DNA of 58,520 nucleotides. Origin: Fonticula alba ATCC 38817 (lineage: Eukaryota; Protista; Nucleariida). The notes beneath the pieces are model-generated. The model searched no databases and was not told the DNA's origin. It saw nothing but the letters and a program-made list of their open reading frames with translations. A program made the translations under genes and the position numbers. Below, piece by piece: positions 1 through 58,520 of this stretch. Every line of letters begins with the position of its first letter. The first letter of the stretch is position 1. The stretch lies in assembly GCA_000388065.2 (NCBI GenBank), contig KB932203.1; one strand, 5' to 3'.

Positions 1-681
1 GGGGGGGGGGGGGGGGGCCACGCTGACACTGGCACCTCGAAACGGGCGCGAAGACCGGAGAACCAACTCGACACGGCTCCCTTTCCGCGGGAGTGCTGAG
101 GAGGCCGGGGACCGGCCCAAGGGTGAGGGGCCCCAACCTGGGTGGAGGGTGGGAGCCGGCGCGATCCCGGCACCGACAGATTCAGACTCCCGGGGTCGCG
201 GGCAAAGCTCCTACCGAAAAAGACGCAAATAATATAGTCCCAAATGTGTCCCCCCCGAGCCGCGAGCACTGTGGGTGGGCATCTGTCGGGCCAATGCCTC
301 CTGGCCAGACATCGCCACGAGGGGCCTTCTCCCCTCTCTTGGACCCGAGTCGGAACGGAGTTGAGCCGTGGCTGCCAGGTGGCGCCCTCTGGCACGTGAT
401 GTCCCGGCGATCGGCGAGCGGGCGTTATCCTCGCCCCCGGGGGCCACAGGCCGAGCTTAGCGCGTTCTACCTTGGATGCGTGGCGGCCACGAAAGACGAG
501 CGCGCGCTCGTCCCCCGATCTAGCCAGCCGCGAAGGGTGGGGGGGGGNNNNNNNNNNNNNNNNNNNNNNNNNNNNNNNNNNNGGGGGGGGGGGGGGGGGG
601 GGGGCACGGCGTGGTCACACGCGAAGCGAGATTGGAGGCTTTTTTTTCGTGCCAGTATCTTTGGTTTCCGGTTTGCGTGAG

Positions 682-799
682 GTGCATCGTCCCACTTTCT
701 CTCCCTCCCTCCCTCCCTCCCTCCCTCCCTCTCTTTCTCTTTCTCTTTCCCTCTCCCTCTCTTGCCGGCACCTTCCCGCTCCTCCTTCCCCTGCCCCAG
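682..799 (+). other. Probable 5'-UTR intron of the RAD5 gene
   Basis: GAG|GTGCAT donor at 682, (CCCT)n/(CT)n pyrimidine body, and CCCCAG acceptor ending at 799, 11 nt before the ATG at 811. Same architecture as the coding introns in this window. Confidence 0.45.
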
Positions 800-810
800 G
801 TGCCCGGCGC

Positions 811-1757
811 ATGACCACTCCCCCGACTGGTCCGCCGCCCCCCGGGGGGGAGGGCGTCTCTGGTTCAGCCCCGGCGGCGGCTGCGCCACCCCCGGCACCC
901 TATTATACGTCCATCTTTGCGGCCAGCAATCCGCTGGCTTCGGCCACATCGTCGGAGGACGGCATGGCCCTGCCCCCGGGGCCAGGTGCCATGCCGGAAA
1001 GTTCCCCCTTCCCGTCGGTCGCATCGGGAGGCCTCCCCCCCCTGCCGGCGGCCTCGGGCATTCCCCCCGGCGTTCCGCTCCTGCAGTCGGTGCCCCGGTA
1101 CCTCCCACTTGCGCCAGTGATGGCCGCCGTTCCCGGGCGTTTCCCCCTGCCTCCAGGGCATGTGGAGGCTCTGGAGGAACTCCCCCTCCCTCCGGGGCCT
1201 CCGGCCAGCCAGAATACCCTAATCACTCGGTGGACTCGGGCGGCGGGTGCCGATGACTCGGCCCCGGCGTCGGCGACCCCCGCCGTTCCTGAAAGGGCGC
1301 CAGCTGGCGACCCGCTCGATGGGGTTTATCGACGACTGGCCGATCAGGGCACTCTGCCGGATAGCGTCCTGCTCGGGAGCTTCCTGGTCCGGGGCTTTGT
1401 GATCGGCACGCGGCTGGTCTCTGGGCCCGAGCACACCGGCCCGGCGTCTCGCAGCTCCCCAGCCTTCGGGCCAATGGGCATCGGCAGCCGGGTGCGGCTT
1501 TACTCCAACCAGTCCGGACTGAGCGCCGGGAGGACTGCCCCCGGGTCAGCATCACGGCCGAGCTCACGCTCAACTGGCGGCGTTTCCAGCGTGGCTGGCT
1601 CTCGCGGCCGTCGCTCGCGCAAATCCCCCTTTCCCACGGCCGGCGGTGTGTCCCCCCCTCCCTTCCCTCCTTCCCCTCCTGTGTGCACGCCGTCGGTCAA
1701 CCAGCCTCCATCAGTCGGTTGGCCCTGTCTCTGAGCATGCCCAGGCATCCATCCACT

Positions 1758-1792
<35 letters not shown>

Positions 1793-3380
1793 CCTCCTCC
1801 CCTCCCCCCCCCCCCCCATGGCTCCCCTACCCAACTCACCATCTCACCTCCTCCCACCAAGCCGATAAGCGCCAGTCTGAAATCGTCTACTTTGAGCGGA
1901 TCCTCCCCCCGGGAGTGCCGCGTGGTAATGTCGAAATTGGCCGCCTGGCCATGGAGCACTGTCCCTTCCTCAGCCGAGTGCGTGCGCCCGTTTGCCATTT
2001 TTTCTGGCCGTCCGTCGCCATCGGCACCGCTTGACTGACCTCACCTGCGGGCTATGCTAGCTTCTCTGGCGGGGGCTGATCTCCGCCGAGGCCAGCTGTG
2101 TTGACATTGGCGATTGCCCGCTCGACCGTGCGCGGTCGCTCTTGTCCACCGGCACCGATGTCCAGCTGCTGATCGAGGTCCACTTGAACCAGGCAGGTGC
2201 GCGGCGTCTTCTCCCTTTTTGAGGCCAAGCCCGAGCTTGTTTGCCATGCGCGCTAACCACGTGCGCGTCGTCCACGCGGGCCCCCGCATGCGCCAGCCTA
2301 TGGCTCGACGTCGATCCAACACACAAACTTGCAGACTTCCACCCTGGCGGACAATGATCGTGCCCTGGATGCTGTGGCCTATCATGCGCTCTTCAAGGCG
2401 GTGGCCCCTCGCCCGGTGGCTCCTCCACCGGCGGACGTTCTCCGGCAGCTGGCTGCGGAGGATCTCCTCTTTTCGAACGCCACACAGGCCGACCTGCCGG
2501 CCGCGCCGGAGCATCCTACGCAGCATGACCTCGCTGTGGGGCCTTCACCGCAGCCGGCCCCGGGCTTGGCTCCCGTGCTGGATGTCATGTCGGCCTTTGG
2601 CCTGTCACTGGATGCCCTGTTCGGGAATGATCCTCTCCTGTCGCAAGCACCCGATCAGGGGACATTGTCGTCGCCATCGCCGCCACCGTCATCATCAGCA
2701 TCAGCAGCATCAGCAGCATCAGCATCATCATCATCATCAGCAGCAGCAGCATCATCTTCCTCTTCTTCCTCTTCTTCCTCTTCTTCATTAACGCCCTCAC
2801 TGGGCTCGAGCTCAGCCCCGGATTCGGGCTCAGAGCCGATCCCAGCCTCAGGCCCCGGGTTGGCCGATCCGAACTCCTTCGTGGCCGAACTGTCAGCTGG
2901 GCTGGCGTTGCCGAACTTTGCTAATGCCCACGAGCAGCAGCCCGACACCATGCATTTGGATCTGCTGCCGCATCAGCTCCAGGGCGTGGCGTGGATGCGC
3001 CAGCGCGAGCGCGCGGCGCTGCTCGATGCTCAGAATCTCCCTCCTGGGGTGTACCCCGAGTCGCTGGATCCCAGTTGGGTGGGTTACCATCTGGAGAGTC
3101 CCCCCGGTAGGTGTCGGCCACATACGCGCACAGACCCCCGAGCAGACCGACCCTTCCTCGCTCTTCCCCTCTTGTCACTCACACTGTGCTCGCACTTCCT
3201 TCGCACTTGCCATCGTTCCGGGGCCCTCCCCGCAGATGGGGTCATCTTCCTGCACACTCTCGACGCCAAGGTCCGATACCGGCATCCCTCGCTGCCGAGT
3301 GCACCGGTCAACCGGAAGCGCCCGCGCACCCGGAATGTCGACCGCTTTGACCTGGTCACCGAGAGTGCCCGAGGGGGCGT

Positions 3381-3412
<32 letters not shown>

Positions 3413-6400
3413 CCCAAATGCTGGCCCTCTTGCACTGGGACCTGGTCGACATGTCGGAGTCCAGCAACCCAGCGGGCCCGGGGGTTGGCTCTCCGCAGCT
3501 CCGCCAGCCGACCCTCATTGTGGCGCCGCTGGCGCTGATCTCCACCACTTGGGTCGAGGAGATCCGCCGGACCAACGGCTTCAGCGGTGGCGGCCTGCGC
3601 TATGCCGTGTACTAGTGCGCGAGGAACTGCCCCCTCCCCCTTGCTCCCTTTGTCCTCTTTGCCCCCCCCCCCCCCCTCCACCCCCCGCACTCCCCCTTGT
3701 CCCCCTTGCTCCTCTGGGCCTTGTCCCTGTTTCATGGCTGCCGGTGTTGACCTGTCTCGGCCTCTGCTCGGTGGAATGGGGCTCCCTGCGCTGGCTGGCA
3801 GCGGGCCATCGCGCGAAAATGTCCTCTCCCACGAGCAGGATACCCCCCTGCCGTATGATGTCATCCTGACTACTTACGGCATTGTGGCCTCGGAGTATGC
3901 CCGGTTGCGGACCCTGCTGATGGAGTCCGACGACCCGGCGGTCGCCGGGACCCAGGCCAACGTCAGCCTGGCGACCAGTGCCTTCCCGGGGCTCTTCCGG
4001 CGCGAGTGGCATCGGGTTATCTTCGATGAGGCCCATGAGCTGCGCAATCGCACTTCGCGCACCTTTGCCGGGTGCCGCTTGCTTCGGTCCACCCGTCGGT
4101 GGGCCCTGACCGGGACGCCCTTCCACAACCATCCGCGCGAGCTGCATGCCCTGATCGACTGTCTTCGTTTGCAGCCCTGGTGTAATGTGGCCCTCTGGCG
4201 CCGACGCATTGACCAGCCGTTTGACCGGTGCGCCCGGCCACGATGCGTTCAGCCGCGCTAGCCGCATCGATCTATCTATCTATCTATCTATCTATCTCTC
4301 TCTCTCCCCCCCTCTTTGCATGCATCTCACCCTCGCTTGCGTCCGCTGACGTGTCTTCTGTTGTTTGCTCTTCTTCAGTGAGAATTTCTCCGAAGCCCTG
4401 GCCATGCTGCGACCGGTCATTCGGGATCTGCTTCTCCGTCGAACTAAAACCTCCTCCAGTACGTCGACATATCGGGAAATCCCCACCCGCCTCCTTCCAG
4501 CTCGCTGTCAATGGGCCGCACTTCCTAACCGCGGCTCCTACCCTTGCTCGCTGGTGCGTCGAAGATCCCGACGGGACGCCCATCCTATCACTCCCCGGGC
4601 GCACGATGCGCGTCATCAGCGTCCGCTTCTATGCGCATGAGCGCCAGCTGTACAACATCATCCGCACGCGATCTCGGCAAATCTTCGACATGTTCCTCCA
4701 GAGGTACGTCCTCAAGAGGGCTCGCGTCAGGCTTTTGTCTGCATCTCTTATTGACTCACACGCACACGCACTCTCTATGTCTCTCTCCTTCGCACATCAG
4801 CCAGCGTGTGCTGCACAACTATGCGTCGATCCTGCAGATGCTTCTCCGATTGCGGCAGTGCTGCAATCACCCATACCTCGTGAGGTCCTTCTCCGGGCCG
4901 GAGTTCCCTGACGACTCGAGCACCGGGACCGGTTTCGGTGACGATGAGGCAAACGACCAGCCCAACGGCGTGCAGGATTACTTTTCCGATCTGGAGAGCG
5001 TGCGCTCCTTCTTCATCCTCCTCATGCCTCCCTCGCTCCTTCCCCTCCTCCCGGGGCTGCCCCCCTCCTTCCAATCACGCCCGGGATGTCCCTTCTTCTA
5101 CTCGCAAGTCATTGACCTCTCTCTCTCTCTCTGTCGCTCTCCCCCCTTCTTCCTCGGCCCACAGCTGGTCAACCGGTTCATGAAGGGAGCCTCCGCTTCG
5201 GGGCTGTCATTTGCTCGAGAGGTTCTCTCGGACCTGGCTCACTCGGATCTGGCCACCCAAGCTGACCGGGCCAACCTGGGCCACCTTTCCACCCAGCTCC
5301 AGTGCCGGCATGAGCCTCGCCCGGCCTGCAGCGAGCCGGCCCATGGCGCGTCGGCCCCCAGCGAGCCGGCCCATGGCGCGTCGGCCCCCAGCGAGCCGAT
5401 CGCCGGCGGCTCGGTCGCCGATGGGCCGATGCCCGACGCGGGGAGCCCCCCTGCGACGTCGGGGCAACATGCTCAGGATTGTCCGATCTGTCTCTGTGCG
5501 TCCTGGGTTCCATGTTCTTCCTCGCTTTGGCGCTCTGCCGGCTGGCCCTTGATTTTGCTGTCTGCCATGTGCGTTGTTGCTGACAATGCGGCAAAATGAC
5601 TCCCCCCCCCCCCCCCCCCCCCGCCCCGGCAGCTCCCGCCCCCCCCCCCCCCAAAGCGCCCTTCTCCATGACCCAGGCCCACCCGATGATCCTCCCTTGC
5701 TTTCACATCATTTGCATTGAGTGCCTGCTACACATGTACTCCCTGGCGCGGACCGACCTGCCGGAAATCCGGGACACATCGGCTCTCGGGCGCTGGATCT
5801 TGCAGAGTCCCTTCCGCGCGCGGTCCCGGCGATCCCCCTGCCCGGTGTGTCGGGCCGGGCCTTGGCGCATGTCCGAGGTGGCACCAGCATCTCGTGAGGG
5901 TCTGGCCGGGGTCGATTCCGATTTGGCTGGCGGCCTGTTGGAGAAGGGCGATCCGGAGACCTTGGCGGCCCAAAGGGCGGCCTTTCGGGCGGCGTCCCGC
6001 AGCCAGGCCGTCTTGCGGCAATCCGCGCGGCCGGTTCTGCCCGGTTCCCTGCCACCCGGGGTCCTGCCTGCGGTGCCGGAATTCTTCGGCCCCGAGCGCC
6101 AATGGGTCAGCAGTTCCAAGCTAGATGCCCTGATGCTGGAGCTGGAAAATGGGCCGCTGGCGGACCTCTTCGAGCGTCGGCGTCGGGAGCTCGGCGACCC
6201 CGGGGCGACGGAGGCCGCGGCGTCGCATCTGATCGGCCGCCGGCCGAAGGTGGTCATCTTCAGCCACTTTCTCCGGTTCCTGGATTTGATTGCGGCCTTC
6301 CTCCGGGCTTGGGGGATACCGGTATGTCAGGCCCGATTTGCGATGTGTTTCCGGAGGCTTTCCTTTCTCTCTCTCTCTCTCTCTCTTCCTCCACCCCCTC

Positions 6401-7728
6401 CGGCGGATGTGTGGTCCACTGACACGCTGGGGCAGTTTGTCCGACTTGACGGGTCCTTGTCGATGCGCGAGCGCGACACCATCCTCGGTCGCTTCAGCAA
6501 GTGCTCCCTGGACGATCCGACCGCGCCGCGAGTGCTCCTGGCCACCGTGCGCGTTGGTGGCGTTGGTCTCAACCTGACCATGGCCGAGTACTGCTACCTG
6601 ATGGATGCATGGTGCGTGTGGTCCTGGGCGGTTGTGTATATGGGTGCATGTCTGTCAGTGTGTGTGTGTGTCTCAGAGTGGGAACGAGAGAGAAAGGAAA
6701 GGGAGTGGAGTGCTATGGTCCCCTTCCTGTTGGGGCCTTTCAGATCTGCCCTTTTCATGCCCGCCCCCCTTCCTCCCTCCCTCCCTCCCTCTCTCTCTCT
6801 CTCTTTCTCTCTCCCTCCCCCTCCCCCGTCCATCTCCACCACAGACATCCGATGACTCACCTCCGGCCTTTTCTGTTTTCACCTCGCCGGCCGGATTGGC
6901 AGGTGGAATCCGGCGGTCGAGGCGCAGGCGATCGATCGAATCTACCGGATGGGGCAGACACGACACGTGCATGTTGTGCGCTTCGTCACTCGGGCCACCA
7001 TCGAGTCGCGCATCATCCGCCTGCAAACGCTGAAGGTTGGTCTGGCGGGGGCGGCGCTGGAGGACCACGCGCGCGGGGCGCCCTCTCTGGCGGCGACAAG
7101 CCAGCAACGAGCCTCCTCGGCGGCGGCGGCGGCGACGGCGGCGGAGGAGGAGGTGGCAGCCGCAGCACCACCGCATGCCCGGGCTGCCAGGTTCGAGGCG
7201 CATGTCAATGGTGACGGGGACGATGATGATGATGATGATGGGATGGATCTCTTCGGGGCCGCAGGCGCGCCTGCCTTCCTGCAATCGACCTCTGTCGGGA
7301 CTGGGCTCTACGCCGGGGCCGGGTCCACCACCGGGGCTTGGTCCGATGGGGGCATGACCGATGAGTTTGACGAGGAGTTTGGCTCGCGTGCCGACGGGCC
7401 CGGCTCCGACTCGGAGGGGGAGGGATCTTTCCATATGGCGGCCGACTACCCTGTCCCGGTGGAGGACTGGCGTGCCTTGCGCCGTGGTGCCGACATGTCG
7501 ATGGCTGCCCTGACGGCCAACGGCTCCGGGGCATCCGGGCACCCGGACGGTGAGCAGATGCTCCTGAATGAGGACAGCGACAGCGACACCGAGCTGGGAT
7601 TCGGGGTACTGGCGGCGAGTGGCGACTGGGCCGCGCTGGCCGGCCCCGGCGGTACGTCGGCCGCAGATCGCCGTGCCCAAGTGCGCCAGGCGCGCATCAA
7701 CCGGCTGGATTTGCTCTTCCGGCGGTAG
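811..7728 (+). CDS. RAD5: Rad5/HLTF-like DNA-dependent ATPase and E3 ligase (HIRAN + SNF2 ATPase + C3HC4 RING + helicase C-terminal), 13 exons, ~1705 aa
   Basis: Exons 811-1645, 1862-1977, 2061-2196, 2297-3106, 3236-3614, 3802-4227, 4379-4458, 4565-4703, 4801-4999, 5165-5495, 5657-6321, 6436-6611, 6903-7728 join in phase (5118 nt). Motifs: HIRAN-like (GFVIGTRLVSG ... EIVYF ... VEIGRL ... LLIEVHL); motif I GGVLADDMGLGKT; YDVILTTYGIVASEY; motif II DEAH; motif III LTGTP; LLRLRQCCNHP; RING CPIC-x11-CFH-x2-C-x2-C ... CPVC; FVRLDGS; GGVGLNLT; WWNPAVEAQAIDRIYRMGQ; Rad5-type terminal motif RQARINRLDLLF. Confidence 0.9.
4271..4310. repeat. (TCTA)n followed by (TC)n microsatellite in a RAD5 intron
   Basis: Seen directly: six TCTA units then a TC run, inside intron 4228-4378. 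Confidence 0.9.
5329..5398 (+). repeat. Perfect 30-bp coding tandem repeat (2.3 copies) encoding SEPAHGASAP
   Basis: Unit CAGCGAGCCGGCCCATGGCGCGTCGGCCCC at 5329-5358 and 5359-5388, partial copy 5389-5398. Confidence 0.95.
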
Positions 7729-8463
7729 GGAAAAGAGTTGAGGCGGAAGGAGGGGGGCGCTTTGCCCGCATCCAGGCGCCGGCGATCCTCCCCCCCTCTT
7801 CGAAGTGAGCATGCGGCCGGATCAGGGTCTCGATTCGCTGAATAGACCAGTTCCATGAGGACATTGCAGGGACATTGATCGGGGCAGCACGAGACACAGA
7901 GGAGGGGGACAGAGAGAGATCCGGGGGAGCGAGGCGCTTCCCTGCGGTGGCCGGGAGTCGGCGTGGCCCCGGCCATGCCGCCGCTGACGCCGGGGCCACG
8001 CTGGCGCCGGTGTTCCCCCGCGACCGGCGGTCTATATGCCAACGCATCCACCGGCCCGGGGACAGAGCGCCACTTGGCCGCTTGGCGTGCTCCACACGTC
8101 GGGGAAGCCCTTCTAGGCGCTTCTCGGCCGGTCGCTCTTGACTCGCGATTTGATCTAACGTCTCCCCTCCCGGAGGGATCGCCATCTGCTCGGGGGGGGG
8201 GGGGGGGGGGGGGGGGNNNNNNNNNNNNNNNNNNNNNNNNNNNNNNNNNNNNNNNNNNNNNNNNNNNNNNNNNNNNNNNNNNNNNNNNNNNNNNNNNNNN
8301 NNNNNNNNNNNNNNNNNNNNNNNNNNNNNNNNNNNNNNNNNNNNNNNNNNNNNNNNNNNNNNNNNNNNNNNNNNNNNNNNNNNNNNNNNNNNNNNNNNNN
8401 NNNNNNNNNNNNNNNNNNCCCCCCCCCCCGTCCCCCTCCGCCGATCCGCCACGCACAACCACC

Positions 8464-9483
8464 ATGGCTCATCACCACTCCTCGAAGCGTACCTCCGAGG
8501 CGAGCGCCTCCTCCTCGGCGACGCATCTGCCGAAGAAGGCGCGTCGGGGCTCCGGGGCCGAGTCCAACCCCGCGGTGCCGGCATCCACTCCGGACGCGGT
8601 GATCGCGCGCATCGAGCAGATCAAGCAGCGCAAGCGCGACGACGCGTGGCGCGCCGTGTATGACCGCGTGCCGCGGAAGATCCTCCAGCTGGAGGCCCTG
8701 ATCCAGCGGTACAATGACCTGCTGGGCGGGCTGGTCCCGGCGGCGGCGGCGGCCGCGGCCTCTGCCGCCACCGACCCGTGCGACATCAGCGCGGCCCAGG
8801 AGGCGGCCGACTCGCACGCCCGGTCCATGATGAAGGCCCATGCCAATGCCCGGGCCACCATGCTGGGGGTTTCACGCAAGACCGCCCGGCTGAGCTTCGT
8901 GTCGCAAGTGTCCTCGACGGCCATGGCGTCGGCTCTCGGCCGGGCGTCGGCCACGGCCGTCGGGCAGCTGGCCGCCGGGGATCAGCTCGACCTGCTGGCC
9001 ATTGTCCGGAATGTGGAGTCCTCTTGCAATGGGGACGCGCGCCATTTCAATGCCCCGCGGCCGACCCCGAATCTGCCGTTCCCGCAGGGGCTGGTTCTGC
9101 CGAACCTGCCGCGGCTGGAGGATGGCGCCTCGCAGACGACCACCTCCGCGCCGGCAGCGGCTGCCGGTGCCGAGGACAGCGCCCCGCAGCAGGACACCGG
9201 CGCCCCGGTCAGCCCGCACCCGATGGCCGTCACGGTGCGCGAGCTGCTGGAGTCCATCAAGCTGGAGATCAACGAGCAGCTGGACATCTGCGATGCCATC
9301 AAGATCTGGGTCCAGTTGAATGTCCCGCGCATTGAGGATGGCAACAACTTCGGTGTCGAAGTCCAGGTGCGCATGGTCCCTGTCTTGCTTCCTTTTTCCC
9401 CACCTCCCTCTCTTTGCTTTCCTCCCCCCCCCTCCTCCGTACAGCAGGCAACGACTGTGCTCGCCTCCTTGCTGACATATGTT

Positions 9484-9519
<36 letters not shown>

Positions 9520-10013
9520 GCGCGCGCACGCACGTACGCACACAAATGCTCTTGCCGCGTCGCAGGAGGAGATCATCGGTCAGCTGTCGCAAACGGAGAA
9601 TGCCTTCCTCGGCATCCGCTCGGAGATCCTGGACTTCTATCTGTCCCGGGCGAACCTTGTGTCGGCGGTACGACGCCTCCGCATTGTGTGCCCTGCCATC
9701 CGGTGCCCTTCCGTGGCATTGTCTCCCCTCCCTCCTGCCTGCGTTCCTTGGCTGACTCTCGCTCCCCCTCCTCCTTGGTGTCCCCCCCCCCTCTGGTGCT
9801 CCTTTTCCCGATGTCCCTGGGCAGATCACCAACAACCCCGACAACCCGGACCTCATGCAGGCCCTGATCGAGCACGATGAGAAGCAGATGATGCGCGCCC
9901 GCATGAGCCTGCTGGACCTGCTCAACAACTACCTCATCATGTACGACGTCATCACCAAGAACATGGATAAGCTGAAGCGCCCGCGCAGTGAGGTTGCCCT
10001 GCACATGTATTGA
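8464..10013 (+). CDS. PSME3: Proteasome activator PA28/REG (PA28gamma-like), 3 exons, ~397 aa
   Basis: Exons 8464-9366, 9566-9667, 9825-10013. Activation loop IWVQLNVPRIEDGNNFGVEVQEE; helix 1 AVYDRVPRKILQLEALI; C-terminus KNMDKLKRPRSEVALHMY matching PA28gamma KNIEKIKRPRSSNAETLY; N-terminal basic NLS-like PKKARR. Confidence 0.92.
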
Positions 10014-10131
10014 GGCAACTTCCTCCCCTCCCCCCCTCCCCCCCCTCCCTTGGACGCTATACCACGCGGCACACCATCTTGTCCTCCTTCTCCCTGTCCT
10101 TGTTTCCTTTCTCCCTCCCTCTCTCCCTCTG

Positions 10132-10137
10132 AATAAA
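10132..10137 (+). promoter_or_regulatory. Candidate polyadenylation signal for PSME3
   Basis: AATAAA about 120 nt after the stop codon in an otherwise GC-rich region. Position only, no transcript evidence. Confidence 0.3.
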
Positions 10138-10286
10138 TGCACATATACTCCTCGCCTCGTTGTCTCCTGCCCTCCTCCTCCCCCGTAGGCCGGCCAATTC
10201 CGGCCGGTCCTTCTCCCATTCCTCCTTCCCCACCCTATGCCCCTCTTCCTTGGGCCTTTCCTGCTTTCCACACCACCATCCCCGCC

Positions 10287-10328
<42 letters not shown>

Positions 10329-11599
10329 CCACCTCCCCCCATCCGCATTCCCCTTCCTGCGCCGTGCATGAGGCCATTCTCTTCGAAGCCGTCCTCCCCC
10401 TCAGGGGATGGTTTTTATATTGTACAGAATGTGACGGGGGGTGTTGCGAGGACGAACTTTGGTGGCAGGCCATTGTGGCAGGAGCGCCCATGCCCCCGGC
10501 TGGGAGGGGGAGCTGCACGAGGGCACGCACACATCTCTCCCCCCGTAGACACCTCCGCCGTTGTGGGTCTCTCCTCTTCCTTCCTGCCCCCCCTTGGCCG
10601 CGCGTCTTTTGTTTGGGGGTTTCTCTTCTCGTCTTTCTGGCCCCCTTTTCCCCCGCTGGCACCCGTTCCGTTGCATCTTCTTGGCCACCGGGACACCGGC
10701 GAGCAGGCACTCCCCAGGGCATGTGGCGAGGGAAGCAGGCTCAGGGAGGCATGCAGTGACGGGGGGAAGGGGAGGGGCGAGGGGACGGCGGCACACACCC
10801 CGGGGGCGCCGGCACACCTCACCCCTCCCTGGGGCGCTGGGCATATCCACGCGGGACTCTATCTCGTTTTTGGGCGTATCTCCCATGTGGAAGCCCCCCT
10901 GGCGCGCTCGTTAGCATTCCAGTTGGCCTTTCATCTCTGCCCTTTGCAGTTTTCTCCTCAACGCGGGGGACTTTCTTTGATCGGGCGGAAAAGCACCCGA
11001 TGCTGCTTGTGTGCATGGCTGTGTGTGGCAGCCACGCGTGTCGGTGATTTCGAAACACCTTGCCGGTGCGCGAGCGTCTGGCCCAGCCGCTTTGCCTCGC
11101 GCCGACAGGAGGCCCACGCCGAGGAGGCACGGCTCCGCGGCATGTACTTCCCGCGGAGAAGACCTCCTCCATGAAGATGGCATGCGCGCCTCACATGCGC
11201 ACACGCACAAGGGGATGCGGCGACGCCGGGGTCTATGGGACAGTTGGCGGCGCTTGGCACACCGTCGCATGTGCGCATGTGTGCGTGGCGCGCCGTGCGC
11301 GGCTGCACATCGCCCCGCACAGCCAGCCAGCCTGCAGCCGCAAGTTCATGCCGTCCTGTCCTCCCCTTGGGACCCCCTCTCGCCCGGAAAAAAAAAGCGG
11401 GGGAGAAGCATAGATCCGCTGATGCGGGATTGCGACCAGAGCAGGGCGAAAGATCGGCCTCTGCCCGGGACCCATCCTGCAGGTCGGCTCCCCCCCCTTC
11501 CCCCCGGCGCCATGCCCGGGGGCGCGCCCTGCACTTGGCCCGTGCCCATCCTCTCGCGGCCGGAGGCCGGGGCAGCCTCTTTTCACGCGGACGCGCGCT

Positions 11600-14500
11600 T
11601 CAGTGCTGCTGTCCGGCGATGTAGTCCTCCAGCAGAGACTCGAAAGGCTCGAACAGGCGGTCCAGCCAGGCCAGGGTGTCGGGATTCATGGCCTTGCGGT
11701 TGGTAGGCTCCTCCGAGTGGCTGGCCACCACGCGATTGCCCTCGACAAAGTTGAGCTTCCGGCGGAAGATCCAGTCGTCCCACTTGCCGGTCTGCGGGGC
11801 CTGGGCGACGATGGCCGACCGGGGTCCCCGCGAGATGGCGATGTCCTCCGCACCCGCAGGAGCATCCGCCTGGTCCTCGGGCGTGGTGTGATCGTCACCC
11901 CCGGCCGGGCCGTCGGGCAGCTGGCCCCCGGTCGAGGGGAAGGAGCTCCGGCGCTCGAGCCCAATGAAGTCGGTAATGCTGTCGAGGGCGGTGTCGACAT
12001 TGTCGAAGAGCTCTTCACTGCGAACGACGAGGATCTGCTCGGCCGGGAACTCCTTGCGCATGTTGCTGGGTTTTTTTTTTTTGCCCCCGCCCGCCGTCAA
12101 GCATGGGTACGTGTGTCAGCGGAAAGCCGAGAGGGCGAGGGGACGAGAGAGAGAGAAAGAGGGAGCGAGGCAGGGGGCGGGGACGAGGGGGCGCGCGGGA
12201 AGGAGCGCCCCGGAGGGCCCCATCCCGTGGGACCACACGCACTGGATCTGCGCGATGTAGATCGACCGGAGGATCAGCTGCAGGGCCCAGGGGGACACTT
12301 GGAGATCTGGAAGTCCGCGAGTGCGCGCGCGCGCGCGTGTGTCACATATGTCTCTGTCTGTCAGTAACCCGGAGAGGGGGGCGGGGGGGGGGGGCGGCGG
12401 ATGGCGGCGAGCGGGGGCCATCATGACCCGAGGATCGCGCAGCCATGCCGGCAGCAAGATGCATGTGTGCTTGGGCGTGCGGCCCACGTACCGGCCGCCT
12501 CTGTGGGGAGGAGTAAGCGCACGCGCATGGACAGGCCCCGCATGGTGAGAGAGCGCGTGGATAGAGGTGGTGATTGTCGGCACGCGCGGCAACGGGCGCG
12601 GCAGTGGGCACAGGCAAGTGAGGTTAGCACCAGCCAGCAGTCGGAACAGCGGCTGCCCCATGCCTGGGAGGGCGAGGGCCGCCACTGGCACTTTCCCCTC
12701 CCCCCTCCTGCCACCGAGCGGGAACTCCCCCACACATGGTGGCGAGCAGCCGGGTCAGGCATGCCCTCCCCTTGGCGCCGTTGCCCGGCCTGCGCTGGGC
12801 AGATGCCGCGCAGGGCACGCCTCCCCCGCCCCTTCCTCCACCGCGCATGGTGGCGGGGATGAATGCCCACCTGTGACGGCCACGTACCGGCGAGGATGGC
12901 CGTCTGGTGGCAGGCATAGATCCGGTCATAGGCCTCGAGGTAGGCGCGACCGCCCATGGTGCTGGCCATGTCCTGGCCGTAGAGCTCCTCGGCCACGGAA
13001 TTCTGGCACTTGACGATGACCGCATGCTCGCGGGCCAGGAGGGTCTCGAAGGCGGGGAACACCGGGGCCAAGGGGCGGCGGTCGCCCTGGCGCGTGGCGG
13101 CCTGCCGGTGCACCGACCGCGAAGCATCGCCCGGGCGCGTGAGAATCTTCTGTCAGTGGGTTTTTTCCCCCCATGCAAGGCCATCTTCGTGTGTGAGCAA
13201 CAGGTCGGCCAGCAGCAAGCACGCGAGTCAAGGTCCCCGGCAGGGCCCTCTCGAGCCGGGCCGGGCCGGGCCGGGCCGGGCCGGGCGGCCCACCCCCGGC
13301 CACCCCTCTGCACCGGCGGCGCGGGGGCTCTGCACGTCGCAAGGGCAAAGCACAGCAGCAGATGGGCATACACACGCACCGGCGGAGCAGCCCGGACCTC
13401 GGCGATGGGCAAGCCTTGGCGGTCGGCATCCGACATGGCCGGCAGGTCGATCACGGCGAGGGCCTCATCCCGGCGGAAGCGCCGCTTCGGGGGCTTCTCC
13501 TGGCTGTTCTTGCGGCTGCGCCGGGCCAATTGGTACATGTGGTTCTTCTGGGCGTGGTGGTAGTGGGAGTAGGCACGCTCGGCCGGGTCGCGGACCAGGG
13601 CGATAAGCTGGAGCCCCTCCCCCCGTGTGCAGGAGGCCCGGCGGCAGGGAACCCCGCGGCATGTGATGCACCGGGCGTCGGGGCATGGCCAAGGGCAGGC
13701 GCACGCCCGGGGCCGAGACAAGGTCCGGGACCGGGGGGGGGGGGGGGGGCAGGCGGGGGTAGGAGGCAAAAGCAGCGGTCAGGCCGAGGGCTGGGCAGGA
13801 GCGGGGCGGGCGGCGCGCGTGGCGGCTGGCATGGCGAAGCCCGACGCACCTTGACATCGGGCAAGACGGCGCGAATGCGCGCCGGGACCTCCGGGCGGTA
13901 CATGTACCCGGGGGTGGCCTCGCCGGTGACATAGCCGACGGTCTTCTCGCGGCCATGCTGGGCATCGTGCAGCAGGGTGGCCTCATCCGGCTGGCAGGGG
14001 AAGAACTTCTCATAGCGCTGGCGGACTTCCTGCAGCTGGGCCGGGGTCATTTGGTGGATGTCCGCCGGCTTGGCCGGCGAGCCGTCCCACATGATGGCGC
14101 GGCCCACCTCCTCGGTGATGAACTGCCCGGTGGCCGGGTTGATGGCCGACTCGCCGGAGGGCGGCCGGAGGCCCTGGTGCAGCCGGTGCCCCAGGCCGCC
14201 GAGGCGCGGCCAGTGCCGGGCCGAGTCGAAGAAGCGCAGCTCCTTGGTGCGCAGGGCGCTGCCCGGGGTGAGGGCCGACTCGCCGGTGGCCTCGGCCTCG
14301 GTGGCGGCCTGGTACATGGGGTCGGAGGTTTGCCAGGTGGGCAGGCGGCCGGCGGCCGGGCGGTCGCCGGCATGGGGCTCATCGGTGCCGGGGCCGGCTG
14401 CTTCGGCCAGAGCCGGGCTGCCGCTGCCGGGGGCGCGCCGCGACCCGGGGCCACCCCCGAAGAAGGGGAAGGTCGGGCGCGAGGGCTTCGGGATGACGGC

Positions 14501-15592
14501 CGTCAGGCCGAAGGGCAGGCGCAAGACATAGAAATGCGGCTCCGGCTCCGGGTCCGGGACCGGGTCCACCAGCTCGCCCATGCCGTCCGGGCCGTCGTCC
14601 TCGTCGTCCACGGTGCCGGCCTCGAGCGGCGACGCAGGCAGGCCGCCCTGGCCCGGGTCCGGGCTGGCGTCCAGATCCAGGCTGAAGTGCGGCTCGACGG
14701 CCGGGCGGATGTGCGGCCGGCCGCCGGGCTCCTGCTGATGCATGGTGATGGTTTCCACCTGGCCATCCTCCGGGGTGATGGCCGGCAGGTGGTCGCCGCC
14801 GGGGCCGGCGGCTCCGTGGGGGTTCGGCAGGCCGATGATTTGCGGATGCGTGCGCAGGTAGGCATAGAGGCTGGTGGTGCCGGCCTTCTGGGCCCCGACC
14901 ACGATGAAGGACGGCCGCATTCGGGGGCAGTTGGCCGCCGGCCGCCGCGGGGGCCCGGTGCCGGAGTAGCCCGGCCGCCGGGGCGGCGGCCTGGTGTGGC
15001 CGGTGGCCGGCCGCTGGCCGGCCTTGCCCGAGGGCTGGAAGCTGTTGCTGGCGCCGATGAGGGCCGCCCCGGCCGCGAGGGCCAGCACCAAGACCAGGGT
15101 CGCCGCGGCGATGGCCACCTTCGAGCGAGTGGAGCACCGGCTGCCGGGCCCGGCGCCGGGGCCTCCATGAGCCCCGGCCCCCGGCAGGAGGCCCAGCGAA
15201 TCGTCATCACCATCGCCGGTGTCGGCTCCGCCGCCGCCGCCGGCCAGGGCCCCACGGGCCAGGGCCTTCTCCGCGTCGAGCAGGGAATTGGCATCGGACC
15301 CGGCAGGGTCGCCGCCCATCGGGGCCGCACCGCCGGCTTCCATGTCCACCGAGGCCAGGGAGCCCATGGAGCTGCGGCCGGAGATGGGCAGATCGTCCGT
15401 GCTGTCGGCCGAGTCGTCGGCCGGCAGACCCAGCGTGTCGACTCGGACCATGACCGCCGAGGGGCCTGGCAGGTGGCCGGGTGCCGGGCTCAGCGGCTGC
15501 GACTGGTCGCCGCTGGCGTAGTCCGACCGATCGTGGTGATCACCCAGCAGCGGCTGGCCGAGGTGATCGTCGGAGCGTGTCCGAGGCGACAT
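11600..15592 (-). CDS. Type II membrane PAPS-dependent sulfotransferase (heparan sulfate 3-O-sulfotransferase / NDST sulfotransferase-domain-like), 5 exons, ~914 aa
   Basis: Exons 15592-13850, 13607-13398, 13149-12888, 12306-12243, 12065-11600 join in phase (2745 nt). 5'-PSB PSFIVVGAQKAGTTSLYAYLRTHPQI; KELRFFD; GEATPGYMY; 3'-PB LIALVRDPAERAYSHY; ILRSIYIAQIHNMRKEFPAEQILVVRSEELF; C-terminal MNPDTLAWLDRLFEPF. One hydrophobic segment KVAIAAATLVLVLALAAGAALIGA precedes the catalytic domain. Confidence 0.86.
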
Positions 15593-16996
15593 GCCTGCGT
15601 GCTGCGACGCCTGAGCGGGCGGGCAAAGCCAGGGGAAGAGGGGGAGGGCGGGCCGGGCGGAGGGGTATGATGGTGCCTGTGTGGCTCCGTGCGTGCGCGT
15701 GTGTGTGTACGAGCGCGTGCGTGTGTGGGTGTGTGTGGGTGTGCGTGCGTGCGCGGGTGCCGGCCGGCGGGATCGCGGGCTTTGCGGGCGGGAGGGCGCA
15801 AGACAGGCACGAGGCTACGCAGCAAGGGGGGCGACCGCGCGAGTGGGCAGCTCGGGATGCATGCGCGACAAGGGGACGGGATACCGGGCGACAGGGGGGA
15901 ATGCGCGAGAGGGGAGGAGAGGTTTATGGGCATCGGCTCGAGGCGACCGCATGGCTGGCTGGGGCCGCATAAAAAGCCCGCGATCCCGGTTGGCCGGTGC
16001 CGACGCGCGTGCACGCATGCACGCAGGCACCGGCGGCCGAGCGCCGTGCCCAGCCTGGCGCCGGGGCTGGCCCCGCCGCCGGTGCCTCCAGGGCCGTTTG
16101 GTCCCCGGCCGGCAAGCCCGATCGTGGGCGTGCTCGTGGGCATGTGGACCGGGCCTGGGGCCACTTGCGCCGATCGTGCCCGCGCCGATGTAGGGCTCTG
16201 CCTGCGCCGCGGCAGGGCGGGACGGGGCCTAGGGCGGGCACCGTGTTAAGGAGGCCCGATGCCGGTGGAGCTCGGCCCCGGGCCGCCGCGTGTCGGGGTG
16301 CTCCCGGGCAACGGCCGCCTGGACCCACCGGCCCATGGTGTCTCGGGTGGGCCGCGGCCGTGAGGGCGGTCTTTTGCTGTGGGAGGAGTGCCCGCGCACC
16401 GGCGACAATCCCCTATCTACGATAGGATGCCGGGCCTGCCCCCAGGCCTCGCTCGACCGGGTATCACCCCGCTGTTAGGGCGATGATACTCCCCGTTGAT
16501 TTGTTTGGTATGGCCGGGTGTGCGGCCGGGCGGTCCTCCCCAGGCCGGCCCGCCAACTAAAGGCCCCCGCGCCCCTCCCCCTGCACGCCTCTCGGCCCTG
16601 TTCGGGGCCGCTCGACCGGCTGGGCCTTGCGCGCCCCGGTGTCTCGAGCCCCGGCCGGAGCACCCTTCAACTTTGGCAGGTCCCCCCCCCCTCCCCTGCC
16701 CGGCCTCACCGCCGCAAATGCACCGGTACATGAACATACACATCCTGGGGCATGGGCCCGAGCATGGAGGGGCACGGGCACACGGGCTGGGCTTTCGCTG
16801 GCGTGCTCATGAATTCCGTCGATCACCGTGGAAAGCCGCCCGATTACAGGTGCGGCCGGAGGGGGCGCGAGCGGGGGCCAATCCAGCTCCCATCACCGTG
16901 CTATCGGCGGCGGGACATTCGGAAGTTAAGGACCGCGCGGCTCCTGCCGGCCCGACGCAAAGTGCCGATGGCGGCGACGGCTCCGGGGGGGGGGGG

Positions 16997-17521
16997 NNNN
17001 NNNNNNNNNNNNNNNNNNNNNNNNNNNNNNNNNNNNNNNNNNNNNNNNNNNNNNNNNNNNNNNNNNNNNNNNNNNNNNNNNNNNNNNNNNNNNNNNNNNN
17101 NNNNNNNNNNNNNNNNNNNNNNNNNNNNNNNNNNNNNNNNNNNNNNNNNNNNNNNNNNNNNNNNNNNNNNNNNNNNNNNNNNNNNNNNNNNNNNNNNNNN
17201 NNNNNNNNNNNNNNNNNNNNNNNNNNNNNNNNNNNNNNNNNNNNNNNNNNNNNNNNNNNNNNNNNNNNNNNNNNNNNNNNNNNNNNNNNNNNNNNNNNNN
17301 NNNNNNNNNNNNNNNNNNNNNNNNNNNNNNNNNNNNNNNNNNNNNNNNNNNNNNNNNNNNNNNNNNNNNNNNNNNNNNNNNNNNNNNNNNNNNNNNNNNN
17401 NNNNNNNNNNNNNNNNNNNNNNNNNNNNNNNNNNNNNNNNNNNNNNNNNNNNNNNNNNNNNNNNNNNNNNNNNNNNNNNNNNNNNNNNNNNNNNNNNNNN
17501 NNNNNNNNNNNNNNNNNNNNN
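16997..17521. other. Assembly gap (N run) flanked by poly-G
   Basis: N characters in the sequence. Confidence 0.99.
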
Positions 17522-18219
17522 GGGGGGGGGGGGGGGTGAAGAGGGGTAAAAATGAGTCGGCATTGCACAGGGCCAGGATGCCGGCTTCCGGGAGCCAGCC
17601 GCACCTTCGCTTGAAGGCCAGGTGCCTCTCGTGGGAGTGCATCCCCGCATGGGTCTACCTTGTGACAGGAAGAAGATGGGCGCCCCCGGACACATCTCCC
17701 TTCCGCGCCGCCGATGAGTCGGCACCCGTGGCGAGGCGGGCTACGAAGGCCCGGGCGCAGGCAGCCGGGGGTAGCGCGGGTCGAGCGGGTGCCTTTTCCC
17801 CCCTTCCTTTCGGCACCCTACCTGAATGTGCCTTCCAGTGGCCAGTCCCTCCCCTCCCCTCACTGCACTGGCCCTCGCCCTGCCTGATCCTTTCCCCTGC
17901 TACTTGCCGCACTCCTCGCCCCGCTGGGTCGCCCTCCCCGAGTCGCCAAGCACCTCCCCCCTCTTCTGTGCACCCGCCTCATAGCACGTCTAGCTGCACG
18001 CCTGAAGGAATTGCAGGCCACTTGTGCGCCTGTTCACACGCGCAGACACACACACACACACACACGAGCACGCCCCAAATCGCGCACCAGGACGCACAAA
18101 CCCACACTCAAGCACTGGCGCCTCCGCTCGAGGCCACGCAGGCTGTCTTGGAAAGCAGCCGTCTCCTGCCCATCACCCCGCAAGTTGTGTCCCCCCCTGC
18201 CGGCCGAGGCGCGCCCACC

Positions 18220-18696
18220 ATGTGCTCCCGGTCCAATGGCGCCTATGTGGCGCAGCAGCTTGGTACCCAAGCGCGACTCGGGCTGGTCAGCTCGAATGCC
18301 CTGAACTTCGGCGAGGGTGTCTCGGATTTGGATGCCGACCTCAACATCTTGCTCTTTCAGACATCGCCGGATGAGAGGGCCCTGTGTCTTGGCGATGACG
18401 AGGGCACGTGCACCTCGACCGATGGGTATTCCACCCCGATGGCTCCGGCCGAGGAGGCAGACCTCTCTCGCTCGGCTGTCGCCACATTCAGTGCCGGTAC
18501 GTGTGCCCTCTCGCCCCCGCTCGCCCCCTTCCGTGTGTATGTCCATGTCAGCCAGCCAGCCAGTCAGCCAGCCAGCCAGTCAGCCAGCCAGCCAGTCAGC
18601 CAGTCAGCCAGTCAGCCGGAGTGCTTCCGGTTCGTCGATTTCGCCCGCGCGGAGGAGCGGCACGTCGCCCGGCGTCTCGAAGGTACCCTCCTTCAG
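18220..18696 (+). CDS. Candidate orphan coding exons of unknown function (3' end not traced)
   Basis: CCACCATG start at 18220; 92-codon exon ending at G|GTACGT (18497); second GC3-rich segment ECFRFVDFARAEERHVARRLEGTLLQ ending at CAG|GTGCGT (18697). No recognisable domain. Confidence 0.3.
18549..18616. repeat. (CAGC/CAGT)n tetranucleotide array
   Basis: Seen directly; reads as GGCT/GACT units on the minus strand. Confidence 0.9.
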
Positions 18697-21600
18697 GTGC
18701 GTCCTGTGCCCAGGCACCGGGCTCGGTGGCGAGATCGGCGGGTCTCGCCTGCCGATCCGGTTTCCTTGCCCTGCCATAAGCCGGTCCTCCCCCCTGCGGG
18801 GGCGAGGGTCTTGTCCCCCACCCGCCGGGTGCCCGACCTGTCCCGCGCGGCAGAGCATCCCCTTCCCCGCGCGACCGCCCGAGCCGGAATGGCTTTCTCC
18901 TCGGACCCGGGGCCAGGCGGGGGCTGTAAGCCCGTGAGAAAAATAAACCCGGGAAGGTGCGGGGCCAGATATTGCGGGGGCTCCTTTCGGCCGCACGCGC
19001 ACACACATACACACACGGGCGTCGGTTCGCGCACGCGCTCACGCTCCCCACGCCAGCATGCGGGTGTGTGTGTGGGGGGGGGCGGAGGCTCGGCCCCGTC
19101 TCCAGGGCAGGCCGCGGCATGCGCCCATCCGAAGGATGGGTGTGCGCCGGGCGTCATCTGAAGGCAGGGCGGGGGGGGGGGGGGGGGGTTGGCCCGTGCC
19201 GGGGATGTCCCACCGCGGCCGATGAGGGGCTGAAGTGCCAATGTTCTGATTGTGGTGTTTGCTTTTCGGCCCGTTCCCCAGCCCCGGGCGCGCCACCCAG
19301 GCGTCTGGCTGTTGAATGTCCGAAACGGGAGCGCCCCGCGCACGAGAGGCATCTGGGACACGGCGGTGGCAGTCGCCTGACCGTGCCCGTATTTGGTGCT
19401 GGGGAGAGACAGGTGGCGGAGACAGCCCCCGGCCCCCCCCGCCGCCCGTGCGCCCGGAGCAGGCTAACTCGGCGCGATGGGCAGAGCCAAGTTTCTCTGC
19501 CATCTGCCCGGGCGTTTGGACCGGGGCCTCGAAGGAGCGGCCGGGCCGAATGACGCGGCTTGTCATTGGCAGGCCGGCCGGCGGCCATCCGCAAGTAGAA
19601 GGTGGACATCTCCCCCGGTGGGAGGAGGCCGCTGAGGGGGATGTCGGCCGGGCGGGTGGGGCCCCTGGGATGCTGGCCCCGGGGCCGTTGGTCCACGCTT
19701 CGCCACCCCCCGGCGCCCGAGGGAGAATGACGCGAATGATGTCCCACACCTGGGTGGCCTGGGATGGTCGGTGGCCAGCGGCCTGTGTGTGCGTGTGTCC
19801 GCGCGTGTGCATGTGTCTGCACGTGTGCGTGTGTGTGTGTGTGTGGGGGGGGGGGGGGGGCGGGAACCCGGAAAAGAGGGTGGCGGCTTTTGATCGAGGG
19901 TTTCCCCCTGCCTCTGGGGCAATTTATCGCCGAAGCCCAGGTGTCGCGCTGGCCAAACACACGGGTGTCGCTGACCGGCCAGCGGGGCGCCGGGGAACAT
20001 TCCTCCGGCGGCCGGGGGCGGGGCCGGCAAAGGGGCGGCGAGGGGGCGCCCAGCCAGCCGGCAGATCACCGGCAGGCCGATGCCCGGGGGCCCGGAGCTT
20101 GCGGGTGCATTCCTCGGGAGGGACAAAAATAGAATGGGCAGGTGTTTGCTTGGGCCCCGACGGACACCTACCAGGTGCCCTGGGCTCCGGGGGTCGGGAG
20201 GGGACGACGTGGCGGGCAACCCTCCCCCGAGGTGGGCCGGCGTCTGGGGGCGGGAGGGCCGGAGGGGGGGGGGGGGGGNNNNNNNNNNNNNNNNNNNNNN
20301 NNNNNNNNNNNNNNNNNNNNNNNNNNNNNNNNNNNNNNNNNNNNNNNNNNNNNNNNNNNNNNNNNNNNNNNNNNNNNNNNNNNNNNNNNNNNNNNNNNNN
20401 NNNNNNNNNNNNNNNNNNNNNNNNNNNNNNNNNNNNNGGTGGTGGTGCTGGTGCATCAACCAGCACAATGGCGCCCCTTTCACATGGGCTCCCGGCGGCT
20501 GTGTCCATGTCGCGGCGGGTGTCGCAAGTCCTGCGAGGATGGTCGGATGCATGGCGCGAAAGCGGCGAGGGGAGGGGGGGGGGCGAGCGGGGACGGGCCG
20601 CGGCGAGCAGGGGGGCCGCAATGCAGACGGGCGGGCTGCCGTGTTGGTGGGACCCGGCTGGCAGGCGTCCTCCCCAGGGGGGCACTTGGTTCCCAGCCAG
20701 GCGGGACAACGGGCCCGGTGGGGTTAGGGGGAGGCCTGGCTCGGGCATTGAATGTACCTCCAGAGCGGCCGAGTGTCCGGCCGGGGCCGATGGCCGGCGT
20801 TTGGTGTACGACATTCGGTGTCGCGACCCGCGCGAGGACCAGGGGCCTAGGACATGTGCCGCGGGAGATTAATTGCGCCCGACACACTCCGTCCCACCGG
20901 GGCGGAGGGGAGTGGGGGGGGGGGGGGGGGCGGGGGGGGGGGGGGGGGAAGGGAGGGAGGGAGGTGAGCACGTGTCGTCGGACAGGGCCGGGGGACGGGT
21001 GCAGGCAGGACTGGGCGGGAGGTGGGACTTGAAGGGGGGTGGGAGCGGCGCGGCCGGGGACAACGCGCCGCCCGGCAGCAGGGCTAATGGCTCATTTTTC
21101 AGCTGGCTCACCACCCAGTGGGGGGGGGGGGGGGGCGCCTCAAGGGTGCTATGTGGGTGTGTTGTGGGCCGAGCGGCACCTTTCCCGCATCCGGAGCAGA
21201 CGCCGCCAGTGAAACCCCCCTCGCGGCTCGGCAGGTCCGGCGGAGATGGCCAGAGGGATTTCAGCCTCGGGCCAATGGGGTGGGCTGGCCGGCCCGGCCA
21301 GCCTCCCCCTCCTTCCCCGAGAAGGGCCACGCTGTGGGCAATGTATGGCGCGCGTCCGGGCACGCTTGGTCCCGTCGATACCCCGGGCCCGGTGCTTCCG
21401 GGAATGGTTGAGAAGCGAGACACATTGCTCCCTTGGGGACATGGCCCAGTCAGCATGCGCGGATCACAATTCTCGCTCCCCCCCTCCTCCTGCCCCCCGG
21501 GTGTGCCTTTCAATCCGGAGGGCGTGGCTCCTTGTCTATTCGGTGGCAGGGCTCCGGTTGGCCGACGTCCTAGCTAGGGTTGTATCTTCGACCTAGGATG

Positions 21601-22641
21601 CCTGCCTTGCGCCCGTCCTCCCTTCCTGCCTCCCTCCCTCCCTCCCTCCCTCTCTCTCTCTCTCGGTCTCTTCCTCGGTCTCTGGCTGCCGCCCCCCCCC
21701 TGCGCCCGGGCCCGCCTGCAGGGGAGGCTCCGGGCGGATCCGAGGCCGAGGTGCGATTGGATTTAACTTCGCCCGCCTCCCCGGCTGGCAGGCCGCCGGC
21801 CCTCCGGGCGGGGAAAACCGCCCAGCCGCACAATCTGGTCGGGAGCCCCCTCTCGGCGGCCCCCACCCCCAGGAGAATGGATGCATGTGCGTGCATGTGC
21901 ATTGGTTACCCCCGCCCTGCCCCTTCGCCCTCCGAGGCAACCTGCCGGGTCATCCTTTTGGGCTGGGCTTCATTCGGGCCAAACCACCGGGAAACCCGGT
22001 GCCCTCGAGAGGGGGGGGGGGGCTCGGGTTTCCCCCTCCCCTGGGATCCGATGACCGTGGTGTTGGAGGGGCCGGCGGGGTGCCGGCACCTGGGCCGCGC
22101 TGCGCCGCCTCGCGTCTGCCTGTGTGCCAGGCCCGCCCGGCGGCAGATGGGACTGATGTTGCTCCTCGGTCGGCCATCCCCCGGCCTCGTTTCGGATTCG
22201 CCGACCCAGCTGCAAGGAGATCGGGCGGGGCGCGAGGCAAAGGGAACGGAGGAAAGCCGAGCGGGGGTCGATGATGGGGGGCGGGGNNNNNNNNNNNNNN
22301 NNNNNNNNNNNNNNNNNNNNNNNNNNNNNNNNNNNNNNNNNNNNNNNNNNNNNNNNNNNNNNNNNNNNNNNNNNNNNNNNNNNNNNNNNNNNNNNNNNNN
22401 NNNNNNNNNNNNNNNNNNNNNNNNNNNNNNNNNNNNNNNNNNNNNNCAGTCCCTTCTCCGTCTCGCGGACGAGCGTATGCACCTGGCCAGCCATGCCGTG
22501 TGAAGGTGCACATGCGTGCCTGTCACGAGCAAGGGGCCGCCGCGCGGTGCGGTTCATCCCCCATACCCCCCCTCCACCCGACATGGTGTCTTTAACTTCT
22601 CCCCACCAACTCCTGTGTGCATGTGTGTGCATGTATATGTA

Positions 22642-22673
<32 letters not shown>

Positions 22674-23964
22674 GGACCATTGCTCATGCCCATAGATGCC
22701 GTCCTTGGCCGAACGGCCCACGCGCCTGCCCTCCCCCAACCCCCACCACCACGACACACTCAAACATGCACAAACACCATGATGCTCCTGGCAGCATGCT
22801 TCACCCCGCGTGCCGGCACAGGCACCCAGTGGGACTCTCTGGCGCCCGGGGGCGACGGGCCGCTCGGGACCGGCAGCAGGGCCCAGGGCAAGGGCACGCA
22901 CGAGGGCAGGCACGATAACGCCCCCGGGCCTGCTCTCGCGTGGTGATTTGGCCGGCCGGCCCTGGCGCGCCCTGGAGCCCCCTCACACAGGACGCCTGCC
23001 GGGGGAAGTTGCACGGGGGTAAGGGCGCGCCCGTGTCCGCTTGCAGTCCCCTGCCGCGTGCGGGCGCGAGCGCCAGCGAGCGCGCACTCGCTGCCGGCCG
23101 CGCCACGTCGATGACAATGCACCCCGGTCGATTGCCATGGGGGGGGCGGGGGGGGGCAACACCCCCGGCCCCTGCTGGCGGCGGGGCCCGCGCCGCGTGC
23201 CGGCCCTCCTCGGCGCCGGGCTCGGGCCGGCACCCATGTCCCATGCGCCGGCCAGCGACTGGGCCCATAGCACCGGCGGCCTGGATGGGCGCATCCGCGC
23301 CCCCCTCGGGCGGGCCGGCACCTGCGCGTGCTGCCCCTCCCCCCCCCCCCCCCCCCCTCCCCGCCCGGTCGCGGGAGCATGTCTCCGCGGGGACACTCAC
23401 TGGCCCCGGGCCTTGCCCACTGCTCCGCGCGCCATCCACCTCGCCGCTCAACTTGTCCGCGGCTCGGCCGGCGCCCCCCGTGTCCCGGGGGGTATGGGGG
23501 GGGGAGGGGCGGGCGGGGAGGGAGACCAGCAGCGGCTCCTCAACAGGGGTCCAATTTAAACCCGGCAGCTAATCTCGGCTCGAACGGCCCTATGCAGGGA
23601 AGTTGCATGTGGGGCGCCGCGCGGACCCGTGCTCGGGACCGGCCTGCCCCCCGTCCTCCGGTCGCGCGCGCCTAGAACCGGCGTCCGGGTGAGCGGACGC
23701 GTACGTTTCCCTCGCTCCGCGGTGTGCGTCCCTCGGCCGAATGTCCCCCAGCTCCGGTCCGCCTGACCGCCCCCCCCCCCTGGCTTGGAGCACGGCGGCC
23801 GGTGGCGATGCACAGGGTTTGGGAGGAAGGCAGGCGAGGGCGCGGCCTCGAGATCTTTGTTCCTGCGAGGAAGCTACATCGACCGACGGCTTGCCGCGTC
23901 AGTGGCAGCAACAGCGGCCGGCGGAAAAGACCGCGCGGGTGCTCCCCGGCATTGGTATATGACC

Positions 23965-24001
<37 letters not shown>

Positions 24002-27000
24002 GCATATAGGCATGGGGCACAGAAATATATCCATGCGTGTTGTGTGTGAGTATATACATCAATCAGCCGGCCGAGCGGCTAGCCGACCAGACAGCGGACT
24101 GTGGGGTAGGGCCGGCTGCTGGGCCTTCGCGGCGCGACCCCTGGGCCTCGGCTACTTGTGCATGCCTCGGGCCGAGGGACGCGTTAATATGAATTCCGGC
24201 GGCCACCCGGCGGCTGGGGGCTGCCCTTGCCACTCTCGAGAGGGGCAAGGGGCGGGGGGGCGGGGGGTCGCCGGGGCAAGTCACGCTCCGCCCTGCTCGC
24301 GCCCTACCCGACTGCAGAACAGCCTGCCGCCGGGCCGGGTGTTGCTGACAGATGCCGAGGGCGTGTGCCGGCGGTGGCGTCTGTGTGTCGCGCGCCAGTG
24401 GCCCCAGCCGGCGGCGCAAGGGAGCCCTTTCGGTCGGGGCCGTGCCCAGGCCTGGGAGGGCGGTCAAGCCCGCGAACACCAGCAGCACCAAATTAATGCC
24501 CAAGACGCGGTGCCTTCCAACTCCTGTGCATCCGGGCGATGCGTGGCCCATCCGGTGCCCGGATACCCCGCCGGGCCCAAAGAGGCCGGCGCCGCACCCG
24601 AGGCAGGGGGCCCTGGCACATGGGCGAATGGAGCGGAGGGGGGAGGGGGAGAGAGAGCCGGCAGGCACGTAGAGCCCGTTCCAGCCAGGCTCAGGGTCCA
24701 GGCCGGGGCTTCCCGCCCGGGGGACAGGGCGCCCACACCAGGTCCAGGGAGGAGGGGGGGGGGGCCGGCGGGGGGATATTAATCTGCGGAGCGCCGCCAG
24801 CCGGCGGGCGGGGGTGGGACCCGGCGCGAGGGCCGGGCCGCGATCGATCGTGCCCAGCCCCGGCGACCCGAGGCCTCGGGTCTTCCCCCCGAGCCAGTCA
24901 GTGCCGGCCAGGCTGTCTGCCTGCTGGCCCGGCCGATACGGCAGCGCCTTCTTTCGAAATTGCCGACAAAACACCCCGGGCCGGGGCCGGCCCCCGCACA
25001 GGCGCGTGTACCTCCCTGTACACAAAGTGGTGGCCGCTCGGCGTCGAGCGGTCTGGCGGCCGAGTGCGCGCCCCCGCCCCCCCCCCCCCCCCTTCCCCTC
25101 ACCTGCCCCAGCCCCTGGGGGTGGCGGGGAAGGTCTCCTCGGGCGGCGGGGCGTCCTGCCCCTCGGGGGCCCGGGGCAGCGTCGGGGCCCGGAGCCCGGA
25201 CGGGAGCCGAAGCGGGACGCAGGGGCGAGCGAGCCAGCGAGCGAGGGAAAGGTCGCCGAGGCAGGACCCGCGCGGTGGGAAAACCGATCGATAATCGGTG
25301 CAGAGCATGGCCCGGGGCCGGCCATTCGGGCGCCAGCCGAACAGTTGCCGGCACGAGCGCGCGCGCGCGCGCGCTCGCAGCCCCCCCCCCTTTTTTGGTG
25401 CACTCGCGCGGCCTTGTTTTGAACGTCACAGCGATCCGGCAGAAAACACCCCCGTGGTGTGATGGGATTTTGACCGCGGCGCGTTCGAGCGCCGACGCGT
25501 GGGCCAAATCCACACCCCCGGCACGATGGGCACCCACCCGATGCCACTCATGGGCCTGGCCGCACCTCGGGCAGGTGGTGTCGCGTGCGCGGTTACAAAC
25601 ACCCACCCCCGGGGCCTGGCCGCAGGCCGGGGCATCGTCCCCGCTCCCGGCCTGGTGCCAGCGGCATGGAGATGCCGCGCGCGCAGGCGCGCGCGAAGGG
25701 CTCGCCATGCAAGGCAGCCGCAAGGAGGAGAGCTGCTGCCTCGTCTCGGGCCCGGGAGGGCGGGGCGGCGAGACGAGGACGCCCGTGCGCTGGATCGTTC
25801 TGCGCGCGCACGCGCGCGAGCCGCAGCCTGGCAGGAGCGGCGGAAATAAACCCGGACAGCCAGCAGCCGAGGCATGGGCGGCCTTCTGTCCATGGTGGCC
25901 CGGGGGCAGGCCCGCCGGTCCGGGCCTGCTCGTCGCCTCCACGCGCAGCCCCGGCCACACCGGACTGCCGAGCGCCGGCCGGTGCCCGTTGCCCCAGTCG
26001 CGGACCGATCTATCGGATAGCGGGCAGATCCCTGGCAGGACTGACATGAGAGATCCAGAGACTTTGGCCCCACTCCTTCCCTCCCCCCCCCCTCCTCCGC
26101 CCCTTCTCCCGGCTCCTCCNNNNNNNNNNNNNNNNNNNNNNNNNNNNNNNNNNNNNNNNNNNNNNNNNNNNNNNNNNNNNNNNNNNNNNNNNNNNNNNNN
26201 NNNNNNNNNNNNNNNNNNNNNNNNNNNNNNNNNNNNNNNNNNNNNNNNNNNNNNNNNNNNNNNNNNNNNNNNNNNNNNNNNNNNNNNNNNNNNNNNNNNN
26301 NNNNNNNNNNNNNNNNNNNNNNNNNNNNNNNTCGTCCCCCTCCTCCCCCTCCCCGAACCTCGCCCCCTGTCTCGCCTCTCGCCACCACCGCAGCTGCTCC
26401 CCTCTCGTCGCCTCGCCGCGCCTCGCCGCTCTTGGGCGTCCCCCTGCGCACCCGCGCAACTTGTGGTGCACGCACGCCCGCACGCACGCTAGGTATGTCC
26501 TCCGCTGCTGGCCGGGGAGCCGCCATGTGTGGACGTGCGAAGTGGCCCCTCGCCGGGCCCGGTCGCGCGACGCGCCCCTACAGCACTCGCGTCCGGCCGC
26601 CGGCTGGCGGGCCCAATGACCTCCTCTGACCCTGGCCCTTCGCCCGCCCCCTCCTCGACCATGTAGGCGGCCCGATCGCACGCGTGCCCTGCAGCTCCCA
26701 TCCGGCCCGGCCCCCCCCGGACATGCGCCTCGCCTCGCACTGCTGACGCCGAGGACCACTCCCCGCCGCCCCGCCCCTCCCGGCTGCCGAGAGTGATCGC
26801 TGGCCGTTTGCCCAGCCGCATCGTCACCGCTCGCGCCTCCTAGTGTACGTTCCTTTGGCCTCCTGCCCTGCCATTCGGGGGCCGAGCCCTTGGGTCCCGG
26901 AGCCACCGCCGTCCGGACCTCCTCTCGTCGGCCTCTTTCCTCGGCCCCTCGCTCGGCCGTGCCGATTTGGCAGATGCCGCAAAGGGCTCCGGGCTTGGTC

Positions 27001-27903
27001 GGGGCCGCAGCCCGGCCGGCAGGCGGGGCGCGGCCCAACACGCGCGAGCCGAGGCCGGAGGCCGGCGAGAAGAGCGGACGGCCCAGGTGCCGTAGATCGC
27101 CACTCGCCCCCCCTCCCCCCCTTCTTGTCAGGCTGTGGGTGCGGCGGGGAAAAAAGCCCCCAGTGGCTTGTGACCAATCGGGGCCGGGCGCCGCCGGACC
27201 AGGCCCGCAGGCAGCGGAGCACTGAGCAGTCGTGGCCGGGGGAGCACCACGCTCCCGGGGCGCCCGGAGGTCGGCATTTCGCACGAGCATGGACAGCACC
27301 GAGTCAGGTCGCCGCTCCGGCCCCCCCCCCCCCCCCCCCCGCGCCACCCCGTGCAGCACGAAGGACGGGCCCGAGAAAATGTGTTCGGCCCCCCGCCGCC
27401 CCCCCGGGTCGTAGGCCCGGGGGCGCGCACTCTTGTGCACACGGAGGCGCGCCGGACTATGAAACCCGGGGGCCGGAGGGGCTGGCCACGTCCCAGGCTA
27501 CTTGCCAACTCTCGGGATGATGCCATGTCCCCCCTGCCGCGGCCGCACGTCTCCCATCCCCCGGCCTTCTGCCCGGCCTGGCCCCGTCCCCCATCCCCCG
27601 GCCCCGGCCCGCACATCCACATGCGCCGCGATCTCTGTTGAGACCGAGCCTGCATATGTCCCCCCCCCCCCCCCCAGCCGGGGCGCCTGATCCCAGATCG
27701 CTGACAGCCGCACCACCCCCGACCGGCCCTCTGCACTTTCCCGGCCCCTTGACCGTCGGAATCGGGGCACCTCTTTGTGCCGCCCCCCCGGTGCCCTTCC
27801 TTCTGGACTTCACACTCTCTCCTCCCCCCCCCCCTCCATCTTCCCTCGCGCCCCATTGCGTCTCCTTTCTCGGCGAATGCCTGCTCTCCCACTCGCCCGC
27901 TGC

Positions 27904-28070
27904 CGACTGACTGACTGACTGACTGACTGACTGACCTACTGACCGACTAACTGACCGACTGACCGACTGACCGACTGACCGACTGACCGACTGACCGACT
28001 GACCGACCGACTGACTGACTGGCTGACTGGCTGACTGGCTGACCGACTGACTGGCTGACTGGCTGACTGG
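27904..28070. repeat. (CTGA/CCGA/CTGG)n tetranucleotide array, ~165 bp
   Basis: Seen directly; contains many CTGAC and one CTAAC branch-point-like words. Confidence 0.92.
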
Positions 28071-28246
28071 CCCCTCCGCCCCTCTACGGGGATGTCCGCC
28101 CAAACAACTAACCCAACTCACTGACTTTGCCTTTGTCTCTCCCCCCCCCCCTCCCCCTCCTCATCACTCATGCTCACGCGCAATTACACAACGCCGTGCG
28201 CCACAATGTCCCCTCGCTGGCCGATGCCCCCTCCCCTGTGCAACAG

Positions 28247-28957
28247 CGCACTCGCCGGTGCTCCTGTCGCACGGCAGGTCCTACCCAGGATCCCCTGCTC
28301 ACAACCCGGGCCGGTCGCCACAGCCACTTCCGGCACCCGTAGGGGAAGAAGAAGACGACAACCCCCCAAGAGAGGGCCCCCGCTCGCACGAGCTCCTCCA
28401 ACTGCAGCAGCACCAGCAGCGCGCATCCGAGGACCTCCACCACCTGTCGCAGCTCCTCTGCGCCCGACAGCCCGTAAGCTTCCACGGTGCCTCGATCCAC
28501 CTCCAGCTGGACGACTGCTTTGGCTCCTTCCCGGGGGACGATCTACCTGTCTCGTGCCCGACGACGCCGACCCTCGCCGCGGCGCCAGTCACCACCTCGC
28601 CGCCTCCCTCACCGCCGCCGGTCCTCCAACGTCGGCGCCTGGCAGCCCGATCGCCCGGTCGCAACCCCCCACGCCCAGGTCGTCGCCATCGTCTGCCGCC
28701 CGGTCCATCGAAGCCCCGCGCCGGAGTCGCATCCGCGGCTGCCGCCCCTGCCACCGCCTCGGCTGCCCTTTCCCCGTGCCCCAGCGTGTCTGCGCATGTT
28801 GACGTCGCCGCCACCGCCGCCGCCGACAGTCCTCACTGCCTGCCTCGGGCCCCTTGCTCGCCGCCCTCACAGCCGACACCGGCTGCCGCATCCCTCGGCA
28901 AGCCCAAGCGGTCCCAGCCCCTGTCCACTTCACCCTCAGAGCCCCTTCGTCCGGTCG
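28247..28957 (+). other. Probable upstream exon of the F-box-STAND-TPR gene (5' UTR or AUG-less coding extension)
   Basis: Begins after the first AG (28245-28246) of a long AG-free tract and ends at G|GTATGT (28958). Its open frame (EEEDDNPPREGPRSHELLQLQQHQQ...) joins in phase 1 to the acceptor at 29167 and the main ORF, but has no in-frame ATG. Confidence 0.4.
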
Positions 28958-29337
28958 GTATGTGAACCGAAACAATACTCCCTCTTTCCGCCTGCCTCTC
29001 TTTCTTGCTCGCCCTTTTTCTCCCACCCCTGCACTGGCCCCTGCTGACACATACACATTTGGCCTGTCCCTGGCTGTGTCCCCTATCTGCTCCCCCCCCC
29101 CCCCACCCCACCCCACCCCCGTCCTCAACGCATTCCGGCTTTCCGCCTCCCCCGCGGTGTCTTGCAGTCGCCACGCCGGCCATCGCCCCGGACCTGAACA
29201 AGCGCTTCAAAAGCACGGCCTTGTTCTTTGCTTCTCGAGTCCCCGGACCAATCTCGCCAGGGTCCCTCTTGCGCTCACGCCGCGGCGGCATCCGCACCAT
29301 TCGCACCAGCAACACCGCCAGCCGACACAGCAGCGCC

Positions 29338-32321
29338 ATGTCGCCGGAGTGCTCTCCCCGGCGCGGGTCGACCGACGGCGGCTGGGCCTACCCGTCGGGG
29401 GCGGCCGCGCCACCATCGGCCACGCCTTCGGCCGGGCCCGGCGCCGGCATGGCCGCCCAAGCCAGCTCGCCTGGGCCGTCACTCGTCCGGGCCGCCCCGC
29501 CGCCACCGCTCCTGATTACCCCCAACTCGGGGGTCGAGGCGCCGGATGCCCCGGGGCTCGGGGCGGAGTCGCAGCACCTGCTCCAGGCCCACGCCCAGCA
29601 CCTGGGCCAGGGCCCGGGCCCCGGCGGCCCCGGCGCCCTCCGTGGCTGGCGCCAGCCCGTGGGCCCGGGGGGGTTCTGCGCCCCCGGCACCGATGGCACC
29701 CAGCCGCCGGGAGCCGGCGCCCCGGCGCCCACCCTGGCCGCCTTGCACCTGGGTGGCACCAACTTCCCCTCCTTTTCGGCCCTGGCCTCGCCGATCGACG
29801 CCAGCATCACCCCGGCCGCCACGCCCACTGCCCAGTCGGCCTCGACCCCGCAGCTGGGGGCCCTGTCCGGCACAAGTCGCCGGTCCAGCCTGGCCATTGG
29901 GGCCGGGCCCCATGGTGGTGGGGTCGGCCTCAGCACCCCGGGCGATCCGCTGGTGGCAGCGGCGGCCGCTGCTGCCGCCGCGGCCGCCGGGGCCTCGACC
30001 ACCGTTGCCGGCACCGCCTGCGTCTCGCCGTCGCCCTCGCTGACAGCCAGCGACAGTGGCGAGCTGCTGGCCATCGGCCAGCATCATCATCATCCCCATG
30101 CCCACCCCCACGGCCACCAGCACCATCACGCCCTCCTGGCGCCGGCGCCGCAGCACCAGCAGCAGCACCAGCAATCGCAGTCGCAATCGTACGCCGTGCC
30201 CAATGGCGGGTACTTCGGGCCCGGCTTGGTGGCCGCCACCACGCCGACGTCCATGCATGCAGCCACCGGCAGCGGGCACCTGGGGCACTGCCTCGGCGCC
30301 GCGGCCGGGGTGGCCGCCGGCAGCGGCAGCTCGGACTCCATGCTGCACCTGATCGACAACTTCCACAGCACGGCCCAGGCCCAGGCCCAGGCCCAGGCCC
30401 AGGCCCAGCAGCGTCACATCCAGGCACTGCTACTGCAGCAGGCCCAGCAGCAGGCCCAGCAGCCGTTGACGCCACTGCTGCCCCCGTCGGCCGGGGGGGT
30501 GGCCCCCACGGCGGCCGCCCTCGCTCCGCCCCAGCCCACCGGGCCGACCTTTGTCCTGGAGGATGTGTCCACCTGCGCCGCCGCGCTGGAGGAAGTGCGT
30601 GCCCTGCGGCAGCAGCAGCAGCAGCACTTCTCCGGCAAGACCGCCGGGCCGGTGTCGCCCCGGGCCGGCGGCGCGCCGAAGCTGGCCCCGGAGCTATGGC
30701 TGCATGTTTTCGGCTTCCTGGACCCGAGCACCCTGGCGTGCTACTGTGCCTCGGTGTCGCGTGCCTGGCGGGTGTTGGTGTTTCGGTGTGTGCGCGAGCG
30801 CGAGCCGGCCCACCACGAGGCCTGCATGCTGGCCTATGCCCACGCGACGCCGGTCAGCCTGGAGCACGTGTGCCGGCAGATTGACGCTCGGCTGCGGCTG
30901 ACCTACCCGGTGCCGGACTTCAGCGGTGGGCTGATGCATGCGGCGGCCGGGCGCGTGAGCGGCGTGTTGCCGGCTAGCCCGCGGCCGGGTGCCCCGGGCG
31001 GGGCGCCGGGCACCGGGCCGCAGGCCGGTCGCCCGGCCCCCGGCGGCCAGGCCGTCAGCCCCAATGACGGGGCCGCCTCCCTGGCGCGCATTGTGGCCAC
31101 CAGCAGCCCAGGCGGCCGGCCGGGTGGCGGATTGCCGTCGTCGTCGTCGTCGTCGTCGTCGGCCGCGGCCGCGGCCGTTGTGCCTGCGTCGGCCGGGCGG
31201 ACGCTGTCCACGGCGGCCCCGTCGCAGCCGCAGCCGCAGCCGCAGCCCGCCGGCGATGGCACGCACACGGCCGGCAGCGATGACGATGCCACCATGGCCG
31301 ACTCGCCGAACTCGCCGCTGCTCAGTGTCACCACTTCCCTCGGATCGGGGGATGACTCCTTCCGTCGGAGCGTGGCCGTGCGCCTGGCCGGTGGCGGCCG
31401 GCACGAGGCCCCCGGGTCGCCTGGGGCCGACCCGCACGCCGGCACGGCCCCCGGCGCCGGGACCACCAGCCCCTCGGGCGGCCAGCCGGCCGGCGGCAGC
31501 AACACCGCCTCCTCGCTGCTGAATGGCTTCTTCCGGCGGAGCTCGGCCGCGGCCCCGGCGCAACCGGCCGCCGATCCGGCCGCCACGACGGCCACCGGCG
31601 CTTCGGCCAGCCGGCCGGCCGGGTCCGTCTCGGCCCTCGGGGGCGGGGTGCCCGTCACCCCGTCCGGGTCGGTCCCGAGCGCGGCGGCCTCCTTCTCGGC
31701 GGCCTCGACCCCGGTGGCCAGCTTCTTCCCGGACTCGCTGGCATCGCTCTTCGGCCAAACCCCGACCACACCGACCACCGGGCCGATGGCGGCGGGCAGT
31801 AGTGTGGCGCAGAACGCCCCGCCGGGCTCCGGCCCGGCCGTGGCCGCCGCCGCCGCCGCTGCCGCCGCCGCCGCCACCCCCACCAGCCCCTCGTCCAATG
31901 TCACCCTCCCGGTGGTGGTCATCGGAGAGAAGGGCCGGGGCAAGTCCACGGTCCTGGCGCACTGGGTGCAGCACCACTGCCGGCTGACGGCCAACACCAT
32001 CGTCCTGTACCACTCGCTGGCGGCCTCGGCCTCGGCCGCCGACCCGATTGCCATGATCTACCGGCTCATGACGCAGCTCCGCGCCTATGGCCAGGTGGAG
32101 GAGGACGTCCCGGCCAGCTGGATGCAGATGGTCCAGAAGTTCCCCCAGTGGCTGCAGGAGGTCGGCAGCCGGCGCATGGTGGTCGTCGTGGTGGATGGCC
32201 TGGACCTGATCGAGACCAAGGCCGACTCCGAGCTGGACCTCTCCTGGCTGCCGACCTTCATCCCGCCCAATGTCAAGGTATGTGTGTTTTCGGGTGGGGG
32301 TCTCCTTCCCCTGCTCTTTCT

Positions 32322-32355
<34 letters not shown>

Positions 32356-35300
32356 TGTCCTCTCTCTTGCCCTCTCTCTTTCGCCCTCTCCTTTTTGTAC
32401 ACCACACACACACACACACACACACACACGCGTGCGCGCGTCGCTGCCCACGGTGCTGACATCACGTCCCTGCTGCGCGCTGCCTTGCCCTCCCGCTGTC
32501 GCTTGGCCGCCCCTATTGACGCGGCACCTGGCAGATGATCTACTCGGTTTGCTCCTCGGCCCGGGAGATCACCGCCGAGCTGATCGACCGCCGCCAGTGG
32601 CAGCCCTATCGCCTGGTGGAGCTGACCCTCTCCGAGCGGCAGAACATCATCGACCGCCTGACTCGGCGGTATGCCAAGATCTCGCCGCAGGCGGCCCTCG
32701 CCGTGCGCGGCCTTGGCCCAGAGCAGCGTGAAAAGATCGCCACCTCGCCCATGGTGCGTGCAGCGCGGCCTGTCGTGGGCCGGTCCCGGCCATTGTGCTT
32801 CCCCTTTTGCCTGCTGTCTTTGCGCCACCACGTTTGCACGCACCCCCCCCCCCCCCTCCCCCGCCCCCCTATCAGGGATGATGTGGCCGGTGCCTGACAG
32901 CGTTTCTCCTTATCTCCCCCCTCGGGGCAACAAAACCCCGGCATCCGCCGCTTCGCATTGCCCGTCCGGTCCTGCCGCCCCTTCCCACACACACGAACAC
33001 CCATGGCAGGCCCACAACCCTCTGTACCTGACGGTGCTGCTGCAGTACCTCGTCCGCCTGCGCACCCGGCTGAGCATGGATGAGCGCATCAACTTCTACA
33101 CCAGCGCCCGGAGCAGTGCGTTCCTTCCCCTACCGCCATAACCCGCTCCACCTCGGCTGCTGCCGGGCACCTGGCTTGGGGGGGGGGGGGGGGGGGGGCG
33201 CATGTGTCGCCCTGTGGGGCTGGCCCTCCGCGAGTGATCAGCATGGCGACACACCCCGTGCCTCGCCCCGCAACTGGCCACTCCCCACTGTTGCTTCCTG
33301 TTTGGCAGTCACTCACACCCAGCCTCTCTCTCTCTCTCTCTCTCTCTCGCTCTCTCTCCCCCTGTCCCTCTCGCTGTCTCGCTCTTTCGCGCCGTGCCGC
33401 TCCGCACATGTGAACGGTCTCGTGCCAGCTCCCGAGCTTTATGACCGGGTACTTGAGGCCCTGGAGATGGACTTCAACACGCCGCCCACCCTGGTCCATG
33501 ATTTCCTCACCTGCCTGGCCTCCTCCCGGCAGGGTCTCTCCGAGAAGGAGGTCGAGGAGGTACAAGCACCACACCCCATTCCCCCCCGTCCATGAGCGCG
33601 CGCCGCCTCCCCCCCCCCCCTTCCTCCCCCCTGGGGGCGAAGGTCCGGCGGGGGGGAAATCTTTCTGCACTTTCTCCGCTCCTTTTGCTGACTCCCCCTC
33701 TCCCCCCCCCCTTGCCCATCTTCCGCTGGGGCGCTTTGGCCTCGGGCCCGGGCAGATCCTCAACCTGGACCCGCCCTCCTGGCACGACTTCTTCCGCGCG
33801 CTGGCCCCATCTCTGCTGGTCCGCTGCGGGCTGGTGTCCTACTTCCATGAAGGCCTGCGCGATGCGGCCCGGCGCCGGTACCTCAGCACCGAGGAGGCGC
33901 AGAAGCGTGCCTATGACAAGCTCATCGACTACTTCACATCCAAGATGAATGGCGGGTCGGTGCCGGCCCCTGGGGCCGGTGTCGGGGCCCCCGGCGGCCC
34001 CAACGGGGACTTCCTCGACGCCGCTGGCGATTCCACCGACGACGACATGGACACCGATGAGCAGCAGCAGCAGCAGCGGCAGAATGCTGGCAATGGCATG
34101 GCCGACGTGGCCACCGGGCCGCAGGATGTGGACACCGAGGATGAGCTGAGCCCGGAGCTGCGCCAGCGCCGGCGGGCCGAAATGGCTGGCCGGCGGGCCG
34201 ATGCCGGCGCCCGCGGGGCGAGCTCCTCCCGCGCCGGCACGTCGGCACCCGGCGCCCATGCCGAGGACGCCGACATGCGCGACGCGCGGTCCTTCGACAA
34301 TTCCCTGCTGGCCGAGGCCACGCGCGTGGTGGCCGGTCCGGCTCACGTCAGCCGGAGCATCGGCCGCGTGGGCCTGGTTCCCACCTCGCGGGCCTCCTCC
34401 ACCGGGGAGGGGGCCAGTGCTGCCGGGCGCCGGGGGCTGGCCAGCGCCAGCGCCACCACCGGCTCCGGCAGCGGGCCCAACGAGTCCACCTCGTCGGGGG
34501 CCTCCTCCACCGGCGCCGGCAGCCCGGCCAGCCCGCGGCTCAGTCTGGTCATCCCGTCCACCGGCCGGCCGGGAGCACCGGGCGGGCAGGCCGCCCGCAC
34601 GGCCACCGGCGCGGCCGCTGCCGCCGCCGCCGCCGCCGCCACCACCACCACCACCACCACCACCACCACCACCGATGTGGACATGGTGTCTCCGGATGAG
34701 CCGGACGCCCCGCCGCCGCTGCAAGCGCCGGATCCTATTCTGGCGCACGCGGCGCACACCGGGACCGATGGTGTGACGCAGCGCGTGGTCGACGAGCTCC
34801 CCTGGCTGCTGGAGCGCACCCGCGACAAGCCCCGGCTCAAGAGCTGCATCGCCAACATCCGCATGTTCGACAAGGTGCGACCCCACACCACCGGCAGGGA
34901 ATGGGCGCGCGGGCCGGGCGCGAGCAGCGGCACAGGGCGGATGGCCCGATGGCCCTGCCTTTGGGTCGGTGTGGGCATGTGCCTCTGAGAGACGACGCGA
35001 GGGGGGCGGGGTGAGGGCGGCCCGGCTGTGCGCACACATCCAGCTGCTCCACAAGTCCGAGGTCCACCAGTGCTTGAGAGAGTAATAATTGAAGCACGCG
35101 CGCGCGTCTCCGGCTCCTGTTCCCATGCAAGACAGTGGAGGGGAGCCGGGCGGCGCGCAGCTGTCTCGGACGCAGGAGAGCGAGCCAGGAGGCGGGGGGG
35201 GGGGGGAGGGCGAGGCAGGTGGCGGCAGCGGGGAGGGGGCGGGGGGCAGGACAGCTTGCGCGGCACCCGCGTGTCGCAGGCACTGCTGCCCTCTCCACAG

Positions 35301-38300
35301 GGGAGGGGGGCGGGGAGCCGGGCCGCAGCCACTGCCGGGCCCTTTCGCATGCCGTGCGGCTGCCTCGCGCGCACGCGCGCAAGCCCACACACACACACAC
35401 ACCACGCAGGGCCGAAGTGTTGAGCCCATGCCGGCATCCCTGCTGCGCCCCTCCGGCCTCCGTCTCTGACCCGGCTCGCGATGACGCCTCATCTCCTGCT
35501 GCAGCTCTTCCACAAAGAGCGCAAGTACGACCTCTTCCGGTACTGGGTGACCACCGAGGCATCGGGCGACGAGATTGCCCGGCTGTACGAGTCGAACCTG
35601 CGCGCCTTCCAGGCGGCCAACCCCGGGTCCATGCGCGAGGTGGCCCGGCTGGCTCACAAGATCGGGGAGTATGTTCGCGACGGCGGGCACTACAACGAGG
35701 GTGCGTCAGGGGTCCTTCGGCCGGGGCACTCTCACGGCTCGCCGACGCGAAGGGGGACAGGGGGGGGGGGGGGAGGGGAGACGACTGCGCTGTGTGTGCG
35801 TCCGTGCGTCCGGCAATGTGTTGTCCTAACTGCTCCTGCTCCCACTGCTCCACGGTGCGCCTTTCGGCGCGGGGGCTTCGGCCGCCGGTCGGCATCCGGC
35901 ATGTTCCCCCATGTCCACAGCCATCCGCTTCTTCAACATGGCCTGGCGCATCAAGCGCGCGGAATTCGGCGAGCACAGCGTCGAGGTGGCCACCACCATG
36001 AACGAGCTGGGCCGGCTGTACTTCCGCCTTGGCCGCCATGATGAAACCCTGTACATGTGGCGCAAGTCGCTGGAGATCCGCGAGATGACCCGCCAGGGGC
36101 AGGACGATCATGACATCGCCATTTCCCTCAACAACCTGGCTCTCATCTACGAGAAGATGGGCCGCTGGCAGGAGGCCGAACCGACCTACCTCCGGGGTGC
36201 GTCTACCGCGCCCGCCCTGCCCCCCCCCNNNNNNNNNNNNNNNNNNNNNNNNNNNNNNNNNNNNNNNNNNNNNNNNNNNNNNNNNNNNNNNNNNNNNNNN
36301 NNNNNNNNNNNNNNNNNNNNNNNNNNNNNNNNNNNNNNNNNNNNNNNNNNNNNNNNNNNNNNNNNNNNNNNNNNNNNNNNNNNNNNNNNNNNNNNNNNNN
36401 NNNNNNNNNNNNNNNNNNNNNNNNNNNNNNNNNNNNNNNNNNNNNNNNNNNNNNNNNNNNNNNNNNNNNNNNNNNNNNNNNNNNNNNNNNNNNNNNNNNN
36501 NNNNNNNNNNNNNNNNNNNNNNNNNNNNNNNNNNNNNNNNNNNNNNNNNNNNNNNNNNNNNNNNNNNNNNNNNNNNNNNNNNNNNNNNNNNNNNNNNNNN
36601 NNNNNNNNNNNNNNNNNNNNNNNNNNNNNNNNNNNNNNNNNNNNNNNNNNNNNNNNNNNNNNNNNNNNNNNNNNNNNNNNNNNNNNNCCCCCCCTCCGCC
36701 CCGCCCCCCCTTCTGCGGCGCCGGCGCCGGCCACCGCTTGCGCCATGCGAAACAGCCCTGGAAATCTATCAGGCGGTGTCGGGTCCCGACCACCCGGACG
36801 TGGCCATCACCTACCACAACCTGGGCCTGCTGTACAGCAACTACGACGCGCGCTTCGCCGAGGCCGAGGCCATGTATTTGCGGGCACTGGCCATCAAGGA
36901 GCGCCACTACGGGCGCGACCACAATGAGCTGGCCATGACCCTCAACAACCTGGGGCTGGTGTTCAGCAAGAGCGCCCAGTTCAGCCGCGCGGCCGAGCTC
37001 TATCGCAAGGCCATCGAAATCCGCGAGGTGATTTTCGGCCCGGAGCACCCGGACATCGCCCTCTTCTACTTCAACCTCGGGGTGTGCTACGGCAAGATGA
37101 GCCGCCTGGACCGGGCCCGGCCCTGCCTCTTCCGCGCGCTGCGCATCCGCCAGCGGGTGTATGGCCCGCAGCACCAGAGCACCCTGGTGGTCCGGTCGTG
37201 GATCCACTACTTCGGCTGGTATGTCGATGAGGACTCGCTGGCGGCCGAGGCGGCCGGCACCTCGTCCGCCCTCGGCACCGGCGGCCCCGGCACCGGCGGC
37301 GGCGGCGGCAACGATCAAACCACCCGCCGCCGGGCGACCCTCAATGCTGCGGCCGCCACCCGGCCCACCGCTACCGCCACCACGCAGCAGTCGCAGTCGG
37401 CCGCCACGACGCCTTCCACCACGGCCGCCGCCCCGGCCAGCGGGATGCCGAATGCCGGGTCGGCCACCAGCTCCGTGGCCGCCGGCGCCGGGGGGCCTGC
37501 CACCGGCTCCGGCTCCGGCTCCGGCTCCCGGGTCGTCGCGGCCAGTGCCACCGCCAGCAGCAGCCCCGCCGGGGGGGGGCCCCAGGCACCCGGGGCCTCG
37601 CGTGTGGTTCTCACCGCGGCCGGGTCCCCGGCCACTCCGGCCGACGTCGCAGCCGCCACAACCTCCTCCTCGTCCTTGACCTCTCCCTCGCACCAGATCC
37701 CCGCGTCAACCGCCGGGTCCAGTGTCAGCTCGATCTTCCCCGGGCTGCGGCGCACCTCGCCAACTGCCACCAGCCCGTCCATCGGCAACAGCGGCAGCGG
37801 CAGCAGCAGCAGCAGCAGCAGCGGCAGCGGCAGCAGCAACAGTGCCACCCAGCCGGGCCACAGGGCGGCCTTCGCCCCGTACCCGGCCGCCGGATCGAGC
37901 AGCGCCCACGGGGGGGCCCCGCTGACCACGCAGCAGCAGCCGCCGTCTCAGGCAAATGCCCGGTCGGCCCCAACGACGACGCACCTGGCCGGTGGCGGCG
38001 TCGCGGCCATGGTCCTGGACCCGCCGACTGGCGGCGACGCCCTCGGCGGGCCGGTCACCTCGGCCTCCAGCGGTAGCCGGCTGTCCGGCCTCTGGTCTGC
38101 AGCCACTCGCTCATCCATTGTCAGCAGCATCACCAGTGCCAGCAGCAGCAGCGCCTCCAACGGGCGCTCTGGCGGCAGTAGCAGCACCTCGCCTCTGAAC
38201 GCCACGGCCACCGAGCAGCAGCAGCAGCAGCAACAGCTCCATCTCCAAGCCCAGCAGGCTACGCTATTGCAGCAGCAGCAGCAGCAGCAGCATGCGGCGA

Positions 38301-38521
38301 CCGCCGCTGGTCGCCAGCCCGGAGCCGGGTCCGGCAGCAGCAACCACAGCAGCCCCTTCAGTAGAACGTCCTCCGTGGACCCGGCCTTCAGCGGTGCCGG
38401 TGGTGGGTCCTCGGGCCACACGGCCTCGGCGGCTTCCTCGGCCGCCACCGCCGACGACCGGCGGTCCTCCACACGGCGCCCGTCCTTCTCGCGCTCGGCG
38501 CGCAGCTCCCGCTCCCAGTAA
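29338..38521 (+). CDS. F-box + NPHP3/TEP1-like STAND (NACHT-like) NTPase + TPR-repeat protein, at least 8 exons, ~2250 aa
   Basis: Exons 29338-32277, 32535-32753, 33010-33115, 33429-33559, 33756-34874, 35505-35700, 35921-36196, 36756-38521 join in phase (6753 nt); first in-frame ATG used, true start uncertain. F-box PKLAPELWLHVFGFLDPSTLACYCASVSRAWRVLV; Walker A VVIGEKGRGKST; Walker B VVVVVDGLD; SWLPTFIPPNVKMIYS; NPLYLTVLLQYL; SRQGLSEKE; YFHEGLRDAARRRYL; RVVDELPWLL; about six 42-aa TPRs of the HPDVAITYHNLGLLY...EAEAMYLRALAIKE type. Confidence 0.85.
36229..36687. other. Assembly gap inside an intron of the TPR-coding region
   Basis: N run flanked by poly-C, between donor 36197 and acceptor 36755. 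Confidence 0.99.
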
Positions 38522-39339
38522 TGTGACCCTGCGCCCTGTCCCTGCGCGTCCGCACATGGGCGTGGGCATGTGAGGGGGAGAGAGCGAGCGAGGGAAAGAG
38601 AGGGAGAGAGAGAGAGAGACAAAGAGCACGCGACAGCGAGCGAGCCAAGGCGCCAGGACGGCAGGGGGCGCACCACCCCGGAAAACTTGGTCGCATTTTC
38701 CAGCTGCAGCAACACGAGGAATGATGAAGACATTGCCCCTCTCCCCCCGGTCGTATCCCCCGCACGCACGCGTGTGCACATACATCGGTGTGCATGACAA
38801 GACAAACACGATTACGAGACCGAGACACCAGGCGAGAGGGAGAGAGAGAGAGAGAGGGAACAAGCGCAAAGAGATAGAGCGACGGCGGCAAAATACCCGC
38901 TTTCACTCGGCTCGCCCTGCCCCCACCCCAGCCCCACCCACCGCGCCGCCCGGAGGCCCGGGGCTGGCGCCCGAGAGAGAGAGAGACACGCGAGGAACGA
39001 CACATCAAGGAAAGAATCAGCAGAAAGGGCGACCGCGCGCGCGCATGCGCGAGGGCACATGGATAGGCTCTCTTTGACATATATTCACACGCACGCCAGG
39101 GGGGGCAGACGCCAGAATGGCACCCCCCAGTCCCGCCGCCGCACCGCGCCATCACCGATGTCCCCCACCCACCATTTGCCGCCGCCACCGCCGCGGCCGC
39201 CGCCGCCGCCAGAGTCTCCTCCCCCCGGCCCCGGGGCGGAGCGGACACATGCGAGGGCACAATAGGAGGGAGAGAGAGAGAGAGACAGAAGTCGAAAGGG
39301 GGACACACCACAGCAGCCGCCAGCCGCCTGAAGCACAAA

Positions 39340-39345
39340 AATAAA
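39340..39345 (+). promoter_or_regulatory. Candidate polyadenylation signal for the F-box-STAND-TPR gene
   Basis: AATAAA followed 10 nt later by a genomic A12 run (39356-39367), in the convergent intergenic region. Confidence 0.25.
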
Positions 39346-39963
39346 CCACATTGCCAAAAAAAAAAAAGAGCAGTGCCGTCTCACCTTCCGCCACAGAGGG
39401 AGGCGAGAGGGGCGCAGGGGGGAGGGTGGTGTGCCACCAACCGCGCCGGGGAATGAGACCGGAAGAAGGGGCAAAGGGGCGGCTGAAATGTTTGTGTGTA
39501 GTCTATGTATAACAAGGGGGTGAGGAGCTGGGGGGGGGAGGGGGGGGAGGGGAAAGAGGAGAAAAGCGGGAGAAGGAGCCCAGCCGCAGAACATCACAAG
39601 GAGGGGAGAAACGGGGAGAAAGAGAAAGGACAACAGACGCAGAGACAATGAGTCTCCTCTCGCGAGGATGTGCATGCCTGCGCATGCACGCATGCACGCA
39701 TGCACGCACGCACGCACGCACGCACGCGGACATGCACATGCACTCGAATGTGAGTGAGAGAGGGGGCCCGAGCCGGCGGCAGGCGCAGGGCGAGGGACGC
39801 AGAGCGAGGGGGAGCGGGGGGAGGGGGAGGGGGGCGCACGCGCCCGATGACAACGATGGGGCCCTGGGGCATGCCCATGCGACGCGCTCGCACCCCACCC
39901 ACCCCCCCCCCTCCCCCTCCCCGGCCTGCATGCTCACACTTGGCCTACACCTGTGTCTCTCGC

Positions 39964-41820
39964 TCACGAGCGCCAGATGTTGCCGCCCGAGAACTCGTCG
40001 ATGACACGCAGCAGGTCGGTCGGCGGGCGGATGATCTGCACCACGAGCGGCGACGCGTCATACAGGCCGCGCAGGAAGGCCGCCACATCCTCATCCGACA
40101 GGGCGGCCCCGGTGTTGGGCAGCGACCGGAAAACGCACAGCAGCGGCTCCAGGGCCTGGTGGCCAGGCGGGCTGTCGGTCACCGCGCGCACCAGGCGCAG
40201 AACTCGCATGGCCAGCTCGCGCTGCTTGGCCTCCGGCATGCTGTCGAACACCCGGTCCAGGGTGTTCAGGTAGGCCTGCGAGGCGGCCACCGCCGGCGAG
40301 GTGGCCACCGCCGCCTTGCCCTTCTTCGGGGAGGCCATGGTGGCCAGGTCGGCCTTGACGCGCTCCAGCGACATGTTCGCCAGCACATGGAGCAGGTCCT
40401 CGGCCGGGAAGGAATCCAGCAGGCCGGTCGTGCCGTTGGCCATGGCCTCGGTCAGGGCCGCGCGAATGGCCTCGGCCTGGGCCGGAGGGTTAGCCAGCTC
40501 GGCCACATACTGGGCCCAGGTGTCGCTGGAGTTGGTCAGGCGGTTCATCTCCCGAACCAGGAAGTTGGCCATCGGCCGCGGCATCAGACCGCGAACCTGG
40601 TAAAGGCTCAGCAGCAGGTCGGCCGCGTGCATGTTCCGCTCCATGCCCGGCGACTTGGGGTCCAGGTCGACGGTGGTGCGCAGCGGCGCCGGCGGCGCAC
40701 CCCCCAGGCCAATGGTCGAGGAGGACGCATCCTCCGGCCGGTGGAGGAACTCAAAGCGCTCGATGGCCGTCTGCATGTCGGACTTCGACAGCGGCGGGGC
40801 GATGGTGGCCAGGCCACGGGTGAAGCGCTCCAGCGCGCGCTCATACATCTGCACCGCGATGCCGGCCCCGGAGGAGGACACCGGCTCCGGCATCTCCATG
40901 TCCAGGCGCTGGACCAGCTTCTGCGCCACCGGGTACAGGGCGTCCAGCAGGGTCTGCGAAATGGCACGATGATGGGCCGAGGCGGCCAGCCGATCCGACT
41001 CCGGCAGGACCACCGGCCGGGTGTACGCCTGCAGGTTGCCAAAGGCGTGGGTATTCCCCAGGCCGTCCGGCACCGACTGGTAGAAGTCCCGGCGGTTGTC
41101 ATAGAGCAGCTCCCGCGCGGCGGTGTTCTTCGGCCACAGGATCCCAAAGAGATCGGTCTCGAAGTTGGTGGCCAGGGCATTGCCCACATGCGTGTGCAGA
41201 CCCGGCTTGGGCTTGTACATGGCCGACACATAGGTGTTGTACGCGGGGAAGGTGAAGGGCGAGCGCATGACACTCCGGGAGAACTTAGACGCCGGCGGCA
41301 GGGCGAAGCGCTCGAAGTTCGGCCGCATCTGCCCCTCCACATGGGGGAGGTCCAGCTCGGAAGAGTGGTCGACATTCATGTCGAGCTGTGTTGTGGCCGG
41401 CGGTGGCGAGGGGCGAGGGGCGAGGGGCGAGGGGCGAGGGGCGAGGGGCGAGGGGCGAGGGGCGAGGGGGGAGGGGGACAAAAGAAGACGGTGCAGGTGT
41501 GAGTAATCTCATGATGGGGACGCAGGCAGAAGGGATGGCACGAAGGGGCCATGCAGGAGAGGGGGGGGAGGGCAGAGGGAGAGAGCATACGCACCGGGAC
41601 AAAGAACCCATCAACGATGCTGTCAGTGACCTCCTCGACAGTGGCGAAGTTCCACTTGGGAGACTGGTCCTTGTCGATGAGAGCCGCGCGGACACCCTCG
41701 ACGAAGTCGCCCTTGGGGTGCTGTTACACAGCAAGAGAGGAAGGAGGCAGGGGGGAGAGGGGGGAAGAAAGAGAAAAGGGAGACGAAAGAGAAAAGGGAG
41801 ACGAAAGAGAAAAGGGAGAC

Positions 41821-41866
<46 letters not shown>

Positions 41867-44375
41867 TCAGCAACCAGCGCCTGAAGTCGAAAGGGGAACG
41901 GGGGAACGGGGAAACGGGCCATAACAAAGAGGACAAACGCACCAGGGCAATGCGCTGGCTCAGACGGTACTCCAGGCGCAGGCACTTACGGATGGACAGA
42001 TCGCGCGCCATGCGGATCAGACGGTGGGTGATGGCCATGCTCAGGGGGGAGTTCTTCTCCATCATGGCGAGAATCTTCTTGGCGAAGGGGGTGTCGGTAA
42101 CCCGGAGAGCGCCCATGATCTCGGGCAGGGTCTCCAGAGAGAAGACGCTGAGAAAGGCGGGGACGGAGGAGGAGGGGGCGGGAGGCGAAAAGAGGAGGAG
42201 CCAGGCAAATCAGGAGCAAAGCGATGTCAGGGGTCATGCATCGGGCATGGCGTGCCACGGCGGGCGGCAAGCGGAAGCGAGGAGGAGGCAGGGCGACTGG
42301 CTACGCACGTGTTGATGAAGCCCATGTGCTCGGCCAGGGAGAAGGGGGCTGCATGACGGCGAGGGGAGGTGGCGAGGGCGAGGGTCAGCGGTGAAGGCCG
42401 AAAGGACAACCGAAGGGAAGAGACCAGGCCCCCGGTGGTAAGGAGGGCTAGCACGCTCGCGGCGTCGGGACAAACGCACGGATATCCACGGTGGCATGCT
42501 CATTGAGCTGGTAGTTGATGCGATCGGCGTTCAGGCGCGGGGTGCTGCTGAGGAACTCATGGACCATCGGGTGCATGTCCTCCTCGATATAGTGGGTGGC
42601 AATGCGCGACCAGCTGCCAGACGGCCAGGCGACACGCAAGCAGGAGCAGCAGGGCCGGCGAGGGGCGCCTGGGGGTCAGAATGTGCGGCTACCCGCGCGG
42701 GCTGCCATGCTGTTCGGCAGGGAGGGAGAGAGAGAGAGAGAGGTGGAGGGGGAATGCACAAAGGCGGGGTCTGACATGTACGCACAACACATCGGCACCC
42801 TTGAGCTGGTAACCGGTCAGGGCAAGGAACATGCCGAGCTCGCCATCCAGGCGGGCCAGATTATAGGACATGCCGACGTCGGGGAACAGGCCGATGGCAC
42901 ACTCTGTCAAGCACCCAGGCGGAGGAGAGGGGAAGCCCAAGGCAAGGAGGCATGTCAGTCCGCAGTCCGGATGACGGACCAGCATCCGGTGGGAAGGGCA
43001 CCATGAAGGCAGGCGGGGCACGCACCGGGCATGGAGAAAAGGGTCGACTCCGAGGCAATCCGGAAGTGGCCATGAACGGAAATACCGGCACCGCCACCCA
43101 CTAAGGGAGTAAAGAGAGCGAACACATGCGAAACCGTTAGAGAGAGAGAGAGAGAGAGACAAAGACAAAGAGAGAGGGGGGCAGGCGAAGAGTGCCGGGG
43201 ACGGGGGGAACCGAGCATGCATACACACGCGCATATGCGTCCCCGCCCCCTGCTCCCCTCTGTGGCTCTCGGAAAGTGGCAAAGGGAAAGACGCACTGAC
43301 GATGCCCCTGAGGAAGGACACGACCGGCACGGGGTAGGTGGCCAGCAGGAGGTTGGCGTGGTACTCGTTCTTGAAGAACTCGCGGAACATCGGGGTGTTC
43401 TCCTTGATGGACTTGACCACGGCGCGCACGTCACCACCGGCGCAGAAGGCGCGCGGCGAGGTGGACCGGATGATCACCGACGAGGGGGGGAAGGGCTCGC
43501 TCTTCCAGGTCTGTGCAAGGAGAAGGAGGAGGAGGAGGAGGGGGGGGGAGAAATAAGGGGTCAGCGATATGCACATACACATGAGCGTGCACGCGCGCGC
43601 GGCCAGGCCCAGGCCAAAGCGCGGCCCAGGGCTCGAGCCCAGCTGGCGGCCATCCACGCACCAGGAGCAGATCGTTGATGGTGTCCACCATGCCGGAGTT
43701 CAGGGCGTTGAGGGCGCGCGGGCGGTTCAGGAGAAGGTGGCGGGTCCGGCCATCCTCGGCGCCGACGACCTCGTCCTTCGGCAGGTTGGTGGACAGCTTG
43801 CCACGGTAGGACTCCAGGTAGGACACCACGCGGAAGTTGCCATCATGCACGAGTTTCCGGCCGCCGTAGCCAACCGACGAGCCGGCCAGCGGCCCGGGGT
43901 TGGCCTTGTAGTTGAGGGTCGTCTGCGGGGACATGCCCTCCAGCGGGACACTCAGCGCGGCCTCCTGGAAGGAGTAGGCCGACACCTCCTTGCCGGTCCA
44001 GTGCTGCCAGGTGGGCCCAACCGGGCCGGCGTCCTTGACAAAGCCCGGCACCGGGGTGGCCGCCCGCTGGGCGCTGGCCTCCTGCAGGAAGGCCTGCATG
44101 GCATCGACCGAGGACGAGTTGGCCGCCGCGGCGGCATTCACCGCGGCGAGGGCCTCCTCGGTGGAGATCGGCCGACCGGAGGTGTCATACTGGGCCAGGA
44201 CATTGTGCGACTCGGCCAGGAAGTCGGGCAGCTTGGTGCTGAAGGACCGCGCTGGGGCATCGGCGTCGGCATTGGCGCCGAGGCGCAACGACCGGGCGAC
44301 GAGGGCCGCCGGAATGGCGGCCGTCTGGCCGGGCCGGGACTGGTGGCGCGAAGCAAGGAGGGCACGGCTGAGCAT
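39964..44375 (-). CDS. HIBCH: Mitochondrial 3-hydroxyisobutyryl-CoA hydrolase family protein (HIBCH / fungal Ehd3, mS47-like) with long N- and C-terminal extensions, 9 exons, ~1015 aa
   Basis: Exons 44375-43662, 43510-43297, 43100-43026, 42903-42786, 42613-42480, 42348-42309, 42147-41943, 41720-41595, 41385-39964 join in phase (3048 nt). [13 protein letters not shown]; [10 protein letters not shown]; [41 protein letters not shown]; [13 protein letters not shown]; [13 protein letters not shown]; CLRLEYRL; [19 protein letters not shown]. Arg-rich, acid-poor N-terminus [14 protein letters not shown]... with ARSFS. Confidence 0.9.
41405..41467. repeat. (GGCGAGG)9 perfect heptamer array in the last HIBCH intron
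   Basis: Seen directly. Reads (CCTCGCC)n on the transcribed strand, 18 nt from the acceptor; GGGG runs on the plus strand. Confidence 0.95.
41767..41860. repeat. Three perfect 18-bp copies of GAAAGAGAAAAGGGAGAC followed by (GA)n, intronic
   Basis: Copies at 41767-41784, 41785-41802, 41803-41820, then a GA dinucleotide run. Confidence 0.93.
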
Positions 44376-45429
44376 GGCTGCGGCGTTGTCGGTGCTCCTG
44401 CCTTTTGTTGCTGGTGTTGTGTCTTTTTTTTTCTTTCCCGAAACGGAAGGGAGGCGGTCGCGGCGGCGGAGGGGCTCGAGACCGGGAGGGTAAGGGTGCA
44501 GGTGCAGAGGGCGAAAGAGGAAAGGGAGGGAGGGGGAGGCAGAGAGGCGACGGGCAAGGAGGCGGGAGGGGGGAGGGGGGGAGGGGGGAGGAGGTGTCTC
44601 TGCACGTTGATCGCTAGTGCGCCAACGGAAGGCGCCGCCGGCGCCGCCCCACTTCAGAGGGCGAGGTGCCGCCGGCCAGCACGGGCGGATGGAGAGTCCG
44701 CGGCGTGNNNNNNNNNNNNNNNNNNNNNNNNNNNNNNNNNNNNNNNNNNNNNNNNNNNNNNNNNNNNNNNNNNNNNNNNNNNNNNNNNNNNNNNNNNCGA
44801 GGGGCTGGCTATCGCGCCAGAGACCAGCGCCGTCCCTCGAGCCTGCCCTGGCGCGACCGGCTCTACGTCCCGCCCGCCCCTCCCAAGCAACGAACCAGCG
44901 CCGGAGCCTCGGGCGGACGCCCCCCCCCCCCCCCTTGTGCAGGCCGCATCTGCCACACACGCTCTCGCCCCTCTGATGTGCGCGCGCGCGCGTGTGGATG
45001 CATGCGAATGCAGGGACGCTGACGCGCGCGGGCGCGGGCGCGGTTCTGGTGTTGGCCGGCTGGGTGCTAAGCACTGGCACCCCGCTGGCCAGGAAGCCCA
45101 GGGTGCGTTCTCCAGCCGGGCGGAGTGCGCTGCCATCCACGGCCCTGCCACTGCCCGCCCCCCAAACGAAGGCGCGCTGAGGTTCTCGGTTCTGGAGCAT
45201 CTCGCGCCACCCTGGCTCAGAGGGCCCATCCCGGGCGCATGACCCTAGGCAGGTTTGTGTAGAGCGGAACGCTGTTCCGCGGCAGGTGATATGCTCACGC
45301 GGGATGCATGCGCGGGCGGGCACCCGACCGCCGGGGCATCCCGCTCCCCGGAGGACGGGGGCCGGGGTCTGCCCCCCTCGGTCCCCCGCATGGCCGAGAT
45401 CTGCCCTGAGTTGGCGGCCGGTGTCCCGC

Positions 45430-46377
45430 NNNNNNNNNNNNNNNNNNNNNNNNNNNNNNNNNNNNNNNNNNNNNNNNNNNNNNNNNNNNNNNNNNNNNNN
45501 NNNNNNNNNNNNNNNNNNNNNNNNNNNNNNNNNNNNNNNNNNNNNNNNNNNNNNNNNNNNNNNNNNNNNNNNNNNNNNNNNNNNNNNNNNNNNNNNNNNN
45601 NNNNNNNNNNNNNNNNNNNNNNNNNNNNNNNNNNNNNNNNNNNNNNNNNNNNNNNNNNNNNNNNNNNNNNNNNNNNNNNNNNNNNNNNNNNNNNNNNNNN
45701 NNNNNNNNNNNNNNNNNNNNNNNNNNNNNNNNNNNNNNNNNNNNNNNNNNNNNNNNNNNNNNNNNNNNNNNNNNNNNNNNNNNNNNNNNNNNNNNNNNNN
45801 NNNNNNNNNNNNNNNNNNNNNNNNNNNNNNNNNNNNNNNNNNNNNNNNNNNNNNNNNNNNNNNNNNNNNNNNNNNNNNNNNNNNNNNNNNNNNNNNNNNN
45901 NNNNNNNNNNNNNNNNNNNNNNNNNNNNNNNNNNNNNNNNNNNNNNNNNNNNNNNNNNNNNNNNNNNNNNNNNNNNNNNNNNNNNNNNNNNNNNNNNNNN
46001 NNNNNNNNNNNNNNNNNNNNNNNNNNNNNNNNNNNNNNNNNNNNNNNNNNNNNNNNNNNNNNNNNNNNNNNNNNNNNNNNNNNNNNNNNNNNNNNNNNNN
46101 NNNNNNNNNNNNNNNNNNNNNNNNNNNNNNNNNNNNNNNNNNNNNNNNNNNNNNNNNNNNNNNNNNNNNNNNNNNNNNNNNNNNNNNNNNNNNNNNNNNN
46201 NNNNNNNNNNNNNNNNNNNNNNNNNNNNNNNNNNNNNNNNNNNNNNNNNNNNNNNNNNNNNNNNNNNNNNNNNNNNNNNNNNNNNNNNNNNNNNNNNNNN
46301 NNNNNNNNNNNNNNNNNNNNNNNNNNNNNNNNNNNNNNNNNNNNNNNNNNNNNNNNNNNNNNNNNNNNNNNNNNNNN
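45430..46377. other. Assembly gap probably containing the 5' exon(s) of the OPRT gene
   Basis: N run. The N-terminal OPRT sequence is not seen in the flanks, and the first visible exon starts at an acceptor in phase 2. Confidence 0.8.
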
Positions 46378-46454
46378 GGGGGGGGGAACGAGCTTTGTTC
46401 CGGCATGGCTTTGCTTTGACCCCGGGGCCGATGTCTCACACGCCTGTCCGAAAG

Positions 46455-47022
46455 TATCCCCCTGGTGGCCTCGGTCGCCGGTGCCCTGTACAAGGAGCAC
46501 AACTTGGATTTCATTTATGCCTTTGACCGCAAGGAGGTGCGCGCATTTCTTGCCTTCCCCCGCTGTGGCAGCCCTTTTTCGCCTCCCCCCCCCCCCTCCA
46601 ACGCACCGCCAAACAGCAAGTCCCTTGCGCCAATGCCCAGACGCACTGATGCCCGTGTCCCCTTTTTGCCTTCCCCAGGCCAAGGCCCACGGCGAGGGCG
46701 GCACCATTGTCGGCCCGGAGCTTGCCGGCAAGAAGGTCTTCCTGGTGGATGATGTGATCACCTCTGGCAAGGCCATCCGCCATACCATCGATCTGCTGAA
46801 TGTCCAGCGTGTGGATCAGATCACCGGTGTCATGGTGGCCCTGGACCGCGCGGAGAAGGCCCTCGTGACGTACGACCCTCTGCCTTGCTCTTCTCTCCAT
46901 GCTCTCCCACCCCCGCCGCGCCACAACCCCGGGACTCAGCTCACCTGTCTCTTCCAACGGGGCCTCTGCCTGGCCGCTCTTTCTCCCGCACCGGTGTGTG
47001 GGGGCATACACACACGCACATA

Positions 47023-47063
<41 letters not shown>

Positions 47064-47326
47064 GTGCATACCTACCATACGCATGCACCGATGACCCTTT
47101 GTGCGCGCCCATCAGCGCCGACAACGACAAGCCCGAGTCGGCCATCCAGTCCCTGGAGCGCGAATACCCCCACATGCATGTCCTCAGCATCGTCACCCTG
47201 AATGACCTGATCCTCTTCGTGCAGGAGCAGCTCCAGGAGGTGTGCGAGTCGGACTCGGCCCAGAAGGACCTCTGGGCCGGGCGTCTGGCCTCCATCGTGG
47301 AGTACCGTCGCCAATACGGTGTCTGA
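46455..47326 (+). CDS. URA5: Orotate phosphoribosyltransferase, monofunctional (5' part missing in gap)
   Basis: Exons 46455-46536, 46679-46869, 47116-47326. (G)IPLVASVA...YAFDRKEAKAHGEGGTIVG; PRPP-binding VFLVDDVITSGKAIR; VMVALDRAE; ESAIQSLEREY; VLSIVTLNDL; stop after EYRRQYGV. Confidence 0.92.
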
Positions 47327-47761
47327 GAGCGAGGCGGTCTCCTCTGTCTTTTCCTTCTGTCCCCCCCCCCCTCCCCCTCCACCCCCAACAAAGAGCTCTC
47401 CCCTCGTAGTGTCCCCCCACCATGCTTCATCCCTGGTCGCCCCTTTCCATCCACACGCACACGCGTCCACGGTATTCCGCACACACACACACATACATAA
47501 ATACATACATGCCCTCGCGCATGGCGACAGGTGGCCAGGTGGCCACACGCGGGCAGGGGAGCGAGAGGGAGGGACGAGGGAAGAGGTGGGCAGCAAAAAC
47601 AGTCACCACTTGGGGCAGAGGGGACAATGGCAAGGGGGGGGGGGGGTCGTATTTCTCTTCAGGGCGAGGGAGGGGGAAAGCCCCGAGATGGGAATCAAAT
47701 GTTGAGGGAACAAGTACAATGTGGAAGGGAGGCAGAGGGAGGGGGAGCAACGCGCGCGCAT

Positions 47762-50700
47762 CTATGACTGTACAGCACGCGACATCTCCATCAGCTCCTC
47801 CTCGTCCGGCGGGTGGTCGATGGTCCGCTGCAGCAGCAGCAGCGACTGAAGAATGGACCGAGCCGTGGCGGCGGCCGATGAGGGGGGATTCGAGCTCGGC
47901 TCGGGGCCAGCCAGCGAGATGGCCAGCGCGTCGGCCAGTGCCCCGGAGCCCGGCCCTCCTCCGGCGGCCCCTGAACCGCTGAGCAGCTGGAGAACCGAGT
48001 GCGAGGACCCCGATTGATGGTGGCTCGGCGGCTGGCCGGAGGCACCGCCACCGGCGGTGCCACTGCCCCCCGTCGACCCGAGCAGGGGAGCCGGCCCGCT
48101 GGTGCTCGGGGAGCCGGCCGCCGGGAGCGAGGCAACCGACCCGCTGGCTGAGCCGGGCGCGCTGCCCGGCGCGCTGCCCGTCTCGGACACCGCATCCACA
48201 TGGTCCAGGTAGGACTTCAACCGGGCCATGGAGAGATCCCCGGCGGCGGCGAAGCGGGCCAGGCGCACATGCCGCTCCAGGATCGACGTGATGTACCGGT
48301 ACTTGGCGATGTGAACCAGGCCGCTGAAGTCCCGCGGAACTGAGGGGACACGCTCCAGGACATACAACACCTCTCGGAGCATGATCATCGGGATGGGCAC
48401 TGCACCCACCAGGGCAACTGGCGCCGGCGCCGGCTGCTGGGACTGCGGTTGCTGCTGCTGCTGCTGCTGCTGGGACTGTGGTTGCTGCTGCTGTGACTGC
48501 TGCTGCTGAGATTGCGGCTGCTGCAGAGTGGCCGGCTGCTGGCCCGACTGCTTGGCATCGACATCGGCCCCGGTGGCCGGGCGACGGTCGGGGCGTGGCG
48601 GGGGCACCGGGCGCCCGGCTGACGACTGTAGCCCACGCAGCACGGGGATCGGCGCGCTGGCCAGGCGCTCGATGCGCGCGCGGTACGTGCGCATGTTGTT
48701 GCGCGGCTCGAAGAACTTGCCCAATTTGGAGATTTCGGCCATGTCGCTCTTGCTCAAGGACGACCAGACGGACTTCAGGCGCAGGATCGGCGGCGAGAAG
48801 AGCCCATTGTACAGGGCAAAGGCCCCGAGGAAGTCGTGCATGTCTCGCGCCAGGCGGATGATCTTCAGCACCTTGCGGAAGATGTCCTTCCGCGCGCGGG
48901 CAGTCTCCCCGGAGCACACCTCGAAGCCCACCCACTGGGTGAGCTGGTGCTCTCGGCGGAAGAGCCGGACCACGGACTCCGGCTGCTTCATAATCGCCCC
49001 GGCCGGGGGGTCGTTCTTGAAGAACCGCTGCGATTGCCCGGACCATGACATGGGCCAGTGGAGGTGGGAGAGTCAGTGGCTGCGCCAAAGCCGCCCGCCA
49101 CACGAGCGGGCGCACAATAATCCCTCCCCGGGGGGGGGGGGGGGGGCCGCGGCGCCCATGCGGACATGCACATGCTCCACATGCAAAAAAAAAAAACAAC
49201 CACCAGCCCACACCACAGTGCGTACCTGGTTCGAGGAGGCCACCGCATAGGTGAACCAATCAATCGGCTGGACCTGCGCCGCGAGGTAGGCATTATGGCA
49301 GCTGATGAACAGGGCCGCGGTTTGGGGGCTCAGGCCAACCAAGCCGGAGGACAGCGCCCGGTCGCTGAAGCTGCCACTCGGCGAGGTGGCCAGAGTCGGC
49401 GCCGAGCCCGAGCTGCTGGACGACCGCGAGGAACCGACGCTCCGCAGGGAGGCGCTCCGCGACAGGGGACGATCGGCCCCGGCACTGGCCGCTTGGATGG
49501 TCAACAGCTCGATACGGCGGCCTCGCACCGGCCCCGGCTCGATGCGCCGCAGGGCCTGGTACACGCAATTGTGGAATGCCTGCCGCAAGAGGGCATACTC
49601 CCCGTACAGGGAGTAGTGGCCTTGGATCATGAAGTCCCGCAGGAGCGACAGCAGCAGACGATCCTGCTCGAACTCCACCCACTGGAAACGCAGCCACCGA
49701 GAGAGGACATTGAGGACCCTGCGGCAGTCCCGAGGGGGCCAGGCGGTGGCGGCGGCGGGGGATCGAATGACAAGGGGAGCGGACGCAAAGATGGCCAAAG
49801 TGACGTCAATAGAAGGCACGGGGAGGGGAGGGCGATGAGCAAGAAGCCGCAACAGGAGGGGGAGGGGGGGGGAGGGGGAGGCATCAGCAGGCCGCCTCGC
49901 ATGACACACGTACTTGCGTCGAAGCGAGTCGGACACCTCCTCGAAGTAGGCGATGAGATCATCCGACAGGCCGAGCAGGCGCGGCGCCTCGGCTGTGGTC
50001 AGGGCCCGAGCGTTGAAGCGCGACATCAGCACCGAGAAAAGGTCCACGTGTGACATGTACTGACTGTGCGTCAGCAGGACACTGTCCACCAGATCGGCGG
50101 TGTCCTCGAAGTCCAGCAGCGGCGGGTCATTCGAGGCGGACATGAACCAGGTGGAGGCCGCGCGCGTCAGCCGGCCGGAACCGGCCCCACTCCCGGAGCC
50201 AGCATCATCGGCGGCGCCCGGGCCCAGGCCCGAGCCACTCAGGCGCCGGTCGTACGGCGCGTCATCGGCCAGGCGCTCGGCCAGATGCCCAATCGAACAG
50301 GCCACCACCTCCAGCCGGCCGCGCACCAGCTCCAAAATCAGGATATTCTCCCCGGTGGGCACATGCCGAACGAGGATGGCCTCGGCCGGGACCTGGCACT
50401 TGGACCCGGCCTCCGGATCGGCCGCCGAGCCGGCCTGCAGGCCGACCGCCGGCACGCCAAGGGTCAGGGACAGGCGCTTCAGCGTGGCTGGCGTGGCCAG
50501 CTCCTCGTGGCCATACCGCCCGGCAATCGTGCGCAGGATGCGCATGTTCCGGTCGAAGTGCCGCCCGGCTTCCGGGTGCTTCGTGGTCTTGCGCCCGGGG
50601 GTGGAGGCTCCGGCTGGCCCGGCCACAGAGCCAACATCCCCGTCGGGGCCGTCGCTGGTGGCCGCCACCGAGGGGTAAACCATGCGTCGGGTGTTCCTGC

Positions 50701-53700
50701 GACACGGGAGGATGGTGGATGGTTGGAAAAGCGGAAAGGGGGCCAGGGGGGGGNNNNNNNNNNNNNNNNNNNNNNNNNNNNNNNNNNNNNNNNGGGGGGG
50801 GGAGAGAGAGAGAGATGGAGGAACCGCACATGTGAGAAGGGGACACGAGAGGGGCGAGAGGAGGTTGGAGAAGACATAGAAGGGGAGGGGCAGGGGGAAA
50901 GGAACCAGGGCAGAGAGGCAAAGACCGAGGGACGCCCACGGAAAGACACAGAGAGCCCAGGAGGGGTGGGGGGGGGGGGGGAGGACACGCACGATTGCGA
51001 CACGGTAATCAGCGGAGACAGGGCCCCGGTTGTGAAAGCCTCAAGACTATCCGCCCCGCCGGGGCCGGAGTCACCATCGGCCACCGGTGGAAGGGCCGGC
51101 CGCACCGGGGTCAGTGTGCCGGCAAAGGCCCCGCCAGCCAGGAGAGCCCGATTGCCCGTGGACGGGTGCCGGGCCGGCGGCTGGGCCGGGGCAATGGCAT
51201 CCGACGAGGCCAGCGACGGGATATACACCAGGGAATAGTCATCGCGCAGGAGCTTGCGCGGGGCCAGCAGGGCCGCATTGTTGACCGACATCATGTCCGA
51301 GAAGAGGCTGGCCGCGGGGAGGGCCGTGGCGGCCCCCCCGGCGGTGGGGGCCTCGCGAGAGGTGGATTCCTCCGACGCGGTCCCGGGGTCGCCGGACGGC
51401 GAGTCCGACTCCCCGGAGGTGTCGCTGCTGCAGGGGGCCGTGGTGGCGGCGGCCAGGAGATCCCCCCCTCCGGCAACCAGCGGCTCGGACAGACCACCCT
51501 CACCCATGGCCAGCGGGTCCCCGGGCGACGGGGAAGCCGGCCGGTCCGAGTCGAAGCCCGACGAGTCGGACATGCTGCCGGTGCTGTCGGCGCCGTCCAC
51601 ATCGACGGCCATATCCCCCTCCGAGTTGGAGGCCTCATCATTCAGAGGGGCGGGGAAGCGCCGGGGCGCCGGGGGTTTGGCGGGTGGGCCATCGCGAGGC
51701 CCGGCCCCCGGGGCCCCGGCCGATGGCACCGGCAACAGCACATGCTCCGAGGTACTCCGATCAAAGAGCAGGGACATCGGCCGCACGCCGGGGGTGGACC
51801 CGCCCTCGCGCCCGGCCCCGGAGGTGGCGGACGCCGCGAAGCGCGCGAAGAACGGCGACAGGGTGATGGTGGTGTCCTCGTCCGAGTCATCGCCCATCGG
51901 CTGCTCCAGAACCGTGTCCAGCTGGTTGCTGGCCGGCACAAAGAGCGACCCACGCCGCAGGGAGGACGTCGACGAGGCGGCCGAGACCGAGCCCGACGAC
52001 GGCGGCGAGTAGGGGGCCGCAAACAGCGGCCCGGCCGCCGCGGCCGCCGCCACCAGCGACGAGTTCGACGAACAGGCCGACAGCCCGGACGCCGGGGACA
52101 GGGAGGACGAGGAGGAAGAGCAAGAGGAGGACGATCCCCGGGCCGAGGTGAGGCTCCCCAGCGAGGGGGACAGATTCACGGGCAGAGCCCCGGCACCCGG
52201 GGCCAGAGGCCGCTGCTGCGGCAGGAGCCCCTCGCTGACGGTGGCCCGACGCCCGGCGGCAAAGCGCCCCCCGGCCGTGGCCAAGTCCCCGAGCACGTCT
52301 TCCCCCTCCTCGCTAGGGGTGGAAGTGACGTCCTGCGAGTGGGATCGCCCGGCCCCGGGGCCGGCGGCCGCCTCATCATCGGCATCCCCATCGTAGGCCT
52401 CATCCTGCTGGCTGGGGGCGACCGCGAAGGCACGCAGCCCAGCCACCGGGGCCAGGGCGAATGTTTGGGGACCGAGCAGCCCCGGGAGGGGCGGCCCACC
52501 GGCCGGCCGCTCAGACGGCGCATTGATGCCCCTGCCCAGCAGGAGCTGGAAAATAACTTCATCGGTGTTGGAAGAGTGTGGGCGGCCACTTGGACCGAGA
52601 TCGGACGGGGGGGGTGCCGTCGGCGGGGCGGGGATGGCGATGGCCGTGGTCGCCCGGGCGTCGGTGGCGGCCGCAGTCGCCGCCGGCGCCGGGAGTGACA
52701 AACGAGCCGTGGTGGCGGACAGATCCGCGGCCGCCGCCGCCGCCGCCGCCGCCGCCGTCGACTCGGTGGCGCTTGCCGGCGATGTGGGCATCGAAACCGC
52801 GCGAGTGATGCGCGCCTGACGCCGGGCCGGGCGCGAGGTAACCACCGAGCTCATGGCCACAGGGGCGCCACCGGCGGCTCGGGTGACTTCCTCGCCGGCG
52901 CCCTCGCCAGCGCTGAGAAAGGCCTCCAGCAAGTCGAACAGGTGCTCCCCATCGAGGTCCGGATGCTCCAGCTGGAGATCCTGCTCATAGAGGGACGGCT
53001 CATAGTCGCGCCGGGTGGCGCTGGTGCTGCCGTCCACCAGGGGGATGGTCTCGAAGGAGGCACGCCCGGAGGGAGGCCCGGAGGATGGCCCATCGCCATC
53101 CAGCGAGCAGGTGCTGTAGGTCAGGCTGTCATCATCCAGCAGGTCACTCCCGCCATCCGGGCGCAAATCCACCAACATCGGCCCCGAGGGCAGGGTCCAG
53201 GCGGGCGGGGCGCCGATGACGCTGTTCCGAGACCCGCCGGCCGCCCCGAGGGGCCCATTCCCCATCGAGCCGGATGCCAGGTCGCTCAAGCCGCCGTGGA
53301 AGGATCCGGCGCGATTGGGCGACCGCGGGGGCGCCGGACCACCAGGCCCCCCCTCATCGAAGGCATACGACCCGGTGGCCGAGTAGAGCGACGCGGGGAA
53401 GGCCGGGCCCGTGGGCTCCGGCTTGCCGACCAGTTGACGGACCTTGCGCACGAACCGGTGCCGCGAGGAGGCCGATGGCGAAGGGGCCCCCAGGCCGGCC
53501 GGGTTCAGCAGCGACGCCGCGGCCGCTCCATCGCCACCCTTGCTGTTGCTGCTGCCGCTGGTGCTGCTGCCGCTGCCGCTGCCGCTGCTGCTGCTGCTGC
53601 TGCTCTGGCTGGATCCGGAGAAGGGCAGGTGGTCGATGGACCGGGACTTGTACTGTGGTGAGGGGGGCGGGCTTTCGGCCGAGAGGGTGGGCTCGCTGCC

Positions 53701-55171
53701 GGTGATGATGGGCCGGAGCTCGGCCCCGCGCTGGCGCTTCTCCGAGATGCTGGGCTCGGGGGTGCTGGACCCATGTCGGGGGACCGGGTGCTGCACGAAG
53801 GACGACGCCTCCGGGGCCAGCTCGAAGGGGGTCGCCGGCTCGAGGAGCTCCGGCGAGAGGACTATCCACCATGGCCGGAGAATGGCGCCCGACGAGGTCC
53901 GAGAAGGAGAGGCAAGGTGTCAGGAAAGGAGAGGAGGGGCGGGAGGGCGGGGGGNNNNNNNNNNNNNNNNNNNNNNNNNNNNNNNNNNNNNNNNNNNNNN
54001 NNNNNNNNNNNNNNNNNNNNNNNNNNNNNNNNNNNNNNNNNNNNNNNNNNNNNNNNNNNNNNNNNNNNNNNNNNNNNNNNNNNNNNNNGCCGCGCACCAG
54101 TCGCCGAGGTGGTTGTCCGGGCCATGGTCCGGATGTAGTCATTGGTGGCGGTGGCCAGAGTCCGGCCAGCGGTGGCCAAGCGTCCGAAGGCCGGGTGCGT
54201 GGTGAAGGTCTTGGCCGCATACACCTGGGCGCTGATGAAATTGGTGTAGGCCGTACGCAGGGGGGCCGAGGCCGGGGGCGAACCGGCCGGCGGGGCGCGA
54301 TCCGCCTGGACGACCGTCTGCAACAGGGCATCCGTCTGGGCCAGGATGGCGTCCAGGTCCAGCTGGGACTCCTGCGCCAGGAGGCTCGAGGAGTCCAGCT
54401 GCAGGAAGGAGAACAGCAGGAAGTGCACATCGAGCAGCAGCGACCGGAGGGAGGAACTCAGCTGGACCCAGGACCCGGCGACGGCCTGTGTCCTCCGCAT
54501 GGTGGGAGGACCGGCGGGTGGGGGCCAGTCGGGGCAATTGGCCAAGCAAGCGCGGAGGCGAGAGGGAGTGCGGGGGTGAGAGGGAGCGCGCGGGAGGGAG
54601 AGCCAGGTATGGACAGACAGAGGGCGACCATGAAGGGGAAAAGGGGAGGCAGCCGGCCGTGGTGGAGGGGGGGGGGGGGGATGCGCACCGAGATCGGCAT
54701 GGAGTCGCGGGTTTCCGGGCGCGAGTGTGACAGACACACCTCGGCGGCCAGGCGCTGCGAGGAGAAGAGCGTCCCGGCGATGGTGGCCGCCTCGGGGCAA
54801 AGATGGGGGAAGTCCGGGCGCTGGGGCATGGCCGCGCGGGACCGGACCTCGGCCGGGCTGAAGGGATCGAAGGAGATCCCGGCCGCGGCCAGGGCGATGG
54901 TTTCCTTGCGCGGCGGGGGGGGCAGCTCGCCGGAAAGGACCGGCGTGGCGCGCGTGGCCAGCATCGCCTCATGGGCATCTTCCCCGGCCGGGGGCAGAGT
55001 TACACGGGTGGAAATCATGGCCGGCGGGTGGGCCTTGCCGGTTGTGTGGGGAACCCCGGCGCCGGGACCCACTGGCGCCAGGTGCGGCGACTCCTGGAGG
55101 CTGGTAAAGGCCGGCAGGTCGGGCGTCGGGTGCTGGGTGGCGCTGGCTGCGCCGATATGGTTGGACCCCAT
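47762..55171 (-). CDS. Ras-family guanine nucleotide exchange factor (REM + CDC25 homology domain) with a very long low-complexity N-terminal half, 6 exons, ~2076 aa
   Basis: Exons 55171-54740, 54485-54098, 53861-50993, 50696-49914, 49718-49226, 49027-47762 join in phase (6231 nt); GCCGCCATGG start. REM: LEVVACSIGHLAERLAD, SVLLTHSQYMSHVDLFSVLMSRF, KVLNVLSRWLRFQWVEF. CDC25: LTQWVGFEVC, RKDIFRKVLKII, HDFLGAFALYNGLFSPPILRLKSVW, FFEPRNNMRTYR, LVHIAKYR. Confidence 0.85.
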
Positions 55172-55596
55172 GGCGGCGCGCACGAGGATGCGTGTGGGGC
55201 GCGGGCACTCGGCGGCGGCGGCGGCCAGGCTCGGGCGAGGGCAGGGGCACACAGGAACGCGGAGGGACGGGGGGGGGCGGGGGCGGGGGCGGGGGGATGC
55301 GAGGGGGGGGAGGGAGGAAGGGCAGCAGGGAGGGGGATGGATCGGCGCGAGTGCGATGGCAGACAGGAGGGGAAGGGGGAAGGTGACAGCTGGCGGTCCG
55401 GCTCCGGGGCCGGTCGGTCGGAGAGTGGGCCAACTTGATTCTCCGGCCCCGGGCCCCGGTCGGTCCGTGGGCCGAGCACGATCGCTGCGGGGGATCTCTG
55501 TCGGCCGGTTTGCCCTCCCTGGGGTGCAAGAGTGTGTGGCTGTGGGCGTGTGGGCGTGTGGGCGTGCGGGCGTGCGGGCGTGCGGGCGGGCGGGGG

Positions 55597-56491
55597 NNNN
55601 NNNNNNNNNNNNNNNNNNNNNNNNNNNNNNNNNNNNNNNNNNNNNNNNNNNNNNNNNNNNNNNNNNNNNNNNNNNNNNNNNNNNNNNNNNNNNNNNNNNN
55701 NNNNNNNNNNNNNNNNNNNNNNNNNNNNNNNNNNNNNNNNNNNNNNNNNNNNNNNNNNNNNNNNNNNNNNNNNNNNNNNNNNNNNNNNNNNNNNNNNNNN
55801 NNNNNNNNNNNNNNNNNNNNNNNNNNNNNNNNNNNNNNNNNNNNNNNNNNNNNNNNNNNNNNNNNNNNNNNNNNNNNNNNNNNNNNNNNNNNNNNNNNNN
55901 NNNNNNNNNNNNNNNNNNNNNNNNNNNNNNNNNNNNNNNNNNNNNNNNNNNNNNNNNNNNNNNNNNNNNNNNNNNNNNNNNNNNNNNNNNNNNNNNNNNN
56001 NNNNNNNNNNNNNNNNNNNNNNNNNNNNNNNNNNNNNNNNNNNNNNNNNNNNNNNNNNNNNNNNNNNNNNNNNNNNNNNNNNNNNNNNNNNNNNNNNNNN
56101 NNNNNNNNNNNNNNNNNNNNNNNNNNNNNNNNNNNNNNNNNNNNNNNNNNNNNNNNNNNNNNNNNNNNNNNNNNNNNNNNNNNNNNNNNNNNNNNNNNNN
56201 NNNNNNNNNNNNNNNNNNNNNNNNNNNNNNNNNNNNNNNNNNNNNNNNNNNNNNNNNNNNNNNNNNNNNNNNNNNNNNNNNNNNNNNNNNNNNNNNNNNN
56301 NNNNNNNNNNNNNNNNNNNNNNNNNNNNNNNNNNNNNNNNNNNNNNNNNNNNNNNNNNNNNNNNNNNNNNNNNNNNNNNNNNNNNNNNNNNNNNNNNNNN
56401 NNNNNNNNNNNNNNNNNNNNNNNNNNNNNNNNNNNNNNNNNNNNNNNNNNNNNNNNNNNNNNNNNNNNNNNNNNNNNNNNNNNNNNNNNNN
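55597..56491. other. Assembly gap upstream of the RasGEF gene
   Basis: N run. Confidence 0.99.
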
Positions 56492-58255
56492 CAGGGTAGG
56501 CCCCCAGGGCCGAGGCCGGGGCAGCCGTGCCCGCATCGTGCGGTCCTCCACGCGCGGAAGGCGATCGGCCAAGGAAAGCCAGGCGCCAGACCCCGTCCGC
56601 ATTTCAGCAGCAACAGCACCGACGGCAGCGCGGCAGCGGCAGCGGCAGCGGCAGAGCACAAGACCATGGGGGCCCAGATGTGGAGGTGCGGACACTCCCC
56701 CCGGAGGGTCCCCGGCGGCCGAGGCTCAGCCATCCCCGGGGGCGCGCACCGCCAACGGACTGGGCGCTCGGCGGCTCCGCCCAGGCGCGGGGGCCACCCT
56801 TTGCTGGTTGCCGGAGCCGGGAGGGCGGCGGAAGAAGGGGCGACGGCGGCGGCGGCGGCAACGGCGGCGGCGGCGTGGGGGGCGGGGGGAGGGGGGGCAG
56901 GCACTGCCGCGGCCAGCAGCTGACACGCCAGGCGTTGGGACCAACTGCGCCCCCTGGCGGGGAAGCCGACGACCAGGCCACCGGCCAGACGGATGGCCGC
57001 GGCGGTGGGGTGCAGCGTGTGTGCGCGCACGAGCACGCGTACACGTCCGGCCAGCCATGGCGTGGCCCGGACCGGGAGCCTCGGTTCCCCTCCCCCCCCT
57101 CGTTCCCTCGGGCCCGAAGAGCGCGCCGGCTCGAGAGGGTGCAATCCCATGTGAAGTACCTGGCCCTCCCCCCGCCCCCCCCCCCGGAACCCGGCAAACA
57201 AGGCGCCGCCGGTGGCATTCCTCGCGCGAATCGCGCGCGCCCCCCTCCCCCCCGCAACGCGCGCCGATGCACATGGGGGCCGGGACACAAACAAGCCGCC
57301 CTGTGGGCGACCCGCCTGGGCGTACGCCGGCCCTCCGGCGCGCGCGCGCCATGGTCGACCGGCCAATGCATTCTTCCCCGGCCGGCGCGTCCATCGCCCA
57401 GGCTCGTGGGGTCTGGCGGATCGAATCCGGCCCAACGCCCACAGCCGGGCGGAATATTCTTCCCCCCCCCCCCCTTCCGGCGAGCGGGTCTTTCCGAGCG
57501 CGGCGAGGACGGAGGGACACGCAGGAAACAGGGCACCAGGCTGCCGCGACCACCCCGGTTATGTGTTTGTGCTTGCGCGTGCGCCCCTTGGCCCTGCCGC
57601 CCCTGCACCCGCGTCCAAGCCCGGGCACGGCCCGGTGCCCGACGCCTGCGCGCGTCAAAGGGTGGCATCTCGGCCGGCCGGCCGGCCGGCCAGTTGTCAT
57701 GGGGTCGGCCAGCCCCGGTGCTGCGGACGCATCTCCCCAGAACTTGGTGCCTGGGCGCGACCCGCAAAAAGCCCCCATTATAAACATGCTATTTTCGGCC
57801 GCACCGTCTGACGCATTGACTCGCCCGGCTAGTTGGCCGCCTCCCGGCTTGCTCGCCGCACGCCCGAGACCCCCCCCCCCCCCCCCCCGCGTCAACCACC
57901 GCCTCCTCGGCCTCGGGGTCCATGCCCACACACCCAAGTGGGGCCACCCGCTCCCCGGCTCCGCCCCCGCCCCCCCGGTCTCACACACCACGCCCCCCGC
58001 GGCCGTCGACCGTGCGGGGACCCGGGGCTGTGACGGGCCTGCCCCTTTGTTCCCTGCGCGCCCGCCCCCAGGGGGACGGGACTCCAGGCCTCCGGGTCCA
58101 GTCTCCCACCCACAAGAACCCTTCCGGGGGGGGGGGGGCAGGGGCGCAGGGGCGGGCGGACCCGCCCTTCCAACGCCGAGCCCGGCGCTCTGGGCTTCGT
58201 CGCCCAGCCCGGCGCAGTGGCTCGCACACCCTTTTTGCCCGGCGCCCTGGACCCG

Positions 58256-58306
<51 letters not shown>
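58256..58306. repeat. (GCC)17 trinucleotide repeat
   Basis: Seen directly; no convincing host ORF. Confidence 0.95.
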
Positions 58307-58307
<1 letters not shown>

Positions 58308-58489
58308 GCCCGCGCACAGAGGCGCGCTGACGTTCGCCCGCCGCGCCCAACCACCACCTGGTAAACAGTTCGCCAAGCCCGCTGCCTCCCGGTCTACGCC
58401 TCGACGCCCCTGCTTTTTGGGGGCTGGCGATTAGTCATGGGCGCCCGTCAATGCGCCCTGGCCATGCCCCCCCCCCCCCCCCCGGCGCG

Positions 58490-58520
<31 letters not shown>

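Follow-up and report, generated by a model that had tools for sequence, protein, structure and literature searches.

An F-box occupies the effector position of a nephrocystin-3-type STAND NTPase in Fonticula alba and is a candidate SCF adaptor

Introduction

Animal nephrocystin-3 (NPHP3) serves as a scaffold in the inversin compartment and has at least 11 TPR units (PMC7202064), and its N-terminus carries a myristoyl-Gly, a coiled coil and a degenerate DUF4062/NIR domain (PMC7202064; bioRxiv 10.64898/2026.09.04.749371). DUF4062/NIR has also been reported to act as an NADase effector at the N-terminus of Avs proteins and eukaryotic NLR-like proteins (bioRxiv 10.64898/2026.09.04.749371). Fungal-type NLRs, as described by Dyrka et al. 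(2014, PMC4986451), share a tripartite layout of effector, NACHT or NB-ARC domain and ANK, WD or TPR repeats, the repeats being highly variable and the genes expanded, and the term F-box is absent from the text of that paper. On the ubiquitin side, FBH1 is an F-box protein with a P-loop motor that operates as an SCF ligase (PMC12946210, PMC2294136), and in mouse oocyte cytoplasmic lattices FBXW-SKP1 is held on an NLRP scaffold with its CUL1 face blocked (PMC13728194).

Here we describe a gene from Fonticula alba (contig KB932203.1) that lies in a window of 58,520 nt, this being the whole stretch of DNA analysed. The core order of its product, an NPHP3_N/NACHT NTPase followed by an NPHP3 helical domain and NPHP3-type TPRs, is that of NPHP3, TTC41, NWD1/2 and TEP1. 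Unlike NPHP3, however, the family to which it belongs has an F-box as its N-terminus, there are six terminal TPR units in place of at least 11, and the protein is not an NPHP3 orthologue. As Fonticula alba presumably has no cilia, a role in a ciliary inversin compartment is unlikely. With the DUF4062(NIR)-STAND-TPR proteins of prokaryotes and eukaryotes, including NIR-type Avs2, it shares the pre-P-loop helix, the Walker motifs, the helical domain and TPR_NPHP3-like repeats, but an F-box stands in place of the NADase effector, the TPRs are strongly conserved and undiversified, and the genes are eukaryotic with introns. The tripartite layout is likewise shared with fungal-type NLRs, whereas here the repeats are the best conserved part and there is one copy per contig; the fungal NLR likeness drawn in an earlier note on this DNA is loose, as the core is nephrocystin-3-like and does not belong to the fungal NACHT/NB-ARC set.

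The F-box is N-proximal, as in canonical FBXL, FBXW and FBXO proteins, and follows their pattern L..E[LI]...[IV]F..L....L.....V...W..L. It differs from them by a one-residue insertion in helix 2-3 (TLACYCA versus TL-CRCA) and a shifted Pro in several members, and the substrate-binding part would be an NTPase with TPRs and not LRR, WD40 or Kelch repeats. FBH1 (FBXO18), an F-box DNA helicase, likewise combines an F-box and a P-loop NTPase motor in one protein and offers a precedent for an SCF receptor whose activity is driven by nucleotide; however, its motor, a UvrD-type SF1 helicase, works on DNA whereas here there is a STAND switch with TPRs, and homology is limited to the F-box and the P-loop. 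The NLRP-FBXW-SKP1 lattices also couple NACHT-family proteins physically to F-box/SKP1 units, but they do so in trans and in a CUL1-incompatible manner, whereas here F-box and NTPase form part of one polypeptide.

Results

Gene structure and coding evidence

In our splice model the gene occupies positions 29338-38521 of the + strand and comprises 2,250 codons plus a stop in 8 exons, with the following features:

29338..38521, + strand: whole coding region; GT-AG at each junction, lone stop terminal, collinear with the 856-aa orthologue L001
29338-32277, 32535-32753, 33010-33115 and 33429-33559, + strand: exons 1-4 (splice model)
33756-34874, 35505-35700, 35921-36196 and 36756-38521, + strand: exons 5-8 (splice model)
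29338..30681, + strand: N-terminal low-complexity region by composition, aa 1-448, rich in A, G, S, P, T and Q (together 69%)
30682..30780, + strand: F-box, core LAPELWLHVFGFLDPSTLACYCASVSRAWRVLV, aa 449-481; Pfam F-box-like and F-box matches, family profile
30781..30900, + strand: conserved helical extension plus pre-P-loop helix (REREPAHHEACML...), forming the initial segment of the NTPase module; aligned with orthologues and DUF4062-type relatives
30901..31905, + strand: low-complexity insert of ~335 aa between the pre-P-loop helices and NTPase strand 1, rich in A, G, S, P, T and Q (together 76%); GC3 0.82-0.96, hence coding
31906..33947, + strand: STAND P-loop NTPase and NPHP3-type helical/winged-helix region, aa 857-1196, exons 1-5; Pfam, L001 alignment, structural neighbours
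31924..31947, + strand: Walker A GEKGRGKS, intact; GK[ST] kept in 6/6 lineages examined
32179..32205, + strand: Walker B VVVVVDGLD, intact; hhhhDGL kept in L001, L007 and L011
33948..34784, + strand: low-complexity insert of ~280 aa between the helical and TPR domains, in exon 5; GC3 0.82-0.94
34785..37219, + strand: nephrocystin-3-type TPR domain, aa 1476-1817, exons 5-8, with six terminal 42-aa units; Pfam, L001 alignment, repeat register
36197..36755, + strand: intron 7, donor GTGCGT at 36197, acceptor AG at 36754-36755; holds an assembly gap
37220..38521, + strand: C-terminal low-complexity tail of ~430 aa, rich in S, A, G, T, P and Q (together 79%), and stop; GC3 0.78-0.92

The product begins MSPECS, and GTGCGT is found at the majority of donor sites. 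The F-box and the P-loop of the NTPase are encoded within a single exon and a single reading frame, and GC3 in the coding frame is 0.78-0.98 in all exons, low-complexity inserts included, compared with 0.62-0.82 in the introns (0.62-0.73 for the six that are free of gaps) and 0.65 in the downstream DNA. In the stretch from F-box to P-loop it is at least 0.82 throughout, so that the linker is coding-like. Antisense reading frames with high GC3 were rejected as genes, since they mirror the coding frame. In three small RNA runs deposited under the species label we found nothing beyond spurious matches of 20-28 nt, located at low-complexity sites, and chimeric 'joints', which speak neither for nor against the model. 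We conclude from the DNA that the locus is one real gene, with predicted splicing. The main elements that the earlier note had read from the letters, namely one spliced frame with F-box and NTPase in a common exon, intact Walker A and B motifs, STAND helical elements and about six 42-aa TPRs, were all recovered where it had placed them.

The assembly gap in the gene model is a run of N at 36229-36687, flanked by C-rich runs and lying inside intron 7. The join of exons 7 and 8 reads ...AEPTYLR followed by ALEIYQAVSGPDHPDV..., with the frame and the 42-aa register preserved. In L001 the counterpart of this junction (AEPTYKRALEIYKQVSGPEHPDV) sits in one uninterrupted exon with no extra residues and, likewise, a single tblastn segment spans it in L004. 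As the gap is intronic, the in-frame register is kept and the orthologues are continuous here, no coding sequence has been lost in it.

The F-box

Pfam and structure runs were made on exon pieces and on orthologues. The Pfam F-box-like model (PF12937, cut-off 24.3) scored 26.4 bits with the whole of exon 1 and 30.7 bits with the excised region, and the F-box model (PF00646, cut-off 20.5) scored 21.7 bits. Both models matched above their cut-offs in 5/5 family members, which bears out the F-box that the earlier note had asked to be checked by profile search. Furthermore, a profile built from the five family F-boxes gave 22 matches in the PDB at E<=1, every one of them (22/22) an F-box protein, with FBXL2 (5e-8) at the top and FBXL2, FBXL5, KDM2B and FBXW7 as the best matches. 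Ten core positions (L, E, L, L, F, L, C, V, W, L) are invariant across the five lineages, in a region where overall identity between lineages is 36-48%. The Pro is more variable: of six lineages, L007 and L011 have the canonical LPSE, three have the Pro shifted (LAPE, LMPE) and one lacks it (LANE).

A model of the orthologue P0001 has three helices at residues 101-108, 113-123 and 125-151 (pLDDT 71-77), with helix 3 extending without a break into the pre-P-loop helix. For the isolated region from the Fonticula alba protein the AF2 model was poor (pLDDT 57), and in a Foldseek search with this low-confidence model the best match and sole F-box structural match was the FBXL2 F-box, over 34 columns at 2.9 A with a non-significant E of 1.1. 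Downstream of the F-box, positions 30781..30900 align with KDRE.AQHETFML in the orthologues and with HE.FA.SR..YIGR in DUF4062-type relatives, and the junction of F-box and NTPase is recognisable by this conserved pre-P-loop helix (AQHETFML / HE.FA.SR).

The NTPase and TPR domains

Exon 1 gave matches to NACHT, AAA_22 and NPHP3_N; with this exon alone, in which the domain is truncated by an intron, scores were 23.0 bits for NACHT (cut-off 26.7) and 15.4 for NPHP3_N (cut-off 24.8). The compact 856-aa orthologue L001/P0001, by comparison, exceeds the Pfam cut-offs for F-box, NACHT (37.2 against 26.7 bits), NPHP3_N (29.4 against 24.8), NPHP3_hel (30.6 against 27.9) and TPR_NPHP3 (164 against 100), and likewise for AAA_16 (39.1 against 32.6). 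The family relatives are without the Arg of the NACHT sensor-1 motif (STLPG). When the NTPase was compared with Swiss-Prot models using Foldseek, its neighbours were NPHP3 (human; rmsd 2.5 A, 26% identity), TTC41, NWD1/2 and TEP1, and as modelled it is a member of this NPHP3/TTC41/NWD/TEP1 group. The closest solved structure is that of the antiviral STAND protein Avs3 bound to phage terminase (Z 16.8).

The six 42-aa TPR units run in exact register over aa 1551-1802. Pieces of TPR_NPHP3 matched on exons 5, 6, 7 and 8, with TPR_12 scoring 82.6 bits on exon 7 and 121.1 on exon 8, and TPR_10 scoring 54.9 and 104.8, respectively.

The fusion is shared by at least five lineages

In four orthologues (P0001, P0002, P0003 and P0149) the F-box lies ~35-40 residues ahead of the P-loop strand, in one exon, and on the corresponding contigs from metagenomic eukaryotes (L001, L004, L007 and L011) further exons of the same strand encode the NPHP3-type helical and TPR parts. 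These four lineages therefore have a collinear F-box, NTPase, helical and TPR gene as in Fonticula alba. Outside this gene no synteny was found between any of the four contigs and the 58,520-nt window, which indicates separate genomes. Copy number is one on each of the four independent contigs. Since the arrangement is kept in at least four other eukaryotes, it is not an accident of assembly or gene modelling, and we conclude that the F-box-NTPase-TPR fusion, shared by at least five lineages, defines a small undescribed eukaryotic family. The earlier note had named a widespread, characterised family as an outcome that would refute it, and the family seen here is instead small; in an exhaustive representative search it amounted to four 50%-identity clusters in all among 1.84 billion representatives.

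Other searches added little to this family. Of the 638 candidates from a word-indexed search that used the NTPase portion of the 1,177-aa ORF none was significant, and a like search with the TPR part of exon 8 returned mostly bacterial multi-TPR proteins and no F-box protein, which is uninformative on the family. Foldseek searches of cluster representatives in the AFDB fold clusters and the ESM Atlas gave NTPase matches, with no entry covering both F-box and NTPase, a weak negative given that scope.

Comparison of Fonticula alba with L001 gave 39% identity over 342 aa of the NTPase/helical part and 70% over 370 aa of the TPR part. Between lineages the TPR block is 65-90% identical, versus 32-49% for the NTPase, and no other part of the protein is as well conserved. 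This suggests a single conserved partner and counts against an immune sensor that evolves fast.

The F-box takes the place of DUF4062

The closest sequence relatives of the NTPase are DUF4062-NTPase-TPR proteins, at 35-37% identity. Among the nearest relatives that have no F-box, DUF4062 lies upstream of the NTPase in 6/6 tested, and the F-box occupies this exact position; Pfam found no DUF4062 in exon 1 or in P0001. The proposal of the earlier note that the F-box sits in the effector slot thus holds in all six comparisons. In a tree the F-box NTPases form one clade (support 99/98) among prokaryotic DUF4062-NTPase-TPR proteins, and this single clade indicates that the F-box replaced the NADase effector once. 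PADLOC 2.0 models matched no defence family in our protein, giving weak generic P-loop or TPR matches of at most 29 bits.

Discussion

On balance we favour a reading, drawn from sequence, in which an F-box in the effector position of a nephrocystin-3-type STAND NTPase binds Skp1, making the protein a nucleotide-switched SCF substrate receptor or adaptor. The F-box would bind Skp1 and so join an SCF (Skp1-Cul1-Rbx1) ubiquitin ligase, while the TPR domain would hold one conserved partner. By analogy with other STAND proteins, the NTPase may act as a switch, closed with ADP but open and self-associating with ATP, and this switch could set when the F-box/Skp1 end and the TPR-bound partner reach the ligase. 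More tentatively, and again by analogy, TPR partner and ATP together might yield an opened, oligomerised NTPase, a STAND 'signalosome' with ubiquitylation as its output, whose clustered F-box/Skp1 units act as a multivalent SCF and proximity-induced E3; although possible, we consider this doubtful.

Known outputs of STAND and NLR-like proteins are death folds, nucleases, NADases, proteases and pore-formers, and signalling through an F-box, if true, would add ubiquitin-ligase recruitment to them by an effector swap within eukaryotes, an F-box having taken over from an NADase. In the ubiquitin field, the protein would mean an SCF receptor with an NTP-dependent switch as its substrate-binding module, and hence a nucleotide-gated ligase. 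An oligomeric form, if it exists, would be analogous to caspase activation on the apoptosome, would be the first NLR-like protein with a ubiquitin-ligase adaptor in its effector slot and would offer a handle on what NPHP3-type NTPase modules do.

It is rather unlikely that the F-box-Skp1 pair serves instead as a structural or assembly adaptor without Cul1, as for Ctf13, Rcy1, the RAVE complex and FBXW-SKP1, with the NTPase-TPR part building or regulating a scaffold and no marking for degradation. The blocked CUL1 face of FBXW-SKP1 on its NLRP scaffold (PMC13728194) and the scaffold role of animal NPHP3 in the inversin compartment (PMC7202064) both fit such a function, as does the conserved TPR domain, which suits a fixed structural partner as well as a substrate. 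However, nothing in the sequence opposes Cul1 recruitment. Furthermore, SCF receptors form the majority of F-box proteins.

An immune or allorecognition sensor of NLR/Avs type, with TPRs that recognise a foreign molecule and an oligomer that sets off defence or death by way of ubiquitin, is improbable. The tripartite order of effector, NOD and repeats, the nearest relatives (prokaryotic Avs-type DUF4062-NTPase-TPR proteins) and the closest solved structural relative, Avs3 with phage terminase, would all suit a sensor, but TPRs at 65-90% identity against 32-49% for the NTPase are the opposite of what is seen in diversifying immune receptors. Likewise, one copy on each of four contigs, four 50%-identity clusters among 1.84 billion representatives and the lack of any PADLOC family match speak against this role, and the immune-like option of the earlier note is disfavoured.

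Slightly less probable again is an inert F-box, whose helices no longer bind Skp1 and act as an N-terminal cap or autoinhibitory lid on the NTPase of an NPHP3-like switch or scaffold. The Pro that is shifted or missing in 4/6 lineages, the run of helix 3 into the pre-P-loop helix in the P0001 model and the low confidence of the isolated-domain model would agree with this. None-the-less, ten core positions are invariant despite 36-48% regional identity, Pfam cut-offs are exceeded in 5/5 members, and KDM2B, which the family profile matched, has an F-box without LP and yet is known to bind SKP1. If the F-box were inert, the finding would amount to no more than another case of domain shuffling, for which this family is known.

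Finally, a chance merger of a neighbouring F-box gene with an NTPase-TPR gene, through a GC-rich ORF or a mis-join across the gap, might be suspected from the spurious ORFs of this GC-rich DNA (many of 200-700 aa in other frames), the N gap within the gene and the purely spurious RNA matches, but it is refuted by the orthologues, in which one exon holds the F-box and, ~35-40 aa further on, the P-loop strand, and which are continuous across the intronic gap, and the coding-like GC3 of the linker also opposes it.

The compact orthologue and the lengthened Fonticula alba copy

The 856-aa orthologue could be a tractable model for the NTPase module of the human ciliopathy protein NPHP3, with Skp1 binding and ubiquitylation as read-outs. 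In-frame stops in L001 had raised an altered genetic code, which we rejected because the stops are intronic: the two introns concerned are short (132 and 66 nt), and their donors read GTGCG. In L004 a neighbouring gene encodes SepSecS, whose best named match is Balamuthia (63%) with animals at 58-61%, values too flat for placement.

The Fonticula alba copy is the shared core of ~760 aa lengthened to 2,250 aa by four low-complexity inserts. The N-terminal region (aa 1-448) has no Pfam domain, and ~60-100 residues stand in its place in the orthologues. The ~335-aa insert is peculiar to Fonticula alba and missing from all orthologues and, likewise, the ~280-aa insert is missing in L001, in which the counterparts of blastp blocks 858-1199 and 1454-1822 are contiguous. 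At the C-terminus, where the Fonticula alba protein carries its long tail, L001 ends 21 residues past the last TPR.

Gene model and coding signal

Using a list of ORFs and a direct read-through of 32150-36800, we built a splice model of eight predicted exons, in which the F-box, Walker A, Walker B and roughly six 42-aa TPRs claimed by an earlier note could all be located:

29338-32277, plus strand, predicted exon 1
30682-30780, plus strand, F-box core (aa 449-481)
31924-31947, plus strand, Walker A, GEKGRGKS
32179-32205, plus strand, Walker B, VVVVVDGLD
32535-32753, plus strand, predicted exon 2
33010-33115, plus strand, predicted exon 3
33429-33559, plus strand, predicted exon 4
33756-34874, plus strand, predicted exon 5
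35505-35700, plus strand, predicted exon 6
35921-36196, plus strand, predicted exon 7
36756-38521, plus strand, predicted exon 8
aa 1551-1802 of the protein, six 42-aa TPR units

All seven predicted junctions are GT-AG, with GTGCGT at five donors, and the spliced ORF has 2,250 codons with its sole stop at the end. The window is ~66-75% G+C and its other frames are full of long chance ORFs, so ORF length alone is no proof of a gene. In the proposed frame GC3 was 0.78-0.98 in all exons, low-complexity stretches included, compared with 0.62-0.73 in the six introns that have no gap, 0.80-0.82 in intron 7 on the short C-rich stretches beside the gap, and 0.65 3' of the stop, and it climbs at ~29305, consistent with the ATG at 29338. 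Two antisense ORFs overlapping exon 1, at 30906-32057 (384 aa) and 29391-30083 (231 aa) on the minus strand, have a GC3 of 0.88-0.91 and were rejected as genes: they share their third positions with the sense frame and so only mirror a GC3-rich gene. Such mirror artefacts can mislead ORF-based annotation of the Fonticula alba genome.

The N run at 36229-36687 lies within intron 7, whose donor is GTGCGT at 36197 and whose acceptor AG is at 36754-36755. Splicing exon 7 to exon 8 joins WQEAEPTYLR to ALEIYQAVSGPDHPDVAITYHNLGLLY without a frameshift and with the 42-residue TPR period intact. The matching stretch of the orthologue on metagenomic contig L001 (WQEAEPTYKRALEIYKQVSGPEHPDVAITYHNLGLLY) lies inside one exon, and a single tblastn segment on L004, the contig of the P0002/P0151 orthologue, spans the position of the junction. 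This gap is predicted to hide no coding sequence.

Orthologues carrying the same fusion

An exhaustive search of 1.84 billion representatives, using the segment from F-box to Walker B as query, returned four short metagenomic F-box proteins (P0001, P0002, P0003 and P0149), each with the F-box, a conserved KDRE.AQHETFML helix and a P-loop within ~40 residues in a single ORF. Their contigs are eukaryotic, with introns present and neighbours that include DNA primase large subunit, PDCD7, LSM11, SepSecS and BRO1, and NPHP3-type TPR exons follow on the same strand. One further lineage (L011-L013) came from a pattern scan of JGI metagenomes. By tblastn, loci L001, L004, L007 and L011 are collinear with the entire core of the window protein, so that the architecture the earlier note had proposed to seek elsewhere does recur; no gene beyond the fusion was found in common between these loci and the window, and their genomes therefore differ from that of the window. 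The F-box/NTPase/TPR architecture is near certain.

Manual splicing of L001 took out two introns (132 and 66 nt, both with GTGCG donors) and gave an 856-aa protein. Its identity to the window protein is 48% in the F-box block, 39% over 342 aa in the NTPase-helical block and 70% over 370 aa in the TPR block. The window copy departs from it only in four low-complexity inserts, which comprise the N-terminal 448 aa, ~335 aa separating the pre-P-loop helices from strand 1, ~255-280 aa separating the helical domain from the TPR domain, and ~430 aa forming a C-terminal tail. Both L001 introns (L001:9386-9517 and L001:10829-10894) are multiples of 3 with an in-frame stop, and so prokaryote-style gene callers report three same-frame ORFs in place of one gene; the intron donors, GTGCGT and GTGCGC, show the extended form also seen in the window gene. 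L004 encodes SepSecS, of the selenocysteine machinery, at 7835-8641 on the minus strand (best named relative Balamuthia mandrillaris, 63%; animals next at 58-61%), so its organism uses selenoproteins and is probably not a typical fungus.

Domain assignment

Pfam scores for the window protein were taken from exon pieces and from orthologues. Its F-box-like match reached 26.4 bits (cut-off 24.3), and both Pfam F-box models were matched by all five family members, which bears out the F-box called from sequence in the earlier note. The window F-box region alone gave weak matches to FBXL2 and KDM2B among PDB sequences, and a profile of five family regions (alignment A1) matched 22 at E<=1, every one an F-box protein, the best being FBXL2 (5e-8), FBXL5 (2e-5), KDM2B (1e-4) and FBXW7 (4e-4). 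Ten core positions are invariant in the family; two lineages retain the canonical proline (LPSE), three have it displaced by one position (LAPE, LMPE) and one lacks it (LANE). Structure prediction adds little support: a model of a 335-aa orthologue fragment has three F-box helices (pLDDT 71-77), the third continuing into the leading helix of the NTPase, and the isolated window region was modelled at a low pLDDT of 57, its top Foldseek match, the FBXL2 F-box in complex with SKP1, not being significant.

In the window exon pieces NACHT, AAA_22 and NPHP3_N fall slightly under the cut-off because intron 1 cuts the domain, TPR_NPHP3 pieces occur on exons 5, 6, 7 and 8, and scores for TPR_12 and TPR_10 are high.

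Pfam scores on pieces of the L001 protein (bits, with curated cut-off); each passes
F-box-like: 32.6 (24.3)
F-box: 26.7 (20.5)
NACHT: 37.2 (26.7)
NPHP3_N: 29.4 (24.8)
NPHP3_hel: 30.6 (27.9)
TPR_NPHP3: 164 (100)

Among Swiss-Prot models, the nearest to the NTPase of the AF2 model were a Dictyostelium TPR protein, nephrocystin-3 (2.5 A, 26% identity), TTC41, NWD1/2 and TEP1; the nearest solved structures were Avs3 (Z 16.8), then ORC/Cdc6, plant resistosomes, MalT and Apaf-1. The Walker A Lys and Walker B Asp are intact in all lineages examined. Conservation is highest in the TPR domain, where the lineages are 65-90% identical, against 32-49% for their NTPases; generic bacterial TPR_12 proteins share only 33-46% with this domain.

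Origin and novelty of the fusion

The nearest relatives lacking an F-box, at 35-37% identity, are long metagenomic proteins without introns. One of them is named from a Methanosarcinaceae MAG, another is auto-named 'nephrocystin-3', and all six scanned carry DUF4062 upstream of the NTPase. Since the family AQHETF helix aligns with their HE.FA.SR..YIGR helix (alignment A2), the F-box precisely replaces DUF4062 plus linker, and the earlier suggestion that it occupies the effector slot thus holds by homology and not by analogy alone. A tree built from 87 NTPase segments groups the four F-box members as a single clade (99/98) lying among DUF4062-type proteins and places the window as sister to the L001 lineage, which indicates that the fusion arose once and has been kept. 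Some DUF4062-NTPase relatives (P0020, P0034, P0076, P0134 and P0136) have 200-1,250 extra residues N-terminal to the DUF4062/NTPase unit, with DUF4062 at 200-286 in P0020 and 418-527 in P0034; that family seems to have gained further modules at the N-terminus.

Full-text literature searches found no described protein joining an F-box to a NACHT, STAND, NLR-like or NPHP3 module in this order, and 'F-box' is absent from the text of the fungal NLR survey. AFDB fold-cluster representatives and ESM Atlas clusters gave NTPase matches only, and the 1.84 billion representatives, a library without the window's own protein, held no annotated full-length member. The protein can be viewed as a STAND NTPase-TPR protein whose effector is new or, equally, as an F-box protein whose substrate module is of a new kind.

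Possible function

We propose that the F-box would bind Skp1 and bring in Cul1-Rbx1, that the TPR domain may hold one conserved endogenous partner, and that the nucleotide state of the STAND NTPase, possibly with self-association, could set when this partner meets the ligase; as a whole this reading has in our estimate a little over an even chance. As FBH1 shows, carrying a P-loop motor is compatible with the operation of an F-box protein within an SCF (PMC12946210, PMC2294136). The strongest rival is recruitment of Skp1 without Cul1, for which NLRP-FBXW-SKP1 lattices of mouse oocytes offer a precedent (PMC13728194); the present data fit both it and the SCF reading. A degenerate F-box serving as a lid is less likely given the invariant core. 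The evidence also argues against the immune-type sensor that the earlier note had entertained: the TPR repeats are conserved, each contig has a single copy, the family is rare (four 50%-identity clusters) and there was no PADLOC match. A gene-model or assembly artefact is ruled out by the orthologues. Fonticula alba is not known to have cilia, which would argue against the ciliary role of NPHP3 for the window protein.

Repeats and other genes of the window

Within its 58.5 kb the window has 65 homopolymer runs of G or C, each 10-31 nt long (for example 583-604, 8192-8216, 33178-33198 and 58490-58520) and 12 assembly gaps. C runs stand on both sides of gap 36229-36687, as with several others, and because many gaps directly adjoin such runs (G25 before 8217-8418, G22 after 548-582), the runs probably cause the assembly breaks. 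Every intron of the gene but intron 1 has a run of 10-21 nt, and (CT)n/(CA)n microsatellites of 8-13 units occur in introns 1, 3 and 5 (32330-32428, 33324-33347 and 35386-35401), among 21 such tracts in the window. Other long high-GC3 ORFs, at 39967-41508 and 13454-15814 on the minus strand and 51239-52009 on the plus strand, had no Pfam match. The ORF at 47765-49072 on the minus strand carries a RasGEF domain (74.7 bits) and is probably one exon of a larger minus-strand gene.
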